Shown here: in pieces, positions 1-64,000 of the stretch
Numbering within the stretch: the stretch's first letter is position 1
Layout: every line of letters starts with the position of its first letter
Assembly: GCA_030752605.1 (NCBI GenBank)
Contig: JASMDX010000049.1
Location: 57,726 to 121,725, forward strand
DNA length: 64,000 nucleotides
Origin: Alphaproteobacteria bacterium
GTDB lineage: Bacteria > Pseudomonadota > Alphaproteobacteria > GCA-2731375
Reading direction: 5' to 3'
The notes under the pieces: generated by a model
The model's input: the letters and a program-made list of their open reading frames with translations, nothing else
Told to the model about the DNA's origin: nothing
Database searches by the model: none
Translations under genes and position numbers: made by a program

Positions 1-103
1 TATACGCAAGATCTTTGAGCCGGTAGCAACCACCCCATAGGAAAAGCCTAGAGCCCGGTTCCACCCCTCGGGCAGGATCGCCCGATAATCAATATCGTTC
101 ATG
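1..103 (-). CDS. Partial CDS (5' end only; gene runs off window start): RidA/YjgF-like protein N-terminus
   Basis: Reverse-strand ATG at 103..101 preceded by a purine-rich RBS (gggaagaggg). It translates to MNDIDYRAILPEGWNRALGFSYGVVATGSKILRI..., which resembles RidA-family N-termini. The frame stays open to position 1. Confidence 0.35.
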
Positions 104-269
104 ATCTTCCCTCTTCCCTGATCTACAAGTTTTGATAGATAACCCGCCTGATGCTCCTTCACCAGCCTTGATTGAACCCGTCCAGCGCTTATGCTGAACC
201 GATATCCTTAGCAGCCAATCTCATAGCCGCCAATCAAACGAGATCCCATTGTCGCAAACCAGCCAACCC

Positions 270-896
270 ATGATCAACGCCACGCCCGTGGTGCTTGCCC
301 TGATCGCCGTTAACGTTGCCGTCCACGCAATACGCCTGCTATTACCCGCGCAATGGTCGGACATCGCCGCCACCTTGGGAGGCTTCTCTGCGCCGTGGTT
401 TGTTGCAACGGTGATGGGGATGCAGCCGGATTACATTATTTTCCAGCTACTCTCGCCCCTAACCTATGCGTTTTTGCATGCGGATCTATTGCATCTGACC
501 ATCAACATGGCCTTTCTGCTGGCCTTTGGCACGGCAATAGAGCGACGTCTGGGGCGGCTGCGTTTTGTCGCCCTTTATCTGATTTGCGGTCTGGGTGCCG
601 CTGCCGCCTCCGTCGCATTGTTCTATTACAGTCAGGAGCAGACCATCATCGTTGGTGCCTCAGGCGCCGTCTCGGGCCTGTTCGGGGCGGTTTTGCGCGT
701 AACCACGCGCCGGGCCTGGGCCGCCATCGCCATCTTCATTCTCAGCAACATGATCATCGGCTATACCGGCCTGCCCGGTGCCGGTACCGTCCGGGCGATA
801 GCCTGGGAGGCCCATATCGGCGGCTTCCTGACCGGCTATCTGTTGCTGCCGCTGTTCGACGGCGCGGCGCGGAAACTTGAAAGAAACCTGTCATGA
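270..896 (+). CDS. Rhomboid-family intramembrane serine protease
   Basis: Multi-TM protein with a GASGAVSG (GxSG catalytic Ser) motif and an AHIGGF (catalytic His) motif. The ORF-track start at 249 is a TTG; the first ATG (MINATPV) is at 270. The stop overlaps the next start (ATGA at 893-896). Confidence 0.75.
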   Translation: MINATPVVLALIAVNVAVHAIRLLLPAQWSDIAATLGGFSAPWFVATVMGMQPDYIIFQLLSPLTYAFLHADLLHLTINMAFLLAFGTAIERRLGRLRFVALYLICGLGAAAASVALFYYSQEQTIIVGASGAVSGLFGAVLRVTTRRAWAAIAIFILSNMIIGYTGLPGAGTVRAIAWEAHIGGFLTGYLLLPLFDGAARKLERNLS

Positions 897-1981
897 AAAT
901 AACGGGACTACGCACCGAAGCGGTCCGGATTCCATTCGAAACACCGATCCGCACCGCGATTCACCATGTCGAGGCCGTCTGCTGCGTCCTGTTGCGGGTG
1001 GATACGGACGAAGGAATTGAGGGTCAAGGCCTGGTCTGGTGCATGAACGCCGCGCGTCTGCCCGTGCTCGACGCCGTGATCCACAGCCTTCGCCCCAGGG
1101 TCGTTGGCTGTGATCCGCATGAACATGCCGCCCTGTGGTCGGAAATGTGGGCCGACGTCAATTTCTTTGGCGCCAAGGGCATCAGCCTGTTCGGTATCGC
1201 CGCCATCGACATGGCGCTGTGGGATCTGGTGGGCAAAGCCCACGATATGTCCGTTTGCCATTTACTAGGGCAAAGCCGGGACCGGGTGCGGGCCTATCAT
1301 TCGGGCGGCCTTTGGGTCTCGCTCACCCCGGACGAATTACAGGCCCAGGCCAAGGATTATCTGAGCCAGGGTTATCGCGCCATGAAGATGCGCCTGGGCA
1401 AATCGTCCGTGACGGAAGATATCGAACGGGTGGCCGCCGTGCGCGAGGCGATCGGACCCGATATCGACCTGATGGCCGACGCAAACCAGGGCTTCAGCGT
1501 TAATCACGCCATCCGCATGGGCCGGGCGTTGGAGCCGTACAATCTGGTCTGGTACGAAGAACCGGTGCAGGCCCATGACCTGGCCGGTTCGGCCCGGGTC
1601 GCGGCGGAGATCGACACACCCATTGCCAGCGGCGAGACCGAATATGCCCGCTATGGCTTCCGCGACATGATCGAGCGGGGCTCGGCCGATGTGCTGATGC
1701 CAGATCTGGAACGGGTCGGCGGCATCACGGAATTCGTCAAAGTGGCACATATGGCGGATGCCTTTGATATTCCCGTCTCGCCCCATGTCTATACCGAACA
1801 AAGCCTGCAGCTCTGCGGTGCCTTGAACAATATCGAATACAGCGAGATGATGCCCTGGTTCGCGCCGCTCTATAACGAGGCGACCGAGCTGGAGGACGGC
1901 GATTTGTTGATCCCCGACCGGCCGGGCCTGGGCTTCACATTCAATGCGGACGCCATCGCGCGATACCACGTGCCGAGCTAA
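893..1981 (+). CDS. Enolase-superfamily enzyme (mandelate racemase/muconate lactonizing enzyme family)
   Basis: KxK motif (AMKMRLGK) and metal-ligand pattern D(LMADAN)...E(YEEP)...E(ASGETE) on a TIM-barrel. 362 aa. Start overlaps the rhomboid stop. Confidence 0.85.
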   Translation: MKITGLRTEAVRIPFETPIRTAIHHVEAVCCVLLRVDTDEGIEGQGLVWCMNAARLPVLDAVIHSLRPRVVGCDPHEHAALWSEMWADVNFFGAKGISLFGIAAIDMALWDLVGKAHDMSVCHLLGQSRDRVRAYHSGGLWVSLTPDELQAQAKDYLSQGYRAMKMRLGKSSVTEDIERVAAVREAIGPDIDLMADANQGFSVNHAIRMGRALEPYNLVWYEEPVQAHDLAGSARVAAEIDTPIASGETEYARYGFRDMIERGSADVLMPDLERVGGITEFVKVAHMADAFDIPVSPHVYTEQSLQLCGALNNIEYSEMMPWFAPLYNEATELEDGDLLIPDRPGLGFTFNADAIARYHVPS

Positions 1982-2022
1982 TTGGCGCGTTACCGCGTCA
2001 CTGATTGAGAGGAGTATGGCCA

Positions 2023-3126
2023 ATGAAAATCGGTAAAGTGGATACGACTATTGTGAAACTGCCTTACAGCACCGGCGGGAGAGGTAATATCGGCAATATG
2101 GATTGGTCCATGCTGGACTATGTCCTGATCCGCATAGAGACCGAAGACGGCATGGTCGGTTGGGGCGATGCCTTTGGCTATGGCGGCATCGCACCTGCCG
2201 TCAAGGCGATGGTGGATCACAGGATCGCCCCCTCGCTGATCGGCAAGAATGCCTCGGCCGTCACGCAACTGTCTTATTTCCTGCAACAGGGCAACCACCT
2301 TCTTGGACGTTATGGCGTTACGATGTTCGCCATTTCCGGGATCGATATCGCGCTTTGGGATCTGGCGGGCAAGGCCGCGGGCGTGCCGGTTTCGACCTTA
2401 TTGGGTGGGGCCCGGCGGACGGAAATTCCCGCCTATGCCTCCCTGTTCAACTACACCGACCCCGATCAGGTCGCCGAACATTGCCAGCGCGCCATGAGTG
2501 AAGGCTACGGATCCGTCAAACTGCATGAAACCACCGAGCCAGCGGTCCGCGCCGCCCGCCTGGCCATGGGCGACGGCGTGCCCTTGATGGTCGATACCAA
2601 CTGCCCTTGGACACCGTGGCAGGCCAAGGAAGCGGCCCTGTCGTTCAAACCTTACGATCTGCATTGGCTGGAAGAGCCGATCTTCCCGCCCGAGGATTTT
2701 AACAGCCTCAATCGCCTTGGCATAGAGGTGGATATTCCCCTGGCGGCGGGCGAAAACGCCTGCACCGCGTTCGAATTTAAGCAGATGATCGAGGCGGAGG
2801 CGGTGACCTACGTCCAACCCAGCGTCACCAAGGTTGGCGGCATAACGGAATTCCGCAAGATCATCACCCTGGGCGAGCTGGGCGGTACCACGGTGATGCC
2901 CCATGCCCCCTATTTCGCGCCGGGACTGTTGGCCACCTTGCAGCTGCTGGCAACCATGCCCGACGAATGCCTGGCCGAGACCTTCTACTTCAAGACTCTA
3001 GAAGCGAGCCTATACGGCGACGCCATCGTGGCTAAGGACGGCAACATCACAGTGCCGACGGGTCCAGGCCTAGGTTTGGATCCCAATTTGGACGTGATCA
3101 AGGATTATGCGGTGAAGGATGGTTAG
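2023..3126 (+). CDS. Enolase-superfamily enzyme (MR/MLE family), second tandem paralogue
   Basis: GAGGAG RBS 8 nt upstream of ATG 2023 (the ORF-track start at 2005 is a TTG). Motifs VKLHE, VDTNCPW, LEEPI and AAGENA fit the enolase-superfamily barrel. About 367 aa. Confidence 0.85.
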   Translation: MKIGKVDTTIVKLPYSTGGRGNIGNMDWSMLDYVLIRIETEDGMVGWGDAFGYGGIAPAVKAMVDHRIAPSLIGKNASAVTQLSYFLQQGNHLLGRYGVTMFAISGIDIALWDLAGKAAGVPVSTLLGGARRTEIPAYASLFNYTDPDQVAEHCQRAMSEGYGSVKLHETTEPAVRAARLAMGDGVPLMVDTNCPWTPWQAKEAALSFKPYDLHWLEEPIFPPEDFNSLNRLGIEVDIPLAAGENACTAFEFKQMIEAEAVTYVQPSVTKVGGITEFRKIITLGELGGTTVMPHAPYFAPGLLATLQLLATMPDECLAETFYFKTLEASLYGDAIVAKDGNITVPTGPGLGLDPNLDVIKDYAVKDG

Positions 3127-3360
3127 CTATAAAATCGGAACAGGGCATTTATGCGGTACTCACTCATGACGTCTCACCAATGACCTGCGGCGCCGCATCT
3201 GGGCGCCTGTTAGCGGACCTGATGGAAGGATACGATAGTGTTCTACTGAGTGCCATCCTAGACATTCCGCAAGCTCGGCGTTTGCCATCGCGTCCGTTTC
3301 ACGATTTAAGCGCGCAGGAAGAGGATTGGTATGAAGAGAAAAGCCGCCTCAACGCCTTTT

Positions 3361-3722
3361 TCAGCACCAATGTTTGAAACGATCCTGTGCAGGTTGAACA
3401 CCGATACCGTGCTCATAACCCCATGTGTCCTGGCGCAAGCCGCCGTCCTTCAAGAAAGGCCACAGCTTGAAGAAGGCGCCCACATCGTGCTCGTTTCGAA
3501 AACCATGCCGCGTCCAGATGATCGGGATATCCTAGGCGGGGGCGGCGTCGAGCAATTTTATCATTGGCTCGATCACGCGCCGCAATTGGCTGATATCGAT
3601 GTTGCCTTTGCCATACCAGCCGTCGGGATAGAGAAAGTCATTCTGCGCGTCGATCACCACAACCGCCGTCCGGCCCGGCACCAGGTTCCAATGGGCGTTT
3701 CAAACGGATCGATACGCTCCAT
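3361..3722 (-). pseudogene. Disrupted isochorismatase-family (cysteine hydrolase) gene relic
   Basis: Reverse-strand translation gives (M)PGRTAVVVIDAQNDFLYPDGWYGKGNIDISQLRRVIEPMIKLLDAAPA-TAG-DIPIIWTRHGFRNEHDVGAFFKLWPFLKDGGL... It carries the classic isochorismatase N-terminal motif but has an in-frame TAG at 3534..3532. There is also an upstream ATG (3722) in a different frame. The ORF track has no intact ORF here. Confidence 0.5.
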
Positions 3723-3724
3723 GT

Positions 3725-4396
3725 TCAGGTATTCCGCCGCATGTGATCGAGCACCGCTTCAAGCGGTTCCACATCGCCGAACTTGGCGTCCATATCATAC
3801 AGATTCCATTCTACCGCGCCGGCGATGCGGTCGCCGATGCATTCGCGCACGATGATCGGACGGAAGCCATCCGCAATAGCGTCTTCCACCGTGGCGCGAA
3901 CACACGCCGAGGCCGTGGCGCCGGTGACGACCAACGTATCGACGCCACAGGCCGTGAGATAACTCTGCAGATTGGTGCCGCGAAAGGCGGAGGCCTGTTT
4001 CTTGACGATCAGCATTTCGTCGTCCCGACGTTCCAGGCGGGTATCGATTTCCACCGCTTCGGAGCCCGCGCATAGAACCTCGGCGGGGATTTTCCTGCCC
4101 CACAGGCCCATGTCGGAATGCTCACCCTCGATAATTTCATAGGCCGTGGTGGTGAAGATGATCGGCAGACCCTTGGCGCGGAATGCGGCAAGTACCTCGT
4201 TCAGGGCCGGGATCACCGTCTCCATTCCCTCGCAAGTGAAGGCATTGTCTTCCCTGGTCCAGGCATTGGCCATGTCGATCACGACCAGGGCCGCTTTCTT
4301 GCCCCATCCGACGCGCCGTTGGAAGCCGCGCTCCTGATAAAGAGCGCTGTCGTTTGTAAAAAGCTTATTGAGCGCCGCCTTGATTTCCGGATCCAT
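3725..4396 (-). CDS. Isochorismatase-family hydrolase (cysteine hydrolase; N-carbamoylsarcosine amidase-like)
   Basis: ALVVIDMANAW motif and catalytic-Cys region VVTGATASACVRAT. 223 aa. Confidence 0.85.
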   Translation of the reverse strand: MDPEIKAALNKLFTNDSALYQERGFQRRVGWGKKAALVVIDMANAWTREDNAFTCEGMETVIPALNEVLAAFRAKGLPIIFTTTAYEIIEGEHSDMGLWGRKIPAEVLCAGSEAVEIDTRLERRDDEMLIVKKQASAFRGTNLQSYLTACGVDTLVVTGATASACVRATVEDAIADGFRPIIVRECIGDRIAGAVEWNLYDMDAKFGDVEPLEAVLDHMRRNT

Positions 4397-4431
4397 TGCG
4401 TTTTCCTCCCCACCGATGCCATGTTCTTCGC

Positions 4432-4476
4432 TTAGCCTATCATACTCGCCTCTGGATGCGATAACAGGCTAAGCTA
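4432..4476. promoter_or_regulatory. Perfect 9-bp inverted repeat GCTTAGCCT-N27-AGGCTAAGC in divergent promoter region; candidate operator
   Basis: It lies in the 98-nt divergent intergenic region between the isochorismatase-family gene (minus strand) and the ACAD-fold oxidoreductase (plus strand). Each half is additionally flanked by TATCATA / TATGATA. Confidence 0.35.
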
Positions 4477-4494
4477 TGATACGCACAGGCGAGT

Positions 4495-5706
4495 TTGAAA
4501 CGAATGGGCGGGGAAATGACAGCAAGATCAGAGGCGGGTGAGATGCTGGCAGGTTCGGCATTGGAGAACGCCCGCGCGGTGGCACCGGTGCTGCGCGCCG
4601 AGGGGAGCAGGATAGAAGTCGCCCGCGCTCTTACGCCCGAGGCCCTGGCCACTATGCATGAAGGCCAGCTGTTTCGCCTTAGCCTGCCCCGCCGGCACGG
4701 GGGGGCAGAGCTGCCTCTGCCGCAATTGGCGCAAGCGGCCGAGATTATCGGCGGTGCCGATGCCTCCGCCGCCTGGTGCCTGGGCCAGGCCCTGGGCTGC
4801 GCCATGACCGCCGCCTTCATGGATGAGAAACCGGCGCGCGAAGTGTTCGATCCAGCGGACGCGGTACTGGCCTGGGGTGCGGGCATACAAGGCAAGCTCA
4901 CTGTGGCCGAAGGCGGTTATCTGGCATCCGGCACCTGGCGCTTTGCCTCCGGCAGTCACAACGCCACCTGGCTGGGCGGCCATTCAAAGGTTTTCGAGGC
5001 CGATGGCTCTCCCCGCCTGGATAAGAATGGAAAGCAGGCCAACCGCACCGCCCTGTTTCCCCGCGCCCAGGCCGAGATGGCGGACGACTGGCACGTCATG
5101 GGTCTGCGCGGCACCCGTAGCGAGGCCTACACTGTGGAAAATCTGTTCATCCCCGAGGGCCTGACCTCGGATCGCGAAACCGAAGCCGAGCGCCGGGTTG
5201 AGAGCACGTTGTTTCTTTTTCCCACCACCGCCGTCTATGCCTCCTTGTTTTCCTCCGTCGCACTGGGCATCGCGCAAAGCATGTTCGACGATCTAGTGGC
5301 CCTGGCGCGGAAAAAAACACCTCGCGGCGCCCGTAATGCCCTGCGCGACAGCCCGGTGTTCCAGACCAAGCTGGCGGAATTGGAAGCCCAGCTCGGCTCA
5401 CCGAGGGCCTACAAGCACGCAATCTTGAGCGAGATCTGGGAGACGGTAGATGCCACGGGTGAATTGAGCATGGACGACCGGGCCCGCATCCGTCTGTGCA
5501 CAACCTACGCCATCAACCAGGCTACGGCGGTATCCGAGCAGGTCTATCATCTGGCCGGTTCCACCGCAATTTTTGAAAACGAACCGTTCGAGCGGCGCTT
5601 CCGCGATATCCACGCGGTCTCGCAACAGGTCCAGGCCAGACATACCAACTACGAAACCGTAGGTCGCTACATGCTGGGTCATGAAGCCGACACGGTCTTT
5701 ATGTGA
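4495..5706 (+). CDS. Acyl-CoA-dehydrogenase-fold flavin-dependent oxidoreductase/monooxygenase (DszC/SfnB/HpaB-C2-like)
   Basis: The C-terminal region AGSTAIFENEPFERRFRDIHAVSQQ is typical of ACAD-fold type-2 monooxygenases. 403 aa; the start could be 4495, 4504 or 4516. Confidence 0.7.
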   Translation: MKRMGGEMTARSEAGEMLAGSALENARAVAPVLRAEGSRIEVARALTPEALATMHEGQLFRLSLPRRHGGAELPLPQLAQAAEIIGGADASAAWCLGQALGCAMTAAFMDEKPAREVFDPADAVLAWGAGIQGKLTVAEGGYLASGTWRFASGSHNATWLGGHSKVFEADGSPRLDKNGKQANRTALFPRAQAEMADDWHVMGLRGTRSEAYTVENLFIPEGLTSDRETEAERRVESTLFLFPTTAVYASLFSSVALGIAQSMFDDLVALARKKTPRGARNALRDSPVFQTKLAELEAQLGSPRAYKHAILSEIWETVDATGELSMDDRARIRLCTTYAINQATAVSEQVYHLAGSTAIFENEPFERRFRDIHAVSQQVQARHTNYETVGRYMLGHEADTVFM

Positions 5707-6443
5707 TGGGACAGCGTTCGACATACGGCTGGCGCGGCAAGCTCGGCCTGATCGTACCGACCACCAATACCGTGAACGAGGCGGAATGGAACATGGCCGC
5801 GCCCGACGGGGTCTCCATTCACGGCGCCCGTATCGTGCTGCACACCGATGTCACATCTGAGGCGGGCAAGGCGTCATCAAAGGAAGACCTGCGCCAGGCC
5901 GTTAACAGCCTGGCCCCCGCCGGCCTGGATGCCATCGCCTATGGCTGCACCGCCGGCTCGCTTATGACGCCGCGCCATGGATTGGCGGATTTCATGACGG
6001 AAGTCTGTGACCTACCCTGCGTCACCGCCGGAGCTGCAATCGTCGATGCACTGCTTTCGCTGGAGGTAACCAGCGTCTCCGTGGCCACGCCCTATGACAA
6101 GAGTTTGAACAACCATGAAGCCGAGTTCCTGAACAGCCAGGGCATAAGGGTGCGGGCTATAGAGGGCTTGGGCTTTGGCGCCAACGGCCCCCACGAATAT
6201 GCGCTGATGCATAAGGTACCCAGGCGAGACGTGCTTGAGCTGGCACGCAGGGTCGATGATCCCGGCGCCAATGGCCTGTTGATCAGCTGCACCGATCTGC
6301 CGACCTTCGGCATTATCGAGGAGCTGGAGCAGACCTTGGGCAAGGCGGTGGTGACGTCCAGTCAAGCCACCCTGTGGGCCGCCATGTCAGCCGCCGGATT
6401 GAACCCAGCCCTGCCTGGCCTGGGCCGCCTGCTTCGCCAATAA
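5703..6443 (+). CDS. Asp/Glu/hydantoin-racemase-superfamily protein (maleate isomerase / arylmalonate decarboxylase-like)
   Basis: GKLGLIVPTTNTVNE N-terminus and paired Cys-containing motifs (AYGCTAGS, LLISCTDLPT). It overlaps the upstream stop, indicating translational coupling. Confidence 0.7.
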   Translation: MMGQRSTYGWRGKLGLIVPTTNTVNEAEWNMAAPDGVSIHGARIVLHTDVTSEAGKASSKEDLRQAVNSLAPAGLDAIAYGCTAGSLMTPRHGLADFMTEVCDLPCVTAGAAIVDALLSLEVTSVSVATPYDKSLNNHEAEFLNSQGIRVRAIEGLGFGANGPHEYALMHKVPRRDVLELARRVDDPGANGLLISCTDLPTFGIIEELEQTLGKAVVTSSQATLWAAMSAAGLNPALPGLGRLLRQ

Positions 6444-6497
6444 CGGGTCGGTCAAAGTCGGTATCCAACTTGAGCTGGCCCGGACTCTCTGGCAGGG

Positions 6498-8585
6498 TTG
6501 AATTTTTCGATGGAGATATCTATGGTCCGCGATAGCCGTTACGATGTTTTGTTCGAGCCGGTGAAGATCGGTCCGGTAACCGCCCGTAACCGCTTCTACC
6601 AGGTGCCCCACTGCACGGGAATGGGGCGGCATTTCCCCACTTCGTCAGCGGTGATGCGGGGGATCAAGGCGGAAGGCGGCTGGGCCGTCATTTCGACCGA
6701 ACAATGCGATATTCATCCCACCGGCGATGTCCGCACACAAATCCGTCTGTGGGACGAAAAAGACATTCCGACCCATGCCCGGATGACCGAACTTGTACAC
6801 CACCACGGCAGCCTGGCCGCCATCGAGCTTTGTCACCCCGGGCATTATTCGACGAGCTATTATGCCCGCGAAACACCAATTGCGCCCAGCCCGATCCCTG
6901 TCCGCGCCCCCTTCCCTGGACAGGCCAGGGCCATGGACCGCCAGGACATAGCGGATTTTCGAAAATGGCACCGCCGCGCCGCCCTGCTCTCTCGACAGGC
7001 GGGCTTTGATATTGTCTACGTCTATGCCGGGCATGCGATCACCTTGTTGATGTTCTTTCTCTCGCGCCAGTACAACCAGCGCAGCGATGAATATGGCGGC
7101 AGCCTGGAAAACCGGGCCCGGCTATTCCGTGAATGCATCGAGGATGCCCACGACGCCGTCGGTGACATCTGCGCCGTCGCCGTTCGGCTAGCGGTCGATG
7201 AACTGCTTGGTGAACACGGCATGACCGCGGGTGTCGAAGGCCGAGAACTGGTTGAAATGCTAGCTGAACTGCCGGATTTGTGGGATGTGAATATCAGCGC
7301 CTGGCAGAACGATTCGGCGACCTCTCGTTTCGCGCCGGAAGGCTTCCAGGAAGAGTATATCGACTTCGTCAAATCCGTTACCACGAAGCCGGTCGTGGGT
7401 GTTGGCCGGTTCACCTCCCCCGACAGCATGGTATCGCAAATCAAACGCGGCGTGCTTGATTTTATCGGCGCCGCGCGGCCATCTATCGCCGATCCTTTCC
7501 TGCCCAAGAAAATCGAAGAAGGACGCCTGGACGATATTCGCGAATGCATCGGCTGTAACATCTGTGCCGCCTACAACAACGCATCAGTGCCGTTGCGCTG
7601 CACGCAAAACCCAACCCAGGGAGAGGAATGGCGCAAGGGCTGGCACCCGGAGCGGATACCGGCAAAAGATACCAATGACCGCGTCTTGATCGTGGGCGCT
7701 GGCCCGGCGGGGTTGGAGGCCGCGCGTGCGCTGGGACAAAGGGGTTATCAGGTATTTGTGGCCGAGGCGAAAACTGAAATTGGCGGCCGCGTGATCCGGG
7801 AGAGCCGCCTGCCGGGGTTGGCCGTCTGGTCGCGCGTCCTTGATTACCGAGCCACGCAATTGCGGCAAATGGCCAACGTCGAGATCTATCTCGACAGCCC
7901 CATGGGCACGGCGGATGTGCTCGAGACCGATTGCTCGCTGGTTGCCATCGCGACCGGGTCAACTTGGGCTAGGGACGGCATCGGCAGAACGCACCACCAG
8001 CCGGCACCTGGGGCCAAAGGCGCAAACATCTACACCCCCGACGACATCATGGATGGCGTTGAGATTGAGGGACCTGTCGCTATCTACGACGACGATCATT
8101 ACTACATGGGAAGCGTAATCGCGGAACTGCTGCGCCACAGGGACCTAGACGTCACGTTGATCACCCCATCTTCGGTGGTGTCTGAATTCAGCACCTACAC
8201 CCTGGAACAGGAACATATTCAAACGAGGCTTTTGGAGTGGGGGGTACGAATTGTTCAGCAGAAAGAATTGGCGGCGGTCGGCGCCGATGGTCTCGATTTA
8301 ACCTGCGTCTACACCGGCAAGGGGCGACACGTTAAAGCGGCTTCGATTGTTCTCGTGACCTCCAGGGTTCCCAATGACGAGCTGTACCTCTCATTGTCGC
8401 GGGACGAGGCCGCGCTCAAGCAATCAGGCATCAACAGGATAACCCGGATCGGCGATTGTCATGCCCCGTCAATCATTGCCGATGCGGTGTATGCGGGTCA
8501 TAAGTACGCCCGTGACCTGGGCGCGGTGGCGACCGAGGCGATACCGTTCAAACGCGAGTTGATCGAGTTGAGCCCAGATTATTGA
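6498..8585 (+). CDS. NADH:flavin oxidoreductase (OYE TIM barrel) fused to FAD/NAD(P)-binding domain; trimethylamine dehydrogenase / N-methylproline demethylase / 2,4-dienoyl-CoA reductase family
   Basis: OYE-like N-terminus (FEPVKIGPVTARNRFYQVPH), Cys cluster CIGCNICAAY (4Fe-4S) and ADP-binding VLIVGAGPAGLEAA. 695 aa; an alternative start is the ATG at 6522. Confidence 0.85.
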   Translation: MNFSMEISMVRDSRYDVLFEPVKIGPVTARNRFYQVPHCTGMGRHFPTSSAVMRGIKAEGGWAVISTEQCDIHPTGDVRTQIRLWDEKDIPTHARMTELVHHHGSLAAIELCHPGHYSTSYYARETPIAPSPIPVRAPFPGQARAMDRQDIADFRKWHRRAALLSRQAGFDIVYVYAGHAITLLMFFLSRQYNQRSDEYGGSLENRARLFRECIEDAHDAVGDICAVAVRLAVDELLGEHGMTAGVEGRELVEMLAELPDLWDVNISAWQNDSATSRFAPEGFQEEYIDFVKSVTTKPVVGVGRFTSPDSMVSQIKRGVLDFIGAARPSIADPFLPKKIEEGRLDDIRECIGCNICAAYNNASVPLRCTQNPTQGEEWRKGWHPERIPAKDTNDRVLIVGAGPAGLEAARALGQRGYQVFVAEAKTEIGGRVIRESRLPGLAVWSRVLDYRATQLRQMANVEIYLDSPMGTADVLETDCSLVAIATGSTWARDGIGRTHHQPAPGAKGANIYTPDDIMDGVEIEGPVAIYDDDHYYMGSVIAELLRHRDLDVTLITPSSVVSEFSTYTLEQEHIQTRLLEWGVRIVQQKELAAVGADGLDLTCVYTGKGRHVKAASIVLVTSRVPNDELYLSLSRDEAALKQSGINRITRIGDCHAPSIIADAVYAGHKYARDLGAVATEAIPFKRELIELSPDY

Positions 8586-8595
8586 CCGGTCAGCG

Positions 8596-9267
8596 CTAAA
8601 ACGGCTTGGTCGAACCAACGAAGGCGATCAGCAGTACCACGCACCACAAGGTCACAGCGGCGCTGCCGGCGTTGATACGGTTTTTCTTCATGCGTTTTTC
8701 ACCTTCGACCGCCTGTTCGCCGCCGGCGCGGACCATCTCGAATATGGGCTCCCACAGATCTGCGGCATGCAAAATCCAGGTGGCGCTCAGAACCATCAAG
8801 CCATACAGCGCTATTTTCAGGGCCAGCCAACCCTCCGGCATCAGATTGCCGGTAGCCAGGGCATAGACCCCCAGCGCCGTCATGGCGGCAGCGACAACAA
8901 ACCAAAGCACCCGATTGATGCGGTTGAGGGCCCATTCCTTGGGCGTGCCAATGGTGAATTTTTCCACCCATAACATGCCCAACCAGGCTAGGCTGAGAAC
9001 CCAGATCAAGACCAGCCAACCACCGGTGATTTGGCTGCCATGCTGCAAGGCAAGGGTAAAGCCGATAGGCAGGATCAACGGCGCGCAGGTGCGTGGCGCC
9101 ATGTCGACCTTGCGCCGAATCGCCCGCACCCGCAGGCGTTCGTCCAGGCTCAAATCGTCACGTGTCAGTTGGCTGTCACAAAAGAACACGCCCAGGTCCG
9201 AGCCCAGCCAATAGCCAAACAATAAGACATGAATGAAGATCAAGACGTCCTGAAAGTCAATATGCAT
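8596..9267 (-). CDS. Hypothetical polytopic membrane protein
   Basis: Several hydrophobic helices (LIFIHVLLFGYWLG, WLVLIWVLSLAWLGMLW, VTLWCVVLLIAFVG). No recognisable catalytic motif. Confidence 0.5.
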   Translation of the reverse strand: MHIDFQDVLIFIHVLLFGYWLGSDLGVFFCDSQLTRDDLSLDERLRVRAIRRKVDMAPRTCAPLILPIGFTLALQHGSQITGGWLVLIWVLSLAWLGMLWVEKFTIGTPKEWALNRINRVLWFVVAAAMTALGVYALATGNLMPEGWLALKIALYGLMVLSATWILHAADLWEPIFEMVRAGGEQAVEGEKRMKKNRINAGSAAVTLWCVVLLIAFVGSTKPF

Positions 9268-9328
9268 CGAAATGCTCCCTATGGATGAGCCAGCCTTTGC
9301 ACTTTTGATGTCAGCAGGTCAGCCAGCT

Positions 9329-9745
9329 TCAGGCGAACTTGACTCGTGCCGTGCCGGGCGTGATGACATCGCCGTTTTCATTCTTGATAAAGACATCCAT
9401 GTCCACTGTGCTTACGTCGGTATCGATCGCCGTAATGGTACCGCCAGAGGTCAGCGTCTCGCCAATGTATGAGGCGCGCCGGTTGGAATAATTGAACTGC
9501 ACCAACGTGCCATTGTCGCCCATCCAATTGACCACCACTTGATTTAGCCAATCGCCCTGCAGGGGCCCATCGATAACCACGCCGGGATGTTTTTCCACGT
9601 TCGTTGTATAGGGCTCGTCATAATGAATGCGGTGGGGATTCCATATCGCTGCGTTGTAGCAGAACAAGGAAACATTGGTCGCTGTATGCTGACGCTCGGG
9701 CAAGGCCTCGCCCACGGACAGCTTGGAAATATCAAGACTGCTCAT
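9329..9745 (-). CDS. MaoC-like hotdog-fold dehydratase subunit
   Basis: 138-aa hotdog-fold-like sequence. Its start overlaps the upstream gene's stop by 4 nt. Confidence 0.6.
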   Translation of the reverse strand: MSSLDISKLSVGEALPERQHTATNVSLFCYNAAIWNPHRIHYDEPYTTNVEKHPGVVIDGPLQGDWLNQVVVNWMGDNGTLVQFNYSNRRASYIGETLTSGGTITAIDTDVSTVDMDVFIKNENGDVITPGTARVKFA

Positions 9746-10197
9746 CGCATGATCCTCGTCTGTTTTTCTTCTAAAACCAACTCACCCGCCTCGGTCTCGA
9801 CACGCAGGTTATAGACGACGAAAATCAATGGCCCGGTGCTGCCCTGTTTTTCGATCAGATCGGCCAACGAACGAGTTGCCACCAGTTTGTCGCCAGGATG
9901 GATGGAGCGGTGAAAGGTCATCTCGGTACCGCCCGCCATGACCCGCTTCAATGGCAGATCGGGCAAGAATGAATCCTTGGGCAGGCCATCCGAACCCAGT
10001 TCAGCTAGAGGCGCGATAGGCCGCAAGGCGCCGAACAGGAACATCGCGGGCGCTTCGTCGCCATTCAGGAATTTTTCCTGTTGCTGCTCCGTAGAGATGG
10101 AATATTTGATGATGTCGCTGCGGTTGACTTCAACATGAACTGGTTCGCCCTCGCGCCCGATCCAGGATCTTGCCTCCGCGCTAATTAACTCACTCAC
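9742..10197 (-). CDS. Hotdog-fold protein (N-terminal half of a split MaoC/FAS1-like hydratase)
   Basis: 151 aa, translationally coupled to 9329-9745. The arrangement resembles two-subunit (R)-specific enoyl-CoA hydratases (HadAB-like). Confidence 0.55.
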   Translation of the reverse strand: MSELISAEARSWIGREGEPVHVEVNRSDIIKYSISTEQQQEKFLNGDEAPAMFLFGALRPIAPLAELGSDGLPKDSFLPDLPLKRVMAGGTEMTFHRSIHPGDKLVATRSLADLIEKQGSTGPLIFVVYNLRVETEAGELVLEEKQTRIMR

Positions 10198-10321
10198 TTT
10201 TCAGCCCCTCCTACACTATGCCGCCTTACCTTGGCACTCCATAGTGGCAGACGGGGGGAGCGAGGTGAAGGGGCCGGATGAATTAGTGGAGAAAACCGGA
10301 GCAGCACACCCGTTCCATATC

Positions 10322-11485
10322 TCAATCCAGTTGCAGGCTACGTTCCACGATCCGGGCAAAGAAACTGGCGCCATAGACCAGAGCCTCGTCATTGAAGTCA
10401 TAGCCCGGATTATGCACCGGCGTGCTATGCGCTCCATTGCCCACGTGGATATAACAACTGGGGACCTGCTCTGACATAAAGGCAAAATCCTCTGATCCAG
10501 TACCGGGCGGCAGATCCTTCCTGACCTGATCGGCACCGACCAGTTCATCGCAAACTTCCACCGCCAGTGCAGTCGGTTCCTTGGCGTTGAAAACGGGGTG
10601 AAAAATAACGCGGAAATCCATCTCGGCGCTGGCCTCATGACCCTCGGCGTTGTTCTTGACCAATAGCTCCATGCGGCCCTGGATGCGCTCCATCACGTCC
10701 ATGCTCATGGTCCGCACCGTGCCCGACAACCGCGCGGTCTGCGGGATCACGTTATAAGCATCCCCGGCATGCACCTGGGTAATGGACAATACGGCAGTGG
10801 TCGATGGCGGCAGATTACGGGCCACGATAGTTTGCAGGGCGCCAATCATTTCGCCCGCGATCATGACCGGATCAATGCCGTGATCGGGATGGGCCCCATG
10901 GGCGCCCCTGCCCTGGATATCGATATCGAAAAACGCCCCGGCCGCCGTCCGTAACCCCGAGGCGGCGCCATAATGGCCCACCGCCATGCCGGGCCGATTA
11001 TGCATGGCATAGAGAGTATCGCAGGGGAACTGTTCGAACAGGCCATCTGCGATCATCGCCTTGGCGCCGCCGATGCCTTCTTCCGCCGGTTGGAATATGA
11101 AGTTTACCTGGCCGCGAAAATTTTGGCTGCCGGCAAGATACTTGGCCGCCGCCAATAGCATCACCGTATGGCCGTCATGGCCGCAGGCATGCATAACACC
11201 ATCCTTGGTGGAACGATGGTCAAAATCATTCCGTTCCATAATCGGCAGGGCATCCATATCTGCGCGCAAGCCTACCGCCCTGGTCTCGTTACCGACCTTG
11301 AGGACGCCAACGACTCCGGTCTTGCCAATGCCTCGGGTCACCTGAATGCCGAATTCCTCCAGCTTGGCGGCCACGAATGCAGCCGTGCGCTCTTCCTCCA
11401 GACCAAGTTCGGGATGGGCATGAATATCACGCCGCCAGGCGACAAGCTCCTCCGCCATGGTGGCGATTTCTGCAACGATGGGCAT
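10322..11485 (-). CDS. M20D-family amidohydrolase (hippurate hydrolase / N-acyl-L-amino acid amidohydrolase-like)
   Basis: HACGHDGH metal-binding motif. The start is assigned to the ATG at 11485 (MPIVAEIATMAEEL), which is preceded by a GAGGAAAA RBS. The ORF-track start at 11599 is probably too far upstream. Confidence 0.85.
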   Translation of the reverse strand: MPIVAEIATMAEELVAWRRDIHAHPELGLEEERTAAFVAAKLEEFGIQVTRGIGKTGVVGVLKVGNETRAVGLRADMDALPIMERNDFDHRSTKDGVMHACGHDGHTVMLLAAAKYLAGSQNFRGQVNFIFQPAEEGIGGAKAMIADGLFEQFPCDTLYAMHNRPGMAVGHYGAASGLRTAAGAFFDIDIQGRGAHGAHPDHGIDPVMIAGEMIGALQTIVARNLPPSTTAVLSITQVHAGDAYNVIPQTARLSGTVRTMSMDVMERIQGRMELLVKNNAEGHEASAEMDFRVIFHPVFNAKEPTALAVEVCDELVGADQVRKDLPPGTGSEDFAFMSEQVPSCYIHVGNGAHSTPVHNPGYDFNDEALVYGASFFARIVERSLQLD

Positions 11486-11589
11486 GGATTTTCCTCTTGT
11501 CTCGACAATTAAGATACCGGCCCAGGATGGCATAGCTGTTGCCGACAAAGCAAAGCATAGCCGTGACGTGGACCTGAACTCCGGCAAAA

Positions 11590-12152
11590 TCCGGCCCATT
11601 CCTCTTGACCCTTATTTGGATGCCGATGAAATAATCCGGAACCAGGAAACACTCGAGCAAACCCTTGCCGCGATTACACGCTTCGTTCGAGAACGGTTGG
11701 CGCCTCACGAGGAGCAGGTCGACCGGGAAGGCCGCATATCCGAAGAAATTGTCAATGAAATGCGCGCCCTCGGCTTGGCGGGCCTGACGCTGCAAGAGGA
11801 ATTTGTCGGCGCTGGCCTGACGATCGAGGACAAGATTTCGGTCACAATGACCATGGCTAGACCTCGACCGCGTTTAACTGCCAGCTGGCGTCGAATGCAA
11901 TTCCAGGCCACGTCCTGGTTGCATCGGGCAGCGAGGAACAACGGCGCGCCTGGCTTGATAACCTGGCCACGGGCGAGGTCACAGCTTAGTTCGCCTTGAC
12001 GGAGCCTGATGCGGCCTCTGTAACCGCCTCCATCCAAACCATGGCGCGCCGGATGGGGATGCCTACGTGCTGAACGACACGAAGCGCTTCATCACCAATG
12101 CGCCCTATGCGGATGTCTTTCGGGTGCTGGCGCGGACCGATCCGGACGATTG
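11590..12152 (+). pseudogene. Acyl-CoA dehydrogenase gene fragment (N-terminal and middle domain only, frameshifted)
   Basis: ETLEQTLAAITRFVRERLAPHEEQVDREGRISEEIVNEMRALGLAGL is an ACAD N-terminal domain. A second frame continues with ...VASGSEEQRRAWLDNLATGEVTA (TAG). A third frame gives [14 protein letters not shown] and then ...[32 protein letters not shown] (TGA). No C-terminal catalytic domain follows before the next gene at 12184. Confidence 0.55.
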
Positions 12153-12183
12153 AAGTCCGCGGGCATATCGACCTTTTTCATAG

Positions 12184-13320
12184 CTATCCTTCGCTCCGGA
12201 AGTCCCGAATGAAATCCGCGTCCGGTATCGCGCCCAGCCCAGCGCCCGTGGGCAAGGTCATATTTCCGTCCACAATGGCGGGCAGGCCACCGGTCAGCTG
12301 TTCGCGCAGTGGATTTGGATTGGCATCGATCTCCAGCATGCCGCCGCCGCCCGCCGCCGCCAGGCAGTGGCCCGAGGCCAATAGGCCGATGGCACCGGCG
12401 AGGAAATGCGGGCAATAACTTTGTCCGGCCGCGATAATGCGCCGGGCCAGCGGCAGGGTCTTGGTGAAACCGCCCCATTTGCACATATCCGGCTGTACTA
12501 CGGCCAATACCTTGGCCGCGATATAATGATCGAACTGCACATCGCCCAGAAGATTTTCGCCGGCCGCCAGCGGCGCGCCAGGAAGTGCCGCGATACGCCG
12601 CCAACTGTCCAAACCCTGATCGGCCGCGATGGGTTCCTCAATCCAGGTCAGATCGAATTGGGAATATTCGGGCCAGTTGCCGCAGGCGGTCTCCAGATCC
12701 CAGCTTTGATTGACATCGGTCATCAGGCGATACTGGCCGATCAACCGCCGTACGCCAGCAAGGGCGGCAAGATCGGTGTCCCTACCAAAGCCGATCTTGA
12801 CCTTGAAGGCGGTGTAACCTTCCTCTAACTTGCCTTCGACAATGCCTTCAAAGCCGCGCGGATTAAGGCCGGAGGCATAAACCGGAATGGTATCGCCTTG
12901 CCCTCCCAGCAGGCGCCAAAGCGGCTTACCCGCGCGCCGAGCCGCCAGATCCCAGAGCGCGATATCGACACCGGCGATGGCCTGGGCGAAAGCGCCCGGC
13001 TCGCCAGTTTGGATGGTCATGATGTGCGTGGCCTGGGTCATGGCCGCGAAGGCAGCGGCGGGCGTATCCCAGCTCTCCGCCAACGTGATGGGCGCCAGAT
13101 AATCCCGGATCAGATGGGCTCTGTTTTCGGCGCCATGCATGGGAAAATTTCCGAAAACCTCGCCCCAACCGACGGCGCCGTCGCCATCCTCGACCCGGAC
13201 CAGCAGGACGGCGCGTTTGGTCAAGGCGCCGAATGACGTCATCACCTGCGTGTCGATGGGAGCATGCAACAAGACCGGCTCGACCTTGACGATGTTCAGA
13301 TTAGGCAATTCTTTAGACAT
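12184..13320 (-). CDS. Enolase-superfamily enzyme (MR/MLE family), third paralogue
   Basis: FKVKIGFG (KxK motif), LMTDVNQSW, IEEPI and AAGENL. 378 aa. Confidence 0.85.
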   Translation of the reverse strand: MSKELPNLNIVKVEPVLLHAPIDTQVMTSFGALTKRAVLLVRVEDGDGAVGWGEVFGNFPMHGAENRAHLIRDYLAPITLAESWDTPAAAFAAMTQATHIMTIQTGEPGAFAQAIAGVDIALWDLAARRAGKPLWRLLGGQGDTIPVYASGLNPRGFEGIVEGKLEEGYTAFKVKIGFGRDTDLAALAGVRRLIGQYRLMTDVNQSWDLETACGNWPEYSQFDLTWIEEPIAADQGLDSWRRIAALPGAPLAAGENLLGDVQFDHYIAAKVLAVVQPDMCKWGGFTKTLPLARRIIAAGQSYCPHFLAGAIGLLASGHCLAAAGGGGMLEIDANPNPLREQLTGGLPAIVDGNMTLPTGAGLGAIPDADFIRDFRSEG

Positions 13321-13326
13321 ATTCGT

Positions 13327-14568
13327 TTACCCCGCCCCACCCCCGACGATGCCTTCGTCGTGCAATTCGCCAATTTCACCTTCGCTTAAGCTCAGGATAT
13401 CGGCCAAGATCTGGTCCGTATGCTCTCCCAAGGCCGGCGCCGGTTGGACCGCTTCGCGGGGCGCGGCGCCGAAATCAAGGGGAGAACCCGGTGTCAGATA
13501 ACTGCCGATGCCTGGCTGTTCCACCTCCTCGAATACCGGGTTCTGCGTGGAACAGCGCCAATCTTCCTCGAGAGCCTGCGCGACGCTCTGATATGGTCCC
13601 CACGAAACGCCTCCGGCGGTCAGAACCTTGGTCAAATCGCCGAAATCCTGGCCCGCACACCAAGGCTCCAGCAACGCAACTATCTCCGCCGTAGCTAAAA
13701 AGCGGTCGCCTTCCTGGCGCAGATTCAGGCCGCACCGAGCCTCGATCTCAGCCACGCCATCGGCAATGCCGGCAGTTTGCACCAAGGCCGGCCATTGCCG
13801 GCCCGTAATCGCGACAATCATCACCCGGCGGCCATCCCTAGTCACGAAATCCCGCCCAAAAGCGCCATAAAGCTCGTTGCCCGTGGCCGGGCGTTCGTCG
13901 CCGTTAATCTGAGTTTCGCCGATAAAGCCCAAGGTTCCCATGGTGGCAAAGGCCACGTCCGTCAGGGCCAGGGAAATGAACTGCCCCTCGCCCGTCAAAC
14001 GCCGATGCCGGTCGGCAGCCAGGATGCCATTCACCGCCGCCAGGCCCGTGGCTATATCCCAGGCCGGCATGACATGGTTGACCGGGGCCTCCGCGCCCGC
14101 CGGTCCCGTCAAATTGGGAAAGCCGGTAGCGGGATTGACCGTATAGTCGACCTCGGATGATCCATCGCGGTTGCCCTTGATGTTCAGCATGATCAGGTCG
14201 TCGCGCTGGGCCTTTAGGTTGTCATAGGACATCCAGCCGGAGGTAGGGAAATTGGTCAGAAAAAAGCCGTTATTCTCACTTTTATCCATGGGCGCGCAGA
14301 TTAGCTGGGTCAACAACTCGCGGCCTCTGGGATTGCGGATATCCACGGCGAAGGATTTCTTACCCTTGTTCAGGCCGGCCCAATAGAGGCTTTCACCAGT
14401 CCCGGTAACCGGCCAGCGGCGGTAGTCAAGACCACCGCCCAGAGGGTCGAAGCGGATTACCTCGGCGCCCATTTGCGCCAGGGTCATGCCCGCGCTGGGC
14501 GCCGCGATAAAGGCCGAACCTTCAATGACCCGAAGGCCGCGCAAAATACCGTTCATGATAAACTCCAC
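13327..14568 (-). CDS. Family III CoA-transferase (CaiB/BaiF)
   Basis: GLRVIEGSAFIAAPSAGMTLAQMGAEVI N-terminus and overall family-III architecture. The real start may be the ATG at 14556 (MNGILRGL). It lies 6 nt upstream of the enolase gene. Confidence 0.8.
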   Translation of the reverse strand: MEFIMNGILRGLRVIEGSAFIAAPSAGMTLAQMGAEVIRFDPLGGGLDYRRWPVTGTGESLYWAGLNKGKKSFAVDIRNPRGRELLTQLICAPMDKSENNGFFLTNFPTSGWMSYDNLKAQRDDLIMLNIKGNRDGSSEVDYTVNPATGFPNLTGPAGAEAPVNHVMPAWDIATGLAAVNGILAADRHRRLTGEGQFISLALTDVAFATMGTLGFIGETQINGDERPATGNELYGAFGRDFVTRDGRRVMIVAITGRQWPALVQTAGIADGVAEIEARCGLNLRQEGDRFLATAEIVALLEPWCAGQDFGDLTKVLTAGGVSWGPYQSVAQALEEDWRCSTQNPVFEEVEQPGIGSYLTPGSPLDFGAAPREAVQPAPALGEHTDQILADILSLSEGEIGELHDEGIVGGGAG

Positions 14569-14608
14569 ATTCAGAGACTAAATTAAAACCATAATCTAAC
14601 GTGTTGTA

Positions 14609-15430
14609 TTACATAAATGGACTGGGATCGGACAAATGATGCGCCGTCAGCTCTGAGGTCAAATAGTCAAAGGCATCATCGATACTGTCGGCGCGGTGAA
14701 ACAGATTCAGATCCTCTTCGTTGATGGTACCGAAATCCACCAGCGCGTCAAAATCCACCACCCGGTCCCAGAATTCCTTGCCGTACAGCACAATGGGTAC
14801 TTTCTTGCGGATCTTGCTGGTCTGCATCAGGGTCATGATCTCGAACAATTCGTCCAGGGTACCGACGCCGCCGGGCATGGCAATGATCGCCTTGGAAAGA
14901 TAGGCGAACCAGAATTTACGGATAAAGAAGTAATGGAATTCAAAGGCCAGGGCGCGGGTCACGAACGGATTGGCGAACTGCTCGAACGGCAGCGAGATAT
15001 TCAGACCGATGTTCAGTCCCTTGGCTTCCGAGGCGCCTCGGCTGGCTGCCTCCATGATACCGGGACCACCGCCCGTGCAGATCACGAAGCGTTTGTCGTT
15101 TCGATCCAGGTTCTTTGACCAATTTGTCAGACGGGCAGAAAGTTCGCGGGCTTCTTCGTAATAGCGGGACATTTTCACCGCTTTTTCCGCCTTAGCCAGA
15201 TCACCTGCCGCGCCGGCAGCCTTGGCCGTATCAAGCGCTTTGCCCGCGGCTTCAGCTGATTTAATGCGGGCAGAGCCGAAAATCACGATGGTGTCACGCA
15301 CCTGCGCCTGGCGGAAACGCTCCTCGGGCTCCATATATTCGGCCATGATACGCAAGGGGCGGGCCGAACGGCCATTCAGGAAATCTTCGTCACGATAGGC
15401 CTTTACCGGATGAAACGGTTTGTCGATCAT
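14609..15430 (-). CDS. LOG-family (TIGR00730) Rossmann-fold nucleotide-binding protein / putative nucleotide 5'-monophosphate phosphoribohydrolase
   Basis: TGGGPGIMEAASRGA and PGGVGTLDELFE motifs. 273 aa. Confidence 0.8.
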   Translation of the reverse strand: MIDKPFHPVKAYRDEDFLNGRSARPLRIMAEYMEPEERFRQAQVRDTIVIFGSARIKSAEAAGKALDTAKAAGAAGDLAKAEKAVKMSRYYEEARELSARLTNWSKNLDRNDKRFVICTGGGPGIMEAASRGASEAKGLNIGLNISLPFEQFANPFVTRALAFEFHYFFIRKFWFAYLSKAIIAMPGGVGTLDELFEIMTLMQTSKIRKKVPIVLYGKEFWDRVVDFDALVDFGTINEEDLNLFHRADSIDDAFDYLTSELTAHHLSDPSPFM

Positions 15431-15592
15431 GCATATTCCCCCATGTTTACGCGGCCTTTACCCGATTTATCCTAATGTCCCAGTTCACGAACCCGCGGCG
15501 GCTGGCGCCGCTTCTATAGGAAATGTGAGAGCGATCACTGGCGAACAGCACTGAAACCACCAGATATTTAGCCAAGAGCTGGAGGGAACCGT

Positions 15593-16048
15593 ATGTCGCA
15601 TCTGACCTATGAACAAGAAGCTTCGAGCCGTCAATCTCAGATAATTGCCGCAAACATCGGCGGGCCGATCATTTCGAGCGAATTGTCCAGGTACCTGGTT
15701 GTCAGCACCGTGGCATTGGCGGCGGACGTGGGTTTTTTGTACACTCTGTCCGCAGGTCTTGGGGCTCACTACCTGTTTGCCAATCCCATTGCTTTTACCC
15801 TTGGCGCCCTGGTGGCCTATTTCGGCTCCGTTCATTGGGCTTTTCGTGGCCGCAGGTTGTCCAATACGGGCCTGGAATTGGCCATTTTCGTGGCTATCGG
15901 CGTTGGCGGTCTGGCCGTCAACGAAAGCATGATGTGGCTCGGCATCGAGTTTGCGGCACTATCGCTGCTATTTGCCAAGACGGTGGCTGCCGTGACATCC
16001 TTCGCCTTTAACTTCATCATGCGCAAATTAGTCCTGTTCTCCATCTGA
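15593..16048 (+). CDS. GtrA-family membrane protein (polysaccharide-synthesis/flippase accessory)
   Basis: 151 aa with four predicted TM helices and a GtrA-like hydrophobic profile. It ends 9 nt before the next gene. Confidence 0.7.
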
Positions 16049-16056
16049 GACCCGAC

Positions 16057-17646
16057 ATGACTGAAAAACAGACGGCGATCATCATCGGCGGCGGCCCCGC
16101 CGGCCTGACCACGGCGCTAGAATTGCTGGAGCGCACGAATATCAAGCCCATCGTTTACGAGGGCTCGGACAATGTAGGCGGGATTGCACGCACCTATCTG
16201 CACGCGGGCAACCGTATCGATATTGGCGGGCATCGTTTCTTTTCCAAATCCGACCGGGTCATGAACTGGTGGTCGAGGATCCTACCCCTGCAGGGCCGCG
16301 AGGAAGAGAAATCCGCATCTATCAATTTGAATTTTCAAAATAATTCCCGCTGGCTGGAGATGCCCAGCGATGGCCCAAACCCGGATCAGGTGGATGACGT
16401 CATGCTGGTCAGGGCGCGCAAATCACGCATCCTATGGAATGGCAAGCTGTTTGATTATCCGCTGTCGCTGAATATGAAAACCTTGCGCAAGATGGGTTTG
16501 GGCACCACCATGTTGGGCGGTTTCAGCTTTCTGCGTAGCCAGATCGCGCCCATCCGACCCGAAGCGTCCCTGGAAGATTTTTTCATCAACCGGTTTGGCC
16601 GCCGCCTCTACCAAACTTTCTTCAAGGATTACACAGAAAAGGTCTGGGGCGTGCCATGTGACAAGATTTCTTCCGAATGGGGCGCGCAGCGCGTTAAGGG
16701 TTTGTCCTTGCTTGGCATTGTCATACATGCCCTGGGCGCAGTTTTTCGCAGCAAGAGCGATCTGGTGCAAAAGGAAGTCGAAACCTCGTTGATCGAAAAG
16801 TTTCTCTATCCCAAACACGGTCCAGGCCAGATGTGGGAGCGGGTGACCGAGATGATCCGCGAGCGCGGTGGCGAAGTTCACATGAACTGCAAGGTCACCG
16901 GCCTACGCCACGAAAACGGCCAGGTTACCAGCGCTACCATGATGAACGGCACCGGCACGCCCGAGGCCGTGGCAGGCGATTACTACTTCTCCACCACCGA
17001 TGTGCGGCAATTGATGGGGGCAATCAAGCCGTCCCCGCCAAGCACCGTCCTCGAGGTCTCGGATGGCCTGATTTACCGGGATTTCATCACTGTGGGCCTG
17101 TTGCTGGAGCGGTTGAAGCTGGGCGGTGACGCCACCGGGCAGGATATTGGCGAAAAGATGTCCGATAACTGGATCTACGTTCAGGAAACCGGCGTCAAGG
17201 TGGGCCGGTTGCAGTTTTTCAATAACTGGAGCCCCTATCTGGTCGCCAATCCCGATCATGTCTGGATTGGTCTGGAGTATTTCTGTGACGAGGGCGACGA
17301 TTTGTGGCGCATGGATAACAACGCCCTGGCCGCCTTCGCAATTCAGGAATTGCAGAAAATCAATGTCATCGAACCCGATGCGGTGCTGGATTATGTGGTG
17401 ATCCGAGTGCCAAAAACCTATCCGGCATATTTCGGCAGCTACGACCGATTCGCTGAGGTTCGCGACTTTACCGACGGTTTGGAGAATCTTTTTCTGTTGG
17501 GCCGCAATGGCATGCACCGCTATAACAACATGGATCATTCCATGCTGACTGCCATGGTAGCGGTGGATAACATTATTGCCGGCAAGCGCGATAAATCGAA
17601 TATCTGGTCTGTCAACACCGAAGCCGAATATCATGAGGAGAAATAA
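16057..17646 (+). CDS. NAD(P)/FAD-dependent oxidoreductase (UDP-galactopyranose-mutase / amine-oxidase-like Rossmann family)
   Basis: [16 protein letters not shown] dinucleotide-binding motif at the N-terminus. 529 aa. Confidence 0.8.
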
Positions 17647-17823
17647 CTGATCCTTCAGCTTCGTTGATGCGAGATAGATGCCGCGTGCCTTAATACTGAT
17701 TTTATCGATCCTTGCCTTGCCGCCTGCCCGATGGTGGATGGGTGGCCGTCGGGACGGCGCGATTTTCCGAGTTGAACTATTCGACGGCGACATGCGCCTG
17801 GTCCAGGCGCAAAAGCTGGCGGC

Positions 17824-19629
17824 ATGGCGTCCCGACCAGGTGCGGTCGTGAGCCTGCAGCGTCTGTTACTGTTGGCAGTAGTCCCAGCCCTGATGTTGGT
17901 TGGCGTACATATTTTATTGCAATTTTTGGCCGATTGGTTCGCACTTGATGGGCGCTTTATCGGCCCAGATGCCTATATGCGGGTGCTCCGCGTGGGGGAT
18001 CTTGCTTCGGGCGGGAGCTGGTATGAACCGGTAGCCGAACGTTCCAACGCACCCTATGGCGAAATTCTGCACTGGACCCGGCCACTAGACCTGTTGTTGT
18101 TGCTGGGTGGTATCCTGGGCGCGCCTTTACTGGGCTTCGATGGCGCCCTATTCGCCTGGGCGACTGTGTTCGGCCCGGTGCTTCATATTTTCACCCTCGT
18201 CGTGCTGCTGTGGGCCTGCCATCCGCTGTTGAATCAAAAAGGTCTGATGCTGCTAGGCCTGTTGTTCACAGTACAGTTTTTTGTCAGTTTTCAGTTTGCG
18301 GTGGGACGACCGGATCATCATGGGCTTAATATTCTATTTTTCATCTGGCAAATGGGCTTTGCCTTCCGTCTCTCGGCCGTAAAATGCCTGAAAAATTTAC
18401 CTCTTTTTGCAGCCCTGCCGGCCGCGCTCGCGCTCTGGATTAGTATTGAGGGCGCGGTGGGCACGGCCATGATCTTGACAGCGTTGTGCACCGCGTGGAT
18501 CATCCATGGCGGCGTCTATTTGCACCGGATGCGTTTGTTTCTCGTTAGCCTGAGTGTTGGTCTGATACTGGTATTGGTGGCGGAACGGCTGCCTAGTGAT
18601 CTGCTGACGGTAGAGTTCGATCGCCTATCGGTGGTGCATATCGCTTTGTTCGCGATATTGACCTTGGCTGCCCTGTGCATGCCCAGGATGGCGCGTCTGG
18701 GGAACCGTCTAAGCCTCGCGGTCGCCGCCGGCGTTCTGACCCTCACCGTCTTGGGGCTGTGGGTACCGGATTTCTTCTCTGGCCCCATGGCTGCCATGGA
18801 CCCACTCGTCTACGAGATTTGGTTCCGCAATAACGCCGAGGTCAGTCCGACGCTGGAACTCGACGATATGCGCCGAACCGGGCCAAAGGCCCTGGCCCAT
18901 CTCGGCCTGGTCATCTACGCGGTGCCGATACTGGTGGTTCTGTTCTTTCATTATCAAGGCGAACGCCGCCGCAATTATGCAATTTTGTCTGTTTTCCTCC
19001 TCGCTGGAACGGCCCTGGCCCTGCGCGAGGCACGCTGGATGGGCTATCCCCAAATCCTGTGCCTGCCCCCTTGCATTGTGTTGCTGCAGGTTCTGTTCGC
19101 ACGCAATGCCGGCCCCGGTCTGGGACGTACCGCGGTGCGCGTAGGCGCGGTTATCGTGCTTGCCACCGGGCCGTTGATCGGTGGCGGGCTGCTGCGCCAT
19201 GCCATGCCCGTACCGAAACAGGAGAAATCTTGTGGACTTTCAGAGATGGCGCTGTTTCTGGGGGTGAACTATGAACACCGCCCGCAAACATTATTAAACT
19301 TCATCTATTACGGGCCGGAATTGCTCTACCGGACACACCATTTCGTGATCGCCACGCCGTATCACCGCAACACCGACGGCATCGTTGATACCATAAAATT
19401 CCTTCGCTCCACCGACGAGTTAGAGGCAATATCCCTGATTGAGGAACGGCATATCGATCTGGTGTTGATCTGCCCCTCAGATCCGGAGGCTGATAATTAT
19501 CGCCAGACCGGCGATACCCCGACCTTATTCATGCGATTAGAATCTGATCAGCCACCACCCTGGCTCACGATGGTCCCGTTGCCCGCCGAACTGGGCCAGA
19601 AATTCAAATTGTTCCAGACCCAACGGTAG
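17824..19629 (+). CDS. Large polytopic membrane protein, putative GT-C-type glycosyltransferase
   Basis: About 10-12 hydrophobic helices over some 450 aa, followed by a soluble C-terminal domain of about 150 aa. The start is uncertain. The context (GtrA + FAD oxidoreductase) suggests lipid-linked glycan modification. Confidence 0.5.
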   Translation: MASRPGAVVSLQRLLLLAVVPALMLVGVHILLQFLADWFALDGRFIGPDAYMRVLRVGDLASGGSWYEPVAERSNAPYGEILHWTRPLDLLLLLGGILGAPLLGFDGALFAWATVFGPVLHIFTLVVLLWACHPLLNQKGLMLLGLLFTVQFFVSFQFAVGRPDHHGLNILFFIWQMGFAFRLSAVKCLKNLPLFAALPAALALWISIEGAVGTAMILTALCTAWIIHGGVYLHRMRLFLVSLSVGLILVLVAERLPSDLLTVEFDRLSVVHIALFAILTLAALCMPRMARLGNRLSLAVAAGVLTLTVLGLWVPDFFSGPMAAMDPLVYEIWFRNNAEVSPTLELDDMRRTGPKALAHLGLVIYAVPILVVLFFHYQGERRRNYAILSVFLLAGTALALREARWMGYPQILCLPPCIVLLQVLFARNAGPGLGRTAVRVGAVIVLATGPLIGGGLLRHAMPVPKQEKSCGLSEMALFLGVNYEHRPQTLLNFIYYGPELLYRTHHFVIATPYHRNTDGIVDTIKFLRSTDELEAISLIEERHIDLVLICPSDPEADNYRQTGDTPTLFMRLESDQPPPWLTMVPLPAELGQKFKLFQTQR

Positions 19630-19705
19630 AACTTTTGACCCCGGTCGCTTCCGCCGTTACTTATAGATCCCAGAGAATTTTATAGTAGTTGGATTAGAGC
19701 AGAGG

Positions 19706-21187
19706 TTGGAACAGAAGATGCCCGAATATGACGTCATCGTGGTCGGCGGCGGCAATGCCGCGCTATGCGCGGCCCTCTCCGCGCGGGAAAACGGTGCCTC
19801 CGTCGTTGTTTTGGAGCGCGCGCCCCAGGATGAGGCGGGCGGCAACTCCGCCTTCACGGCCGGCGCCATCCGCACAGTCTATAACGGCGATGATGATATT
19901 CTGGATTTGATGCCGGATCTGTCGGCAGAGGAACGCAACTCTGATTTCGGTGCCTATACCGAGGAACAGTTCTTCGATGACATGGGCAAGGTTACCGACT
20001 ACCGCACCGACCCGGATCTGACCGAATTGTTGATCACGCGCTCTTTTTCAACCCTGAAATGGCTGCAGGGCAAGGGCATGCGCTACATGCCGCTGTTCGC
20101 CAAACAGGCCTTTAAAGTTGATGGCCGGTTCAAGTTCTGGGGCGGCTTGACCGTGGAAGCCTATGGCGGTGGACCCGGCCTGATCCAGGGGCTGACGGAG
20201 GTCTGCAAGCGTGAGGGCATCGAAATCCGCTATAACGCCCGCGCCCTGTCGTTGATCCATGATGATGACGGCGTTCACGGCGTAAATCTGCGCCAGGAGA
20301 GTAAAACTTCGGCCTTAAGCGGCAAGGCGGTTATTCTCGCCTGCGGCGGTTTTGAAGCCAATGCGGAGATGCGCACCCGCTATTTGGGCCCGGGCTGGGA
20401 ATTGGCGCCGGTGCGCGGCACCCGTTTCAATACCGGCGACGGCATCCAGATGGCCCTGGCGGCGGGTGCCAGCCCGCGGGGCAACTGGTCCGGCTGCCAC
20501 GCCGTGGCCTGGGACCGCAACGCGCCGGAGTTCGGCGATCTGGCGGTCGGTGACGGCTTCCAAAAACACAGCTATCCCTTTGGTTTGATTATCAATGCGG
20601 ATGGCAAACGCTTCGTCGATGAAGGCGCTGAATTCCGCAATTACACCTATGCCAAATACGGCCGGGAAATCCTCAACCAGCCGCGCCAGTTCGCCTATCA
20701 GGTGTTCGATCAGAAAACCGTCCATCTGCTGCGCGATGAATACCGTATCCGCGAAGTAACCAAGGCGCAGTCAGACACCTTGGAGGGGCTGGTAGCGCAA
20801 ATGGAAGGCGTCAACGCGGAGCAGTTCCTGCGCGAGGTCGAGGAATATAACGCTGCCGTGCAAACCGATATACCGTTTAACCCCACGGTCAAGGATGGCC
20901 GCCGCACGAACGGGCTGGCGGTAGACAAAACCAATTGGGCCAATACTTTGGATGAACCGCCGTATATGGCGTTTGGCGTTACCTGCGGCATTACCTTCAC
21001 CTTTGGCGGCGTGCGCATCGACACCGACGCCAATGTCATAGACACGGACGGCCATGGTATTCCGGGGCTTTATGCGGCGGGCGAAATGGTCGGCGGATTA
21101 TTCTATTTCAATTATCCTGGCGGCACGGGTCTGATTTCAGGCTCCGTTTTCGGGCGCATCGCGGGTGCCAACGCCGCCCAGGGCTGA
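19706..21187 (+). CDS. FAD-binding dehydrogenase of the fumarate reductase/succinate dehydrogenase flavoprotein superfamily (TcuA-like)
   Basis: YDVIVVGGGNAALCAAL FAD motif, and a C-terminal GEMVGG...GSVFGRIAG region typical of FRD/SDH flavoproteins. 493 aa. Confidence 0.8.
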   Translation: MEQKMPEYDVIVVGGGNAALCAALSARENGASVVVLERAPQDEAGGNSAFTAGAIRTVYNGDDDILDLMPDLSAEERNSDFGAYTEEQFFDDMGKVTDYRTDPDLTELLITRSFSTLKWLQGKGMRYMPLFAKQAFKVDGRFKFWGGLTVEAYGGGPGLIQGLTEVCKREGIEIRYNARALSLIHDDDGVHGVNLRQESKTSALSGKAVILACGGFEANAEMRTRYLGPGWELAPVRGTRFNTGDGIQMALAAGASPRGNWSGCHAVAWDRNAPEFGDLAVGDGFQKHSYPFGLIINADGKRFVDEGAEFRNYTYAKYGREILNQPRQFAYQVFDQKTVHLLRDEYRIREVTKAQSDTLEGLVAQMEGVNAEQFLREVEEYNAAVQTDIPFNPTVKDGRRTNGLAVDKTNWANTLDEPPYMAFGVTCGITFTFGGVRIDTDANVIDTDGHGIPGLYAAGEMVGGLFYFNYPGGTGLISGSVFGRIAGANAAQG

Positions 21188-21203
21188 TTGGAGGATAAGC
21201 CAG

Positions 21204-22106
21204 ATGAATACGGATACCATTGGCTTCATCGGCCTTGGCGTTATGGGCGAGCCCATGTGCCACAATCTGCATAAAAAATCCGGGAAATCCGTTATTGCCT
21301 GCGATATCGACCCCGCCCCCCTGCACCGTGCGCGGGAGGTCGGTCTGGAGGCAAGCGACAGCCTGGAGCAGATCGCGCGGCGCTGTGGCACGATCTTTAT
21401 TTCCATGCCCTCCGGCGTGCAGTTGGAACAGGTTTGCGGCAGCCTGATGCCCCATATGACGCCGGGCCAGACGATTGTCGATACCACCACCGCGCCAGTC
21501 GCCCTGACCAAGGAACTGGCAGCGAAATTTCAGGCCAAGGGCATCGATTACGCCGACGCCCCCATCGCGCGGACCCGCCAGGCGGCCCGCGACGGTACCC
21601 TGGCGGTCATGGTCGGTGCCTCGGCGGAGGTTTTCGCACGGGTGGAGCCCATGATCGCCTGTTATGCCAACGTTATCACCCTTTGTGGCGATGTGGGCAG
21701 CGGCCAAGTGGTGAAGATCCTCAACAACATGATCGTGGCTGAAACCGTCAACGCGGTGGCCGAGGCATTGACCATCGGACGGCGCGCCGGTTTAGACGGT
21801 GCCCTGTTGCTGGATACCTTGGCCAAGGGTTCCGCCGATAGCTTCGTGTTGCGCAATCATGGCGTCAACGCCATGCTGCCTGGGGTCTTTCCCCTACGTG
21901 CATTTTCTGTCAACTATATGTTGAAAGATATGGGTTATGCCATTGATCTGGCGGACGAAACCGGCGTTGAGATCAAGGGCGCCAAAACCACCGAGGATAT
22001 TTTGAAAGAAGCCGCCACCAAGGGCGTGCTGGCTGATGCGTACTGGCCGGCCCTGCTGGCCGTGATCGACCCCACCATGGAACCTGAAACCCCCGACGGT
22101 GACTAA
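21204..22106 (+). CDS. NAD(P)-dependent 3-hydroxyisobutyrate dehydrogenase family (HIBADH / beta-hydroxyacid dehydrogenase)
   Basis: IGFIGLGVMG NAD-binding motif. The start is taken at the ATG at 21204 (MNTDTIGF). Confidence 0.8.
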   Translation: MNTDTIGFIGLGVMGEPMCHNLHKKSGKSVIACDIDPAPLHRAREVGLEASDSLEQIARRCGTIFISMPSGVQLEQVCGSLMPHMTPGQTIVDTTTAPVALTKELAAKFQAKGIDYADAPIARTRQAARDGTLAVMVGASAEVFARVEPMIACYANVITLCGDVGSGQVVKILNNMIVAETVNAVAEALTIGRRAGLDGALLLDTLAKGSADSFVLRNHGVNAMLPGVFPLRAFSVNYMLKDMGYAIDLADETGVEIKGAKTTEDILKEAATKGVLADAYWPALLAVIDPTMEPETPDGD

Positions 22107-22111
22107 TTGCA

Positions 22112-22990
22112 ATGTCCGATCTGCCCTCCTACGAGACCATAACTTACACATCGCCTAGCGCCGGCGTGGCACGGATCACCCTGAACAGGCCCGAGATGCG
22201 CAACGCCCAGGACCTGCAGATGACCTATGATTTGAACGACGCCTTTGAACGGGCGGCAGAGAACGAAGCCATCAAGGTCATCATCCTAGCCGGCGCGGAC
22301 CCGCATTTCAGCGCCGGCCATGATCTTTCGGGCAAGAGCAGCAAGACCTGGGAGGATTTTTCTCAAGTCACCGCCTGGGGCAGTTTCGATCCGCCGGGCG
22401 CCGAAGGGCGCTATGCCCGCGAGAGCGAGATTTATCTGGGCATGACGGAGCGTTGGCGCAACGTGCCCAAGCCAACCATTGCTGCCGTCCAGGGGAAATG
22501 TATCGCCGGCGGCCTAATGCTGGCCTGGGCCTGCGACATCATCATCGCCTCGGAGGATGCCGAGTTCCGCGACCCGGTGGTTGAAATGGGCGTTTGCGGC
22601 GTCGAATTCTTCGCCCACCCCTGGGAATTGGGTCCACGCAAGGCCAAGGAATTACTGTTTACCGCCGATTGGCTAAGCGCGGAGGAAGCCAAACAACTGG
22701 GTATGGTCAATCAGGTCGTGCTCCGTGAAGAGCTGTCGGACAGCGCTCTGGCCATGGCTGAACGGATCGCCAAGAAGCCTCTGTTTGCGCTCAAACTCAC
22801 CAAGGAAGCGGTCAATCAGACCCAGGATGCCATGGGCCGTCCCACGGCGATGTCCGGGGTGTTTTCCCTGCATCAGCTTTGTCACAGCCATAATATGCAG
22901 GTCCATGGCATTCCCATGGATCCAAACGGGCTGCCCGAAAGCATGCGTGGCCGCTTCGTGAAAAAGCCGGACCCGGAAGCTGCGGACTGA
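22112..22990 (+). CDS. Enoyl-CoA hydratase/isomerase (crotonase) family protein
   Basis: Crotonase-fold motifs (ITLNRPEMRNAQ, ILAGADPHFSAGHDL). 292 aa. Confidence 0.8.
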   Translation: MSDLPSYETITYTSPSAGVARITLNRPEMRNAQDLQMTYDLNDAFERAAENEAIKVIILAGADPHFSAGHDLSGKSSKTWEDFSQVTAWGSFDPPGAEGRYARESEIYLGMTERWRNVPKPTIAAVQGKCIAGGLMLAWACDIIIASEDAEFRDPVVEMGVCGVEFFAHPWELGPRKAKELLFTADWLSAEEAKQLGMVNQVVLREELSDSALAMAERIAKKPLFALKLTKEAVNQTQDAMGRPTAMSGVFSLHQLCHSHNMQVHGIPMDPNGLPESMRGRFVKKPDPEAAD

Positions 22991-23368
22991 GCCAACCATC
23001 CGAAACCGCGCCAAGATTGTCGGCCGCCCCGCAAATACAGAGTGACGGATGGAGCGCCTTGGCAAGACGCTTGAAAGCCCGCTCCCGGTTGAACTACGCA
23101 AACGTTTCGCCGAGGGCTGCCAGCGTTCCCTAAAAGAAGGCCGCCTGTCCCCGCCGAAGGCAGCTATCGCAATGAGGCTGACCGCGAGGTTCTATTTCGC
23201 TGCATCATGATGCCGGTGCGGACCATGAACGATGCGGTCGATTTCGTCTACGGCGCCTATTCTCATCGAATAGCCACCTAATTAATTTTCAACCGGCGTT
23301 GACCGCCGCCCCCCATGGGCCTAGCTTCGTTGCCTTCGTAAAGGCAGAAAAAACGGCGCCAGACATCT

Positions 23369-24838
23369 ATGCCCACTCTAAAACCTAATCCAGATACCGT
23401 TGCGCACCAGAAAAGTCGGTGCGATGACAAGCATCCACAACAGGAAATTCCGTCACTGGACCGTCTGTTGCGCGCGCCTGAATTGCAACAATTGCAAGCA
23501 CGGGCGGGCCGTCAATTGGTGCTGGAGGAGGCCCGCGCCGAGCTGACCCAACTGCGCCAGCGGTTGAGCGGCACCAACGCCAATAGTACAGAAGAGACCA
23601 GCCTGGACCATCTGGCGGCCCAGATTGAGGCCCGCGTGGGGGCGGCTCTACGGATGTCCTTGCGGCCCGTATTCAATCTAACGGGCACCGTTCTGCATAC
23701 CAATCTGGGTCGCGCGCCGCTGGCGGAAGAGGCGATCGAAGCCATGGCAAAGGCAGCGCGTGGTGCCGTCAATGTGGAATTTGACCTCGCCAAAGGCCGG
23801 CGCGGCGACCGGGATGATCATGTGGAGGACTGGCTGTGCCGCCTGACCGGGGCAGAGGCCGCGACCGTGGTCAACAACAACGCAGCTGCCGTCCTGTTGC
23901 TGCTCAACACCCTGGCTAACCGCAGGGAGGTGCCTGTTTCACGCGGCGAATTGATCGAAATTGGCGGCGCCTTTCGAATTCCGAATATTATGCGCCGGGC
24001 GGGTTGCCGCCTGGTCGAAGTTGGCACCACGAACCGCACCCATTTGCGTGATTTCACCGAAGCCCTGACCTCGCGCACCGGCTGTTTGATGAAGGTTCAT
24101 ACCTCAAACTACATCGTGCAGGGCTTCACGGCGGAGGTCAGCGACGAAGATCTCGCCGGCCTGGCTCACGAAAATGACCTGCCCTATATGGTCGATTTAG
24201 GCGCCGGCGCGCTGATCGACATGGCGGCCCTGGGCCTGCCATACGAAACCACGGTCAGCGAAACCCTGGCAAAGGGTGCCGATTTGGTTAGCTTTTCCGG
24301 AGACAAGCTTTTGGGCGGGCCACAGGCCGGCCTAATCGCCGGACGCGCGGATTTGATCGCCAAGATCAAGAAAAACCCCATGAAACGGGCCCTTCGGGTG
24401 GATAAAGTAACCATGGCGGCCCTAGCCGCGACCCTGCGCCTGTATGCCCAACCTGACACCCTGCGGGCCAAACTGCCAACCTTGCGCTTATTGAGCCGGC
24501 CCGTGGCCGAAATCCAGGCCATGGCGGAGCGGATCGCGCCTGCGTTGCGGCTAACCTTGGGCGATGGCTTCCAAGTCACGATCACGCCGAGCAAGGGACA
24601 AATCGGCAGCGGTTCGTTGCCAGTTGAAAGCTTGCAAAGCGTGGCCCTGGCGTTGCGGCCCTGCACCACGAAGGGCAGCGGTGCTGCCTTGAAACGGTTG
24701 GCAGCGGCGTTTCGCACCCTGCCCCGACCGGTCCTGGGCCGGATTACAGATGACGCCTTGCATTTCGATCTTCGCTGCCTGGAGGATGGCGGGGACGAGG
24801 CGGCCTGGTTGGCGCAAATAGCGGATTTAAGGCCATGA
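23369..24838 (+). CDS. selA: L-seryl-tRNA(Sec) selenium transferase (selenocysteine synthase)
   Basis: SelA-specific length and the PLP-lysine motif FSGDKLLGGPQAG. It overlaps selB by 4 nt. Confidence 0.9.
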   Translation: MPTLKPNPDTVAHQKSRCDDKHPQQEIPSLDRLLRAPELQQLQARAGRQLVLEEARAELTQLRQRLSGTNANSTEETSLDHLAAQIEARVGAALRMSLRPVFNLTGTVLHTNLGRAPLAEEAIEAMAKAARGAVNVEFDLAKGRRGDRDDHVEDWLCRLTGAEAATVVNNNAAAVLLLLNTLANRREVPVSRGELIEIGGAFRIPNIMRRAGCRLVEVGTTNRTHLRDFTEALTSRTGCLMKVHTSNYIVQGFTAEVSDEDLAGLAHENDLPYMVDLGAGALIDMAALGLPYETTVSETLAKGADLVSFSGDKLLGGPQAGLIAGRADLIAKIKKNPMKRALRVDKVTMAALAATLRLYAQPDTLRAKLPTLRLLSRPVAEIQAMAERIAPALRLTLGDGFQVTITPSKGQIGSGSLPVESLQSVALALRPCTTKGSGAALKRLAAAFRTLPRPVLGRITDDALHFDLRCLEDGGDEAAWLAQIADLRP

Positions 24839-26784
24839 TCATCGCCACCGCCGGCCATGTTGATCATGGCAAGACCACTTTGGTGCGAGCTCTAACGGGG
24901 GTCGATACGGATCGTCTGCCGGAAGAGAAAAAACGCGGCCTGACCATCGATATCGGCTTTGCCTATCACGAAATCGATAGCGGGACGGACCATAAGGTGG
25001 TCATGGGCTTTGTCGATGTGCCGGGCCACGACCGCTTTATCAAAAACATGCTGGCGGGCGTCGCCACGATAGATTTCGTCCTGCTGGTAGTCGCCGCTGA
25101 CGATGGCGTGATGCCTCAGACGGAAGAGCATTTGGCCATCCTTGGTCTGTTGGGCATCCAGCAAGGCGCCGTGGCCATTACCAAAATTGATCGGACGACG
25201 CCCGAGCGCGTGGCTCAGGTTGAGGCCGAGGTTGCCGCCTTGCTGACGCCGACGCCCTTGGCAGGCGTACCCACGTTCTCGGTTTCAGGCGAGCTTGGCA
25301 CCGGTATGGATGCGTTGCGCCAGCATTTGGAAGCGGCCGCCCGCAACCATGCCGACCGCGCGGTGAACGGTCAGTTTCGCCTCTCTATCGACCGCGCCTT
25401 CACGGTTTCCGGCGCCGGCCTGATCGTCACAGGGGCGGTGTTTTCCGGTCAGGTTGCGGTCGGCGACCGTCTGATCCTGGCGGCCCGGGATAGAGCCGAG
25501 CCGATCGAGGCGCGGGTGCGCGGCCTGCGCGCCTTGGACCGTGAGGCCGAGTTGGGCCGGGCCGGGCAACGTTGCGCCATCAATATCGCAGGTGGCGAAC
25601 TGCATCAATCGCTTGTCAGCCGGGGTGATTGGCTATTGTCAGAAGCGATTTACGCGCCGGTGCACAAGTTCGATGCCCGGATCCGGGTGCTGAACAGTGA
25701 AAGCCGGCCATTGGGCCATTGGACGCCAGTGCATCTGCATCTAGCCGCCGCTGATATCACCGGACGCATCGCGGTTTTGGGCGAACGGCGCATTGCGCCC
25801 GGTGAAGATGCCCTGGCACAACTGGTATTGGATAGCCCAATAGGCGCCCTGTTCGGGGATCATTTCGTTTTGCGCGATCAATCCGCCCAACGCACCATCG
25901 CGGGCGGGATCGTCATTGATCCGTTCCCTCCCCGGCGCGGCCGTGCCCAGCCGGCGCGCCTAGCGATGTTGCGGGCCATGGAGGCGGAAGCGTCGGCCGA
26001 AGCCCTGGCGGCCATGGTTGCGGCCGCGGAAAATGGCGTCAATCTGCACCAATTCGTACAAACCCGCAATCTGACCCAGGCGGAAGCAGAACATCTGCGG
26101 CAGATTGACGGGCAGGTCCTACTGGCCGCCAATGACGATGACTTGGTGCTATCCCTTGAGCACTGGCGTCGTATCAAACAAGGGATCCTTGATACCCTGG
26201 CCACCTGGCACAAGAAACAACCCGAGGCCGTGGGCCCCAACGATAATGCCCTGCGCGCGGCCATGACATCGCCGCCCAGTCCCATTCTGCTGGCGGCTTC
26301 AATCGCGCATCTGATCGACGGGCGGACGATTATCCGCGACGGTATCTCGTTGCGCCTGCCCAGCCATGCACCGCGTCCCTCGGACGCGGATCTGGAATTA
26401 TGGAAACAGGTTTCGCTAATCCTGGAAGAAGGCGGCATTCGCCCGCCCAGAGTGCGCGAGGTGGCGGAGGAATTGAAGATAGATCCTGCCCGCCTGGAAG
26501 CTTTCCTAAAACGCTGCGCCCGCCAGGGCCGCCTGATGGCCGTGGCGCCGAACAGATTTTTCCCGCCCGCCGCGGTCTGGCGATTGGCGGCGGTGGTTGA
26601 AAGGTTAAGCGCGGCAGTGGGCGAGGAAGGTTTCACCGCCGCCGCCTTCAAGAATGACACCGGTATTGGCCGCAACGTGGCAATCGAGGTGCTGGAATTC
26701 TTCGACACCGCCGGCTTGACCCAGCGCCAGGGCAACACCCGGCGACTGCGCCGCCCGGCAGCGGAAGTCTTTGGCGACGCCTGA
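24835..26784 (+). CDS. selB: Selenocysteine-specific translation elongation factor
   Basis: EF-Tu-like GTPase motifs ([20 protein letters not shown]), followed by the long SelB C-terminal winged-helix extension. 649 aa. Confidence 0.9.
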
Positions 26785-27337
26785 TCGGGATCATTATTCA
26801 AAAATGCGGCGTTAATGCGCCCATGCGGTGCGGCCGATTCGCCGCCCCATGGCCAGTCCTCCAATATGACACGGGCTTCGATCAAGCCGGCGCCCTTACA
26901 GGATCTACGCGCGGCTAAACAAGCAGGTTAGCGTTTGCATCTTAAGTCGCTAGGAGAATGGTGTTTCTCAGGCCCCACGAATCCTGCCCGAAACGGTAGC
27001 GAAAGGGTTTACCGTGCCCATAATGCATGAGCCGTTTGTTAACCGTTTTCTTTCACATTCCATTCATACCCTGTGAATTAGTCATGGATAAGCCAACACG
27101 CAACGTGCCCCGCGGTCCCTGTCTGCGGCTGCCCCTACGCACTCTGGATTATGCCCTGAAGGATCAGCCCTGAAAAGTCAGGTTTTGGAAGATCAGGCCA
27201 ACGTCATCCAACGGCATATCGAAACCCTGCTTAGGGAGATCCGTCTAGCGACGCGTCTTCATAGGCCCCGGGCCAAAAAAGGCCTGCTAAAAGGCCGCGC
27301 TCTTTTCACGATCCCATTCCTGTTCCCGGCAGGCGGT

Positions 27338-28882
27338 TTAGATTTGCCGGCCAGCCCGCTCCCAATAAGGTTGACGCAGCTTTCGTTTAAAAATTTTTCC
27401 CGTATCTTCGCGCGGCATGGCGTCATGAAACGTTACCTCGCGCGGGATTTTATAGGCCGAAATATGCTGGCCCAGATATTCCCGTACCGCCTCCACCAAT
27501 AATGTCTCTCCGGGTTGTGGTTCGATCGCGGCCGCGACGCTTTCACCGAATTCATCATGAGGAATGCCAAATACAGCGCAATCCTGCACGCCGGGCATCT
27601 CATGTAACGCCGCCTCGATCTCGGCAGGGTAGATGTTTACGCCGCCCGAGATGATCATGTCGCGCTTGCGGTCGTTCAGGAACAGGTAGCCATCCTCGTC
27701 AATGTAGCCAACGTCGCCATTCGTGACCATGCCGTCGCGTTCGATCTCGGCCCGCTTATCATCTTTGTTATGATAGGTGAAATCGGAAAGATTTGGCATG
27801 GTCATATAGATTTCGCCACTTTCCCCCCGGCCCAGAACCTTGCCGTCATCGTCATAAATGCGCACCACAGTGTCCTCCTGGGGTCGGCCCACTGTGCCGG
27901 GTTTGGCCAGGGCATCGGCGCTGGAGGCAACGGAGACGATGCCGGCCTCGGTGGAGCCGTAATATTCGAAGATTACCTCACCCCACCATTCGATCATCTT
28001 GGTCTTGGCCTCGGGCGGACAGGGTGCCGCGCCATGGATCACATGCACCAACGATGATAAGTCGTATTTGGCTTTAATCTCGTCCGGCAGACGCAGCATG
28101 CGCATGAACATGGTAGGCACCACGTGCATATGGCTGATCTTGTGCTCATGGACGGCTCGCAGCAGGCCTTCGGGATCGAAACGCGGCAACAGATGAATAT
28201 CGTTACCAAGGGCCATGGCGATGGAAGCATAGGCGCCCGGAGCGGAGTGGTACATCGGCCCGGTCATGGCGCATACACCACCCATCCCAATGCCGAACGA
28301 CCGCATGGCCAATTCCCCCAATCGGGCCTGGTTCTCAGGCGAGGTGGGTTCCCGGCGCACGCCCTTTGGATTGCCTGTGGTACCCGAGGTATAGATCATG
28401 CTACCCCGCTGCAGGGGCGGCGCTCCGGTCCAAGGCTGGAAACCATCGCGCCAGATTTCATAGTCCGTCATACCAGCCGCCACCGCCTGATTTTCCGGCG
28501 GTATACTGTAAGCATCGGCGATTTCGGGCGGCGTGGCGCAAACCAGAACGGAGATACCGCCGGGCACCTCGGAGGCGATGGCGGGCAGCAGATCCGCATG
28601 CACCACGACCGCCTTGGCGCCGGAGTCCGAGAGCACATACCCCGCTTCCTCCGCCGTGGCATGCCAATTGACCGGGACCGCATAGGCGCCGATCAGATTG
28701 CCAGCAATCTTGGTTTCCAACATGGCTATATCATTGCGCATGACAGTAGCGAAACTGTTGCCATCACCAACTCCGAGGGACACTAGCCCAGCCGCCAGCT
28801 TGGCACCATTCAGCGCCACCTCTTCCATGGCCACCTTCCGGTCGCCGCTATAAACGTAATAGGTCATGGCTTTCCAACCCAC
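27338..28882 (-). CDS. AMP-forming acyl-CoA synthetase (AMP-binding enzyme)
   Basis: YTSGTTGNPKGV AMP-binding signature. 514 aa; an alternative start is at 28867. Confidence 0.85.
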   Translation of the reverse strand: MGWKAMTYYVYSGDRKVAMEEVALNGAKLAAGLVSLGVGDGNSFATVMRNDIAMLETKIAGNLIGAYAVPVNWHATAEEAGYVLSDSGAKAVVVHADLLPAIASEVPGGISVLVCATPPEIADAYSIPPENQAVAAGMTDYEIWRDGFQPWTGAPPLQRGSMIYTSGTTGNPKGVRREPTSPENQARLGELAMRSFGIGMGGVCAMTGPMYHSAPGAYASIAMALGNDIHLLPRFDPEGLLRAVHEHKISHMHVVPTMFMRMLRLPDEIKAKYDLSSLVHVIHGAAPCPPEAKTKMIEWWGEVIFEYYGSTEAGIVSVASSADALAKPGTVGRPQEDTVVRIYDDDGKVLGRGESGEIYMTMPNLSDFTYHNKDDKRAEIERDGMVTNGDVGYIDEDGYLFLNDRKRDMIISGGVNIYPAEIEAALHEMPGVQDCAVFGIPHDEFGESVAAAIEPQPGETLLVEAVREYLGQHISAYKIPREVTFHDAMPREDTGKIFKRKLRQPYWERAGRQI

Positions 28883-29793
28883 TATTGCTGATCTGTCTCT
28901 GCTTTCAATTGTTCAGCGAATATCCGCACGGTTTCAGCCAACGTCCGGTCGGTATCGATGGTTTCGCGGGTTTCCGCCGCCAGAGGAGTGGCCGCCATCA
29001 ATTTCAGCATCCACGCAGCGCCACGATGGAAATCGCCGGTTACGCCGGCCCCTTCCATGGTCTCGGCGATCTCGTCCATCTCCGGCCACCAGCGTTCGGA
29101 ATCCGCTGGCAGGCGGGAAATCCCGGTTTGCAGATATTTCCAGGTATCGCCCTGACTAAACGCCAGTTCCGCGCCCAATTCATCAAGCAGATCCAAGGAT
29201 TGCGCCGCCGTCGCAATAGCTGAAAAAAGCGAGAACCGGCCCTTGTTGAGGCCGCTATAGAGCATCTTGAGGGCCGAGGCACGGCCGACTTCGACGCCCA
29301 CAACCTGTAACTTTATGCCCTCCACGGCCAGCGCCTCCGCCGGGGCCAAATTGGGTCCGGAGACGTAGAACCGCGTTGGCTGCGGTCCCTTGCCGGGCGC
29401 CCAGCCGATAATGCCGCAGTCTATGTAGGGCGCACCTGAGCCGTTATTGGCAGACGCCATGATTTCGGCGATTTTACCACTTGATGCGGGTGAAATAGCA
29501 TTGCAATCCATAAAGACCGGAAAACTATCCGTCCGCGTCATCGCCGCCACAACCTCCCCCGCCAAGCCGATGGCGGAGGAGGGCGGCAGGATAGACAGGA
29601 TCAAGGCCGCCTCCCCCACCACGGCATCAAGATCCGGCAAATTACGAAAACCGCCACGTTCCGCCCGCACCTTACTCTCGGCACTCCGCCCAGCCAGACA
29701 GGTGACCACGTCATGGCCGGCATTGTGCAAGACCTGGCCGACGCCGCCGCCCATGTCACCCGGTGCGATGATCGCGATGGTTTGTGAATTCAT
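28882..29793 (-). CDS. NAD(P)-binding oxidoreductase (6-phosphogluconate-dehydrogenase-like NAD-binding domain with DUF1932-type C-terminus)
   Basis: IAIIAPGDMGGGVG Rossmann motif. 303 aa. Its stop abuts the ligase start. Confidence 0.6.
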   Translation of the reverse strand: MNSQTIAIIAPGDMGGGVGQVLHNAGHDVVTCLAGRSAESKVRAERGGFRNLPDLDAVVGEAALILSILPPSSAIGLAGEVVAAMTRTDSFPVFMDCNAISPASSGKIAEIMASANNGSGAPYIDCGIIGWAPGKGPQPTRFYVSGPNLAPAEALAVEGIKLQVVGVEVGRASALKMLYSGLNKGRFSLFSAIATAAQSLDLLDELGAELAFSQGDTWKYLQTGISRLPADSERWWPEMDEIAETMEGAGVTGDFHRGAAWMLKLMAATPLAAETRETIDTDRTLAETVRIFAEQLKAETDQQ

Positions 29794-30278
29794 GTGCTTA
29801 AGCTACCTTTCATCCCCAACCGGCATTGTAGAGGGTCAGGGCGGAATGGTGAAGGGAGCATGGAGTGAGGTCTGCCGTCAAACCGGATCATCGTCCAATA
29901 TACAGCGGACCGCCACGGCGAGTGCCCGATCGGTATACGGCTTACTCAACAGGGCTCCCTCGAAATCGATACGCGATATTGTTTCATGACTCCGGGAACT
30001 GGAAACGGACTGCGGAGAAGCTAAGGAACCCGCGACACATGAATTATCACCAATTTTTTTGATCACGATGCAAAACAAGCTGGTTTAAATCATCGGAACC
30101 GAGCTATCCGGTGCCGTAGGGCCAAGGTCTTACCAACGGGCGAATGACGGCCCTATTGAAAAGAATTCGAGCATGCCGAAAGCGGCTGGATCATCATGCA
30201 GCCGTTTGTAGAAGCCCTGCAGCAAGGCGCAAGTGGCGGCCGCAATTGCGGCAATCCAAAATTAGCACGCCCCCCGCC

Positions 30279-31973
30279 TTACGCAACCAGGTCCCGCAAC
30301 TCCCGGCGCAGTACTTTGCCGACGGGAGATTTGGGAATATCGTCGATAAACTGAATACGTTTTGGCACCTTGTAGTTGGTCAGGCCATCATGGCAATGGG
30401 CAATCACAGCTTCCTCGGTGACTCCATCGTCGTTGCGCACGATGAAAGCCATGGGCACTTCGGAGGATTTTTCATCCGGGATACCGACCACGCCGACCTC
30501 GACCACACCGGGGAGCTTGGAGATGACATCCTCGATCTCATTCGGCGAGACATTGAAGCCCGAAACCAGGATCATATCTTTCTTGCGGTCCACGATCTCA
30601 AGAAAGCCATCCTCGTCCATCACCGCGATGTCGCCGGAATAGAGCCAGCCGTCCTTTAAAGCTTCTGCCGTCGCATCCGGACGGCCGAAGTAACCCTTCA
30701 TGATGGTCGGGCCCTTGAACAATAGCTCGCCGGGCGAACCAATGGGTTGATCGACGCCCTCGTCATCGACGATGCGCACGTCCAGACCAGGCACTGGGAT
30801 ACCGACCGAGCCTAGACGATTCTCACCCAATGGGTTCAGACTCATTACGCCGCAGCATTCCGTCATGCCATAGCCCTGATAGATCTCGACGCCCGTGGCA
30901 TCGGCCCAACGCTGGGCCACGCCAGTCTGTTGCGCCGCACCGCCAGAGCCGCAGAAAACCACGTCCTTGAGCAGATCACGGCTGAACCAGTCTTCCTCCA
31001 ACAGCACCGCGAACAGAGTATTGATGCCGGTAAAGCGGGTGACTTTGAAATTCTCGAACGCGGTTTTCAAATTTGACGGCGGGCGCGGTGACGGCACCAG
31101 AACCATGTGGTCGCCGCCAGCAATACCGAGCACGAAAATCAGGGCGAAGGCGGTAATGTGATACAGTGGCAGGATTACCAGGGTGGTATCGCCATCAGGA
31201 TTGGTGATTTCCTCGGCCAGGCAATTAGCCTGCGCGGCGTTGGCGAGGATGCCCGTATGGCTTAATTCCGCGCCCTTGCTGCGCCCCGTGGTGCCGGAGG
31301 TATATTGGAACAAGGCCGAATCCGCGCCGCTCTGACCTGCGGTATACGACGCGATATCGCCGCCATTCCGCGCCCGTGCGCCTTGACTTAGTGCATCGGC
31401 GAAATCGATATGGGCGTGCGCCATATTGGGAATGGCCTTTTTCACGTGCTTTAGCACGATGCCGATGATCAGCTTTTTCATAAAAGGGAAGAAATCCAGC
31501 AGGGAAATCTTCACCACCTGGCGAACATCCGTGTTACCGACGACCTCGTCGACCTTATCGCCGAACATATCGATAATGATCAGCAACTTGGCCTTGGAAT
31601 CGTTGAGCTGATGTTCCATTTCCGGTGCGGTATAGAGTGGGTTGATATTGGTACAGATTGCACCGGCTAGAAAGGCGCCGGCGGCGGCAATGGTGAAGTC
31701 AATGCAATTGGGCGTCATCATGGCAACGGTCTCGCCCCTTTGCAGCCCGGCGGTCTCGCGCAGATAGGCGGCGAAATCCCTGGAATGCTCCAGCCACTCG
31801 GCATAGTTCAGCGTGGTCGCCGCGCCGTTGGGCAGCACGGTGGTCATCGCCGGACGGTTGGCGAATTCCGTGCCCGCATGATTAATCAATTCGACCAGTG
31901 TACCATGCGCCATGGCGTCCGCATCGAAGTTCCTAGCCGTTTCGCTGTAATACTTCTCCCAAGGTCGCGACAT
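30279..31973 (-). CDS. Long-chain-fatty-acid--CoA ligase (AMP-binding, FadD-like)
   Basis: YTSGTTGRSKGA motif. The start is set at the ATG at 31973 (MSRPWEKYY), which is preceded by a GGAGGCGG RBS. Confidence 0.85.
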   Translation of the reverse strand: MSRPWEKYYSETARNFDADAMAHGTLVELINHAGTEFANRPAMTTVLPNGAATTLNYAEWLEHSRDFAAYLRETAGLQRGETVAMMTPNCIDFTIAAAGAFLAGAICTNINPLYTAPEMEHQLNDSKAKLLIIIDMFGDKVDEVVGNTDVRQVVKISLLDFFPFMKKLIIGIVLKHVKKAIPNMAHAHIDFADALSQGARARNGGDIASYTAGQSGADSALFQYTSGTTGRSKGAELSHTGILANAAQANCLAEEITNPDGDTTLVILPLYHITAFALIFVLGIAGGDHMVLVPSPRPPSNLKTAFENFKVTRFTGINTLFAVLLEEDWFSRDLLKDVVFCGSGGAAQQTGVAQRWADATGVEIYQGYGMTECCGVMSLNPLGENRLGSVGIPVPGLDVRIVDDEGVDQPIGSPGELLFKGPTIMKGYFGRPDATAEALKDGWLYSGDIAVMDEDGFLEIVDRKKDMILVSGFNVSPNEIEDVISKLPGVVEVGVVGIPDEKSSEVPMAFIVRNDDGVTEEAVIAHCHDGLTNYKVPKRIQFIDDIPKSPVGKVLRRELRDLVA

Positions 31974-32121
31974 CTTTTCCGCCTCCATCCCCAAAGCCTC
32001 TTTTATGCCCAAGACGGTATCGTGATTTGCCGCGTAAAACAATTACTACCGAAAGAAAACGCGCAATAACGATGCCCAATTGTTAAGCTGGGCGTAGAAA
32101 CAGAAACTCAGGATCGAGCAT

Positions 32122-33297
32122 ATGAAAATCACCGGCTGTGAAGTCCTGCACTGTGGTGCGGGTTGGCGTAATTTTTCCTTTTTGAAGCTGCAGACGGACG
32201 ACGGCATCACTGGCATCTCGGAATATAACGAGAGCTATGGATCCAAAGGCCTCTCAGCCGTGATTGAGGCCTTGGTCGAAACTCAAATTGGGCAGAACCC
32301 CTGCAATCACGAGGCCATTTCACAGCAGCTTTACGCCATGACGCGGCAGGCGCCGGGCGGCATCAATCAACAGGCCATGGCCGCTATCGAAAATGCCATG
32401 ATGGACATCAAGGGCAAGGCCCTAGGCGTACCAGTCTATGACCTATTGGGCGGTGCGGTGCGGGATCGGATGAAGCTCTATTGGTCCCATTGCGGTAGCT
32501 ATCTGATGAACCCGGCGGCGGCGAAAGCGATCGGACGGTCACCGCTGAAGAACCTCGACGACGTGGAGGCCCTGGGGGCACGAGTGCGGGAGAGCGGCTA
32601 TACGGGCCTGAAGACCAATATCTTCCGCTTTGGTGAGACGCCGCCGCTGCACATGCCCGGCTTTGGGCGGGGGCCGGGCTGTCCTGAGCTGAATGTGGAA
32701 AAGCACATCATCCGCGATCTGAGGGCCCAGTTGGAGGCACTGCGCGAAGGCGCCGGCCCCGACATGGGCATCCACCTTGATATTAATTTCAACTGCAAGA
32801 CCGAAGGGTATTTGCAGATGACCCGGGCCCTGGATGATCTGGGTCTGACCTGGTTCGAAATTGATCTTTACGACCCGGAGGCCCTGCGCCATATCCGCAA
32901 TTCCGTGCAAACGCCCATCGCCTCTTGCGAAAGCCTATTCCGCCTGCGGGAATTCCGTCCGTTCTTTGAAAATCACTCCATGGATGTTGCCATTATCGAT
33001 CTGCCCTGGAACGGGATCTTTCATTCCATGAAGATTGCCGCCATGGCCGAGGCGTACGAAATCAACGTTGCGCCGCATAATTTTTACGGCCATCTATCTT
33101 CCATCATGTCGGCCCATATGTGCGCCGCCGTGCCCAATTTCCGCATCATGGAGATTGATGTGGACGATGTCCCGTGGAAAGACGAGATCGTCACCTATGT
33201 GCCGGAGATCGAGGATGGCTATCTGAATCTACCGAAGGGCCCCGGTTGGGGTACGGAACTGAATGAAGACGTTATCCGCGCCCACCCGCCTATTTAG
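32122..33297 (+). CDS. Enolase-superfamily sugar-acid dehydratase (mannonate/galactonate dehydratase-like subgroup), fourth paralogue
   Basis: MKITGCEV N-terminus and metal-ligand pattern. 391 aa. Confidence 0.75.
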   Translation: MKITGCEVLHCGAGWRNFSFLKLQTDDGITGISEYNESYGSKGLSAVIEALVETQIGQNPCNHEAISQQLYAMTRQAPGGINQQAMAAIENAMMDIKGKALGVPVYDLLGGAVRDRMKLYWSHCGSYLMNPAAAKAIGRSPLKNLDDVEALGARVRESGYTGLKTNIFRFGETPPLHMPGFGRGPGCPELNVEKHIIRDLRAQLEALREGAGPDMGIHLDINFNCKTEGYLQMTRALDDLGLTWFEIDLYDPEALRHIRNSVQTPIASCESLFRLREFRPFFENHSMDVAIIDLPWNGIFHSMKIAAMAEAYEINVAPHNFYGHLSSIMSAHMCAAVPNFRIMEIDVDDVPWKDEIVTYVPEIEDGYLNLPKGPGWGTELNEDVIRAHPPI

Positions 33298-33312
33298 AGA
33301 TTGGATTTGGGA

Positions 33313-34272
33313 ATGAGATTTGTCGTACTGGGTGCGGGCGCCCTGGGCACGGTGATCGCCGCCTATCTCGCCCGTGCCGGCGAGGACGTGGCCCTGATCG
33401 CACGTGGGCCGCGGGCCAAGCAGTTGGCCAATGAAGGCGTCACCATCACCGGCCTGGAGGACTTTACAGTTGAAATGGAAATCGTCGAGCAGCCCAGTTC
33501 ATTGAACAGCGCCGATGTCCTGATCATGGCGACCAAGACCTACGATACCGCCGCCGCCATTGATGCCGTACGCCATATGAAGCTGGGAAGCATTTTTTCC
33601 ATCCAGAACGGCGTCATGAAGAACGTACAGTTGGCGGAAGCTTTTGGCGACGATACGGTCCTGGGTGCCATCGGCATGCTGGGCGGGGCAGTCGAAGCCA
33701 GCGGCGCGGCCAATTTCATGATGGACAACCCAATCCTTGTTGGCGAACTGTCCGGTGCCGATAGCACCAGGGTCGCGGATATCGTCCGTGCGCTAAAGAA
33801 TGCCAAGCTGACAGCGGCGGCCTCCAACACTATTTTGACCGAGGAATGGACAAAATTCGTCGGATGGCTGGGCCTGTCCGGTCTGGCGGTCCTGACACGG
33901 CAAGAAAGCTGGAAATTCATGACCGATAAGGACGGCGCCCGTATAGTCGCCCGGATCATGCAAGATACGGCGCAACTGCCCCAACACCTCGGTATCCCGT
34001 TGAAAACCGGGCCAATGTTCACGTTCGAGGCCATATCGTCCGGGGACGAAGATGCGGTTGTCGCGTTCCTGCGCCGGCGCGGCGAAGCTCAAAGCACGAC
34101 GGCACCCAACTTCCGCCAATCTATGCTGCAGGACGTGGACAAGGGCAAACAATTCGAGGTCGAGGAGACTTTTGGTTACACCGTGCGCAAGGCCAAGGAA
34201 TTCGGCCTCTCCGTGCCTACGGTGGAAACCTGCTATCGAATCCTGTCAGGACTTAACCGCATGCTGCAATGA
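33313..34272 (+). CDS. 2-dehydropantoate 2-reductase family (ketopantoate reductase ApbA/PanE-like)
   Basis: MRFVVLGAGALGTVIAAYLA Rossmann N-terminus with a KPR-like C-terminal domain. Confidence 0.75.
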   Translation: MRFVVLGAGALGTVIAAYLARAGEDVALIARGPRAKQLANEGVTITGLEDFTVEMEIVEQPSSLNSADVLIMATKTYDTAAAIDAVRHMKLGSIFSIQNGVMKNVQLAEAFGDDTVLGAIGMLGGAVEASGAANFMMDNPILVGELSGADSTRVADIVRALKNAKLTAAASNTILTEEWTKFVGWLGLSGLAVLTRQESWKFMTDKDGARIVARIMQDTAQLPQHLGIPLKTGPMFTFEAISSGDEDAVVAFLRRRGEAQSTTAPNFRQSMLQDVDKGKQFEVEETFGYTVRKAKEFGLSVPTVETCYRILSGLNRMLQ

Positions 34273-34320
34273 GCCGCAGTGAATGGACCGTAACGAGCAT
34301 GGATTAGGAAAGGAAGCCCA

Positions 34321-35082
34321 ATGCCATATCTGGACCGCGGCAACGGCGTTCGCATCTATTTCGAGGATAGCGGCGGCAGCGACCTGCCGATCCTGTTGGC
34401 CCATGGTTTTGGCGCCTCGACGGCGATGTGGGCCGGTCAGGTCACCAAATTTTTAGACCGCTACCGCTTGATCACTTGGGACATGCGCGGCCACGGCAGA
34501 ACGGAATGCCCGGAGGATTTGAGTTTTTTTGGTCAGGATGAAACAGTCGACGACATGTGCGCGGTCCTGGATCGTCTCGACATCAGAAAAGCCGTTATCG
34601 GCGGACATTCCCTGGGCGGCTTCATGTCCCTGGCCTTCAACGCGCGTTATCCAGAAAGGGTCGCGGCCCTGATCCTACAGGGCTGTGGGCCGGGATATCG
34701 CAGCGACAGGGCGCGAGAGACCTGGAACGAGCGCGCCGAGAGCCGGGCCAGATCATTGGAGGAAGGCGGCCTTGACGCCCTGGGCGGCACGGGGGAGGTC
34801 AGCGCGTCCATTCAAGGCACCGCGCAGGGTCTGGCGCTTGCGGCGCGGGGTATACTGAATCAAGTCGACGCCCGCGTCATCGACAGCCTGATGGGCATCG
34901 CCGTGCCTACCTTGATTGTCATCGGCGATGGAGACAGCAACTATTTGCAGGGCTCCGACTACATGGCGGCCCGCATCCCCAACGCCGTCAATGTCCTGGT
35001 GGCGAACGCCACCCACGGCGTCAACATCGATCAGCCCGAGGCGGTCAACAAAGCGTTGGGCGAATTCCTGGAGGGTTTGTGA
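34321..35082 (+). CDS. Alpha/beta-fold hydrolase
   Basis: GHSLGG nucleophile-elbow motif. 253 aa. Confidence 0.8.
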   Translation: MPYLDRGNGVRIYFEDSGGSDLPILLAHGFGASTAMWAGQVTKFLDRYRLITWDMRGHGRTECPEDLSFFGQDETVDDMCAVLDRLDIRKAVIGGHSLGGFMSLAFNARYPERVAALILQGCGPGYRSDRARETWNERAESRARSLEEGGLDALGGTGEVSASIQGTAQGLALAARGILNQVDARVIDSLMGIAVPTLIVIGDGDSNYLQGSDYMAARIPNAVNVLVANATHGVNIDQPEAVNKALGEFLEGL

Positions 35083-35240
35083 GGCCGCTCAACCCGTCGG
35101 GATAATGACGATCATGAACATGGCGACGCCGGCGTCACGGTTCAGGTCAAATTAGCGCGGATTAATGACATGGGGCTCTTCATGGAGGCGCCAGTTCGCG
35201 TGCGCTATCGCCGGTTGGCCATTGCGCACGGCTGGAGGCA

Positions 35241-36893
35241 CTATTCCTTCAACAATCGCCGGAACATTTTGCCGGTCGCGCTGAGCGGTAGTTCTTCCCG
35301 AAATTCAACCGCGCGCGGCACCTTGTAGCCGACCATGCGCTGCTTGCAGAAAGTAATGATATCGCCTTCCGCCACCAAGCCACGATGACTTTCCTTCAGC
35401 ACCACGAAGGCCTTCACCACCTCACCCCAATAGTCGTCGGGCTGCCCGGTCACGGCGGCCAATTGCACCGCCGGATGGGCATAAATGACTTCCTCCACCT
35501 CGCGCGGCCAGACCTTATAGCCGGCGCTGTTGATCAGGTCTTTCTTGCGGTCAACGATGGTGAAATAACCCTCGGCATCCATCAACGCGATATCACCGGT
35601 ATGGAACCAGCCGCCCGCCATCGCCATCGCCGTTTCCTCCGGCCGCTTCCAATAGGCCTTCATCACTTGCGGTCCACGGATCACCAACTCGCCTGCCTCG
35701 CCCGCCATCAGATCGGTTCCGGTGTCGGGATCCACAATCTTAGCGTCGGTGTCGCGAAGCGGTATGCCGATCGAGCCCGGCTTGGCCCGGTGTGGTGGAT
35801 TGGCATGGGTCAGCGGGCTGGTTTCCGTCAGGCCATAGCCTTCGATCAGCACCTCGCGGCCAACCAGTTCGTCAAATGCCGCCTTGACACTGGCCGGCAA
35901 TGGCGCAGCCGAGGTGCGGCAGGCGCGCAGTGATGAATAATCGGCTGCCTGCGCCGTCTCGTCATTGAGCAAGGCGATGAACATGGTTGGCACACCGAAC
36001 AAACGGGTGGCGCCGTAATGTTCCACCGTCCGGGCGATCACGCCTGGGCGAAAGTGTTGGAACAGCAGGATCGTCGCGCCTGCATACAAAGGCACGTTCA
36101 GGGCCCCCGACATGCCGCCGCTGTGAAACATGGGTAGGGCGCCAATGCAGGTTTCGGCGCCTGTTTCGAAGGCATACCATTCGGCAAACTGCATGGTGTT
36201 GGCGACGATGTTTCGGTGGCTCAGCATCGCGCCCTTAGGCTGGCCGGTGGTGCCGCCGGTATAGAGCAGCACCGCCACATCTTCCGCCGGGTCGAGCGGA
36301 CAAGGCGTGATTTCTTCTCCGGAAAATGCCAGCAGCTCCGCTAAGGTCAGGGCGCCGGCCTGCGGCGCGGCTTCACTTTCGTCGGCCAGTACCAATTGGA
36401 TGCCCAAGTTGGCGGCGACCTTGTCGGCCACCTCCGCCCGTGCGTAGGTGGCCAGTAGAATGTCAGCCTCGGCGTCTGCCAATAGAGAAGTGGCTTCGCC
36501 CTCGGTCAGGGCCGGGTTGATCGGTACCACCGTCGCCCCCAGCAACCAGGCGGCGTGATAACCCATCACCAGTTCGGCGCAGTTGCCCAACGCCAGGGCG
36601 ACGTGGCCACCCTGGCCAATGCCCAGTTCACGCAGACCGCCAGCCAGGGCTTGTACCGAGCGCCAAAGCTCTCGGTAGGTTATATTGCGGGTTTCGGTAC
36701 CACTTTCATGGTCGATAATGCACAATGCAGAGCGTTCGGAAAAACGTTCGAGATTACGCTGCAACAGCCACCAGGCCGGCACGTCGGGGTAGTCAAGCGT
36801 GGCGGGAAGATGCGCCGGCCAGGCGTGGCGCCAAGGGGGCGTCCCGTCAGCCCCGGATCGGCTAGGCACCTCCCGAGGCCACCTCCAGGCCAT
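35241..36893 (-). CDS. AMP-forming acyl-CoA ligase
   Basis: LLYTGGTTGQPKGAMLSH motif. 550 aa. Its start overlaps the upstream OFOR gamma gene by 32 nt. Confidence 0.85.
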   Translation of the reverse strand: MAWRWPREVPSRSGADGTPPWRHAWPAHLPATLDYPDVPAWWLLQRNLERFSERSALCIIDHESGTETRNITYRELWRSVQALAGGLRELGIGQGGHVALALGNCAELVMGYHAAWLLGATVVPINPALTEGEATSLLADAEADILLATYARAEVADKVAANLGIQLVLADESEAAPQAGALTLAELLAFSGEEITPCPLDPAEDVAVLLYTGGTTGQPKGAMLSHRNIVANTMQFAEWYAFETGAETCIGALPMFHSGGMSGALNVPLYAGATILLFQHFRPGVIARTVEHYGATRLFGVPTMFIALLNDETAQAADYSSLRACRTSAAPLPASVKAAFDELVGREVLIEGYGLTETSPLTHANPPHRAKPGSIGIPLRDTDAKIVDPDTGTDLMAGEAGELVIRGPQVMKAYWKRPEETAMAMAGGWFHTGDIALMDAEGYFTIVDRKKDLINSAGYKVWPREVEEVIYAHPAVQLAAVTGQPDDYWGEVVKAFVVLKESHRGLVAEGDIITFCKQRMVGYKVPRAVEFREELPLSATGKMFRRLLKE

Positions 36894-37401
36894 GGCCTAT
36901 ATCTAGGGCGCGCAGGTTTTGTTCATGGGCCCGCGGAATGACATCCACCATGACATCCTTCATCACAGCTAGATCCATCGCCGCCAGGCGGGCCAAGGCG
37001 CCCAGCATCACCATGTTAGCAAAAAGGGCATCGTCTAAATATTCCCGCGCCAAGGCGCGGGAGGGAACCTCCACGTGCCGCTCGGGCGCATCGCCGTGGA
37101 TGTCCTCGACCATTTCAGGATCGTACAAAATCTTACCGCCGCACAGATCATAAAATTTAGTGTAGGCCGGGGCGGAAAAAGCAACGAATAGATCGGCGTT
37201 CTCGACCACTGGACTGTCCACATACTCCGGCGAGATCACCAGTTGCGCACGCACATAGCCGCCTCGGGTCTCGGTACCATGGCTTTTCAACATGGTCACC
37301 CGGTGTCCCTGATCGACCGCGCTACGCCCCAGGATCAGGGCCATGCGGACCACCCCTTGGCCGCCAAAGCCGCTTATCAGTATTTCCGTGCGCGGCTTCA
37401 T
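36862..37401 (-). CDS. 2-oxoacid:ferredoxin oxidoreductase, gamma subunit
   Basis: ILISGFGGQGVV motif typical of POR/VOR gamma. 179 aa. Confidence 0.85.
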   Translation of the reverse strand: MKPRTEILISGFGGQGVVRMALILGRSAVDQGHRVTMLKSHGTETRGGYVRAQLVISPEYVDSPVVENADLFVAFSAPAYTKFYDLCGGKILYDPEMVEDIHGDAPERHVEVPSRALAREYLDDALFANMVMLGALARLAAMDLAVMKDVMVDVIPRAHEQNLRALDIGHGLEVASGGA

Positions 37402-38231
37402 GCCGGCGCGTCCATATCGGCGCGAACCCGTGTGTTCAGATCGCGTAATACTTTGGAGTACTCCGGCCGGCTATTGGAGGCATCATGCTTAATGCCGGTC
37501 GTCCAGGCGAAATCAGTTTCCTCGCCATCATCGGTCCTGCCCTTGGTATGATCATGAATCCACTCCATGTTGTACAACGGATCGCGGCTGCCAAGGGCCG
37601 AAGCGCCGAAATTCTGGACGCAAGGAAAACGGATGTGGACAAAGGAAAAACCATCGTTGGCCAGTGCCATCTTGACGATCTTGACGGTTTGGCGCCATTG
37701 CACGGCGGTGGTCTCGGCGACGAATGTGGCACCGGCGGCGATCACCAGATCGCAGGGATCAAATGATTGCTCGACCATGCCATAGGGAGACGAATTGGTC
37801 ACGTATCCCTCCGGCGTAGTTGGCGAGAACTGGCCGCCGGTTGATTCGTAACCCATATTATCCTCGCAGATCACCGTAACCCCGACATTGCGCCGGGCGG
37901 CGTGAACCAGATGCGAGGCGCCGATCGACGAGGCATCGCCGTCGCCGACCACCAGCATGATCTGCTTGTCGGGACGGGCCACCTTCAGGCCGGTGGCGAC
38001 CGCCAGGGCACGGCCATGAGTAGCGCCGAAATTATCGCCGCCCCAAGTGGCAAAGGTCTGCCTGCCGACACAGCCGATACCGGCACCAAAGATGACGTCT
38101 TCCAGTTTCAATCCCGATTCATCAATCGCCTGCAGTAACCAATGTTCGATGGAGCCGATGGCGCAGCCCTGGCAGGCCTTGGTCGGGACCAGTTCCGGGC
38201 GCAGATATTTCTTGGCCAGTTTATTCATCAC
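37398..38231 (-). CDS. 2-oxoacid:ferredoxin oxidoreductase, beta (TPP-binding) subunit
   Basis: TPP-binding GDGD motif (LVVGDGDASSIG) and N-terminal Cys cluster CQGCAIG. Confidence 0.85.
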   Translation of the reverse strand: MMNKLAKKYLRPELVPTKACQGCAIGSIEHWLLQAIDESGLKLEDVIFGAGIGCVGRQTFATWGGDNFGATHGRALAVATGLKVARPDKQIMLVVGDGDASSIGASHLVHAARRNVGVTVICEDNMGYESTGGQFSPTTPEGYVTNSSPYGMVEQSFDPCDLVIAAGATFVAETTAVQWRQTVKIVKMALANDGFSFVHIRFPCVQNFGASALGSRDPLYNMEWIHDHTKGRTDDGEETDFAWTTGIKHDASNSRPEYSKVLRDLNTRVRADMDAPA

Positions 38232-39454
38232 CTAACCTCCGTCCAGATAAAGGGCTGTTCGGGCATTTTCTGATCCTTGTTAACGCTCTGAAGCGCCTCG
38301 CAAACCTCCGCCACAGTATGCATCTCGCCGCTCTTGCCCATGAAATGCACCTTTTTCTTGTCCGGGGCGGCGCGCATCACTTCGCGCACCAATTGGCCGT
38401 CGTAGTTCAGTTCACAGACCAGATAGAGCAGGTCCATTTCTAACAACTCGTCGGGAAAGGGCCACAACGAGATCAGCCGCAAGAACCCGGCCTTGACGCC
38501 CTGCCTGCGGGCTTCCTCGACGGCGGTCTTCACCGTGCGGGAAGTAGCGCCGTAGGCAACCGCAACAACCTCGGCATCTTCCAGGCCAATCGCTTCATAA
38601 CGCAGGATTTCTTCCTTGTGGTGGCGGATCTTGTTGATCAGCCGGAAGGTCTGGGCCCACTGCGCCTCCATATCCTCGATGTCATAACCTTCCTCGGTGT
38701 GGGTATAGGGCGAGACACAGACCCCGGTGCCCTCACCGATGACATTCGGGGCTAGGTCGATGTCCGAATTATTACCCGGAAAGAACGGCATTTCCAGATT
38801 ATGCCGTCTCGGCACCACGATGTCGGCGAGATCGCCATAATCGCCGGGCAGGAACAGATCTTCGGACATATCCGAGATCACCTGATCGGTCAGCACCGTC
38901 ACCACGGTGCGGAAACGCTCAGCCAAATTGAAGGCGTCGATTGTCAGCCAGAAGGTTTCCTGCACGCTATTCGGCGACAGCACAATGGTCTCTATATTGC
39001 CGCCGTGGCTGCAATAGCGCGAGACATAGAATTCACCCTGTCCCGGCGCGCCGGTAATGCCGCTTACCGGACCGACGCGCATGGCGTCCACCACCACAAC
39101 CGGTATTTCGTTGACGATGGCCCAGCCGTAGGCATCGTGCATCAAGGTAAAGCCGGGGCCGGAGGTCGCCGTCATCACCTTCTGCCCGCCCAGAGAAGCG
39201 CCGGCGCACATATGCATGCCGGCCAGCTCGTCCTCGGCCTGCAGATAGAAGCCGTCGATCTGCGGCAGGCGCTTTGACATGTATTCGGCGATGTCGGTCG
39301 CAGGCGTAATCGGATAGCCCGCGAATACGCCCAGACCGGCGGCGACCGCGCCCTCGGTCAGAGCATAGGTGCCGGCCTCCAACAGCCGTTGGCCATCCTG
39401 ATATGTTTCTTGCCATTCGGCCCAAGGGGCCACCAGTCCTTCGGTCAGTGTCAT
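38228..39454 (-). CDS. 2-oxoacid:ferredoxin oxidoreductase, alpha subunit
   Basis: 408 aa alpha-subunit-like sequence (GYPITPATDI...). 4-nt overlaps on both sides. Confidence 0.85.
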   Translation of the reverse strand: MTLTEGLVAPWAEWQETYQDGQRLLEAGTYALTEGAVAAGLGVFAGYPITPATDIAEYMSKRLPQIDGFYLQAEDELAGMHMCAGASLGGQKVMTATSGPGFTLMHDAYGWAIVNEIPVVVVDAMRVGPVSGITGAPGQGEFYVSRYCSHGGNIETIVLSPNSVQETFWLTIDAFNLAERFRTVVTVLTDQVISDMSEDLFLPGDYGDLADIVVPRRHNLEMPFFPGNNSDIDLAPNVIGEGTGVCVSPYTHTEEGYDIEDMEAQWAQTFRLINKIRHHKEEILRYEAIGLEDAEVVAVAYGATSRTVKTAVEEARRQGVKAGFLRLISLWPFPDELLEMDLLYLVCELNYDGQLVREVMRAAPDKKKVHFMGKSGEMHTVAEVCEALQSVNKDQKMPEQPFIWTEVR

Positions 39455-39768
39455 GAAATTTTTTCCTTACCCGGCTTCGCTGCCGGCCGCGTCTTGGCGG
39501 TTACGTCGATACAGAAGTCCGGGCAGATCTGGAAACACAGCATACAGCCAAAGCAGTTTTGTTCGTGTTTCACATAGACAGAAAACCAGCCCAGTCGGTT
39601 GGGCACCTCGCGCGAGGCAAAGACATCCACCGGGCAGATGTTGCTGCAGAAACCGCAAGCCTTGCAGTCATCTTCGGCCAGTTCAACATCCCAGATGCCG
39701 ACGTTCTTGGTGACCTGGGTCTTCTCGGCTTTAAAGAGGGGAATAGCCCTTCCTCCCATACGCGCCAA
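39451..39768 (-). CDS. 2-oxoacid:ferredoxin oxidoreductase, delta subunit (2x[4Fe-4S] ferredoxin)
   Basis: Two CxxCxxCxxxCP motifs (CKACGFCSNICP, CFGCMLCFQICP). Confidence 0.8.
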   Translation of the reverse strand: MARMGGRAIPLFKAEKTQVTKNVGIWDVELAEDDCKACGFCSNICPVDVFASREVPNRLGWFSVYVKHEQNCFGCMLCFQICPDFCIDVTAKTRPAAKPGKEKIS

Positions 39769-39918
39769 ACAGCGCCGGCGTCATTTCGTTTACGCATCGG
39801 CTCCGACACGCGGGTTGTTATAAAACTATACTGTCTACGCGGTTTCGCTGTCCAGCCAGGCAATGGCTGTCATCGGAATATTCTTCACGGCTCCTGTATT
39901 ACAGCGATCCGTACTGCC

Positions 39919-40827
39919 CTAACCCGTCAGGATGATGACGACAATGGCTATCATGACCAGGGCGATGCCGGCCAATTCCATGCGCGTGGTCTTTTCCTTG
40001 AAGAAAAACACCGAGGCGGCAAAAGTGAAAATCAGCTCGATTTGCCCTACCGCCCGGACGTAAGCGGCGTTTTGCAGGGTGAAGGCGGTGAACCAGCCGA
40101 CCGAGCCCAGAAAGCCAACGACGCCAACGGCGGAGGCTGGTTTCCAATGGCGGAATACAGCCGTTATCTGGCCCGGCTCTCGCCACAAAAGATACCCCCC
40201 CAGCATCACAGTCTGCATGGACAAGGCGACGGCCAGGGCGAATGAGGCGCGGATCATCACGTCCATATCACCCAGAGCCAGAATGGCGCCCCGAAAGAAG
40301 ACTACGGAAGAGCCCAGGAACGCACCACAGATTAAACCGACCAGGGTTGATTTTTCGAACAGCGAGGTCGCAAGATTGCTCCAGCTCAACGCCGACTGGG
40401 CCATGGACAGCAAGATCACGCCGACCAGACCCAGCATGATCGCCGCCGTGCCCGCCATGCTGACCTCGTCGCCTAGCAGGATCAGGCCCAGCAGGGCGAT
40501 CTGCAAGATCTCGGTCTTGGAAAAGGTCGTGCCCACGGCAAAATTCCGCAACGAGAACAGATAGATCAGAATAAAAGTGAATAGTATCTGCGACAGCCCA
40601 CCCAGAAAACAATAGATCAAGAAGGTTGCATTAACCTCCGGCAGGGCATGACCGCCGTAACTAAGCACGGCCCACAACAGAACATAGGACAGGGGCAACG
40701 CATAGAGAAAGCGTACATAGGAGGCGCCACCGGTGGAGAGCCGGCCCTTGATATGCTTCTGCAGGACCGAACGCAGGTTCTGCATGAAGGCGGCAAAGAT
40801 AGTGATGGGGATCCAATACGAAAACAT
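39919..40827 (-). CDS. DMT-superfamily (EamA-like) transporter
   Basis: About 10 TM helices with a duplicated EamA-like topology. 302 aa. Confidence 0.75.
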   Translation of the reverse strand: MFSYWIPITIFAAFMQNLRSVLQKHIKGRLSTGGASYVRFLYALPLSYVLLWAVLSYGGHALPEVNATFLIYCFLGGLSQILFTFILIYLFSLRNFAVGTTFSKTEILQIALLGLILLGDEVSMAGTAAIMLGLVGVILLSMAQSALSWSNLATSLFEKSTLVGLICGAFLGSSVVFFRGAILALGDMDVMIRASFALAVALSMQTVMLGGYLLWREPGQITAVFRHWKPASAVGVVGFLGSVGWFTAFTLQNAAYVRAVGQIELIFTFAASVFFFKEKTTRMELAGIALVMIAIVVIILTG

Positions 40828-40834
40828 ATCTAAT

Positions 40835-41212
40835 CTACTCCATCGGGATCAGGGCGGCAGCAACGTCACGGCCTTCGGCGAGGAGGACGTTGTAGGTACG
40901 GCAAGCCGCTCCCGTGCCCATGGCCTCGATTACCACACCCCATTCGCGGACCTCGGCGCGCAAGGCGGAATCAATCAGAGCACCGTTCTTGCCACAGCCC
41001 AGCAACAGTACGCCCACCGCCTCCGCTGCATCACGGACCGGCGCCAAATCATTGATGCCCAGGTTGCTTATGTCTTCGACGGACCAAGCTATTGTCTGGC
41101 CCGGCAAGACCAGGACTGAGCCTTCATACCGGATGCCCGAGACACGAAAACCGCCATCACCATAGCCGTCGATCAACTGTCGATCAGCGGCTACAGGAGG
41201 CGTGATATCCAT
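40835..41212 (-). CDS. Mth938-like domain protein (DUF498 family)
   Basis: 125-aa soluble protein with an Mth938-like pattern. Weak assignment. Confidence 0.5.
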   Translation of the reverse strand: MDITPPVAADRQLIDGYGDGGFRVSGIRYEGSVLVLPGQTIAWSVEDISNLGINDLAPVRDAAEAVGVLLLGCGKNGALIDSALRAEVREWGVVIEAMGTGAACRTYNVLLAEGRDVAAALIPME

Positions 41213-41218
41213 AATCGT

Positions 41219-42157
41219 CTAGGAGGTGAATTTCACCGCGCCATCTTCATCACCGCGGTGGCGTTTGCCCAGGCCCAGCACGATCAATAGCGGAGCCGCG
41301 ATAAAGACCGAAGAATATGTCCCTACGATTACGCCCCAGATCATTGCGAAAACAAAACCTTGGATCACGGGCCCGCCAAAGATAAACAGCGCCACCAAAG
41401 CCAGCAGGGTGGTGACAGAAGTCATGGAGGTGCGCGACAGGGTATCGTTGATCGAGAGGTTCAGAACCTCAGTCAATTCCATGGATTTATATTTGCGTAG
41501 ATTTTCACGCACCCGGTCATAAACCACAACTGTATCGTTGATGGAGTAGCCGACGATGGTCAACAGGGCGGCGATGGTGGAGAGGTTGAACTCCATCTGA
41601 GTGATGGCGAACATGCCAATGGACAGAGCAACGTCATGCACCAGAGCAACGACGGCGCCGACGCCAAAATGCCATTCAAAGCGGAACCAAATATAGATTA
41701 GCATCAAAACCACAGAGAGCGCGATGGCGATCGCCCCGGCCTCGATCAATTCGCCACTGACCTTGGGGCCGACGAATTCGGTACGGCGGTATTCCAGGTC
41801 ACCGCCTAACGCAGCGTGGACTTTAGCCACTGCCTTCTGTTGCGCCGTGGCATCGCCGGGCTGCTTTTCAATGCGGATCAGGACCGTGTCGACGGCGCCA
41901 AATTCCTGCAGTGAAATTTCGCCCAGGCCCAGACCGCCTGTTTTAGTACGCAGGTCGCTCAAATCCGCCGGACCCCTGGTTTGCACCTCGATCAGAATGC
42001 CGCCACGGAAATCGATGCCGAAATTCGGCCCCGGCACAAATGCCATGACGACCGAGACCAGCACCAGCAGGGCCGAGGCGGCCATGGCCGGCTTGCGCCA
42101 GTTGACGAAAGGAACATTGGTCTTGGTGGGGACCAGTTTGATCTGAAACATATCCAA
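41219..42157 (-). CDS. secF: Protein translocase subunit SecF
   Basis: 312 aa, six TM helices, immediately downstream of secD. Confidence 0.9.
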   Translation of the reverse strand: MDMFQIKLVPTKTNVPFVNWRKPAMAASALLVLVSVVMAFVPGPNFGIDFRGGILIEVQTRGPADLSDLRTKTGGLGLGEISLQEFGAVDTVLIRIEKQPGDATAQQKAVAKVHAALGGDLEYRRTEFVGPKVSGELIEAGAIAIALSVVLMLIYIWFRFEWHFGVGAVVALVHDVALSIGMFAITQMEFNLSTIAALLTIVGYSINDTVVVYDRVRENLRKYKSMELTEVLNLSINDTLSRTSMTSVTTLLALVALFIFGGPVIQGFVFAMIWGVIVGTYSSVFIAAPLLIVLGLGKRHRGDEDGAVKFTS

Positions 42158-42161
42158 TCCC

Positions 42162-43799
42162 CTATATCGGCAGCGCCACGGGCCGGGTACGGCGCAGCCA
42201 GAACACCATGATCATCCGGGTCACGACGACGGCAGTGAAAACCGAAGTGACAATGCCGATGCCCAAGGTCACCGAGAAACCCTTGATCGGACCCGACCCC
42301 ATGACGAACAGGATCACGGCGGCTATGAAAGTGGTGATATTGGCATCGAAGATCGTGCCCACGGCGCGTCGATAGCCTGCCTCCATGGCAGCGAATGGCG
42401 TCTTTCCGGTGCGTATTTCTTCGCGTATGCGCTCGAACACCAGAACATTGGCATCCACCGCCATGCCGATGGTCAGCACGATGCCCGCGATGCCCGGCAG
42501 GGTCAGTGTTGCCTGCAAGACCGAGAGAGCCCCCATGATCAGGAATAGGTTGATGATCAGTGCCACGTCGGCGACCAAGCCAAAGATGCCATAGGACAGC
42601 ACCATGAAAATCATCACGGCAACAAAGGCGATGATGCAGGCGATTTTACCAGCTGCAACTGAATCGGCGCCCAACGCCGGACCCACCGTGCGTTCCTCCA
42701 GAATTTTCAGCGGTGCCGGCAAGGCGCCCGCGCGCAGCAGCAATGACAGATCCTGTACTTCCTGTACCGTGAAATTGCCGCTGATGATTCCGGTGCCTCC
42801 TAAAATCGGCTCACGAATGACAGGCGCCGAAATCACCCGGCGGTCAAGCACGATGGCGAAGGGCCGACCCACGTTCTTGGCTGTGGCATCACCAAAGCGC
42901 TTGGCGCCCACGCTGTCAAAGCGGAAGGAGACCACCGGCATGTTGTCCTGAAACGTCGCCGAGCTGTCCACCAGGGTATCGCCGCTGACCATTACCCGCT
43001 TGCGCACCACGAACATATTCGCCGGGCCGCCATCGCCCCCATCTTCACCGACCCTGCGTTCATCGGATTCCAACAGCTCCGAACCGGGCGGCGTTCGTGC
43101 TCCGCCCATGATCTCTGCCGGCGATGTGGTCACGTCAACCAGACGAAAGACCATCTTGGCAGTCTTGCCCAGAATATTCTTTAACCGCTCGGGATCTTGC
43201 AGACCTGGCACCTGCACCAGGATACGCTCGTCGCCCTGGCGTTGAATGGTCGGCTCCCGCGTGCCCAGTTCGTCTATGCGCCGGCGCACGATTTCGATTG
43301 ACTGTTCGATGGCCGAACGCCGCCGCTCCCTGATCGCCTCTTCCGTCAAGGTAACCTGAATTTTGTTGCCATCGACGACTTCGACCAAGATGTCTTGCCC
43401 GCCGGCGATGCCGGCTATGGCATTAGCCTGGACCGGCACCGCCAGTTTGCGAATTTCCGAGAGTGCCTGCTCCAACTGTTCAGGTTTGCGAATAGTGACG
43501 GTTACCGCATTGTCCTGCTGGCCCAGAGCACGGTAACCAATACGTTTGCTCCGCAGGGCCGGGCGTACGGAATCGACCAACGCCGCCAGCCGTTCCTCGA
43601 CAACCACCGCCGCTTCGACCTCCAGCAACAGATGGCTGCCGCCTTGCAGATCAAGGCCCAAATTGACCTGCTTATGAGGTAGCCAGTCGGGCAAGCCCTC
43701 GGCGGTCTTTTCCGAGACAAAATTGGGAACCGTGAAGGCAAGGCCCAGTACGCAGAGAATAGCGACCAGGGCGACTTTCCAGGGAGCAAAATACAGCAT
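42162..43799 (-). CDS. secD: Protein translocase subunit SecD
   Basis: 545 aa with a large periplasmic domain and C-terminal TM bundle. Typical secD-secF pair. Confidence 0.9.
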   Translation of the reverse strand: MLYFAPWKVALVAILCVLGLAFTVPNFVSEKTAEGLPDWLPHKQVNLGLDLQGGSHLLLEVEAAVVVEERLAALVDSVRPALRSKRIGYRALGQQDNAVTVTIRKPEQLEQALSEIRKLAVPVQANAIAGIAGGQDILVEVVDGNKIQVTLTEEAIRERRRSAIEQSIEIVRRRIDELGTREPTIQRQGDERILVQVPGLQDPERLKNILGKTAKMVFRLVDVTTSPAEIMGGARTPPGSELLESDERRVGEDGGDGGPANMFVVRKRVMVSGDTLVDSSATFQDNMPVVSFRFDSVGAKRFGDATAKNVGRPFAIVLDRRVISAPVIREPILGGTGIISGNFTVQEVQDLSLLLRAGALPAPLKILEERTVGPALGADSVAAGKIACIIAFVAVMIFMVLSYGIFGLVADVALIINLFLIMGALSVLQATLTLPGIAGIVLTIGMAVDANVLVFERIREEIRTGKTPFAAMEAGYRRAVGTIFDANITTFIAAVILFVMGSGPIKGFSVTLGIGIVTSVFTAVVVTRMIMVFWLRRTRPVALPI

Positions 43800-43825
43800 G
43801 ACGTGGGCCGCTTTGAGCTATTGAA

Positions 43826-44245
43826 CTATTTTTTTGAACCGAAGCTGAACAGTGACTTTTTCGCTGGCGGCGCGCCATCGTTGGCGGCGTCGGACTTGGC
43901 GTCATTCTTGCCGCCGCCGGCACCGGAAACCGGCGCGCCCTTGGCGAGCACATCCGTCAGGGTGGAGGAGATCACTTTGACTCGAACATTTTCCGCCAAC
44001 TCCACCTGCACCGTGGTGTCGTCAATGACCTTGGTCACCTTGCCGAACAGACCGCCGCCGGTGACCACCTGGTCGCCGCGGCGCACGTTGGAGACCATTT
44101 CACGATGTTCCTTGGCCTTTTTCTGCTGCGGGCGGATCAAAAAGAACCAAAACACGACGAAAATCAGCAACAGGGGCATCAACTGTACGAACATGCCGCC
44201 GTCGGCCGCGCCGCCGGCCTGCGCAAAAGCGGGCGAAATGAGCAT
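43826..44245 (-). CDS. yajC: Preprotein translocase subunit YajC
   Basis: Single TM helix (LMPLLLIFVVFWFFLIRPQQKKAK) and a YajC-like C-terminus, upstream of secD. Confidence 0.85.
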   Translation of the reverse strand: MLISPAFAQAGGAADGGMFVQLMPLLLIFVVFWFFLIRPQQKKAKEHREMVSNVRRGDQVVTGGGLFGKVTKVIDDTTVQVELAENVRVKVISSTLTDVLAKGAPVSGAGGGKNDAKSDAANDGAPPAKKSLFSFGSKK

Positions 44246-44448
44246 AAAGAATTCTCCGGTATCTAGTGTCTTGGGTCAGAAATTAAGTCGCGTTTAGAAC
44301 GGTCATTTAAGGCGGCGGACTATAGCCCCGCCGTGGTAGATTGCAAACGCTAAAGCAAACATGCCATCAGCACTCGAGGCGCACTCTATCAGGTGCTGCT
44401 CGTTCCGTCGCACGGCAAGTCCTGGCCAGTCGAATTTTAAGTGCCGTC

Positions 44449-44832
44449 TCATTCCGGTATGATCGCCTCGATGTCGATTTCCATTTTCAGCTCGGGTTTG
44501 GCGAGGCCAGCGACAATAAGTCCAGTCGAACAGGGGTAGACCCCTTCAAGCCAGCGTCCGATCACCCGGTATACAGGCTCGCGGTAGGCATAGTCGGTTA
44601 TGTAGATGGTCGTTTTGCAGATGTGCGCCAGTTCAGCGCCGGCTTCCTCCAACAGTGCTTTCACGTTGGTCATGGCGGTCTCGGTCTGGGCGGCCGGATC
44701 GTCGCCGGCATAGACTCCGTTCAGAGAGGTCGCCGACTGCCCGCGCAGAAAGACCCGGTTGCCGGCTTTCACCGCCATGCAAAGGCCGAAATCAATATCA
44801 TGGCCAACCTTGCCCACGTATCGGTCGCGCAT
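44449..44832 (-). CDS. RidA/YjgF/TdcF-family protein
   Basis: The C-terminal half (TTIYITDYAYREPVYRVIGRWL...IDIEAII) is RidA-like. The start is ambiguous: an internal ATG at 44832 (MRDRYVGKV) versus TTG at 44898. Confidence 0.6.
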   Translation of the reverse strand: MRDRYVGKVGHDIDFGLCMAVKAGNRVFLRGQSATSLNGVYAGDDPAAQTETAMTNVKALLEEAGAELAHICKTTIYITDYAYREPVYRVIGRWLEGVYPCSTGLIVAGLAKPELKMEIDIEAIIPE

Positions 44833-44919
44833 GTTGAATTTGCGAAATCTCTTGTGTGCCAATTTATCTTCTCCCCGATAAGTGTCTGGATTATCCAATA
44901 GTGGACGGCATGAACACCA

Positions 44920-46284
44920 TCACCGTGGCGCGCAGCATTTCTTGTACTTCAGGCCACTGCCGCAGTGGCAGGGGTCATTTCGGCCAGGCTTCCTGTTTCC
45001 ATGCCCGGCGTCCGTCATGATCCCAACGGCGGGACGGCGTTGACGTAGCAATTCCGCCATGCGCGCCATTGCCGGGCGGGTGTGGCTGTATATGCGTCGA
45101 TAGCCCTGGCAAAGATGATTCAAGCCCGCCTGACCGGACTTGGTTCTCGCAAACCGATGCTTGGGACAACCCCCATTGCAAAGAGATAGGTCTGCACAAT
45201 TCATGCACTGCCGGGGCAAATCACTCTTCTTGGCCTGCCCAAACCGCCGCTGTTGCGGCGCCGAGACCATTTCGTCGAGGTTTCCGTCGCAGATGTTACC
45301 CAGCCGGTATTGCGGATAGACAAAGTGATCGCAGGCGTAAAGATCACCGTTGCTTTCCATGGCTGGATTTCTGCCGCAAGTTTCGGCGAACAGGCACAGG
45401 CTAATAGGTTCGCCCATGGTGCCGGCCAGGATGACGTCGAACATCTGCACGAAAACCCTGCTGACGTCCTTGGCGATCCATTCATCAAAAATGGCGCACA
45501 TGAAATCGCCGTAAAGGCGCGGCTCAGCGCAAAAATCGGCCGTGCGGCAGTTTTCAGCGGCTTCGGCGGCTCCGTTAGCCAAGGATGGTGGCCCGGCGAG
45601 GTCACCGTCCACCCCTACCCGCTCGACAATGGGAATAAACTGCATGAAGCGAAAACCCAGGCCTTTGAGGTGGCGGTAGACTTTGAGCGGATGGTGCTCA
45701 TTGACGGCGTTCACCGTAGCCATGGCATTCACCTCGACCTTGTGCCGCTGCAGAATCTCGAGGCTTTTCAGTACCCGTGCATGGGTGGGCCGCCCCAGGT
45801 GATCGCGGCGATAGCCATCATGCAGGTCGGCGGGACCATCCAGGCTCAATCCAACCAGAAAGTTATTGTCATGAAGGAAACGGCCCCAATCGTCCGTGAA
45901 CGCCAGGCCGTTGCTTTGCAGGGCGTTGGTGATGCGGCGCCCGGTCGGGGCATGGCGTTCCTGCAAGGCGACGACGCGCTTGAAGAAATTCAAACCCATC
46001 AAAGTCGGTTCGCCGCCCTGCCACATAAAATGGATTTCGGGCCCTGGCTGTGCCTCGATTTGCCGTTCGACATAGGTTTCCAGCACCGTATCGCTCATCC
46101 GGAAATCGGATCTGTCGGGATACATCTCCGTCTTCTCGAGATAGAAGCAATACTCGCAGGACAAATTGCACAAGGGGCCAATCGGCTTAGCAAGAATGTT
46201 AACGGCGGCGGCGGTTGAATCTGACAAGGTGCTCACTCTGTGGACGGTCTCAAAATATGGCGGTAGTTTACAATGAATTCGCAA
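44920..46284 (-). CDS. Radical SAM/SPASM-domain protein (anaerobic sulfatase-maturase-like) with C-terminal SEC-C zinc-finger motif
   Basis: CNLSCEYC (Cx3Cx2C) near the N-terminus. A Cys-rich SPASM region (CLFAETCG...CDHF...CMNCADLSLCNGGCPKH) follows. The C-terminus is PCHCGSGLKYKKCC (SEC-C). Confidence 0.8.
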   Translation of the reverse strand: MRIHCKLPPYFETVHRVSTLSDSTAAAVNILAKPIGPLCNLSCEYCFYLEKTEMYPDRSDFRMSDTVLETYVERQIEAQPGPEIHFMWQGGEPTLMGLNFFKRVVALQERHAPTGRRITNALQSNGLAFTDDWGRFLHDNNFLVGLSLDGPADLHDGYRRDHLGRPTHARVLKSLEILQRHKVEVNAMATVNAVNEHHPLKVYRHLKGLGFRFMQFIPIVERVGVDGDLAGPPSLANGAAEAAENCRTADFCAEPRLYGDFMCAIFDEWIAKDVSRVFVQMFDVILAGTMGEPISLCLFAETCGRNPAMESNGDLYACDHFVYPQYRLGNICDGNLDEMVSAPQQRRFGQAKKSDLPRQCMNCADLSLCNGGCPKHRFARTKSGQAGLNHLCQGYRRIYSHTRPAMARMAELLRQRRPAVGIMTDAGHGNRKPGRNDPCHCGSGLKYKKCCAPR

Positions 46285-46373
46285 CGGAGGCGCGCGACAA
46301 ACTGACCGTTGACCGCACGGGCCGGCGGGACTACGTTCCCGGCCTTCCAGAAATATTAGGCCAAGAGAATTTC

Positions 46374-47261
46374 ATGTCCGCTTCCAAATCAGACACTACA
46401 TCCGCCCTGAATGCTGACGTCGCGCCCCTTTTGGCCCGCATCGCCGATGCCCTGGAACGCATGGCACCGCCCAAGATCGATACCATCGATCTAAGCGCCG
46501 CCGATGCCTTTGTTTGGCATGCCGACAAAGGCCGGCTCGCGCCAGTCACCAAGGTCAGCCGCATTGAGCTCTACCTATTGCAAGGCATCGAAACTCAATG
46601 CGATATCCTCTCGGAGAATACCCGTCGCTTCACGGAAGGGCTGCCGGCCAATAATGCCTTGTTGTGGGGCGCGCGCGGCACCGGCAAGAGCAGCCTGGTG
46701 AAGGCCTTGCACGGCGCCATTGTTCAGGAAACACCCGGCGCCTTGAAACTGGTGGAAATTCATCGTGAAGATATACCCTCCCTGCCCCAATTGTTGACAT
46801 TGATGCGGCAGAGCGAGCATCGCTACGTACTGTTTTGCGATGATCTATCCTTTGACCATGACGATGCGGCGTACAAATCCCTGAAAGCGATCCTGGAAGG
46901 CGGAATCGAGGGCCGGCCCGGCAATGTGATCTTTTACGCCACTTCTAACCGCCGACACCTGATGCCGCGCGACATGATGGAGAACGAACGCTCGACCTCA
47001 ATCAACCCCTCGGAAGCGACGGAGGAAAAGGTCTCCCTCTCCGACCGTTTTGGATTGTGGCTGGGCTTTCATAACTGCAGCCAGGATGATTTCATCAGCA
47101 TGCTGCAGGGTTATTGCGAACATTATGGCCTGGATATCAGCGACGAGGACCTGCGTGCCCAGGCCATCGAATGGTCGGTCACCCGGGGCGCCCGCAATGG
47201 CCGGGTGGCTTGGCAGTTCATTCAAGATCTGGCCGGGCGTTTAGGCGTCAGGATCGATTAG
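46374..47261 (+). CDS. DUF815-type P-loop ATPase
   Basis: Walker A (GARGTGKSSLV) and Walker B (VLFCDDLS). The start is taken at the ATG at 46374 (MSASKSD); the ORF-track start at 46215 would overlap the divergent radical SAM gene. Confidence 0.6.
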   Translation: MSASKSDTTSALNADVAPLLARIADALERMAPPKIDTIDLSAADAFVWHADKGRLAPVTKVSRIELYLLQGIETQCDILSENTRRFTEGLPANNALLWGARGTGKSSLVKALHGAIVQETPGALKLVEIHREDIPSLPQLLTLMRQSEHRYVLFCDDLSFDHDDAAYKSLKAILEGGIEGRPGNVIFYATSNRRHLMPRDMMENERSTSINPSEATEEKVSLSDRFGLWLGFHNCSQDDFISMLQGYCEHYGLDISDEDLRAQAIEWSVTRGARNGRVAWQFIQDLAGRLGVRID

Positions 47262-48246
47262 GTTCGATCTTCAGGGCAGCTTGGCGGGAGGCCAGATACC
47301 GGGCTGGATTTACGGCGCGGCGGCCCTTGCGGATTTCGAAATGTAGTTGCGGGCGGTTTGTATTGCCGGTACTGCCCGCCCGTGCGATACGCTGGCCTTT
47401 GCGCACCACATCGCCGACCCTGACCACCAAGGTCTGGTTATGGCCATACGCGGTCAGCCATCCACCCTTGTGGCGCAGCAATAACAAATTGCCGAAACCC
47501 CGTAGTTCGTTACCCGCATAAACCACCACGCCGTTATCGGCCGCTCGCACCGGCGCACCGGGTTTCACCGCGATATTGATACCATCGTTATGCAGACCGT
47601 TGGCCTTGACGCCAAAGCGTGAAATGACCCGGCCCTGAACCGGCCAGGCAAAGCGGCCGCTGGCGCGTGCCGGCAGTTTGGTGGTAACCGGATTTCGCCT
47701 AGTGAATTTCGGCTTCCTGGCTTTTCCGGCCGGTCTGGGCACGGCGGTTACTTCCTGTGGGCTGGCTGATTTCGCGATCCGTGTCTCGCTGCTTGGCAGG
47801 CTAAGGCGCTGGCCGGGCCGGATTTTATAGGGCGGCGCCACATGGTTGCGCCGCGCCAGGGCATAGAGCGAGACACGGTGCCTGCGCGAAATTGAATACA
47901 GCGTTTCCCCCGCTACGACCCGGTGATAGCGCACGGCGGGAATTTTCAGCCGCTGGCCCCGCTGTAGTCGATACGGCGGGCGCAGATCATTGGCCGCGAT
48001 CAGATCGCGCAGATCGACGCCGGAACGTCGGGCGATGGCATACAGGGTTTCATCCGCCGCCACGCTGTAGCTACCCGCCGCCACGGCAGTGGCGGCGGAG
48101 TTAGCCTTTCGCGGCGCTGCCGGCGTTTTGCTGGTCGCGCTGGATTGACTGCCATAGACAAGGGGTGCGGGCACCGAACGGGCGCAGGCCGCCACGGTCA
48201 ACAATACCGCCAGCCCCACAAATGATTTTATCCGCATGCTCCGCAT
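47248..48246 (-). CDS. nlpD: LysM-domain M23 peptidase (NlpD-like lipoprotein)
   Basis: Lipoprotein signal peptide (LAVLLTVAAC), two LysM repeats, and a C-terminal M23 domain (PQLHFEIRKG). Confidence 0.85.
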   Translation of the reverse strand: MRSMRIKSFVGLAVLLTVAACARSVPAPLVYGSQSSATSKTPAAPRKANSAATAVAAGSYSVAADETLYAIARRSGVDLRDLIAANDLRPPYRLQRGQRLKIPAVRYHRVVAGETLYSISRRHRVSLYALARRNHVAPPYKIRPGQRLSLPSSETRIAKSASPQEVTAVPRPAGKARKPKFTRRNPVTTKLPARASGRFAWPVQGRVISRFGVKANGLHNDGINIAVKPGAPVRAADNGVVVYAGNELRGFGNLLLLRHKGGWLTAYGHNQTLVVRVGDVVRKGQRIARAGSTGNTNRPQLHFEIRKGRRAVNPARYLASRQAALKIEPNRS

Positions 48247-48310
48247 GGCGGCACGATACCCCCCACCGCGCCCGACGGCAAACTCTACTGCGAAGGCCTA
48301 TAAACCTAGT

Positions 48311-49342
48311 TTAGGCTGCGCGAACGGCGCGGGCAATTTCGCTCCATTTACCAAGGTTGTCCGGGTTCTGGTGGATCGATTCCTCTGCCAGATACATCAC
48401 CACTCTGGCAGCCGTACCCTGATAACGGGCGATCAGCTTGTCCGCCATGTCATCCCAACGGGCGACAAGGCCGAAATGATCCAGTATCTCGTCACTGACG
48501 AGGCCGACAAGGGCATCGTTATCGCCGCTTTTCAGATGCACCCGAAATTTATCGCGCATGCCCTCGTAACCCAGATCATCGAACTGGAAGGAATAGTTCG
48601 GCGTGGCGCCATAGAAACCGATCTGCGTCTTGGCGCGCTGTACGCCCCAATTACGCTCCTCCGAGCTATCGCCGGCGATGGCGAAAACTGGAATAATCAG
48701 GTCGATTCCGGCAGGGTCACGGCCAACCTGGGCCGCGCCTTCCGCCAGGTTCGGCAACAGTCGGTTTTGGATGTAGGGTATGGAATGCATAGGGTGCACA
48801 TGCACGCCGTCCGCCAACTCGCCGGCGACCTTGGTCATGTAGGGTCCGACGGCGGAAATATCCAGTTTGACATCTTCATAATCGTGCCGTGCGGGCGTCC
48901 ACTGTTCAGGCAACAGGCTAAGATTGTAATACGGCCCCTCGTGCTGCAATGGCCCCTCGCGGCAAAAAGCCTTCAGGCAGGCACGGACAGCTTGCAGGTA
49001 ATCCTTCATCTGCGGCGCCGGGCGGTCGAAAACCGAGGCATAGCGCCGGGTGACATGCGCCTTGACCTGACTGCCCAGGCCAAGCCGAAAGCGGCCCTTG
49101 GTATTAGCGGCCAATTCCCAGGCGATTTGGGCCGACATCATGGGGCTGCGGGGAAACGCCACGGCAATTCCGGTGCTGAATTCAAGCTTTTTGGCAGCCA
49201 TTGCAGCGGCGGTAATGGCCATCCAGGGCACCTGGCTGGCCTCGGTCACCAGCATGCCGGAAAACCCGGCACCTTCAAGGCGCTGGGCCAGGTCGGCGGA
49301 GTTTTCCCAGTTTGAGGCCCGGGCCATGAGATCGAATTCCAT
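48311..49342 (-). CDS. LLM-class (luciferase-like) flavin-dependent oxidoreductase
   Basis: Luciferase-like TIM-barrel pattern. The start is set at the ATG at 49342 (MEFDLMARAS), preceded by an AGGAGG RBS at 7 nt spacing. Confidence 0.75.
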   Translation of the reverse strand: MEFDLMARASNWENSADLAQRLEGAGFSGMLVTEASQVPWMAITAAAMAAKKLEFSTGIAVAFPRSPMMSAQIAWELAANTKGRFRLGLGSQVKAHVTRRYASVFDRPAPQMKDYLQAVRACLKAFCREGPLQHEGPYYNLSLLPEQWTPARHDYEDVKLDISAVGPYMTKVAGELADGVHVHPMHSIPYIQNRLLPNLAEGAAQVGRDPAGIDLIIPVFAIAGDSSEERNWGVQRAKTQIGFYGATPNYSFQFDDLGYEGMRDKFRVHLKSGDNDALVGLVSDEILDHFGLVARWDDMADKLIARYQGTAARVVMYLAEESIHQNPDNLGKWSEIARAVRAA

Positions 49343-49391
49343 TACATTTCCTCCTGAACCACAAAGTCTTCTTCTACTCGTATTATCGTCC

Positions 49392-50033
49392 CTATTGTCT
49401 TCCGGACGGCATACCTTCGACAAGGGGCACAAAACGGACTGGCAACAGGACCTCTTCATGAAAGCCATTGCTGTCTCTGGTCAGACGGATCAGGGTCTGG
49501 TCCCCCGGCACCCCCACGGGTACCACCATGATACCGCCCTCACCCAATTGATCGGCCAGAATGCCGGGCATGCTGGGCGCGGCGGCGGTAACGATGATAC
49601 GGGGAAAAGTCGCCAATTCCGGCCAGCCCTTAGCACCATCGCTCAAACGGGTGGAGATATTGTGCAGCTTCAGTGCCTTGAAACAGGTTTCGGCCTGGGC
49701 CAGCAATGAACGATAGCGCTCAATGGTGCAGACACGCCGGCAGAGCTTGGCCAGAACGGCAGCCTGATAGCCCGACCCGGTACCGATTTCCAAGACCCGG
49801 TCACGTTCACCCAATTGCAGGGCCTGGGTCATGAATGCGACGATAAAGGGTTGGCTGATGGTCTGGCCCTGGTTGATGGGAAGAGGCAGGTTCTCGTAGG
49901 CTTCGGAACGCAACGCCTCGGGTACGAACAATTCCCTGGGCACGCGCTCAATGGCGCTCAAAACCCGTTTGTCGGTAATGCCCTGCTTACGCAGCTCCAT
50001 GATGAGGCGGATCTTGTGCGCCTCGTAACTCAT
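49392..50033 (-). CDS. pcm: Protein-L-isoaspartate O-methyltransferase
   Basis: SAM-methyltransferase motifs (VLEIGTGSGYQAAVLA) and the conserved surE-pcm-nlpD order. Confidence 0.9.
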   Translation of the reverse strand: MSYEAHKIRLIMELRKQGITDKRVLSAIERVPRELFVPEALRSEAYENLPLPINQGQTISQPFIVAFMTQALQLGERDRVLEIGTGSGYQAAVLAKLCRRVCTIERYRSLLAQAETCFKALKLHNISTRLSDGAKGWPELATFPRIIVTAAAPSMPGILADQLGEGGIMVVPVGVPGDQTLIRLTRDSNGFHEEVLLPVRFVPLVEGMPSGRQ

Positions 50034-50830
50034 CCGAAAAAGGATGCCTTAAGCTGTTTTAGCGACTTGTTTTCCGTCAGATCCATATGCAAGGGCGTGA
50101 TGGCGATGCGTCCAAACTCGGTCACCGCCAGGTCGGTGCCCGCCTTCGGCGTGCCATGAATAGGGCGGTAGCCGAGCCAGTAGTACGGCCGTTCCCTGGC
50201 ATCAATGCGCTCCTCTATGTTCAGCGCCGTGATGTCACGCCGGCCCTGGCGGCAGATCTCCACGCCCTTTACGTCGCCGGGTAGCACATCGGGAAAATTA
50301 ACGTTCATCAAGACCTCCCTGGACCAACCCAGCGCCACCAGACGGCGGATAATATCTCCGGCATGTTTTTCTGCCGTAGGCCAGTGCATGACCTTGCGGT
50401 TGGCAAAGGATTGGCTCAGTGCGATCGAAGGCACACCCACAAGGGTGCCTTCCATGGCGGCGGCAATAGTGCCGGAATAGGTAACATCCTCGCCCATGTT
50501 GGCGCCCCGGTTTACGCCCGAGAGCAGCAAATCCGGGCGCTTGTCCGCCATGACCTGGCTCATGGCCATCATGACGCAATCTGTCGGCGTGCCCTGCACT
50601 GCGTACTTGCGCGAGGATATTTTACGCAGACGCAGCGGATCGGTCAGGGTCAAGGAATGTCCTGCACCACTATGTTCGGTCTCGGGCGCGACCACCCAGA
50701 CATCGTCGGAAAGGGCATTGGCGATGCGTTGTAGCACTTTCATGCCAGGTGCATTGATGCCATCGTCGTTGGTCAACAGGATGCGCGTACGCAGTAAATT
50801 AGCGAGCTTGGGGGCCGGTTTTTTGGCCAT
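50030..50830 (-). CDS. surE: 5'/3'-nucleotidase SurE
   Basis: RILLTNDDGINAPG N-terminal motif. Confidence 0.9.
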   Translation of the reverse strand: MAKKPAPKLANLLRTRILLTNDDGINAPGMKVLQRIANALSDDVWVVAPETEHSGAGHSLTLTDPLRLRKISSRKYAVQGTPTDCVMMAMSQVMADKRPDLLLSGVNRGANMGEDVTYSGTIAAAMEGTLVGVPSIALSQSFANRKVMHWPTAEKHAGDIIRRLVALGWSREVLMNVNFPDVLPGDVKGVEICRQGRRDITALNIEERIDARERPYYWLGYRPIHGTPKAGTDLAVTEFGRIAITPLHMDLTENKSLKQLKASFFG

Positions 50831-50832
50831 AC

Positions 50833-52101
50833 TCAGACAATCCTTGTCATTCCACCCATGTAGGGTTGCAGAGCCTCGGGTATGGCAAAGCCGCCGTCGG
50901 CCAGTTGATAATTCTCCATCACTGCGATCAGAGTCCGTCCCACCGCGAGGCCGGAACCGTTCAAGGTATGGACGAAGTTAGTGCCCTTACCCTGTTTTGG
51001 CTTGTAACGTGCGCTCATGCGCCGGGCCTGAAAATCGCCGCAGTTGGAGCAGGAGGAGATTTCCCGGTAGCAATCCTGCCCAGGCATCCAGCCTTCCAGG
51101 TCATAGGTCCGCTGCGCCGAAAAACCCATGTCGCCACTGCTGAGCAGCATCGCCCGATACGGTATGCCAAGACGCTGCAGGATGGCTTCGGCACAGCCGG
51201 TCATGCGGTCTAGTTCGTTCTTGGAATCGTCGGGATGGGCGATCGAAACCATCTCGACCTTATAAAATTGATGCTGGCGCAACATGCCCCGCGTATCGCG
51301 GCCCGAAGCACCTGCCTCGGACCGGAAACAGGGCGTATGGGCAATATAGCGTAAGGGCAATTCATCCTCGCCCAGGACACCGTCGCGGACCAGATTAGTC
51401 AGCACCATTTCGGCCGTGGGGATCAGATAAAAGCCATCCGTGGTCTTAAACAGATCTTCCTCGAATTTCGGCAGATTGCCCGTGCCAAAGGCGGTGTGCT
51501 CACGTACCAGCAAGGGCACGGAGGTCTCGGTATAACCGAACTCGGTACTGTGTATATCCAGCATGAAGGCCGATAGAGCGCGTTCCAACCGCGCCAACGC
51601 ACCGCGCAGCACGACGAAGCGGGAGCCGGATAATTTCGAGGCGGCCTCAAAATCCATCAGGCCCAGGGCCTCGCCAATCTCGAAATGCTCCCTTGGTTCG
51701 AAGTCGAAAACCGGTGCTGTTCCGTGGCGGCGTACTTCGATATTGGCCTCTTCATCCGGGCCCATGGGTACGTCTGCTTCAGGCTGATTGGGCAGACCGG
51801 ACAAGGTTTCGCGCAGGCTTTGGGAAAGCTCGCGCTCCGTCTCTTCACCGCTTAGCAGGGCGCCTTTCAGATCACCGACCTCGGCGATCAGTTGATCGGC
51901 ATCCTCGCCTTTCGATTTTGCCGCGCCGATCTGTTTCGACAGCGCGTTGCGGCGATTCTGCATCTCCTGCAGGATGGTGCGGTTGGCCCGGGCTTTTTCA
52001 TCTCGGGATAGAATATCGGCGGCCTGCGGGGCCACGCCACGGGCGGCCATGCCAGCATCAAAGGCTTCGGGATTTTCGCGAATCCAACGCAGATCATACA
52101 T
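50833..52101 (-). CDS. serS: Serine--tRNA ligase
   Basis: Class II aaRS. N-terminal coiled-coil [14 protein letters not shown] and a catalytic core with motif 2/3 patterns. 422 aa. Confidence 0.95.
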
Positions 52102-52349
52102 GGCGGCGTGTCTCTAATTCAGTGTGCTTCAAGCGGAATTCGGCAATTGGGAATAGGCTTTGCCGGCTCAACCCAGGAACCGGCGGATAGCCCAATCCCG
52201 GCTGTAAGGAGCGCGCCCTGTATACGCTCAAGCCTCAGGCCCGTCCAGAGCGGGCGGCGCTGAAATTAGCCGCAAGCCTTATTGTTTGAAGCCCCTGGCG
52301 CCGCGAAACTCGGCGTTTGTCAATACGGCATCGCGAAAATCGGCGCCCG

Positions 52350-52733
52350 TTAAATCGCGTCCAGAAAAATAGCGTCCGCCAAATAGGGGTGCCGCAAATC
52401 GACCTTTTGCAATGCGGCGCCTCCCAAATTGGCAAAGCGTATATCAGCCGATTTAAGGTTGGCACCACGCAGGTTCGCCCGCGCCATTGTCGCTTCGTCG
52501 ATGCAGCTTATGCCATCACCCATCCGCTGATAGCCGCCATTTTCGCTCTGTACGAATAGGCGTCCGTCACGGACATCTGCCTCGGCCATGTTAGCGCCTT
52601 TCAGATTGGCGCGGCGCAGGGTTATACCGCGTAGATCAGCGCCATCAAGGTTGGCGGCGAAAAGCGAGACACCGATCATGGATGACTGCACAAAGACGTA
52701 GCGGTGCAGGTCGGTTCCGACCAACTCGGCCAT
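52350..52733 (-). CDS. Pentapeptide-repeat protein (possibly frameshifted near C-terminus)
   Basis: Tandem A(D/N)LxxA pentapeptide repeats (ANLDGADLRGITLRRANLKGANMAEADV...). Another frame continues downstream with more repeats (RDLTGADFRDAVLTNAEFRGARGF) after a TTTTT run. Confidence 0.6.
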   Translation of the reverse strand: MAELVGTDLHRYVFVQSSMIGVSLFAANLDGADLRGITLRRANLKGANMAEADVRDGRLFVQSENGGYQRMGDGISCIDEATMARANLRGANLKSADIRFANLGGAALQKVDLRHPYLADAIFLDAI

Positions 52734-53006
52734 GAGATATTGCGTTTTGCAAAAATCCGATCAGCAGCATCGTGCATCTCTGAGACTAGGCGCTGCCCCC
52801 TATGGACACCTGCCAAAAGTGCTTGTGTGCCACTATTTTTTCTGCAACGCATTCTGATTGATACGCGGCAATCCCCGATCTCTATCCGCTTCTAGCCTTT
52901 ACAATCATGATCACGGATGAGCGTTAATATTTTCATGCCTACTTAGGTATCAGGTAGCACCCAGGGCATGGCACGGCTCATCGGTATAGATTTCAGCACT
53001 GCGATG

Positions 53007-54311
53007 CTAGCCCAGGACGGTGAAACTGCTGTTCGGATTAATCTCCCGATTGCGGGAGAAAAAGCCGATATTTGCCTGACGCTTGGTATAGAGGTAGTCA
53101 AAGCGGACCGGGTCGGCATCATGATCATGGCCATCCTGACAGCGGCTGATCAGTTCCGCCATCATGGCCCCCGCGACGGGGGCGTTCTTGAACTGATTTC
53201 CCGAGCTACCGATCGCCATGTAAAAACCCGGCAGGTCCGAACAATCGTAAATCGGGATCCAATCGTCCGTCACGTCATAGAGAGAGACAACACCGGCGGC
53301 CTGGTTGGGAATTTTCAAACCAGGGACGCGCTGGCCGGCGCGCAATGCTTGGGTCTGCCACTGCGCCGTAAATTCCGTGTTGTAATTGTCGGGATCGGCC
53401 CACTCCCTGGCATCGCATTCCGGGTCCTCGCTGCCAAACAGAATATAATTGCCGACCTCGGGCCGGCTATAGCAGGCGATATCGCTATCCGAGGCGACGG
53501 GGCCGTGGGTCATGTAATCGAAACCATCCGGTGACGGCAAATGTACCACTTCCTGACGCAGGGCCCGGGTCTTGATTTTCATCGCATCGGCCACGCCGGC
53601 CATTTCATTGACCTTAGCGGAATGAGGACCGCCGACGTTGACCACGACGGGCGCCTCGATTTCATCACCATTGGCCAAGATAACGCCGCGAACCGCACCG
53701 TCCGCCTGGTGAATCTTGATCACATCCGTATTGAACTGAAACCGCGCGCCGGCGGCTTCCGCCGCGATTTGGATATTGTGGGTCGCCAATTGCGGGTCGG
53801 AAATATAGCCCGCCTGGGGCATGAACGCCGCACCCGCAATGGCTAGTCCCGTGGCCTCTCCGAAGCCTGGATCATCGGGCAGCTTGGCCGGCGCGAAACA
53901 GCGCAGATCATAGATCGGTAGCCGTTTTTTCAGGGTTTCGTTGTCCCAATCCTCCCACAGGATGCCCAGGGTATCAAGGTTTTCGCATATCGACTTCAGA
54001 TAGCCGTTGCTTAGCGTTTTCATCACCGCGCAACCAACTTCTTCAAAGCGGGCCAGGCCACGTTCGTCCGCCACCCCAAGGTGCTCAACCCAGTGGCGCC
54101 AGTACTGATAACCCTCGAACGCCAGGGCGGTACCGTCCAGGGTCGAATAATGACTGCGAATAATGGCGCACGAGGCCGAAGTGGAGCCATAGCCAGCGGC
54201 CGGAAGACGGTCAACATTCAAAGTACGCCAACCCCGCCTGGCCAGCTCCAAGCCGACTGAGGCACCGATGATCCCGGCGCCGATAATTATCGCATCAAAT
54301 TGTTCCGCCAT
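53007..54311 (-). CDS. FAD-dependent oxidoreductase (DAO family; sarcosine oxidase beta / D-amino-acid dehydrogenase-like)
   Basis: DAIIIGAGIIGASVGLELARRG dinucleotide-binding motif. 434 aa. Confidence 0.8.
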   Translation of the reverse strand: MAEQFDAIIIGAGIIGASVGLELARRGWRTLNVDRLPAAGYGSTSASCAIIRSHYSTLDGTALAFEGYQYWRHWVEHLGVADERGLARFEEVGCAVMKTLSNGYLKSICENLDTLGILWEDWDNETLKKRLPIYDLRCFAPAKLPDDPGFGEATGLAIAGAAFMPQAGYISDPQLATHNIQIAAEAAGARFQFNTDVIKIHQADGAVRGVILANGDEIEAPVVVNVGGPHSAKVNEMAGVADAMKIKTRALRQEVVHLPSPDGFDYMTHGPVASDSDIACYSRPEVGNYILFGSEDPECDAREWADPDNYNTEFTAQWQTQALRAGQRVPGLKIPNQAAGVVSLYDVTDDWIPIYDCSDLPGFYMAIGSSGNQFKNAPVAGAMMAELISRCQDGHDHDADPVRFDYLYTKRQANIGFFSRNREINPNSSFTVLG

Positions 54312-54415
54312 CGCCCTGCGTCCTCCAAAAATACTGCTGTTCTAGGCATTCTTAAGGCGTCCTTAACCATAATCAAATACCTAGATTGGATAGCCAGCCA
54401 AGGACAGTGAAGATC

Positions 54416-55109
54416 ATGGATCAGCTCAAAATCTCGGTACGCACATTCGCCACGACCGAACCATGGCGGGCGAGGTGCCCGACGGCTGTTTACCCAATTT
54501 TCTGGGCGTGATGACGCAACATGCCTTTGTTACCGACCATGCACCGTCCAACAGTCTATTGGCGGTCGATGTCTAGGCCAAACCGACACCCCCTCCCAAT
54601 TTTAACGATGGTGAAATATTCTTCGAGCAGGCCGCCATTCATAACGCGATCACGGCAGCGTCGGGGCAATTCGTCGCCAATCTGCAGGGCGACATTACAA
54701 CGGAGCAGGTTCTGCTTGACCTACTTATCCATGGCCGTTGCGGCGTGCAGCAGCCTTATACGGTGGAAGGCGGCACACGGGAATTCGATTTTGGTTTCGT
54801 CTCTTCGACGCCCCTACGGGAATTTTTCAACCCTTGACCATGTGGATCTGATGGATGTGGATATCCAAGGTGGGGAGCGCGAGGTCCTGCCCGTAGCAAT
54901 GGATGTGATCAGCCAAAAGGTAAAACGCATTCTTCTCGCCACCCATAGCGCCGATTTGCACCAGGCGATGTGAGATCTATTTTTCGAGCGCGGCTGGATG
55001 TGCGAGGCGGATTACGCCCCGAATTCGCTGCATCAATTACACCGGGGTAGCTTTGAAAACAACGACGACATCCTGGACCTGTTCAATCTTGATCTAGCCG
55101 CCACATAAA
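54416..55109 (+). pseudogene. Degraded FkbM-family methyltransferase-like gene
   Basis: No intact ORF. Three frames give successive fragments: MAGEVPDGCLPNFLGVMTQHAFVTDHAPSNSLLAVDV(TAG); ...TTEQVLLDLLIHGRCGVQQPYTVEGGTREFDFGF...(TGA); FSTLDHVDLMDVDIQGGEREVLPVAMDVISQKVKRILLATHS...(TGA); DLFFERGWMCEADY. The 'DLMDVDIQGGEREVL...ILLATHS' segment resembles the FkbM C-terminal region. Local GC is lower. Confidence 0.4.
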
Positions 55110-57158
55110 CCAGGCGTGACTGTCATCCAACCGGGCCCGCCAACCGGGCGGCACCAGGATTGTCGTGGTGTCCTCCTCGATCACCGCCGGGCCCTCAATC
55201 TCACCACCAAAGGCAACCTTGGCACCATCATATACGGCAACCATGAGGCTCTGATCAGGCGCGAAACTAGCCTGGCGGCTATGGCTGATGGCCTGTTCCG
55301 GCGTCTGATCGCCCACGCCCGGCATGGCGATACGAGATAGCAGCGCACCGCGCTGGCCATAAGCGATAACGCCAAGGCCCATCAGCTCCCGTTCGCAATC
55401 AGGATCAGCAAATGTGAAGGCGCGTTCGTGCTCTTGATCAAACAGGGTTTCGATCGGCCCCATGCCGTTGGCAAAAATCTCTGCCTCGGCTAAGGTCAGG
55501 GTCAGAACCCCTAACTCGCCCAGATAACGCACATCCATGGTGCGTTGCAGACGGATATGCTCGGGATCAAAGCCCTCCGCCGCCAGATCGGCGCGGGCCG
55601 ATGCCATCATTTCACCGAATTGGCGGTTAATATCGCCGGCATTGCAATCGCTGAAACGGGCAGCATGGTTACGGCTGTAATCATGGCGGACATCAGCGAT
55701 AACGGCACCAAAAGAACAGAGCAGGGAGGCGACGCGCGGCACGATAATCCGCGTTACGCCAAGGCTCTCGGCGATGCGGGCTGCGTGCGCACCACTGCAA
55801 CCACCACCGCATATGAAAGCGAAATCGCGCAGATCATGGCCCTGTTCAGTCGAAATCTGGCGCACCGCGTTGGCCATGTTCTCGTTCACCAGGGTGTAGA
55901 TCGCGTAGGCGGCTTCCAAGCCATCGACGCCCAGAGGCTTGGCAATTGTGCCGCGGATGCTATCGCGGGCCAGATCGCCGTCGATGGCCATGGCCCCGCC
56001 CAAAAGCTGGCGGTCCGAGAAATAGCCCAAGGCGACGTTGGCATCGGTCACCGTCGCCGCCTCTCCGCCACGGCCATAACAGGCGGGACCGGGCCAGGCC
56101 TCCGCGCTTTGCGGGCCCACCTGCAGCAGGCCGCTGTCATCGATCCAGGCGATGGAGCCGCCGCCCGCGCCTAGGGTGCGCACATTGACCATGGGCACGG
56201 CAACACGATAACGGTGTACATCCACGTTCTTGGCGGTGTCAATATGGCCCTGATGGACCAGGCTAACATCCAACGAGGTACCGCCCATATCCAGCGTGAT
56301 GACATTGTCGATATCGAACAGCCGGCCAAAAAAACGGCCCGCTGCGGGACCAGCAGCCGGCCCGGAATCCAGGGCCAGAACGGGCCGTTCACGCAAACCA
56401 GCGGCTGATGTAGTGCCGCCGTTGCATTGGATATAGCGGATCGCCTTGTGAAATCCGGCACCCTCCAGATTGCTTTCCAGACGGCCGATATAGTCATGCA
56501 ACCGGCTGCCCAGCGCGGCGCACAAGGCGGTGGTCGAGAAACGCGGGTATTCCCGCAATTGCGGCGATACGATGGAGGATAGATAGACCGGCGCACCAGG
56601 CATTTCCTCGGCCAACAGATCGCGGATGCGCTCCTCGTGAGCCGGGTTGACAATGGACCATAGCAGGCAGACGGCCACCGCTTCGACACCATTGTCGCGG
56701 AATACCGCTGCCGCCGCCCGCACCTGAGCCTCGTCCAAAGGCTGCAACACTAAGCCGTCCTTGTTGATACGTTCATCGATGGGCAGGCGCAGATGGCGCG
56801 GCACCAGGGGCGTGGGCGGCGGCTGGATATAGTCATAGCGCCGCTCCTTCAGACCCTCGCGCAGCTCCAGAATATCACGAAAGCCGGCAGTGCACAGCAT
56901 GCCCGTCCGCGCCAGTTTGCCTTGGATCAGGGCGTTGGTGGCAATCGTGGTGCCGTGCACGATCAAATCGAACTGCCGCAACAAAGCCGGAATATCAATT
57001 CCGGACTGCGCCGCCAGCTCGCCCAGCCCCTCGTCAATTACCGAGTCGAGGTCTTCCGGGTTGGAAGACACCTTAGCGACTTGCAGATCGCCATTGTCAG
57101 ACAGCAGAACAAAATCAGTGAAGGTTCCACCGATATCAATACCCAGGCGGTGACTCAT
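55083..57158 (-). CDS. Hydantoinase/oxoprolinase family protein, A subunit (HyuA-like)
   Basis: LGIDIGGTFTDFVL N-terminal ASKHA motif. 691 aa. Confidence 0.9.
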   Translation of the reverse strand: MSHRLGIDIGGTFTDFVLLSDNGDLQVAKVSSNPEDLDSVIDEGLGELAAQSGIDIPALLRQFDLIVHGTTIATNALIQGKLARTGMLCTAGFRDILELREGLKERRYDYIQPPPTPLVPRHLRLPIDERINKDGLVLQPLDEAQVRAAAAVFRDNGVEAVAVCLLWSIVNPAHEERIRDLLAEEMPGAPVYLSSIVSPQLREYPRFSTTALCAALGSRLHDYIGRLESNLEGAGFHKAIRYIQCNGGTTSAAGLRERPVLALDSGPAAGPAAGRFFGRLFDIDNVITLDMGGTSLDVSLVHQGHIDTAKNVDVHRYRVAVPMVNVRTLGAGGGSIAWIDDSGLLQVGPQSAEAWPGPACYGRGGEAATVTDANVALGYFSDRQLLGGAMAIDGDLARDSIRGTIAKPLGVDGLEAAYAIYTLVNENMANAVRQISTEQGHDLRDFAFICGGGCSGAHAARIAESLGVTRIIVPRVASLLCSFGAVIADVRHDYSRNHAARFSDCNAGDINRQFGEMMASARADLAAEGFDPEHIRLQRTMDVRYLGELGVLTLTLAEAEIFANGMGPIETLFDQEHERAFTFADPDCERELMGLGVIAYGQRGALLSRIAMPGVGDQTPEQAISHSRQASFAPDQSLMVAVYDGAKVAFGGEIEGPAVIEEDTTTILVPPGWRARLDDSHAWFMWRLDQD

Positions 57159-58919
57159 CTTGTACGCAACTTTGCTGTTTTGGTTTTGTTTATGGCGTTG
57201 TTGTCGGGATCAATGACCACGCCATAATCCAGGGCCGCGCCTTCTATGGAGACAAAGCCATTAATGACATCGCGGCGCACCGCCTCCTCGTCCCTATCAA
57301 AGGCGTTACCCACGCCGCCGCCGCCCGGCGGACACATTTCCAGGCGGCCGCCACGGGTGGAATGCAAGCGCGAGGCGCTGCCCGATTTACGTATGTTGCC
57401 ATCGGGATCAATGGCATTGCGCTGCCCCAATTTAGGTTCCAGCATGGTCGATTTCGCGCCCTGGACGCTGAGGGCGGGAAAAGTATCGATGGTACCGTGG
57501 AAGCGCGCGGTCTGCTCATGATCGATGGGTTCCCATTCCGTATCCACTGCCAGGCCGCCGCGCCATCGCCCCGCACCGCCCGAATCCGTGCGGTATTCCA
57601 GGCGGCTGATCAGAAACGGCATCTCGTACTCCAGCAATTCCACTGGCTCCTTCAACACCGCGCCGCCAGAATTCTCGGAACCAACCCCGGACCAGCCATC
57701 AGCGCCATGGGCTGCCCCACCGCCGCCCGAAGAGCCGCCGTTCGGATGAAAATGGCCATAAAAAGCGCCGGTATCAGGGTGAATGCCAGCCAAGACGATG
57801 GAAGCAGCGGGGCCCCAGCCGGCGGTCTGGCGTTCATCGGGTATGATTTTCGAAAGGGCATCGCGCACGGAATCAACGATTTCACAGAACGGCTGCGTGG
57901 TGCAGCCCAAGGTAGGCGCCGGCGGCACCTGGGCATTGGTGATGGTGCCAAAGGGGCCATAGTCAATATCCAGGGCACGGTAGAGGCCATCATTGAACGG
58001 CGGTTGGAGCCCAAGGGCAATGGTCACGGCGTGGCCAACGGCGGCGTGGGTGGCGCCAAAAGGTGAATTGCGCACCTCGCGCAACTGCTCGGGCGACGAC
58101 AGGGTGATGGCCATCCTGTCGCCAGTCACGGTGACTTCGGCCGCTATTTTCTTGTGATCATCGCCCTTCCTTGCGGACAGCCAGCTTTCACCCTGCTGGC
58201 TGCCGTCGGGCAGATCGGTAATGGCCTTGCGGACCCGGCGTTCGGTCATGTCGTATAATGCCTCAATCCCAGCCCTGGTCACGTTAATGCCGTATTTTTC
58301 GCTCATGGCGGCAAGGCGTCGGCCCGCGATTTCAGCCGCCGCGATCATCGCCAGCATGTCGCTATGCTGTTGCTCGGGAAAGCGGATGTTGTTGAAATAA
58401 AGCCGCATGACATCATCGCAAGGTTCGCCAGCAGCAATGATCTTCAAGGGTGGAATACGGATGCCTTCGCCATAGCTGTCCGATTGCGCCCGGCGCAGAT
58501 CGACTGGTGACGGCCCGCCTAGATCCAGCCAATGGGCCCGGATCACAGCCCAAAACAGCAGCTCGTTATCCACGAAGACAGGCCGCAGCAAAGCCACATC
58601 GTTCAAATGCAGACCACCGAAAGCTGGATCGTTGCAGAGAAAGGTGTCGCCCGGCGTGATATCGCCCTCATAAGCTTTCGCCACGGCACGGCAAACAAAA
58701 GGTATGGAGCCCACATGCACGGGTAATTCCGCATCGCCCTGGATCATCTGCCGGGCCTGCCAGTCACATAACGTGCAGGAAAAATCCTTGGCCAGTTTAA
58801 ACACCGGCGAACGCGCCGTGCGCACTACGACCTGGCTCATTTCGTTGGTGATGGAGGTCAGCGCGCCCTGCATGGTGGCCAGGGTGGTAATATCCACATC
58901 GGTCTTATCTGCGGCTCGC
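57155..58919 (-). CDS. Hydantoinase B/oxoprolinase family protein (HyuB-like)
   Basis: HyuB-like sequence. The start is set at the ATG at 58919 (MRAADKTDVDITTL) with a GGGAGA RBS. 4-nt overlap with the hyuA-like gene. Confidence 0.85.
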
Positions 58920-59112
58920 ATAGTTTCTCCCAGAAATGCCATACAGAATAACAAAGCGTGGATAATACAGCACATTGTCATTGCCGGGGAGTTTTCCATT
59001 CAGCGTCGCCTATGTCGCTGCTGGCCGGGGCCGAGAAATCCGTGATAGCCTTGGCACAATAATTTTCAATTTGTATGCCGCCCGCGGGACGGATAAGGAA
59101 AGGTTTACCGCC

Positions 59113-59925
59113 ATGGATTTCAAGCATATTAAATTCGACATCAGCGATGAAATCGCGACGATTACTTTGAATCGCCCGGAGGCGCGCAACGCCCTGAGCA
59201 GGGAAATGCGGGAGGATTTCCGCACCGCCCTGAAATTGGTCAAGGAACAGGCGGGCGAGGAAATCAAGGCGCTGATCCTGACCGGCGCGGGCGGTGCCTT
59301 TTGTGCCGGCGGCGATATCAAGGGCATGGGCAGCGACGAACGGACCTCATTGATAACGCGGCGTGGCCTGCGCCTGGATCACGACATCATCTATGACTTC
59401 GCGCATGTGGAGCTGCCTGTGATCAGCCTGGTCGATGGCCCGGCGGCGGGCGCGGGTTGCAATCTGGCCCTTGCTGCGGACTTCGTTTTCGCCACGCCCA
59501 AGGGCATATTCATGCAGGCATTTGGCCGCATCGGCGCCGTGCCTGATTGGGGTGGCTTTTATATCCTGCCGCGTCTGGTCGGACTGCAACGGGCCAAGGA
59601 GCTTGTTTATTCGGCCAGGAAGGTCGGCGCCGAGGAGGCTAAGGAGCTTGGCATGATTCTGGACGTGGTCTCGCAAGACAACGCCATGGACGAAGTGCGC
59701 GAGTTCGCCGGGCGCTTCCGCACCGCCTCCACCGCCGCTATTGGCATGGCGAAAAACGTCCTGAACCAGTCTTTTAATCTGGATCACCGCACCTTGTTGG
59801 AACTGGAAGCCGATGTCCAGGGCATGGCCTTGGTGACGCCCTATCACAAGGCGGCGGTAAAACGTTTCAAGGATAAGGAGCCGTCGCTGTTTGATTGGGA
59901 AAAATTGAGCGCCGAAAAGAATTGA
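59113..59925 (+). CDS. Enoyl-CoA hydratase/isomerase (crotonase) family protein
   Basis: ITLNRPEARNALS and LTGAGGAFCAGGDIKG crotonase motifs. The start is the ATG at 59113 with an AGGAAAGG RBS. Confidence 0.8.
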   Translation: MDFKHIKFDISDEIATITLNRPEARNALSREMREDFRTALKLVKEQAGEEIKALILTGAGGAFCAGGDIKGMGSDERTSLITRRGLRLDHDIIYDFAHVELPVISLVDGPAAGAGCNLALAADFVFATPKGIFMQAFGRIGAVPDWGGFYILPRLVGLQRAKELVYSARKVGAEEAKELGMILDVVSQDNAMDEVREFAGRFRTASTAAIGMAKNVLNQSFNLDHRTLLELEADVQGMALVTPYHKAAVKRFKDKEPSLFDWEKLSAEKN

Positions 59926-59953
59926 ACAGCGCATAAAAACCTGGGAGTTCGAA

Positions 59954-60883
59954 ATGCATTTGGACGGAAAAACAGCCATCATTACCGGCGCCGGGCGCGG
60001 CATCGGCATGGAAGTCGCGTATCTGCTGGCCAAGGAAGGTGCCATCGTCACGGTCAATGATCCAGGGTTGGGCCGTGGTGGTGAGGATGAGGGCGAGACC
60101 CCGGCCGAGGAAGTCGTGGCTCAGATCAGGGCGGACGGCGGCACGGCAGAGGCCAATACGCACTCCGTCGCCGATTACACCGCTACGGGCCGCATGATCC
60201 AAAAGATGGTGGATGATCACGGCAAGATCGACATCATCGTCAATTCCGCCGGGCTGCTGCGCGAACGGATGATCTGGAACATGACCGAGGAAGACTTCGA
60301 CATGGTCATCAATGTGCACCTGAAGGGCCATTGGAACATGTGTCACCATGCCATCAAGCACATGCGAGGAGCCGGTGGCGGCCGCATCGTGAATTTCTCC
60401 TCCGACGCCTTCAAGGGCTCGGTCGGACAGTGTAACTACAGCGCCGCCAAGGCCGGCATCATTGGCCTGACCCGGTCCATCGCCAAGGAAACCTCCCGCT
60501 ACGGCATCACCGCCAACGCGATCTGCCCCTCCGCCGATACCCGCATGACCATCAACGACGCCGTCATCGCCAACCGAGCCCGCAAGCTGGCGGACGGCCT
60601 GATCAGCCAAGAAGAATTCGACCGCGCCTCCCGCGCCCGCGGCCCGGAATATATCGCGCCGATGGTTGGTTATTTGTGTACCGATGCGGCCTGGGACGTG
60701 AATGGCCATGTCTTCCATGTGGAGCGGAACCGCATCCACAGCTATTACTACGGCGAGGAACGAAAAGCGCTGCATATCGGCGGCGATGGCATGTTCACCA
60801 TGGACGATTTGCTGCGCGATATCCCCTCCACCATCATGAGCGAGGCCCCAAGGGTCGCGGCACCTTACGAAAAGGCCGGGTAG
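59954..60883 (+). CDS. SDR-family oxidoreductase
   Basis: TGAGRGIG cofactor motif and YSAAKAG (YxxxK) active-site motif. Confidence 0.85.
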   Translation: MHLDGKTAIITGAGRGIGMEVAYLLAKEGAIVTVNDPGLGRGGEDEGETPAEEVVAQIRADGGTAEANTHSVADYTATGRMIQKMVDDHGKIDIIVNSAGLLRERMIWNMTEEDFDMVINVHLKGHWNMCHHAIKHMRGAGGGRIVNFSSDAFKGSVGQCNYSAAKAGIIGLTRSIAKETSRYGITANAICPSADTRMTINDAVIANRARKLADGLISQEEFDRASRARGPEYIAPMVGYLCTDAAWDVNGHVFHVERNRIHSYYYGEERKALHIGGDGMFTMDDLLRDIPSTIMSEAPRVAAPYEKAG

Positions 60884-60894
60884 GGCATCCATTT

Positions 60895-60915
60895 CAGGCG
60901 GGCACGGCCCGCCTG
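60895..60915. terminator. GC-rich hairpin (9-bp stem, 3-nt loop) between convergent SDR gene and SDR-fragment; possible bidirectional terminator
   Basis: CAGGCGGGC-ACG-GCCCGCCTG is a perfect 9-bp inverted repeat 12 nt after the SDR stop. There is no strong T-tract. Confidence 0.35.
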
Positions 60916-60925
60916 AGAGCCCCTT

Positions 60926-61066
60926 ATTGCGCCGTCCAACCGCCATCGACCAGCAGCGCCGCACCGGTGATTAGGGCCGCCGCCGGTGAGGATATGGAAC
61001 GGAAAATGGCGAAACCATGGCAACGCGTTTCCCGCCGGAAAAAAAACATCATCATTTTTACTCGTC
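60926..61066 (-). pseudogene. Short ORF whose C-terminus matches an SDR C-terminal segment (probable gene remnant)
   Basis: Reverse translation gives ...ISSPAAALITGAALLVDGGWTAQ(TAA). The SDR C-terminal consensus is ...ITGQxLxVDGGW. Only about 47 codons from an ATG, with no Rossmann N-terminus. Confidence 0.3.
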
Positions 61067-61159
61067 AGCGCGGCTGCTTGGGCTATGATATTTGCGATCG
61101 AAGACGATCAATTAGGGGAATCGAAAGGTGGGGAAAGGAACAGACTAGGGAGAATAATC

Positions 61160-64000
61160 GTGCGCGTAGCTGGCTGTGATCTGGGCAAGGCGTCCGTGGG
61201 GTTCGTAACCGCCGCGGTGACTGAAGACGGTAAGGTGGAGATAGAGGGCGCTGGCTATAAATTGCACGAAGGCGATCCCCTGGGCTTGTTCAAGAAGTGG
61301 TACCACGACAACGATATCGCATCCTGTGCCGCTCTGGCCGCGACCGGCGTCTATGCCGATGAACTGCGCGAGCCTGTCTTGATTCTGCCCGAGGATTCCT
61401 GTCAGGAAGCCGCCCTTGAGATCAACCCAGACCTTGAAGACGCCCTGAACCTGGTATCCATCGGCGCCCGCGGCTATGGCGCTCTCAGCCGCAAACCGGC
61501 CGAGGGGCAGAATGGCGCCAAAAACGGCGTGGGGCCGAAGTATCACTACCAATACCTCGAGAACGACAAATGCTCGTCCGGTACAGGCGAAAATATCCAG
61601 AAGATCGCCGACCGTTTCGGCCTGGGCGTTGACGATGCGGACAAGGCGGCGCAGGCAGCCGACGAGGCCATTCCCATCACCGCGCGTTGCTCTGTTTTCG
61701 CCAAATCCGAGATGACCCATTTCGCCAACCAGGGCAAGGCCACCGGTGATTTGTTCAAGGGCTATTTCGGCTCCGTCGCCCGCAACACCTATGCCCTGCT
61801 GATGCGCAACCGGGTCGGCGGCCCGGTTTACCTGATGGGCGGGCCGGCGCGGATCGAGAGCTTCCGCCGCTCGTTCGAAGAGATGTTGGGCGAAGAGGTA
61901 AAGGTGCCGCCGCTGGCGGAGTGTTTCGAGGCCGTGGGCGCCGCCGCGATCGCCGCCGAACAGGCGCGAAACACCTCCCTCGCCGCCCTGCCCGCCAAAC
62001 CGACGGAACTGATCGCGCCGGCCGAGAACCGCTTCCAGGTGCAGGCACCGGCCAGCGGCTGGCAAGAGCATGTGACCATGATGGCGGAACCGGAAGTGCC
62101 CACCGGCGTGGCGGAGACGCCAACCGTTCTGGGCCTTGATCTCGGCTCCACCGGGGCCAAGGCTGTCCTGACCTCGATCGAAACCGGCGAGATCGTGCTC
62201 GACGTTTACGACAGCACCCGGGGCAACCCGGTCGATGCCGCCCGCCGTCTGGTCATGACCATATTGGCGCAGGCCAAGGCCGACGTGCGTGCCATCGGCG
62301 TTACCGGTTCGGGCAGGGAAGCCGTCGCCACGTTGCTGCGCGCGGTCTATCCCGACAACGACAATATTATCGTACTGAACGAAATCGTCGCCCACGCCAC
62401 CGGCGCGGCGCGCTGTGATGTGGATGGCGGGGCCGATCTGTCGGTGATCGAGATTGGCGGCCAGGACGCCAAGTACATCCGGGTCCAGGGCGGCCGTATC
62501 GTCGAAAGCGACATGAACAAGGCGTGCAGCGCCGGCACCGGTTCGTTCCTGGAAGAACAGGCAACGATTTACGATGTCGACGACATACAAGAGTTCATTG
62601 ATCTGGCTTCGTCCGCCAAGCGGCCACCCGATCTGGGCATGATGTGCACGGTCTATGTCGCCGATGCCGCCTCGCAAGCCATCAAAGAAGGTTTTGGTCG
62701 CGACGATATCTTCGCCGGCTTTCAATATTCGGTCATCCACAACTATCTAAACCGGGTGATGGGCCAGCGCACGCCGGGGGCGCGGATCTTCTTCCAGGGC
62801 AAGCCGGCTTCCAACCCATCCCTGGCCTGGACCCTGGCCGCCGTCACCGGGCGCGACATCGTGGTGCCACCCAATCCCGGCGCCATGGGCGCCTGGGGCA
62901 TCGGCCTTTGCGCCATCAAGGAAATTGGCCAGGACGCGCTTGACGCCGCGCCCAGCCTCGATCTTGCCGATATTTTGCAGGCGGAGATCACGGCGCGGAT
63001 GGAATTCCGCTGCCGCGACGCCAAGTGCCAGACGCTTTGTCCCATCGAACGCACCACCATCACGGTAGATGGGCAGAGCCGCCAGGCGGTCTCCGGCGGA
63101 GCCTGTCCGAAGTTCGAGATCTCCACCGCCAGCCAGCCGAAATTGGCCAAGGATGCTCCGAACCCGTTTGAACAGCGCCAGGCGTTGATCGACAGCTTCG
63201 TGATCGGGCGCGAGGGCGCGCCGAGCCTTGCCATACCGGAGCTTAGCGCCCTCAACGGGCACATCCCCTGGCTCGCCACTTTCGCGGCCGAACTAGGCTT
63301 CTCGGTCAAACTGCTGCGCTCCACGGGCAAGTCCCTGGCGGCTGGCGAACAGCTTTGCAACAGTTTCGACAGTTGCGGCCCGGTCAAGATCGCCCATGCG
63401 GTCTGTGACCTGTACGACGGCATCTTGCTGTTTCCAAAAGTATTCCGCATCTCCGACGTCAATGGCCGGGGCGGCCAGACCTGCATGACCGAACAGGCCA
63501 TGCCGGACATGATCGAACGCTCCCTGTTGGCCCGTGGCAAGGGGGCCAAGGTGGTACGCCCACGCATCTCCTTCGGCGACGGTCTGGACACACCAGAACT
63601 AGTCGAGGAAATGCGCCGCATCGCCAGCCAGATCGGCGCTGATCCGGCCAAGATCGGCGATGCTGTCAGCGCTGCCGCTCGGGCGCAGCTACGCTACGAA
63701 GAAGACCTGATGGCAATTGGCCGGGAAGCGATGGCGTATGCCAAGGCCAACGATCTGCCGGCGGTCCTGCTGGTCGGTCACCTGCACGTCATCAACGACC
63801 CGGCGATCAATGCCAACATCCCCCATCTGGTCCGCCGTAACGGCGCCATGGCCATTCCTGTGGATTGCTTTGAAATCGACGATCAGACGCCGGCCATGTG
63901 GAAAGCCTATTGGGGCGATGACAACCGGGCCATCCGGGCCGCAGTGCAAAGCCGCGAGATGGGTGATGTCTTTCCGGTCTTCCTGGCCTCATTCGGCTGC
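61160..64000 (+). CDS. Partial (3'-truncated by window) giant CoA-substrate-specific enzyme activase-type protein: two BadF/BadG/BcrA/BcrD ASKHA ATPase modules fused to an HgdB/dehydratase-like domain
   Basis: GTG at 61160 sits 8 nt downstream of a GGGAG RBS. I translated 947 codons to position 64000 without a stop. Module 1 has VAGCDLGKASVG...KCSSGTGENIQK; module 2 has VLGLDLGSTGAKAV...KACSAGTGSFLEEQ. Then come Cys-rich segments (CRDAKCQTLCP, CNSFDSCGPVKIAHAVCD). It is absent from the ORF track only because it has no stop inside the window. The ORF-track entries 61145-62740(-) and 62743-63651(-) are its antisense shadows. Confidence 0.8.
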   Translation, partial: MRVAGCDLGKASVGFVTAAVTEDGKVEIEGAGYKLHEGDPLGLFKKWYHDNDIASCAALAATGVYADELREPVLILPEDSCQEAALEINPDLEDALNLVSIGARGYGALSRKPAEGQNGAKNGVGPKYHYQYLENDKCSSGTGENIQKIADRFGLGVDDADKAAQAADEAIPITARCSVFAKSEMTHFANQGKATGDLFKGYFGSVARNTYALLMRNRVGGPVYLMGGPARIESFRRSFEEMLGEEVKVPPLAECFEAVGAAAIAAEQARNTSLAALPAKPTELIAPAENRFQVQAPASGWQEHVTMMAEPEVPTGVAETPTVLGLDLGSTGAKAVLTSIETGEIVLDVYDSTRGNPVDAARRLVMTILAQAKADVRAIGVTGSGREAVATLLRAVYPDNDNIIVLNEIVAHATGAARCDVDGGADLSVIEIGGQDAKYIRVQGGRIVESDMNKACSAGTGSFLEEQATIYDVDDIQEFIDLASSAKRPPDLGMMCTVYVADAASQAIKEGFGRDDIFAGFQYSVIHNYLNRVMGQRTPGARIFFQGKPASNPSLAWTLAAVTGRDIVVPPNPGAMGAWGIGLCAIKEIGQDALDAAPSLDLADILQAEITARMEFRCRDAKCQTLCPIERTTITVDGQSRQAVSGGACPKFEISTASQPKLAKDAPNPFEQRQALIDSFVIGREGAPSLAIPELSALNGHIPWLATFAAELGFSVKLLRSTGKSLAAGEQLCNSFDSCGPVKIAHAVCDLYDGILLFPKVFRISDVNGRGGQTCMTEQAMPDMIERSLLARGKGAKVVRPRISFGDGLDTPELVEEMRRIASQIGADPAKIGDAVSAAARAQLRYEEDLMAIGREAMAYAKANDLPAVLLVGHLHVINDPAINANIPHLVRRNGAMAIPVDCFEIDDQTPAMWKAYWGDDNRAIRAAVQSREMGDVFPVFLASFGC

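Follow-up and report, generated by a model that had tools for sequence, protein, structure and literature searches.

What would a four-subunit 2-oxoacid:ferredoxin oxidoreductase (OFOR) and an AMP-forming acyl-CoA ligase accomplish together, when their genes lie in one overlapping series? This question is raised by a 64,000-nucleotide stretch of alphaproteobacterial DNA (hereafter, the window), the minus strand of which carries, from 39768 to 35241, five intact overlapping genes for the OFOR delta, alpha, beta, and gamma subunits and then the ligase. The features of this cassette are as follows.

39825–39854, minus strand: promoter-like site TGGACA-18-TATAGT, scoring 10 of 12 in a consensus scan (a pattern match only), in the 150-nt gap upstream of delta.
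39451–39768, minus strand: delta, ferredoxin-like (Pfam Fer4 dicluster, Fer4_7/Fer4_21).
38228–39454, minus strand: alpha, domains I and II (Pfam POR_N and PFOR_II).
37398–38231, minus strand: beta, domain VI (Pfam TPP_enzyme_C).
36862–37401, minus strand: gamma, domain III (Pfam POR).
35241–36893, minus strand: AMP-forming, FadD-like ligase of the ANL superfamily (Pfam AMP-binding and AMP-binding_C), with an uncertain start (36893, 36869, or further in).

The first-pass annotation had described a complete four-subunit OFOR operon with an AMP-forming acyl-CoA ligase, and the open reading frames and the Pfam assignment of each product bear this out. The ligase, which had been called fused to the operon, is a separate overlapping gene. 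The 4-nt overlaps reported for delta/alpha and beta/gamma were seen by direct reading, each as a shared ATGA, whereas the other two overlaps depend on the start codon. The alpha/beta overlap is 4 nt (GTGA) with a GTG start for beta and 1 nt (TGATG) with the next ATG (38228; 276 aa), which is the probable start and is favoured by a GGAGG located 7 nt upstream. The gamma/ligase overlap is 32 nt only with the ligase start at ATG 36893; on identical contigs, gene callers also placed the start so that the ligase has 542 aa (with an 8-nt overlap) or 513 aa, and the sequence conservation of the ligase starts near residue 20. For delta, ATG 39759 (102 aa) is a more likely start than TTG 39768. Disrupting mutations, previously raised as a possible objection, are absent: the five reading frames contain no internal stops or frameshifts, all catalytic motifs are present, and the dN/dS values against relatives were 0.04–0.17 across the cassette and 0.04–0.08 for alpha. 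A protein identical to alpha appears in 130 indexed blocks of public assemblies, and each of the five fetched loci with this protein comes from an independent assembly. No Rfam RNA elements were found in 34900–40300.

The motifs expected of the OFOR superfamily were all observed. The alpha subunit contains the substrate-carboxylate binders, YPITP (within GYPITPATDI) and Arg126, and beta contains the GDGD...N TPP/Mg motif (GDGDASSIGASH...EDN), as conserved in 36–38 relatives. The four Cys residues of beta for the proximal [4Fe-4S] cluster (CQGC, GIGC, and FPC) and the two CxxCxxCxxxCP motifs of delta for two further [4Fe-4S] clusters (CKACGFCSNICP and CFGCMLCFQICP; both kept in 33 relatives) are conserved, as are the domain-III motifs of gamma, GFGGQG and ETRGG. 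The predicted activity is a CoA-dependent oxidative decarboxylation with ferredoxin as the acceptor. In addition, two near-invariant signatures mark the clade: MRVGP(I/V)SGITGAPGQGEF in alpha, also given as RVGP(I/V)SGITGAPGQGE, and CEDNMGYESTGGQFSPTTP in beta (containing YESTGGQ), which 34 of 36 relatives carry and which was also seen at 47 metagenome loci.

No subunit reached a curated NCBIfam cut-off. The best match of delta was OorD (NF007205; 50 bits versus a cut-off of 93), that of alpha was PRK08659 (361 versus 411), that of beta was the OorB-type PRK09628 (Oor model NF007207; 194 versus 364), and that of gamma was PRK08537 (107 versus 235). The Oor/Kor models NF006412 and NF007206 gave 361 versus 411 and 248 versus 579 for alpha, and NF006275 and NF006323 gave 107 versus 235 and 43 versus 216 for gamma. 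By its delta-alpha-beta-gamma order of four separate genes and by these matches, the enzyme is an OFOR of the Oor/Kor type, of an uncharacterised clade; membership of a well-characterised family from a close relative is not what the scores indicate.

The first-pass label had been VOR/IOR-like, that is, an enzyme for branched-chain or aromatic 2-oxoacids. The gene order and best matches do not support this label, and the corresponding scores fell far below their cut-offs: 255 versus 399 for VorB (NF005507), 64 versus 405 for Vor beta (PRK11864), 84 versus 550 for PorA_Arch, 59 versus 405 for PorB, 41–49 versus 651 for TIGR03336 (IOR alpha, 41 bits), and 57 versus 206 for TIGR03334. IOR also has two subunits, with TPP and Fe-S domains both in alpha, versus four here. 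Four subunits are common to VOR, a Ser in the pocket, in place of the Leu or Met of Kor-type enzymes, could make more room for substrates of this kind, and IOR is paired with phenylacetate-CoA ligase, a functional analogue of the cassette. Even with these points in its favour, a VOR- or IOR-like enzyme is very improbable.

A second family-based explanation is an ordinary 2-oxoglutarate oxidoreductase (KorDABG/OorDABC) serving a TCA-cycle variant, with the ligase as a functionally unrelated neighbour or an unusual succinate activator. The source databases annotate homologues as "2-oxoglutarate ferredoxin oxidoreductase", and the best NCBIfam and PDB matches, like the gene order, are of the Oor/Kor type. 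The Helicobacter pylori/Campylobacter OorDABC enzyme (8YS5, 3G2E) shares with the cassette YPITP, the carboxylate Arg, GDGD...N, the four beta Cys, and the 2x[4Fe-4S] delta, and for delta and beta it ranks first or nearly first among the HMM and PDB matches, although the window scores lie far under the curated cut-offs. For alpha, the closest structures were the Pyrococcus 2-keto acid:ferredoxin oxidoreductase (1YD7/4WBX; 246 bits, residues 27–388 aligned) and H. pylori OorA (8YS5; 187 bits), and for gamma they were 3ON3, 3G2E, and 8YS5_B. We know of no established substrate for the Pyrococcus entry.

The substrate pocket separates the clade from these enzymes. The beta pocket was aligned to 8YS5_C, 6N2N_B, and 5B46/5B48_B, and the pocket positions were mapped from the Sulfolobus tokodaii StOFOR1/2 structures 5B46–5B48 (PMC5020499), in which the carboxylate is likewise recognised by Thr and Arg, although those enzymes have two subunits and lack delta. 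The StOFOR residues Thr349, Asp468', Lys49b, and Leu123b correspond to Ser, Tyr, Arg, and Ser in the window. Beta reads Y-E-S-T-G versus Y-G-L-T-(K/N) in the solved 2-oxoglutarate oxidoreductases (OGORs) and StOFOR (PMC5020499), with Y-G-L-T-N in OorDABC. Alpha reads GP(V/I)SGITG versus GPSTGxPT (GPSTGMPT in OorDABC; GPSTGQPT in Pyrococcus versus GPVSGITG in the window), and the Tyr at the StOFOR Asp468 position replaces the Leu of the H. pylori, Pyrococcus, and Hydrogenobacter enzymes. The one pocket residue in common is the Arg of GIGCxGR in beta, which the H. pylori and Magnetococcus OGORs also have, a point in favour of a 2-oxoglutarate enzyme. The differences hold almost without variation throughout the clade. 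Together with the four sub-threshold scores, they suggest that the substrate is probably other than 2-oxoglutarate, and render an ordinary 2-oxoglutarate enzyme distinctly unlikely.

The ligase has the motifs of the ANL superfamily (YTGGTTGQPKGA, GYGLTETS, HTGD, VDRKKDLI, and SATGKMFRR), which were conserved in 28 orthologues as YTGGTTGxPKG, GYGLTE, TGD, DRKKD, and the C-terminal GK lysine. Its best NCBIfam matches were below the cut-offs (PRK08314, 453 versus 705; PRK06187, 420 versus 476), as were those to malonyl-CoA synthase (338 versus 558) and PimA (294 versus 706). An assignment as a named FadD, malonyl-, oxalyl-, PimA, MenE, or DmdB type was rejected, since no curated cut-off was reached. 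The closest structure was Archaeoglobus fulgidus FadD-1 (3G7S; 302 bits); 6IHK/6IJB, which we take to be DmdB structures but which the PDB names only "AMP-binding domain protein", gave 166 bits.

The coupling of ligase and OFOR, proposed from the window alone, is real and widely conserved. Of 30 informative genome loci, 29 had the ligase beside the OFOR (directly after gamma in 27, before delta in 2), and conversely, an OFOR lay just upstream of the ligase in 68 of 74 informative ligase-seeded metagenome loci (gamma of the clade in 65, a sister OFOR in 3). Chance adjacency does not explain a FadD-like partner in 92–97% of loci, which argues further against an ordinary 2-oxoglutarate enzyme; in epsilonproteobacterial oor operons, we know of no obligate ANL ligase partner. 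The exceptions are informative as well. L013, the sole genome locus of the clade that lacks the ANL ligase, has beside gamma an ADP-forming acyl-CoA synthetase of 697 aa, after which come an acyl-CoA dehydrogenase and a thiolase. Among sister clades, sucCD follows gamma in L049 (alpha 56% identical), a point in favour of a 2-oxoglutarate enzyme, and the ANL ligase of L048 is another one, with 32% identity. The replacement of the ligase by unrelated CoA ligases indicates that the constant function of the partner is the interconversion of acid and acyl-CoA.

The partners in L013 and L049 are also the two types known from archaeal OFORs with ADP-forming acyl-CoA synthetase and from OGOR with succinyl-CoA synthetase, where an OFOR is likewise paired with an acyl-CoA/acid interconverter, and in OFOR contexts such partners usually make ATP from the thioester. 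They favour an archaeal-style energy conservation, in which the OFOR would convert a 2-oxoacid to acyl-CoA and the reversed ligase would convert acyl-CoA, AMP, and PPi to acid and ATP; an AMP-forming synthetase reportedly runs in reverse in Syntrophus aciditrophicus. The partner in the cassette, in contrast, is AMP-forming and normally irreversible towards the thioester, so that ATP conservation is unlikely. Reversal of an ANL ligase is exceptional and requires high PPi, the carriers are not known as fermenters, and the importers with binding proteins found beside the ligase argue for acid uptake rather than excretion. Energy conservation of this kind is hardly to be expected.

The cassette is found again, with high conservation, in numerous uncultured bacteria of soil and sea, including Methylomirabilota/Rokubacteria, Nitrospinota, Binatia, and Chloroflexota; the majority of carriers were sampled from soil, groundwater, and ocean, and the isolate name of one relative points to the Arabian Sea. 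The remark that such an operon stands out in an aerobic proteobacterium needs qualifying: the source is a metagenome-assembled genome of an uncultured marine Rhodospirillaceae-type organism, and selA/selB, a radical-SAM/SPASM gene, and a BcrAD_BadFG-type protein are likewise encoded in the window and its continuation. The truly unusual feature is that alpha is 72–83% identical across six phyla and that the flanks differ even from those of the nearest relatives, no flanking gene being common to the window and L009 (96% alpha identity) or L010. The cassette thus moves as a unit from phylum to phylum.

In other lineages, a GntR/FCD regulator and a TctCBA or ABC importer often accompany the cassette. 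Upstream, the regulator occurred in 12 of 35 genome loci and, where metagenome loci had upstream room, in 12 of 28; downstream, TctC occurred in 7 of 35 and 19 of 58, respectively. This context, typical of organic-acid utilisation operons, is a difference from OorDABC and is unfit for a housekeeping TCA enzyme. Near the cassette in this window, GntR and TctCBA genes are absent, and the sole nearby transporter is an unconserved EamA gene. The flanks of the genome and metagenome loci showed no conserved ferredoxin, flavodoxin, or ferredoxin-recycling gene beside the cassette, no conserved downstream acyl-CoA enzyme, and no aminotransferase enrichment.

The two routes originally suggested, oxidative decarboxylation with acid activation and reductive carboxylation of an acyl-CoA, are still the two main candidates. 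In the reductive route, the ligase would activate an imported acid and the reversed OFOR would use reduced ferredoxin (R-CO-SCoA + CO2 + 2e- -> R-CO-COO-), after which a housekeeping aminotransferase would convert the 2-oxoacid to an amino acid, or it would enter central metabolism. This single linear path gives each gene of the extended operon a role, from TctCBA/ABC importer to ligase to OFOR. It also agrees with the near-constant presence of the ligase, with the lack of a conserved downstream acyl-CoA enzyme, with the direction of ANL ligases, and with the occurrence of the cassette in Nitrospinota, and the group-4 NiFe-hydrogenase-like complex adjoining L049 could reduce ferredoxin. The carboxylation of branched-chain and aryl acids by rumen bacteria is a classical precedent.

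Co-encoded AMP-forming ligases and OFORs, linked via aryl-acyl-CoA esters, are known from iorAB with phenylacetate-CoA ligase in archaea and anaerobes and from PadJ with the phenylglyoxylate oxidoreductase PadEFGHI in Azoarcus/Aromatoleum. For the reductive direction, the IOR case supplies a precedent: according to PMC4162585, which cites Porat et al., aryl acids are used as substrates by a second aromatic amino-acid pathway of Methanococcus maripaludis via indolepyruvate oxidoreductase. These systems differ from the cassette in OFOR family (IOR alpha, 41 bits; PadG model, 61 bits, and PadI model, 43 bits, in the NCBIfam search) and in ligase family, and the Pad route depends on a molybdenum alpha-oxidation step in between, of which the cassette has no conserved counterpart.

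Against the reductive route, a donor near -500 mV is required, whereas the carriers are mostly from soil, groundwater, and ocean and no conserved ferredoxin-reducing system adjoins the cassette. The flanks without aminotransferase enrichment count against it too, and the GntR/FCD regulators, typical of catabolic rather than biosynthetic operons, point to catabolism. We therefore regard the reductive route as possible but on the whole unlikely.

The reading that we tentatively prefer, at somewhat less than even confidence, is that the OFOR and the ligase act convergently on one acyl group and feed one acyl-CoA pool. The intact motifs, the dN/dS values, the linkage seen from both sides, the replacement of partners, the importer and regulator context, and the mobility of the cassette lend it the same tentative support. 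As to direction, ANL ligases work in the sense of acyl-CoA formation, and those OFORs that have been characterised from aerobes work oxidatively. On the other side, the linear acid-to-2-oxoacid route fits the operon logic (importer, constant ligase, no conserved downstream acyl-CoA enzyme) at least as well, a purely convergent scheme should predict ligase loss above the 8% seen, and neither a conserved ferredoxin, flavodoxin, or recycling gene beside the cassette nor, in the window, GntR and TctCBA were found.

Overall, the five genes form a self-contained, translationally coupled operon with a dedicated ligase, and the two enzymes most likely meet at one acyl-CoA. In the preferred convergent scheme, the CoA-dependent OFOR would bind R-CO-COO- via the YPITP threonine and Arg126 and decarboxylate it on TPP, two electrons would pass from the beta cluster through the two delta clusters to an external ferredoxin or flavodoxin, and R-CO-SCoA would be released, while the ligase would use ATP and CoA to convert the free acid R-COO- into this same thioester. 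An organic acid taken up from outside and the corresponding 2-oxoacid with one more carbon, produced for instance by transamination, would thereby both enter one acyl-CoA pool, to be consumed by unlinked enzymes of the beta-oxidation type.

The five ORFs that the first-pass annotation had reported at 35241-39768 were all found there, on the minus strand, and a Pfam assignment was obtained for each. Four encode the subunits of a 2-oxoacid:ferredoxin oxidoreductase (OFOR), and the fifth encodes an AMP-forming acyl-CoA ligase of the ANL type:

39768-39451, minus strand: delta subunit (Fer4 dicluster)
39454-38228, minus strand: alpha subunit (POR_N and PFOR_II)
38231-37398, minus strand: beta subunit (TPP_enzyme_C)
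37401-36862, minus strand: gamma subunit (POR)
36893-35241, minus strand: AMP-binding ligase (AMP-binding and AMP-binding_C)

Reading the junctions directly gave a shared ATGA at delta/alpha and at beta/gamma, as had been claimed, and a shared GTGA at alpha/beta. Because GGAGG sits 7 nt upstream of the next ATG, the beta subunit more likely starts there, and the alpha/beta overlap is then probably 1 nt. The 32-nt overlap between gamma and the ligase depends on the start chosen, as it exists solely for the ATG at 36893; gene callers also gave 542-aa and 513-aa versions on identical contigs, and conservation of the ligase starts near residue 20. The ligase, previously described as fused, is a separate gene. 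An apparent gamma-ligase fusion at one high-GC locus (L029) was rejected, since the long ORF is the ligase frame reading back across gamma; ORFs in high-GC loci were called with a GC3-weighted caller. A promoter-like site lies within the 150-nt gap upstream of delta, the GC content of the operon is unremarkable, and no Rfam element at E<=1, such as a riboswitch or leader that could name a ligand, was found in 34900-40300.

All five products carry their expected motifs: YPITP and the carboxylate-binding Arg in alpha, GDGD...N and four Cys in beta, two CxxCxxCxxxCP motifs in delta, GFGGQG and ETRGG in gamma, and, in the ligase, the core motifs of ANL enzymes, among them the catalytic Lys at the C-terminal end. 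These catalytic motifs are kept in 28-38 relatives. In comparisons with relatives, dN/dS was 0.04-0.08 in alpha, 0.07 in beta, roughly 0.09-0.10 in gamma, and 0.13-0.17 in the ligase. An index of public assemblies has the identical alpha protein in 130 of its blocks, and the five loci retrieved came from independent assemblies. The cassette genes are thus predicted to be functional.

The best NCBIfam matches of the OFOR were of the Oor/Kor type (OorDABC/KorDABG), and the gene order is that of OorDABC. No subunit reached any curated cut-off, so that the check for placement in a well-characterised family returned none.

Best Oor/Kor-type NCBIfam match of each subunit, with its cut-off
alpha: 361 bits, cut-off 411
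beta: 194 bits, cut-off 364
gamma: 107 bits, cut-off 235
delta: 50 bits, cut-off 93

The 2-oxoisovalerate (VOR), pyruvate (POR), indolepyruvate (IOR), phenylglyoxylate, and oxalate families all scored much lower than this type. The earlier label "VOR/IOR-like" was therefore abandoned, and membership of the VOR or IOR families is very improbable. Among solved structures, the nearest to alpha is the alpha subunit of a Pyrococcus 2-keto acid oxidoreductase (1YD7/4WBX), and H. pylori OorA and OorB (8YS5) are also among the closest for alpha and beta; for gamma, the closest structures (3ON3, 3G2E, and 8YS5_B) are weak matches.

Pocket residues have been defined for Sulfolobus StOFOR (PMC5020499). 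When the window proteins were mapped onto them, carboxylate recognition was found to be retained, whereas the positions around the R group are changed. In the beta subunit, the clade that shares the signatures of the window cassette has Y-E-S-T-G, in contrast to Y-G-L-T-(K/N) in the StOFOR, Magnetococcus, and H. pylori enzymes and Y-G-(M/L)-T-G in typical four-subunit representatives. In alpha, the clade has GP(V/I)SGITG where known enzymes have GPSTGxPT, and the pocket residue from the other protomer is Tyr, rather than the Leu of known enzymes or the Asp of StOFOR. These signatures are almost invariant in the clade, with CEDNMGYESTGGQFSPTTP present in 34/36 genome-derived beta subunits and on 47 metagenome loci. 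An exhaustive beta search gave only three sister representatives (48-52% identity; motifs YQSTGGQ and YASTSGQ), beyond which the scores fall to 183 bits or less. The OFOR therefore represents a separate, uncharacterised lineage within the Oor/Kor-like portion of the superfamily. A plain 2-oxoglutarate OFOR (OGOR) role, despite the Oor/Kor-type matches, is improbable: 2-oxoglutarate is disfavored both by the predicted polar pocket (Ser, Tyr, and Glu or Gln) and by the FadD-like partner, neither of which identifies the R group. The literature found on H. pylori OOR and on Aquifex gives no 2-oxoglutarate-binding residues.

An alpha-seeded search gave 34 genome loci, all from MAGs of Alphaproteobacteria, Methylomirabilota/Rokubacteria, Nitrospinota, Binatia, Chloroflexota, and unclassified bacteria. 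In the 30 that extend far enough to judge linkage, the ligase lies directly after gamma in 27 and just before delta in 2, and is missing from one (L013). A single ligase-seeded metagenome scan gave 466 relatives, and linkage was judged on the best 80, of which 6 end too early. Among the remaining 74, a clade gamma lies directly upstream in 65 and a YQSTGGQ sister OFOR in 3, and 6 have no OFOR in the available flank. The ligase coupling noted in the window is therefore borne out at 29/30 genome loci and, within the best 80 of 466, at 68/74 metagenome loci. The OFOR and the ANL ligase are intact, selected, and co-inherited.

The partner differs at a few loci. At L013, the neighbour of gamma is an ADP-forming acyl-CoA synthetase of 697 aa, after which come an acyl-CoA dehydrogenase and a thiolase; the same contig carries a second, two-subunit-type OFOR (L013:379-3845, minus strand) with a fused gamma-alpha of 640 aa, adjoining a Fer4_20/Pyr_redox_2 (GltD/SudA-like) NAD(P)H-linked flavoprotein. 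The Chloroflexota sister-clade locus L049 (1-11926; alpha 56% identical, beta YASTSGQ) has LysR, delta-alpha-beta-gamma, sucC, and sucD, with a group-4 NiFe-hydrogenase/complex-I-like membrane module directly upstream. The other sister-clade locus, L048 (1-18837; alpha 55% identical, beta YQSTGGQ), has a NitT/TauT-type ABC importer, an AAT-family acyltransferase, an ANL ligase only 32% identical to the cassette ligase, and delta-alpha-beta-gamma. The occurrence of CoA ligases of three unrelated kinds beside one OFOR lineage is non-orthologous replacement, which points to a constant partner function, namely conversion between the acid and the acyl-CoA that serves the OFOR as product or substrate.

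The L048 cassette is also bracketed by two pairs of nitrogenase-like Oxidored_nitro genes, a PALP enzyme, and an aminotransferase; it is unusual for an OFOR to occur together with nitrogenase-like reductases. Conversely, L075 (1541-11569) carries a cassette-type ligase (57% identical) without an OFOR, between a NitT/TauT-type ABC importer and a class III (omega-) aminotransferase on one side and TctCBA on the other; importers of the same types here accompany another partner enzyme.

Outside the five-gene unit, only a GntR/FCD regulator and a TctC-TctB-TctA tripartite carboxylate importer recur. The regulator lies just upstream at 12/35 genome loci and at 12/28 metagenome loci with room upstream; the importer lies just downstream, with TctC at 7/35 genome and 19/58 metagenome loci. 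The best PDB matches of TctC carry no informative ligand assignment. The window flank genes SecDF, DUF498, EamA, ApbA, and MR_MLE are absent from or only distantly similar at all other loci, even L009 and L010, whose alpha subunits are 96% and 90% identical, and were rejected as cassette members. Alpha/beta hydrolase genes lie close to the cassette in the window and also at L044 and L046; a hydrolase as sixth member was likewise rejected, as the three are mutually 23-28% identical and not orthologous. Alpha and beta retain 70-83% identity between phyla, which far exceeds what we would expect for vertical inheritance at such distance. Together with the unshared flanks, this identity indicates that the cassette behaves as a horizontally mobile unit, and it is in this respect that it stands out.

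Low-frequency neighbours include NitT/TauT-type ABC, TauE, and MR_MLE genes and several sulfur-related genes (L007:11476-16480; L044:637-1797; upstream flanks of the metagenome loci L084, L085, L087, L113, and L119). The sulfur-related set comprises HcyBio (PF01837) with a CCG/LUD Fe-S protein and a molybdopterin enzyme, YeeE-type Sulf_transp, TauE/SafE, flavocytochrome c sulfide dehydrogenase with cytochrome c, TauD, and a Cys/Met PLP enzyme; TauE, the ABC importer, Sulf_transp, HcyBio, and the sulfide dehydrogenase are each infrequent. Their recurrence may reflect the substrate, or merely the genomes involved. Sulfopyruvate and sulfoacetate were considered, but no Xsc- or SauS-type gene was among the families in the flank censuses, and the sulfonate idea is left as a weak lead. 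Methylthiopropionate gained no support either, since FadD-1 matches the ligase far better than do the structures that we take to be DmdB.

The contigs derive from uncultured marine Alphaproteobacteria, for which the closest MAGs carry the label Rhodospirillaceae. Organic-acid and CoA-ester genes, among them acyl-CoA dehydrogenase, enoyl-CoA hydratase, and family III CoA-transferase, are plentiful in the window, which contains the following features:

893-1981 (plus), 2005-3126 (plus), 12184-13320 (minus), 32122-33297 (plus): four MR_MLE paralogues (mandelate racemase/muconate lactonizing, enolase superfamily)
27338-28882 (minus), 30279-32042 (minus): two further AMP-forming ligases, within 8 kb of the cassette ligase
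23369-26784 (plus): adjacent selA (L-seryl-tRNA selenium transferase) and selB (selenocysteine elongation factor)
about 61160 to window end (plus): start of a very large BcrAD_BadFG and DUF2229 protein (1422 aa), seen as L043:1-3152 (minus)
17824-19629 (plus; 601 aa), 8596-9267 (minus; 223 aa): ORFs without a Pfam match at E<=1e-5

The MR_MLE paralogues lie among a family III CoA-transferase, an acyl-CoA dehydrogenase, an arylmalonate-decarboxylase-like gene, and an old-yellow-enzyme-type flavoprotein, in what looks like a dense organic-acid catabolic neighbourhood. The ligase at 30279-32042 is about 31-39% identical to cassette-type ligases. The side-by-side selA and selB indicate that the organism makes selenoproteins; ARAGORN found no tRNA in the 64-kb window, and tRNA-Sec is thus located elsewhere. 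The BcrAD_BadFG/DUF2229 gene is preceded by hydantoinase A/B, enoyl-CoA hydratase, and SDR genes. Its ATPase family includes activators of benzoyl-CoA reductase and 2-hydroxyacyl-CoA dehydratases, which hints at low-potential, oxygen-sensitive chemistry in the host. Given these genes and a radical-SAM/SPASM gene, the "aerobic" setting of the first-pass annotation is an assumption, not a result.

That the OFOR and the ligase share one acyl-CoA has good support; the direction of the OFOR step is weakly indicated. ANL ligases run towards the thioester, and a ligase run in reverse to form ATP is accordingly the least probable reading. OFORs characterised in aerobic organisms run oxidatively, operons combining GntR/FCD with an importer are usually catabolic, and no low-potential donor system linked to the cassette was found among the flanks. 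For these four reasons, we tentatively favor a convergent scheme, at somewhat below even probability. The OFOR would oxidise R-CO-COO- to R-CO-SCoA and hand the electrons, by way of the beta and delta clusters, to a ferredoxin or flavodoxin, and the ligase would activate imported R-COO- to the same thioester. The main rival, possible but rather doubtful, is a linear assimilatory route, in which the acid would be converted to an acyl-CoA and this would be reductively carboxylated to the 2-oxoacid. Such a route accounts more economically than the convergent scheme for the near-obligate ligase, the importers, and the missing conserved downstream genes, and a precedent exists in Methanococcus maripaludis, where aryl acids are assimilated by way of IOR, as cited in PMC4162585. 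A more specific proposal, unlikely but worth stating, is a portable, horizontally spread acid-salvage module, in which the OFOR would fix CO2 in bacteria of oxic or micro-oxic soil and sea water, and an imported carboxylic acid, once activated by the ligase, would be reductively carboxylated to a 2-oxoacid and so yield an amino acid. If so, the polar pocket, with its invariant beta Y-E/Q-S-T and alpha' Tyr, would hint at a substrate class new to OFORs, for example a hydroxy-, amino-, or sulfur-substituted acid.

The cassette is not surprising in principle. An OFOR and a CoA ligase are paired by a known logic, as in IOR with phenylacetate-CoA ligase, archaeal OFORs with ADP-forming ACS, OGOR with SCS, and the Pad pathway. 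The novelty lies in the combination of a lineage below all curated thresholds with its own invariant signature, a near-obligate FadD-like partner, and the mobile spread of five genes through uncultured soil and marine phyla; a literature search found no published description of such an OFOR-ligase cassette. It is one dedicated mobile unit with its own active-site signature, regulator, and importer, has hundreds of copies in soil and marine metagenomes, and is widespread, mis-annotated, and experimentally tractable. Pipelines label its genes "2-oxoglutarate ferredoxin oxidoreductase" and "long-chain fatty acid-CoA ligase", so that reconstructions risk reading it as TCA/reverse-TCA and beta-oxidation genes in abundant, uncultured groups (Methylomirabilota/Rokubacteria, Binatia, Nitrospinota, and marine Rhodospirillaceae). 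The small size of the cassette makes its expression and testing feasible. Naming its substrate would reveal what a widespread ferredoxin-dependent reaction does in organisms that are commonly regarded as aerobes, and would also show whether reductive carboxylation of organic acids works outside strict anaerobes.

Follow-up and report, generated by a model that had tools for sequence, protein, structure and literature searches.

A SEC-C-tailed member of the anaerobic sulfatase maturase family in a segment inserted between DUF815 and yajC in an alphaproteobacterial lineage

Results

The 64-kb stretch of alphaproteobacterial DNA analysed here (the window) carries a radical SAM/SPASM gene for which anaerobic sulfatase maturase (anSME) is a suitable annotation. 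We think it likely that the product is a genuine anSME of a tailed subtype whose clients are encoded elsewhere, that the gene was brought in by an insertion of ~1.95 kb, and that its present neighbours are historical accidents.

By sequence, catalytic residues and fold, the protein belongs to the anSME family. It scored 464.6 bits against TIGR03942, the curated equivalog model for anaerobic sulfatase maturases (cutoff 349.45), over profile positions 2–362 of 363. Among the 120 best homologues, many carry the name anaerobic sulfatase maturase; the best solved relative is anSMEcpe of C. perfringens (PDB 4K36, E 1.2e-63). An earlier note on this DNA had called the protein ‘anSME-like’ and had reported a Cx3Cx2C motif with a full SPASM cysteine array; the HMM classification upholds the call, and all of these cysteines align to ligands of anSMEcpe. 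The CX3CX2C motif of the radical SAM [4Fe-4S] cluster (C23/C27/C30; 46147–46170, (−) strand) aligns to C15/C19/C22 of anSMEcpe and is conserved at 90% or above in an alignment that we refer to as A1. The SPASM region (45109–45396, (−) strand), delimited by alignment to anSMEcpe, holds eight auxiliary-cluster cysteines and D303, all nine of which are invariant in A1. According to the ligand list of anSMEcpe (PMC5715301), C281, C287, C302 and C357 correspond to the Aux I ligands C255/C261/C276/C330, and C344, C347, C353 and C376 to the Aux II ligands C317/C320/C326/C348, so that each of the two auxiliary [4Fe-4S] clusters has its four cysteine ligands (seven SPASM cysteines and one upstream). 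D303 aligns to Asp277 of anSMEcpe and Y32 to Tyr24; in total, the 11 cluster cysteines and both of these residues are retained. The 2013 anSMEcpe structure paper reportedly places Asp277 and Tyr24 in the active site and proposes Asp277 as the base. An AF2 model of the protein (pLDDT 72.5, low near the cluster-binding loops) was used for fold assignment only. Its top Foldseek match was 4K39 (E 2.4e-27), and the eight chains of anSMEcpe filled the top eight places (E 2e-27 to 1e-25, target TM 0.79–0.85).

Pfam searches of the open reading frame (44920–46284, (−) strand) placed Radical_SAM at residues 35–204, SPASM at 310–363 and SEC-C at 435–453, in agreement with the domain order previously described. 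The C-terminal sequence had likewise been read correctly, as the protein ends in ...GRNDPCHCGSGLKYKKCCAPR. The anSME gene itself is taken as 44920–46236 ((−) strand, 438 aa, stop codon 44920–44922). The GTG at 46236 is most likely its real start, because an identical database protein (P0001) begins there; a 2-nt indel carried by the sister lineage L002 just upstream excludes coding in that stretch. The gene is under purifying selection, with dN/dS of 0.13–0.16 against sister lineages, tail included.

The genes on either side belong to a conserved backbone. Divergent from the anSME gene is a DUF815 AAA-type ATPase gene (46374–47261, (+) strand, 295 aa; PF05673, E 4.5e-103), whose open reading frame spans 46215–47261. 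Its product shares 70–80% identity with proteins of 285–297 aa from Rhodospirillaceae and Azospirillum, and from these lengths we take ATG 46374 as the start. With the anSME start at 46236, the divergent gap is then 137 nt; the earlier note was right about the divergent transcription and put the gap too low, at about 90 nt. On the other side lies yajC (43826–44245, (−) strand; PF02699, TIGR00739), the first gene of yajC-secD-secF. In relatives that lack the insert, DUF815 is directly divergent from yajC-secDF across a gap of 189–223 nt, and L091, L093 and L095 show this backbone free of the anSME gene. Comparison with the insert-free relatives delimits a segment of ~1.95 kb (44358–46308, unstranded) that carries the anSME and Rid genes and separates the divergent promoters of DUF815 and yajC. 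On its flanks, the two ancestral promoter blocks are still present. The yajC-side block (44307–44357, (−) strand; TTGCAA, 16–17 nt, TATAGT) aligns to the intergenic regions of L091, L093 and L006. The DUF815-side block (46309–46362, (+) strand; TTGACCGC...GGACTACGTTCC) aligns to those of L091, L093, L002 and L006; in the uninterrupted regions of L091 and L093, it is the part nearest DUF815 that matches.

The GC3 of the insert is similar to that of its flanks, and a search around it for terminal repeats or mobile-element ends returned only short chance matches. The window scans found no tRNA gene and no Rfam match, and hence no tRNA integration site and no riboswitch. Counts from the promoter/terminator scan were not above those of shuffled sequence; the sole promoter-like match of the region falls in the yajC-side block and, not being above chance by itself, is believable only because it lies inside that conserved block.

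All 10 of the anSME loci with a DUF815 match belong to the window's own lineage, being the window and L001–L009. It is not beside an anSME gene in L010, L096 or L097. Among the matches listed, DUF815 adjoined anSME at 0 of 80 genome loci, and yajC or secDF was near it at 0 of 80 other loci. Wherever anSME is absent, DUF815 pairs with yajC. The DUF815–anSME adjacency therefore stems from the insertion and not from a common function. The earlier note had raised the possibility of a conserved radical SAM/DUF815 pair and had held that a lack of conservation, combined with a sulfatase encoded nearby outside the window, would refute its reading; the neighbourhood comparison confines the pair to the window's own narrow lineage.

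These data also bear on whether the radical SAM enzyme forms a functional module with DUF815 and/or YajC-SecDF, the SEC-C tail providing the link to Sec. The gene shares a divergent promoter region with DUF815, it is on the same strand as yajC-secDF at a distance of 203 nt upstream, and its tail resembles SecA's metal-binding domain (MBD). Such a module is nonetheless highly improbable and is largely refuted by the neighbourhood comparison: DUF815, yajC and secDF are nearby at none of the 80 other loci among the matches listed, the DUF815–yajC adjacency is older than the anSME gene, which lies in an insert between their promoters, and three other genes lie between anSME and yajC in the sister lineage L006.

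The second gene of the insert encodes a Rid-family (YjgF/L-PSP) protein (44449–44862, (−) strand, 137 aa; PF01042, E 4.9e-18). The Ribonuc_L-PSP open reading frame spans 44449–44898 on the same strand as anSME. Its start is most likely TTG 44862, which is preceded by a Shine-Dalgarno sequence (GGGGAGAAG), is used by the NCBI gene call and lies 57 nt downstream of the anSME stop. The gene is cargo of the same insert and is probably co-transcribed with anSME. It had been described as a RidA-like gene following the maturase. A Rid-family gene is indeed there; the RidA subgroup model TIGR00004 gives 52.5 bits against a cutoff of 106.25, however, and only the broad PF01042 model is passed. The protein reads PCST where RidA proteins have what we take to be an Arg-containing motif. 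Rid is not conserved as a neighbour of anSME and is missing even from the sister lineages.

We found no sulfatase in the 64-kb window by the C/S-x-P-x-R motif, by a purpose-built sulfatase HMM or by Pfam searches of long ORFs, which extends the earlier observation that none is adjacent; nor did the sulfatase HMM find one in 21 kb of the sister contig L006. This is typical of the family. Among the matches listed, a sulfatase was present within 10 kb at 34 of 80 genome loci and within 200 nt at 19, and the gene had an orphan location at the remaining 46. The nearest outgroup homologues, P0004 (66% identity) and P0005 (59%), both stand beside Cys-type sulfatases. Given these outgroups and the anSME equivalog match, the earlier statement that the substrate is unknown was too strong. 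The enzyme would then be expected to form formylglycine on the host's own sulfatases.

The absence of a sulfatase could also be read as a sign that the enzyme is the maturase of a nearby-encoded RiPP or of some other non-sulfatase substrate, as the earlier note suspected. SPASM enzymes often modify peptides, and the protein has weak partial matches to the DynA, DarE and YhhB models. These matches amount to about 90–170 bits against cutoffs of 340–650, however, while the anSME model is passed. None of the RiPP SPASM maturase models tried (DynA, DarE/DarW, YhhB, GrrM, PapB, SCIFF and others) scored above cutoff, the best score being 171.5 bits against 450 for DynA. No credible RiPP precursor ORF was found in 44246–44448 or 46237–46373, and the intergenic regions as first delimited (44246–44448 and 46285–46373) contain no credible short Cys/Ser-rich ORF. 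The sole small ORF rich in these residues, of 49 aa (44303–44452), overlaps the conserved promoter block of yajC, and the other small ORFs considered as precursors were fragments of long ORFs. The neighbours common to the three sub-lineages are backbone genes only. A role in the maturation of a RiPP or other non-sulfatase substrate encoded nearby is thus very unlikely.

In all three sub-lineages the anSME gene stands as an orphan but is under purifying selection, and this could reflect recruitment of an anSME-type enzyme to a non-sulfatase client. One candidate is a secreted 301-aa protein of the sister lineages, which is 86% conserved, has no Pfam domain, and is convergent to and abuts anSME in L002 to L009. 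The window has no copy of this protein, however, and the protein lacks the C/S-x-P-x-R motif. Moreover, the catalytic and client-side residues that we compared are those of the family consensus, and an orphan location is normal for the family. We regard recruitment as improbable, and favor sulfatase clients encoded elsewhere in the genome.

The enzyme is joined by a short variable linker to a SEC-C/SecA-like MBD (GRNDPCHCGSGLKYKKCC, G418–C435; 44932–44985, (−) strand), which matches PF02810 with 35.6 bits (E 8e-9, cutoff 20.4). The CxCx8C[CH] ligand motif is present together with the conserved Ser and Tyr when CHCGSGLKYKKCC is aligned to SecA. The tail matches the E. coli SecA MBD (1SX0), the SecB-complexed SecA peptide (1OZB) and the C-terminal domain of YchJ (9L6B), with 4 differences from the E. 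coli SecA MBD in 20 aligned positions. The earlier note called this extension unusual. Rather, it is the majority form in the close and mid-distance homologues retrieved: PF02810 was found in 118 of the 120 best homologues, a count biased upward as tailed hits outscore others against a tailed query, and, among the matches listed, in 64 of 80 genome loci, which span many phyla and none of which exceeds 52% identity.

The SecA MBD binds SecB and ribosomes, and the same domain is part of AscA/YecA and of many methionine aminopeptidases; binding of Zn/Fe, SecB and ribosomes by the MBD is known for SecA and AscA only, and the functional role of the conserved Ser is taken from the literature. In the literature searched we found no experiment on tailed anSMEs and no discussion of the anSME tail. 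By analogy with SecA, the tail may dock the enzyme on ribosomes and/or SecB. In the window's lineage a Leu takes the place of the Lys/Arg of most family members and of SecA (GSG-L-KYK), a substitution that could weaken a SecB-type contact.

Alternatively, the Cys4 SEC-C site might bind iron and serve this oxygen-sensitive enzyme as an electron relay, in the manner of rubredoxin, or as a redox/oxygen sensor. Iron has been reported as the in vivo ligand of SecA-like MBDs, YchJ, which has SEC-C motifs, has been reported as a ROS sensor, and the tail comes after the helix behind the Aux II cluster that is thought to carry the electron to the protein surface (PMC5715301). Conservation of the tail goes beyond the metal ligands to GRNDP, GSG and KYK, however, as in MBDs that bind SecB and ribosomes, and the linker, which varies in length in A1, suggests a tether and not a fixed relay. 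A redox function of the tail therefore seems unlikely.

We also considered whether the tail goes with Sec-exported sulfatases, and rejected this. In the loci read, sulfatases adjoining tailed anSMEs were of the leaderless Cys type in 20 of 29 cases, and those adjoining tail-less anSMEs had signal-peptide-like N-termini in 10 of 13. The trend is thus opposite when counted by gene (Fisher p = 0.008), but it loses significance when loci are counted (p = 0.24) and taxonomy is a confounder, and it serves only as an argument against a Sec-only role.

Discussion

Together, these results lead us to propose that the window encodes a cytoplasmic radical SAM/SPASM protein with three [4Fe-4S] clusters that would oxidise the Cys (or Ser) of C/S-x-P-x-R in still-unfolded sulfatases to C-alpha-formylglycine. 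Its client sulfatases would be encoded elsewhere in the genome, as is usual for the anSME family. The enzyme belongs to a large subtype, found across many phyla, in which a short flexible linker bears a SecA-like SEC-C domain; by docking on the ribosome and/or SecB, this tail may allow the client to be met before it folds. The gene itself lies, in this Rhodospirillaceae-like lineage of alphaproteobacteria, within the ~1.95-kb segment, here together with a Rid gene, whose insertion separated the divergent promoters of DUF815 and yajC-secDF in a conserved backbone. Because the segment was inserted into such a backbone, we interpret the DUF815, Rid and Sec neighbours as accidents of history, and the apparent link of anSME to these genes can be dropped. 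For the window itself this matters little.

The modest but real wider point is that a large share of anSMEs bear a near-copy of the ribosome- and SecB-binding domain of SecA. It is possible, and we suggest it tentatively, that the tail tethers much of the family to the ribosome and/or SecB, such that formylglycine is made co-translationally, before the active-site Cys is buried. Such tethering would not be restricted to Sec export, and the gene in the window would be one ordinary example of it. Should the tail act as a ribosome tether, this would account for the timely encounter between the enzyme and the unfolded client that it needs, and radical SAM chemistry would join the known co-translational modifications.

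Among known systems, the closest is anSMEcpe (4K36–4K39), which shares with the window protein the HMM family, the CX3CX2C motif, the auxiliary-cluster cysteines and the Asp277/Tyr24 positions, and which is the best fold match. The two proteins are only ~30% identical, however, and compared with the 370-aa anSMEcpe the window protein has an extra insert of ~25 residues after the TIM-barrel core (residues ~205–230), as well as the C-terminal linker and SEC-C domain. The Bacteroides-type anaerobic sulfatase-maturation protein (NF010308/PRK13745) is matched with 439 bits over profile positions 10–404 of 412; this is under the cutoff of 484, and the profile stops short of the SEC-C tail. Thus neither the characterised enzyme anSMEcpe nor the Bacteroides-type NCBIfam profile includes such a tail. 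RiPP radical SAM/SPASM maturases (DynA, DarE, YhhB, SCIFF and others) belong to the same superfamily and share the SPASM domain, but the window protein falls far under the cutoff of each of these families and has no precursor gene. The tail itself is most like the MBD of SecA, found also on AscA/YecA, YchJ and many methionine aminopeptidases, with which it shares CxCx8CC, GRNDP, the GSG Ser, the KY Tyr and a C-terminal placement on a flexible linker; it differs from these in being fused to a radical SAM enzyme and in having Leu in place of Lys after GSG.

The radical SAM gene encodes an anaerobic sulfatase maturase

The earlier note had described an anSME-like radical SAM/SPASM protein (anSME, anaerobic sulfatase-maturating enzyme) with a SEC-C tail, and ORF calls together with Pfam (Radical_SAM, SPASM and C-terminal SEC-C) confirmed this ORF at 44920-46284 (−) as real, along with the Rid-family (Ribonuc_L-PSP) ORF downstream on the same strand and the divergent DUF815 ATPase ORF. 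HMM classification, which that note had proposed as a check, backed the assignment: the protein scored 464.6 bits against the NCBIfam equivalog TIGR03942 (anaerobic sulfatase maturase; cutoff 349.45). A RiPP maturase identity was rejected, as DynA, DarE/W, YhhB, GrrM, PapB, SCIFF and other models all scored far under their own cutoffs. The closest solved structure was the C. perfringens enzyme anSMEcpe (4K36, E 1.2e-63), and alignment to it matched all radical SAM cysteines (C15/C19/C22), all Aux I (C255/C261/C276/C330) and Aux II (C317/C320/C326/C348) ligands, as listed in PMC5715301, and both Asp277 and Tyr24. Across 18 aligned family members, each of these positions was invariant or showed conservation of at least 90%. 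Using an AlphaFold2 model (pLDDT 72.5), we found that the top Foldseek matches were eight anSMEcpe chains (E ~1e-26). Relative to two sister lineages the gene showed a dN/dS of 0.13-0.16, indicating purifying selection, and its last 45 codons followed the same pattern as the whole gene. The window gene is a new anSME of a known family, with a common architecture.

The anSME start is most likely GTG at 46236, giving 438 aa as in the identical database protein P0001; at the 81%-identical sister locus, L002, a 2-nt indel lies immediately 5′ of this codon, so the stretch upstream of it is non-coding. Since DUF815 homologues are 285-297 aa long, we placed the DUF815 start at ATG 46374, and the corrected starts are 137 nt apart rather than the ~90 nt first estimated. 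For the Rid gene, the most likely start is TTG 44862, which is preceded by a GGGGAGAAG Shine-Dalgarno sequence.

The anSME gene was inserted into a conserved backbone

The window DUF815 shares 70-80% identity with Rhodospirillaceae and Azospirillum proteins, which suggests a Rhodospirillaceae-like alphaproteobacterial host. In Azospirillum thiophilum and two MAG lineages (DUF815 78-80% identical) the backbone lacks the radical SAM gene and is organized as serS-surE-pcm-(LysM/M23)-DUF815, divergent from yajC-secD-secF-DUF498, with a DUF815-yajC gap of 189-223 nt. Two ancestral blocks from the intergenic region of these relatives are kept in the window, one on the yajC side (44307-44357, with a TTGCAA-16/17-TATAGT promoter-like site) and one on the DUF815 side (46309-46362), and the 1,951 nt between them bear the Rid and anSME genes. 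The anSME gene was placed by insertion into this backbone. Because no tRNA gene was found beside the insert and no terminal repeats around it, and its GC3 equals that of the flanks, the Rid-anSME segment is an old insertion that shows no recognisable signs of a mobile element. In the sister lineages (81% and 77% identity) anSME occupies the same site, with other cargo beyond. In both, a convergent gene next to anSME encodes a secreted protein of ~301 aa (L006:11395-12300 (−) and L002:11383-11802 (−); 86% identity between the sisters) that has no Pfam domain and is missing from the window, and one sister additionally has a 158-aa ORF and a GST gene. Conservation of the radical SAM/DUF815 pair had been proposed as a check; DUF815, yajC or secDF was close to anSME in 0 of the 80 loci listed outside the window and sister lineages, so the pairing is synteny confined to a single narrow lineage, not a functional module.

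Conservation of the yajC promoter block between lineages is strong (the window and matching stretches of L006 and of two relatives without anSME, L091 and L093). A GC-rich inverted repeat, GGCGG(C/G)GG ACTATAG CCCCGCC, carries the block's TATAGT hexamer in its loop. The window's yajC leader has ~40 nt (44267-44306) more than its relatives. Between pcm and the LysM/M23 gene the backbone has a second variable spot, where the window lineage and sisters have an F420-dependent LLM-class oxidoreductase (48311-49468 (−), TIGR03617 288.7 bits) that is missing in L091 and in L095, another relative without anSME, and L093 has an EamA gene.

Elsewhere, the window has adjacent selA and selB (23369-26784 (+); selenocysteine synthase and Sec-specific elongation factor), and neither tRNA-Sec nor any other tRNA was found in it. 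Three AMP-binding (acyl-CoA synthetase-like) paralogues lie inside 10 kb at 27338-36893. Two ORFs have no Pfam match: one of 601 aa (17824-19629 (+)), in the 2-kb bin of strongest negative AT skew (−0.172), and one of 531 aa (61145-62740 (−)), close to hydantoinase A/B-type genes.

Orphan location is normal for the family

As the earlier note had observed, no sulfatase is adjacent; none was found across the 64-kb window by motif, by an HMM built from related loci or by Pfam on long ORFs. Beyond the window's own lineage, the two closest homologues both have linked sulfatases: the P0004 gene (66% identity) lies immediately downstream of a PF00884 sulfatase gene, and P0005 (59% identity) has two sulfatases ~5 kb off on the same contig. 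At the nearest outgroup locus (L096:2623-4728) the anSME gene call is N-terminally shortened, an overlapping 65-aa ORF may signal a frameshift, and a DDE transposase fragment follows the gene. Among the 80 loci listed, a sulfatase was within 10 kb of anSME in 34 and within 200 nt in 19. The remaining 46, plus the Consotaella aegiceratis gene, are orphans as in the window, so this location is normal for the family, and we infer that it is consistent with a single maturase for several sulfatases at scattered sites. The two intergenic regions flanking anSME/Rid, pointed to earlier as places for a RiPP precursor, held no credible Cys/Ser-rich small ORF; the sole candidate (49 aa, 44303-44452) was rejected as it overlaps the conserved yajC promoter block. 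An Rfam scan of the whole window gave no match. What the earlier note observed was confirmed, and its interpretation is only partly supported.

The SEC-C tail is widespread and may tether the maturase

The tail had been called unusual. PF02810 was present in 118 of the best 120 homologues (of at least 8000 below E 1e-20; named anaerobic sulfatase maturase where the source gives a name), and anSME genes ended in a CxCx8-9C[CH] motif at 64 of the 80 listed GTDB species genome loci (Acidobacteriota, Verrucomicrobiota, Planctomycetota, Poribacteria, Chloroflexota, Latescibacterota, Bacteroidales, Gemmatimonadota and a Consotaella isolate included), both counts being biased to tailed proteins because the query has a tail. 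Despite this bias the architecture is widespread and no oddity of the window gene. In an alignment of family members, the consensus tail has 18 residues and is joined to the enzyme through a linker of variable length.

With SAM and the radical SAM cluster, anSMEs abstract a hydrogen from C-beta of the Cys or Ser in C/S-x-P-x-R. Oxidation of the substrate follows, the auxiliary clusters carrying off the electron, and yields the formylglycine that sulfatases require. Folding of the sulfatase buries this motif, so the enzyme needs a client that has not yet folded. Full-length sulfatases were leaderless (no room for a signal peptide, or no hydrophobic segment) in 20/29 cases beside tailed anSMEs versus 3/13 beside tail-less ones, where 10/13 had a signal peptide-like N-terminus; this trend (Fisher test: p = 0.008 counted by gene and p = 0.24 counted by locus) is a lead only, being confounded by taxonomy and drawn with a crude classifier. 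The sulfatase beside P0004 is leaderless as well. Sulfatases linked to tailed anSMEs (L010, L015, L018, L025, L029, L034, L041, L058, L062, L070, L076, L087, L089 and L096) are mostly Cys-type and leaderless, opening straight into the sulfatase domain. A tail role restricted to Sec export is unlikely, since the sulfatases beside tailed anSMEs are mostly leaderless. A literature search gave no paper connecting anSMEs with SEC-C or SecA, and the unstudied tail of this family is the only aspect meriting more work.

In a less likely rival reading, the tail's Cys4 site would have a redox or electron-relay function; iron has been reported as the in vivo ligand in metal-binding domains that resemble SecA's, and YchJ has been reported as a ROS sensor. 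The resemblance of the tail to the SecA metal-binding domain, and what that domain binds elsewhere, suggest that the tail may tether the maturase to ribosomes and/or SecB, which would bring it into contact with unfolded sulfatases. Between the window tail and the E. coli SecA domain, 4/20 aligned positions differ, and the tail also matches the SecA peptide crystallised with SecB. The SecA domain binds SecB and ribosomes, AscA/YecA has a SecA-like metal-binding domain with the same role, and a SecA-like domain is found on many methionine aminopeptidases, enzymes that work on nascent chains.

Follow-up and report, generated by a model that had tools for sequence, protein, structure and literature searches.

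Organisation of the locus

The window, by which we mean the whole 64,000-nucleotide stretch of DNA that was analysed, ends inside a giant gene (gene 1). Upstream on the same strand lie an SDR gene and a crotonase gene, preceded by a divergent pair of hydantoinase genes; all of these neighbours, named in an earlier reading made from the sequence alone, proved real when searched against Pfam and NCBIfam. The genes and signals of the locus are as follows.

55083-57158, minus strand: HydA, hydantoinase gene, divergent from gene 1
57155-58999, minus strand: HydB, hydantoinase gene, divergent from gene 1
59113-59925, plus strand: crotonase gene (Pfam, NCBIfam; start taken from the L003 gene call)
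59954-60883, plus strand: SDR gene (Pfam, NCBIfam), upstream of gene 1 and in the same direction
61062-61089, plus strand: weak promoter-like site, TCGTCA and TATGAT 16 nt apart, within the 276 nt that separate the SDR gene from gene 1
61147-61152, plus strand: ribosome-binding site AGGGAG, 7 nt 5' of GTG 61160, read from the sequence
61160-64000, plus strand: first 947 of the 1,422 codons of giant gene 1, which would end at window-equivalent 65428, beyond the window
Window-equivalent 65459-69721, outside the window: giant gene 2, a paralogue of gene 1, placed from contig L003

Translation of 61160-64000 on the plus strand yielded the giant open frame that had been claimed, with 947 codons free of stops from GTG 61160 to the window edge. 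The chance of such a run in random sequence is ~4e-14 by our own composition figure (~60% GC, ~3.2% stop codons). The frame is indeed missing from the ORF track, because the ORF list leaves out frames that run off the source. Contig L003, which differs from the window at 2 of 8,542 nt (99.98% DNA identity), extends the frame to 1,422 codons, and the product is the same as protein P0001. No early stop or frameshift, the sign of decay that the sequence-only reading had warned of, occurs across the 1,422 codons, so gene 1 is intact. Two further assemblies carry exactly the same ORF DNA.

The ribosome-binding site claimed for GTG 61160 is present, and this start is backed by the N-termini of homologues and also by the paralogue, which has the same ribosome-binding site and the same opening codons (GGGAGAG, a spacer, then GTG CGC GTA). 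Scanning the upstream gap for promoters and terminators gave nothing significant; the single promoter-like site compares with 1.2 expected by chance and is not significant alone. An Rfam search of 60700-61300 matched no family.

Gene 2 starts 31 nt 3' of gene 1 and has 1,420 codons, with 73% identity to gene 1. Where a neighbouring DCCP partner gene had been suggested as a thing to look for, the adjacent gene is instead a second full-length fusion. Purifying selection acts on both genes, with dN/dS at 0.127 for gene 1 (against the L001 orthologue) and 0.142 for gene 2. There are 21 member sequences in the 90%-identity cluster, one of which recurs on 44 contigs, and a member of the paralogue's cluster is labelled at its source with COG3580, COG1924 and COG3581, the very COGs proposed for annotation. 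The two proteins may pair as a heterodimer, or gene 2 may handle a second substrate.

Domain layout and conserved cysteines

The modules of the gene 1 protein run in the order Act1-Act2 (HgdC-type ATPase), a Cys4 linker and Red1-Red2 (BCR/HAD fold). Those that lie at least partly within the window are listed here.

61160-62029, plus strand: Act1, residues ~1-290, ASKHA module with intact fold and degenerate ATP motifs (GCDLGKAS, IGARGYG)
61571-61573 and 61688-61690, plus strand: Act1 cluster ligands Cys138 and Cys177, from alignment to 1HUX/4EHT
62120-62929, plus strand: Act2, residues ~321-590, canonical HgdC-type ATPase (DLGSTGAK, EIGGQDAK)
62525-62527 and 62645-62647, plus strand: Act2 cluster ligands Cys456 and Cys496, from alignment to HgdC positions
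63011-63106, plus strand: Cys4 linker, C618-x4-C623-x3-C627(P)-x21-C649, from the conserved-Cys count in the superfamily
63227-64000, plus strand: Red1, first BCR/HAD-fold catalytic-type domain (DUF2229 at residues 692-903), extending past the window
63374-63376, 63482-63484 and 63998-64000 (last window codon), plus strand: Red1 3-Cys site, Cys739, Cys775 and Cys947

The two BadF/BcrAD-type ATPase modules that had been read from the sequence were recovered by the Pfam model BcrAD_BadFG (PF01869) in two stretches, at 136 bits (cut-off 31.5), and TIGR00241, 'acyl-CoA dehydratase activase', scored 178 bits against 125.4. The best Pfam stretch in Act2 spans residues 324-580. Act2 matched 1HUX, 4EHT, 9GAI_D and 7YYL_E in the PDB at E ~1e-18 to 1e-20, and its Foldseek TM-scores to MbdQ, HadI, HgdC and DCCP-R were 0.79-0.86. 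Act1 was modelled with pLDDT ~90 over residues 1-110; further on, its residues 131-272 could be aligned to HgdC (1HUX) and HadI (4EHT), and in these alignments both cluster Cys have their counterparts. The canonical ATP motifs (DxGST..K, EIGGQDxK) are found in Act2 only. The Act1/Act2 pair is thus asymmetric in its ATP motifs, which taken on their own suggest that Act1 has lost its ATPase activity. Cys138 and Cys177 together with Cys456 and Cys496 sit at the ligand positions of 1HUX (NDKCAAGTG and ISSTCTVFAES) and are kept in 62/62 superfamily representatives.

Three of the linker cysteines (C618, C627 and C649) occur in 62/62 representatives and the fourth, C623, in 56/62. The linker is probably an additional metal site, holding either a relay [4Fe-4S] cluster or Zn.

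The Cys-rich dehydratase-like segments described as fused to the ATPase modules were borne out as the HgdA/B-like domains Red1 and Red2. Pfam placed DUF2229 in Red1 at 88.6 bits (cut-off 29.4), and the Red region has the two-Rossmann-domain fold of BCR/HAD catalytic subunits. The HGD-D model (PF06050) stayed below its gathering score of 28.4 bits, with 12.3 bits for P0001 and 16.5 bits for P0006, a protein whose locus lies in the same genome; the fold kinship of the Red region is therefore visible by structure and not by PF06050. Red2 has a 3-Cys site of its own (C1076, C1109 and C1373). The Red1 cysteines are spaced C-x35-C-x171-C and those of Red2 C-x32-C-x263-C, and all six are kept in 62/62 representatives. 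This brings the superfamily-conserved cysteines to 14 (four for the ATPase-bridging cluster, four in the linker and 3+3 in Red1 and Red2). As read from the sequence, the 3+3 pattern is of the dehydratase/BzdO type and not of the DCCP 7-Cys double-cubane type, and clusters of the former kind would be expected. The clade of the window protein has eight extra conserved Cys as well as the degenerate Act1 ATP site. A hydropathy scan predicted no transmembrane segments; none is predicted for PlsA either, so this does not discriminate between them.

Neighbour genes across the family

The hydantoinase pair is caprolactamase-like, with best NCBIfam scores of 749 bits to CapA and 460 bits to CapB (cut-off 1000 for each). 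The order crotonase, SDR, giant gene is repeated in L002 and L003, and a crotonase gene precedes the giant pair in L001 too. At the P0017 locus a HydA/B pair also adjoins, in a different arrangement. Relatives were searched for with residues 600-1422 as query. In tblastn across 84 loci, conserved hydantoinase, crotonase or SDR neighbours were found only in the window's own species, bar a HydA-like match of 47% identity, ~7 kb upstream in L032, and two weak SDR-family matches (31-33%). The tie to these genes does not extend beyond the closest relatives.

All-against-all clustering of flanking ORFs, in which high-GC loci yielded spurious ORFs, gave no recurrent neighbour except an AraC-type regulator in four Desulfobacterales loci, and the annotated neighbours at L021 and L075 shared no common theme. 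At most loci the giant gene stands alone in varying contexts, and the family as a whole has no conserved neighbour. Genes for acyl-CoA enzymes often lie beside the closer relatives, and the window itself holds two crotonases and three acyl-CoA ligases. Next to gene 1 there is no electron-donor gene. The crotonase and SDR are possible pathway partners of gene 1, although gene 1 and the SDR gene may be transcribed separately given the 276-nt gap with a promoter-like site between them; a link with hydantoinase A/B is uncertain.

Proposed mechanism and substrate

The best explanation overall, to which we give a probability of about 0.5, is that the gene 1 protein is a self-contained radical enzyme of the BCR/HAD superfamily, ATP-driven and working at low potential, with the PlsA/Ger build and an acyl-thioester substrate. 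The general mechanism, ATP-driven electron activation into the fused Red clusters, is very likely. In the scheme that we infer, which extends to cluster types, electron path, ATP stoichiometry and chemistry, Act1 and Act2 would fold together as a pseudo-dimer holding one bridging [4Fe-4S] cluster through Cys138, Cys177, Cys456 and Cys496. Cellular ferredoxin or flavodoxin would reduce this cluster, after which ATP binding and hydrolysis would lower its potential; in view of the degenerate Act1 motifs, Act2 is probably the sole site of this step. The electron would then be pushed, possibly via the Cys4 linker site, into the two 3-Cys [4Fe-4S] clusters, one in Red1 and one in Red2. Whichever of the two has an open iron site might convert a substrate carbonyl to a ketyl-type radical for reduction and/or dehydration.

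We favour an acyl-thioester (acyl-CoA-type) intermediate over a membrane glycerolipid as substrate, at somewhat less than even odds, because the closer relatives repeatedly adjoin acyl-CoA enzymes. This preference has to be set against the varied contexts of the mostly lone genes, with no neighbour conserved across the family, and against the abundance of acyl-CoA genes in these genomes, by which the adjacency may partly reflect chance. Moreover, the only characterised enzymes of the same architecture act on phospholipid esters, not CoA esters.

Ether-lipid formation is accordingly the main rival. PlsA/PlsR and Ger turn lipid ester bonds into vinyl-ether or alkyl-ether bonds (PMC13159169, PMC12838417, PMC11150832), and the gene 1 protein could likewise convert the sn-1 (and sn-2) phospholipid ester to an alkyl or vinyl ether in marine Alphaproteobacteria of oxygenated water. 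The Act1-Act2-Red1-Red2 build is identical to that of the characterised enzymes (PMC13159169, PMC12838417), the gene is usually solitary, like plsA and ger, and at some loci TetR regulators, a fatty-acid-desaturase-family gene and an acyl-CoA ligase adjoin it. Under the loose homology criteria of the literature it counts as a 'Ger homologue', and matches with two activases plus DUF2229 have been reported from Proteobacteria MAGs of sponges. The PlsA of L. cremoris works in aerobic E. coli culture (PMC12838417). We also recovered the E. faecalis PlsA sequence through its published cloning primer and compared it directly: it has all 14 superfamily-conserved Cys, including all four of the linker.

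The same comparison separates the two proteins in other respects. BLASTP gave E = 4e-66, with only 27% local identity over 920 residues and 21% overall, and in 100/100 neighbour-joining bootstraps PlsA fell outside all the nested clades that contain the window protein, which places it on a different deep branch. The Act1 motifs of PlsA are canonical (GIDVGSTTVK, ELGGEDAK), in contrast to GCDLGKAS and IGARGYG here, and none of the eight clade-specific Cys is present in PlsA (0/8). Homologues on plasmid records, from Firmicutes and Fusobacteria, are also 29% identical or less. Two superfamily branches occur together in one genome (L064). Ger is active only anaerobically and is reported to be restricted to anaerobes (PMC13159169), and Ger2 of D. 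alkenivorans, 25.9% similar to Ger, gave no ether lipids where Ger made them (PMC11150832). The inactivity of Ger2 indicates that superfamily branches differ in function and that architecture alone does not predict ether-lipid activity. Taking both sides together, we consider an ether-lipid enzyme unlikely, at about one chance in four.

A Desulfatibacillaceae member of the clade (153.3 kDa) was considered as a candidate for D. alkenivorans Ger2 (153 kDa). We rejected the equation as unproven: P0164 and P0121 come from metagenomes, many clade members are of 153-160 kDa, and no protein named D. alkenivorans is among the top 120 relatives.

A small-molecule or other non-acyl reductase working in the manner of DCCP (on acetylene, hydrazine, azide-type compounds or another metabolite), with the acyl-CoA neighbours coincidental, is improbable. 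DCCP entries are the only significant Foldseek matches for the Red region, and the DCCP-R structure 7YYL_E matches Act2. The DCCP motif CX19CX18-19CX29CX166-170CX32-34CX32C, whose 7 Cys bind an [8Fe-9S] cluster (PMC7317905), is, however, absent from the gene 1 protein, which has three conserved Cys per Red domain.

The sequence-only reading had the electrons delivered to a dehydratase or double-cubane partner. Stand-alone activases do act in trans on HAD and DCCP partners, and two activase modules are present here; an activase serving mainly a separate partner encoded nearby is nevertheless very unlikely, since ~800 residues of BCR/HAD catalytic fold with conserved cluster ligands (Red1 and Red2) are fused in cis. 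No stand-alone HGD-D or DCCP gene was found in the window, L001, L002 or L003 (within 10 kb in each), and with the catalytic partner in cis a separate DCCP gene is not needed. A decaying relic, as the degenerate Act1 motifs and an apparently aerobic host for a typically oxygen-sensitive family might suggest, is scarcely credible given the unbroken 1,422 codons found again unchanged in two assemblies, the purifying selection on both paralogues, the retention of all 14 ligand Cys and the breadth of the 90%-identity cluster.

Oxygen setting and significance

Few biological reactions are as strongly reducing as those of BCR/HAD-type enzymes, which are regarded as markers of an anaerobic life. Homologues of Ger and PlsA are used to predict makers of ether lipids and of brGDGT-type biomarkers. 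The earlier remark that such a gene is unusual in an aerobic-type genome was reasonable, but its support is circumstantial, coming from the genes for O2-using flavoenzymes in the window and from the metagenomic origin of the sequences (Tara surface and DCM samples for the clade). It is conceivable, though we would not expect it, that the clade comprises oxygen-adapted, ATP-driven, very-low-potential Fe-S radical enzymes of the oxygenated ocean, in which the eight extra Cys and the single ATP site are adaptive and the paralogues heterodimeric.

This large and well-conserved branch has a PlsA-like architecture yet stands phylogenetically apart, and it turns up commonly in marine metagenomes of oxygenated water. 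Should its members not form ether lipids, maps of 'ether-lipid potential' drawn from homology give too high a count; should they form them, aerobes would join the candidate sources of these biomarkers. Either way, the tandem pair offers two intact, clonable genes for asking how such chemistry survives in an aerobe.

Comparison with known systems

HadBC/HadI and HgdAB/HgdC consist of three polypeptides, whereas gene 1 carries everything on one. Compared to HgdC and HadI, its activator is a fused pseudo-heterodimer with one ATP site degenerate and with an additional Cys4 site, and identity to HadB/C is only 12-14%. Among the class I benzoyl-CoA reductases (BzdNOPQ, MbdONPQ), BzdN has a 6-Cys [8Fe-9S] double cubane compared to the 3+3 Cys of the gene 1 protein, and NCBIfam models of BCR subunits scored 65-67 bits against cut-offs of 380-578.

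DCCP/DCCP-R of C. hydrogenoformans offers a likeness in that an ASKHA [4Fe-4S] reductase injects electrons, at the expense of ATP, into a Rossmann-like Fe-S protein, a mode of action that gene 1 would share. DCCP is a two-gene system, with the DCCP-R gene beside a DCCP gene for ~420 aa, whereas all modules are fused in gene 1.

Fusions of this kind had been called poorly characterised, which does not hold for the architecture, characterised in PlsA/PlsR and Ger, but does hold for the gene 1 branch, which is without a characterised member. The single-ORF PlsA of E. faecalis (Q835P9-type) has the same module order at 1,415 aa compared to 1,422 aa; in C. perfringens the corresponding form is PlsA/PlsR (Q8XL48/Q8XL47). 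The hosts of PlsA are anaerobes or facultative anaerobes. Ger (T. maritima Tmari_0479, AGL49404; D. alkenivorans SHJ90043) is likened to gene 1 by its published description, with two PF01869 domains, PF09989 and a weak PF06050 ('BBD...' architecture) in ~1,400-1,460 aa. As judged from these sequence comparisons, the gene 1 protein shares its build with PlsA and Ger, but its deep branch is separate from that of PlsA.

The giant gene is intact and tandemly duplicated

The sequence-only reading had proposed a long open frame from a GTG codon at 61160 to the window end, and translation agreed: 61160-64000 on the forward strand comprised 947 sense codons, and the chance of such a frame in random sequence was ~4e-14 (base-composition estimate, about 60 % GC). 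The start was preceded by the signal that this reading had described:

7 nt upstream of GTG 61160, + strand: ribosome-binding site AGGGAG, read from the sequence

The frame was indeed missing from the ORF track, as the ORF listing excludes ORFs running off the sequence end. A homologue search recovered the complete product (P0001; 1,422 aa), which was 100 % identical across all 947 window-encoded residues. Its gene was present in two loci of the window's own species, L002 (Rhodospirillaceae MAG, GCA_002731375.1) and L003. Over its final 8,542 nt, the window sequence differed from L003 by 2 mismatches; L003 is therefore effectively the continuation of the same genome, and there the gene ran through 1,422 codons to its end without a stop or frameshift. 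The L002 gene call places the start 48 codons further 5' (window 61016-61159 = L002 5558-5701; 1,470 aa). We favour GTG 61160 because of the homologue N-termini, the ribosome-binding site and the identical start context in the paralogue.

This paralogue, giant gene 2 (product P0006; 1,420 aa, 73 % identical to giant gene 1), begins 31 nt downstream, and its ribosome-binding site and opening codons (GTG-CGC-GTA) are identical to those of giant gene 1. Relative to the orthologous pair in L001, a locus of another genome, dN/dS was 0.127 and 0.142 for the two copies, and judged by sequence divergence both genes are under purifying selection. An early stop or frameshift downstream, making the gene a pseudogene, is effectively excluded by this selection and the uninterrupted frame. 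The paralogue order was reversed between L001 (5575-14260) and L003 (5702-14263), window gene 1 being orthologous to the second L001 gene (85 %) and window gene 2 to the first (81 %). This indicates that the duplication is older than the split of the genomes, with rearrangement afterwards. Tandem duplication of this fusion is rare.

Domain layout, cysteine ligands and proposed mechanism

The two BadF/BcrAD-type ATPase modules claimed earlier were recovered as two Pfam BcrAD_BadFG stretches in giant gene 1 (136 bits, cut-off 31.5), and the NCBIfam model TIGR00241, 'acyl-CoA dehydratase activase', scored 178 bits (cut-off 125.4). DUF2229 covered residues 692-903 (Pfam, 88.6 bits, cut-off 29.4). 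The protein is laid out as follows:

residues about 1-290: Act1, ASKHA module, C-terminal half aligning to HgdC (1HUX) and HadI (4EHT)
residues about 321-590: Act2, fully canonical module, ligands Cys456 and Cys496
residues 618-649: Cys4 linker, C-x4-C-x3-CP-x21-C
C739, C775, C947: invariant cysteines of Red1 (superfamily alignment)
C1076, C1109, C1373: invariant cysteines of Red2 (superfamily alignment)

Cys138 and Cys177 of Act1 align to both cluster-ligating cysteines of HgdC/HadI, and its N-terminal subdomain was predicted with confidence as an ASKHA core in the structure model. In Act1, degenerate versions of the ATP motifs occur: GCDLGKAS replaces GxDxGS, and IGARGYG replaces EIGGQDxK. 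The model of the N-terminal half (pLDDT 85.2) gave TM-scores of 0.79-0.86 to MbdQ, HadI, HgdC and DCCP-R, its confidence falling precisely at both cluster loops.

An exhaustive search, its hits clustered at 50 % identity, supplied 59 full-length superfamily representatives, one for each cluster, which we aligned with three clade members. The count of invariant cysteines was fourteen: four activase ligands, four at the Cys4 site (three of them in 62/62, C623 in 56/62) and three each in Red1 and Red2. The [8Fe-9S] double cubane of the double-cubane cluster protein (DCCP) and BzdN is held by six Cys, and the single cubanes of 2-hydroxyacyl-CoA dehydratase (HAD) and BzdO by three Cys each (Fuchs et al. 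2025; Jeoung et al. 2020). The 3 + 3 arrangement is thus a HAD-like ligand pattern; in contrast to DCCP, only three invariant Cys occur per Red domain, and the DCCP 7-Cys motif was not found in the cysteine pattern of the alignment. Among the 115 sequences of the window clade (identity of at least 56 %), eight additional cysteines were 93-100 % conserved, several directly flanking ligands (CNSFDSC, CSGKEC, CWGC); these eight were rare in the remaining superfamily of the 62-sequence alignment.

The Cys-rich dehydratase-like segments noticed earlier are therefore catalytic-type domains, Red1 and Red2, fused within the giant protein itself. Their presence there effectively excludes the model of a trans-acting activase delivering electrons to a separate dehydratase or double-cubane partner. 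We believe that the protein is a self-contained ATP-driven electron-injection enzyme (probability about 0.85). A [4Fe-4S] cluster would bridge Act1 and Act2, ATP would probably be used at Act2 alone, the Cys4 site may relay electrons, and a carbonyl substrate would undergo radical chemistry at a 3-Cys cluster of Red1 or Red2.

Gene neighbourhood and host

The hydantoinase, crotonase and SDR neighbours reported earlier do lie beside giant gene 1, and the order HydA<-HydB<- / crotonase->SDR->giant1->giant2 was conserved in the window's species. The hydantoinase pair is probably, from its sequence matches, an ATP-dependent lactamase or carboxylase:

55083-58999, - strand: hydantoinase A/B pair, nearest caprolactamase CapA/CapB (749 and 460 bits; equivalog cut-offs 1000)

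L001 had crotonase->giant->giant with the paralogues swapped, and the P0017 locus had acyl-CoA ligase->desaturase-family->giant with HydB/HydA convergent. Among relatives at 58 % identity or more, we found TetR->4HBT thioesterase->giant, TetR->giant, thiolase-like + DUF35->giant, and one lone giant gene, whose locus resembles that of the window's species in the downstream block alone. Across 84 loci, hydantoinase, crotonase and SDR genes were not found elsewhere, save for a few weak isolated matches, and no flanking family recurred, which indicates that the giant enzyme normally stands alone. In closer relatives, acyl-CoA enzymes repeatedly lie directly upstream; this is a hint that stops short of proof, since genes of that kind are plentiful in these genomes. 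Three AMP-binding acyl-CoA ligase-type genes packed into a 10-kb part of the window illustrate the region's wealth of acyl-CoA metabolism and weaken inference from the giant gene's neighbours:

27338-28882, - strand: acyl-CoA ligase-type gene
30279-32042, - strand: acyl-CoA ligase-type gene
35241-36893, - strand: acyl-CoA ligase-type gene

In L021, a 68 %-identical giant gene is followed after ~1.4 kb by genes for two proteins bearing several 4Fe-4S ferredoxin domains (13888-15683, + strand), which are candidate electron donors; no comparable gene adjoins the giant gene in the window.

The aerobic-type genome of the sequence-only reading fits the O2-using flavoenzymes of the window (amine oxidase, DAO-type oxidases, luciferase-like monooxygenase) and the Tara Oceans origin of clade members, a deep-chlorophyll-maximum sample among them, but these are no proof. 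Drawn at 52 % identity or more, the clade also takes in Desulfobacterales and other anaerobes.

Other genes were noticed as well. A 601-aa ORF (17824-19629, + strand) between two FAD-dependent oxidoreductase genes had no Pfam match at E <= 1e-5. Genes for SelA (selenocysteine synthase; 23369-24838, + strand, E = 4e-159) and SelB (Sec-specific elongation factor; 24835-26784, + strand) overlap by 4 nt, and ARAGORN found no tRNA of any kind, tRNA-Sec included, in the 64-kb window. About 4 kb past the window end, L003 (alphaproteobacterial MAG) carries a luciferase-like oxidoreductase gene (14274-15128, - strand; TIGR03619, F420-dependent LLM family, 256 bits, cut-off 167), then crotonase and GST, a block also conserved in L089.

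Comparison with PlsA and Ger

Plasmalogen synthase (PlsA/PlsR) and glycerol ester reductase (Ger) have two PF01869 domains plus DUF2229 and turn phospholipid ester bonds into vinyl-ether or alkyl-ether bonds (PMC13159169, PMC12838417); the giant protein has exactly the same architecture. Ether-lipid formation is accordingly the main rival for the substrate, though an unlikely one. Ger is active only anaerobically and is reported to be confined to anaerobes (PMC13159169), and L. cremoris PlsA was functional in E. coli grown aerobically (PMC12838417). According to authors in the field, PlsA and Ger are not yet separable by sequence alone. We tentatively prefer an acyl-thioester as the substrate class, at somewhat less than even odds.

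E. faecalis plsA was recovered with the gene-specific part of a published cloning primer as an exact probe on a metagenome collection (10 matches), yielding an ORF of 1,415 codons whose end lay no more than one base from the reverse primer. P0001 was 27 % identical to this PlsA over 920 residues (BLASTP, E = 4e-66) and 21 % across the overall alignment. A neighbour-joining tree (70 sequences) placed PlsA and the window protein in opposite deep halves of the superfamily, and none of the nested clades containing the window protein included PlsA (100/100 bootstraps). Plasmid-record homologues (Listeria, Fusobacterium, Collinsella, others) were 29 % identical or less. These comparisons indicate that the window protein is homologous to PlsA and built alike, but not orthologous. 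E. faecalis PlsA shares all 14 invariant Cys, but has none of the eight clade-specific ones, and its Act1 motifs are canonical. By sequence, the window protein thus belongs to a distinct deep branch of PlsA/Ger-type fusions, PlsA serving as the tree reference and Ger being compared by its described architecture. This branch, which has no characterised member, shows altered ATPase and cysteine signatures, and it is found here, with the rare tandem duplication, in a marine alphaproteobacterium.

The second D. alkenivorans homologue, Ger2, is 25.9 % similar to Ger and made no ether lipids (PMC11150832). A comparable pair occurs in a Myxococcales MAG contig (L064), whose two giant fusion genes (29-2992 and 8243-10951, ~5 kb apart) belong to separate deep branches and share 27 % and 51 % identity with P0001. 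This parallel to Ger and Ger2 suggests that the branches are not redundant.
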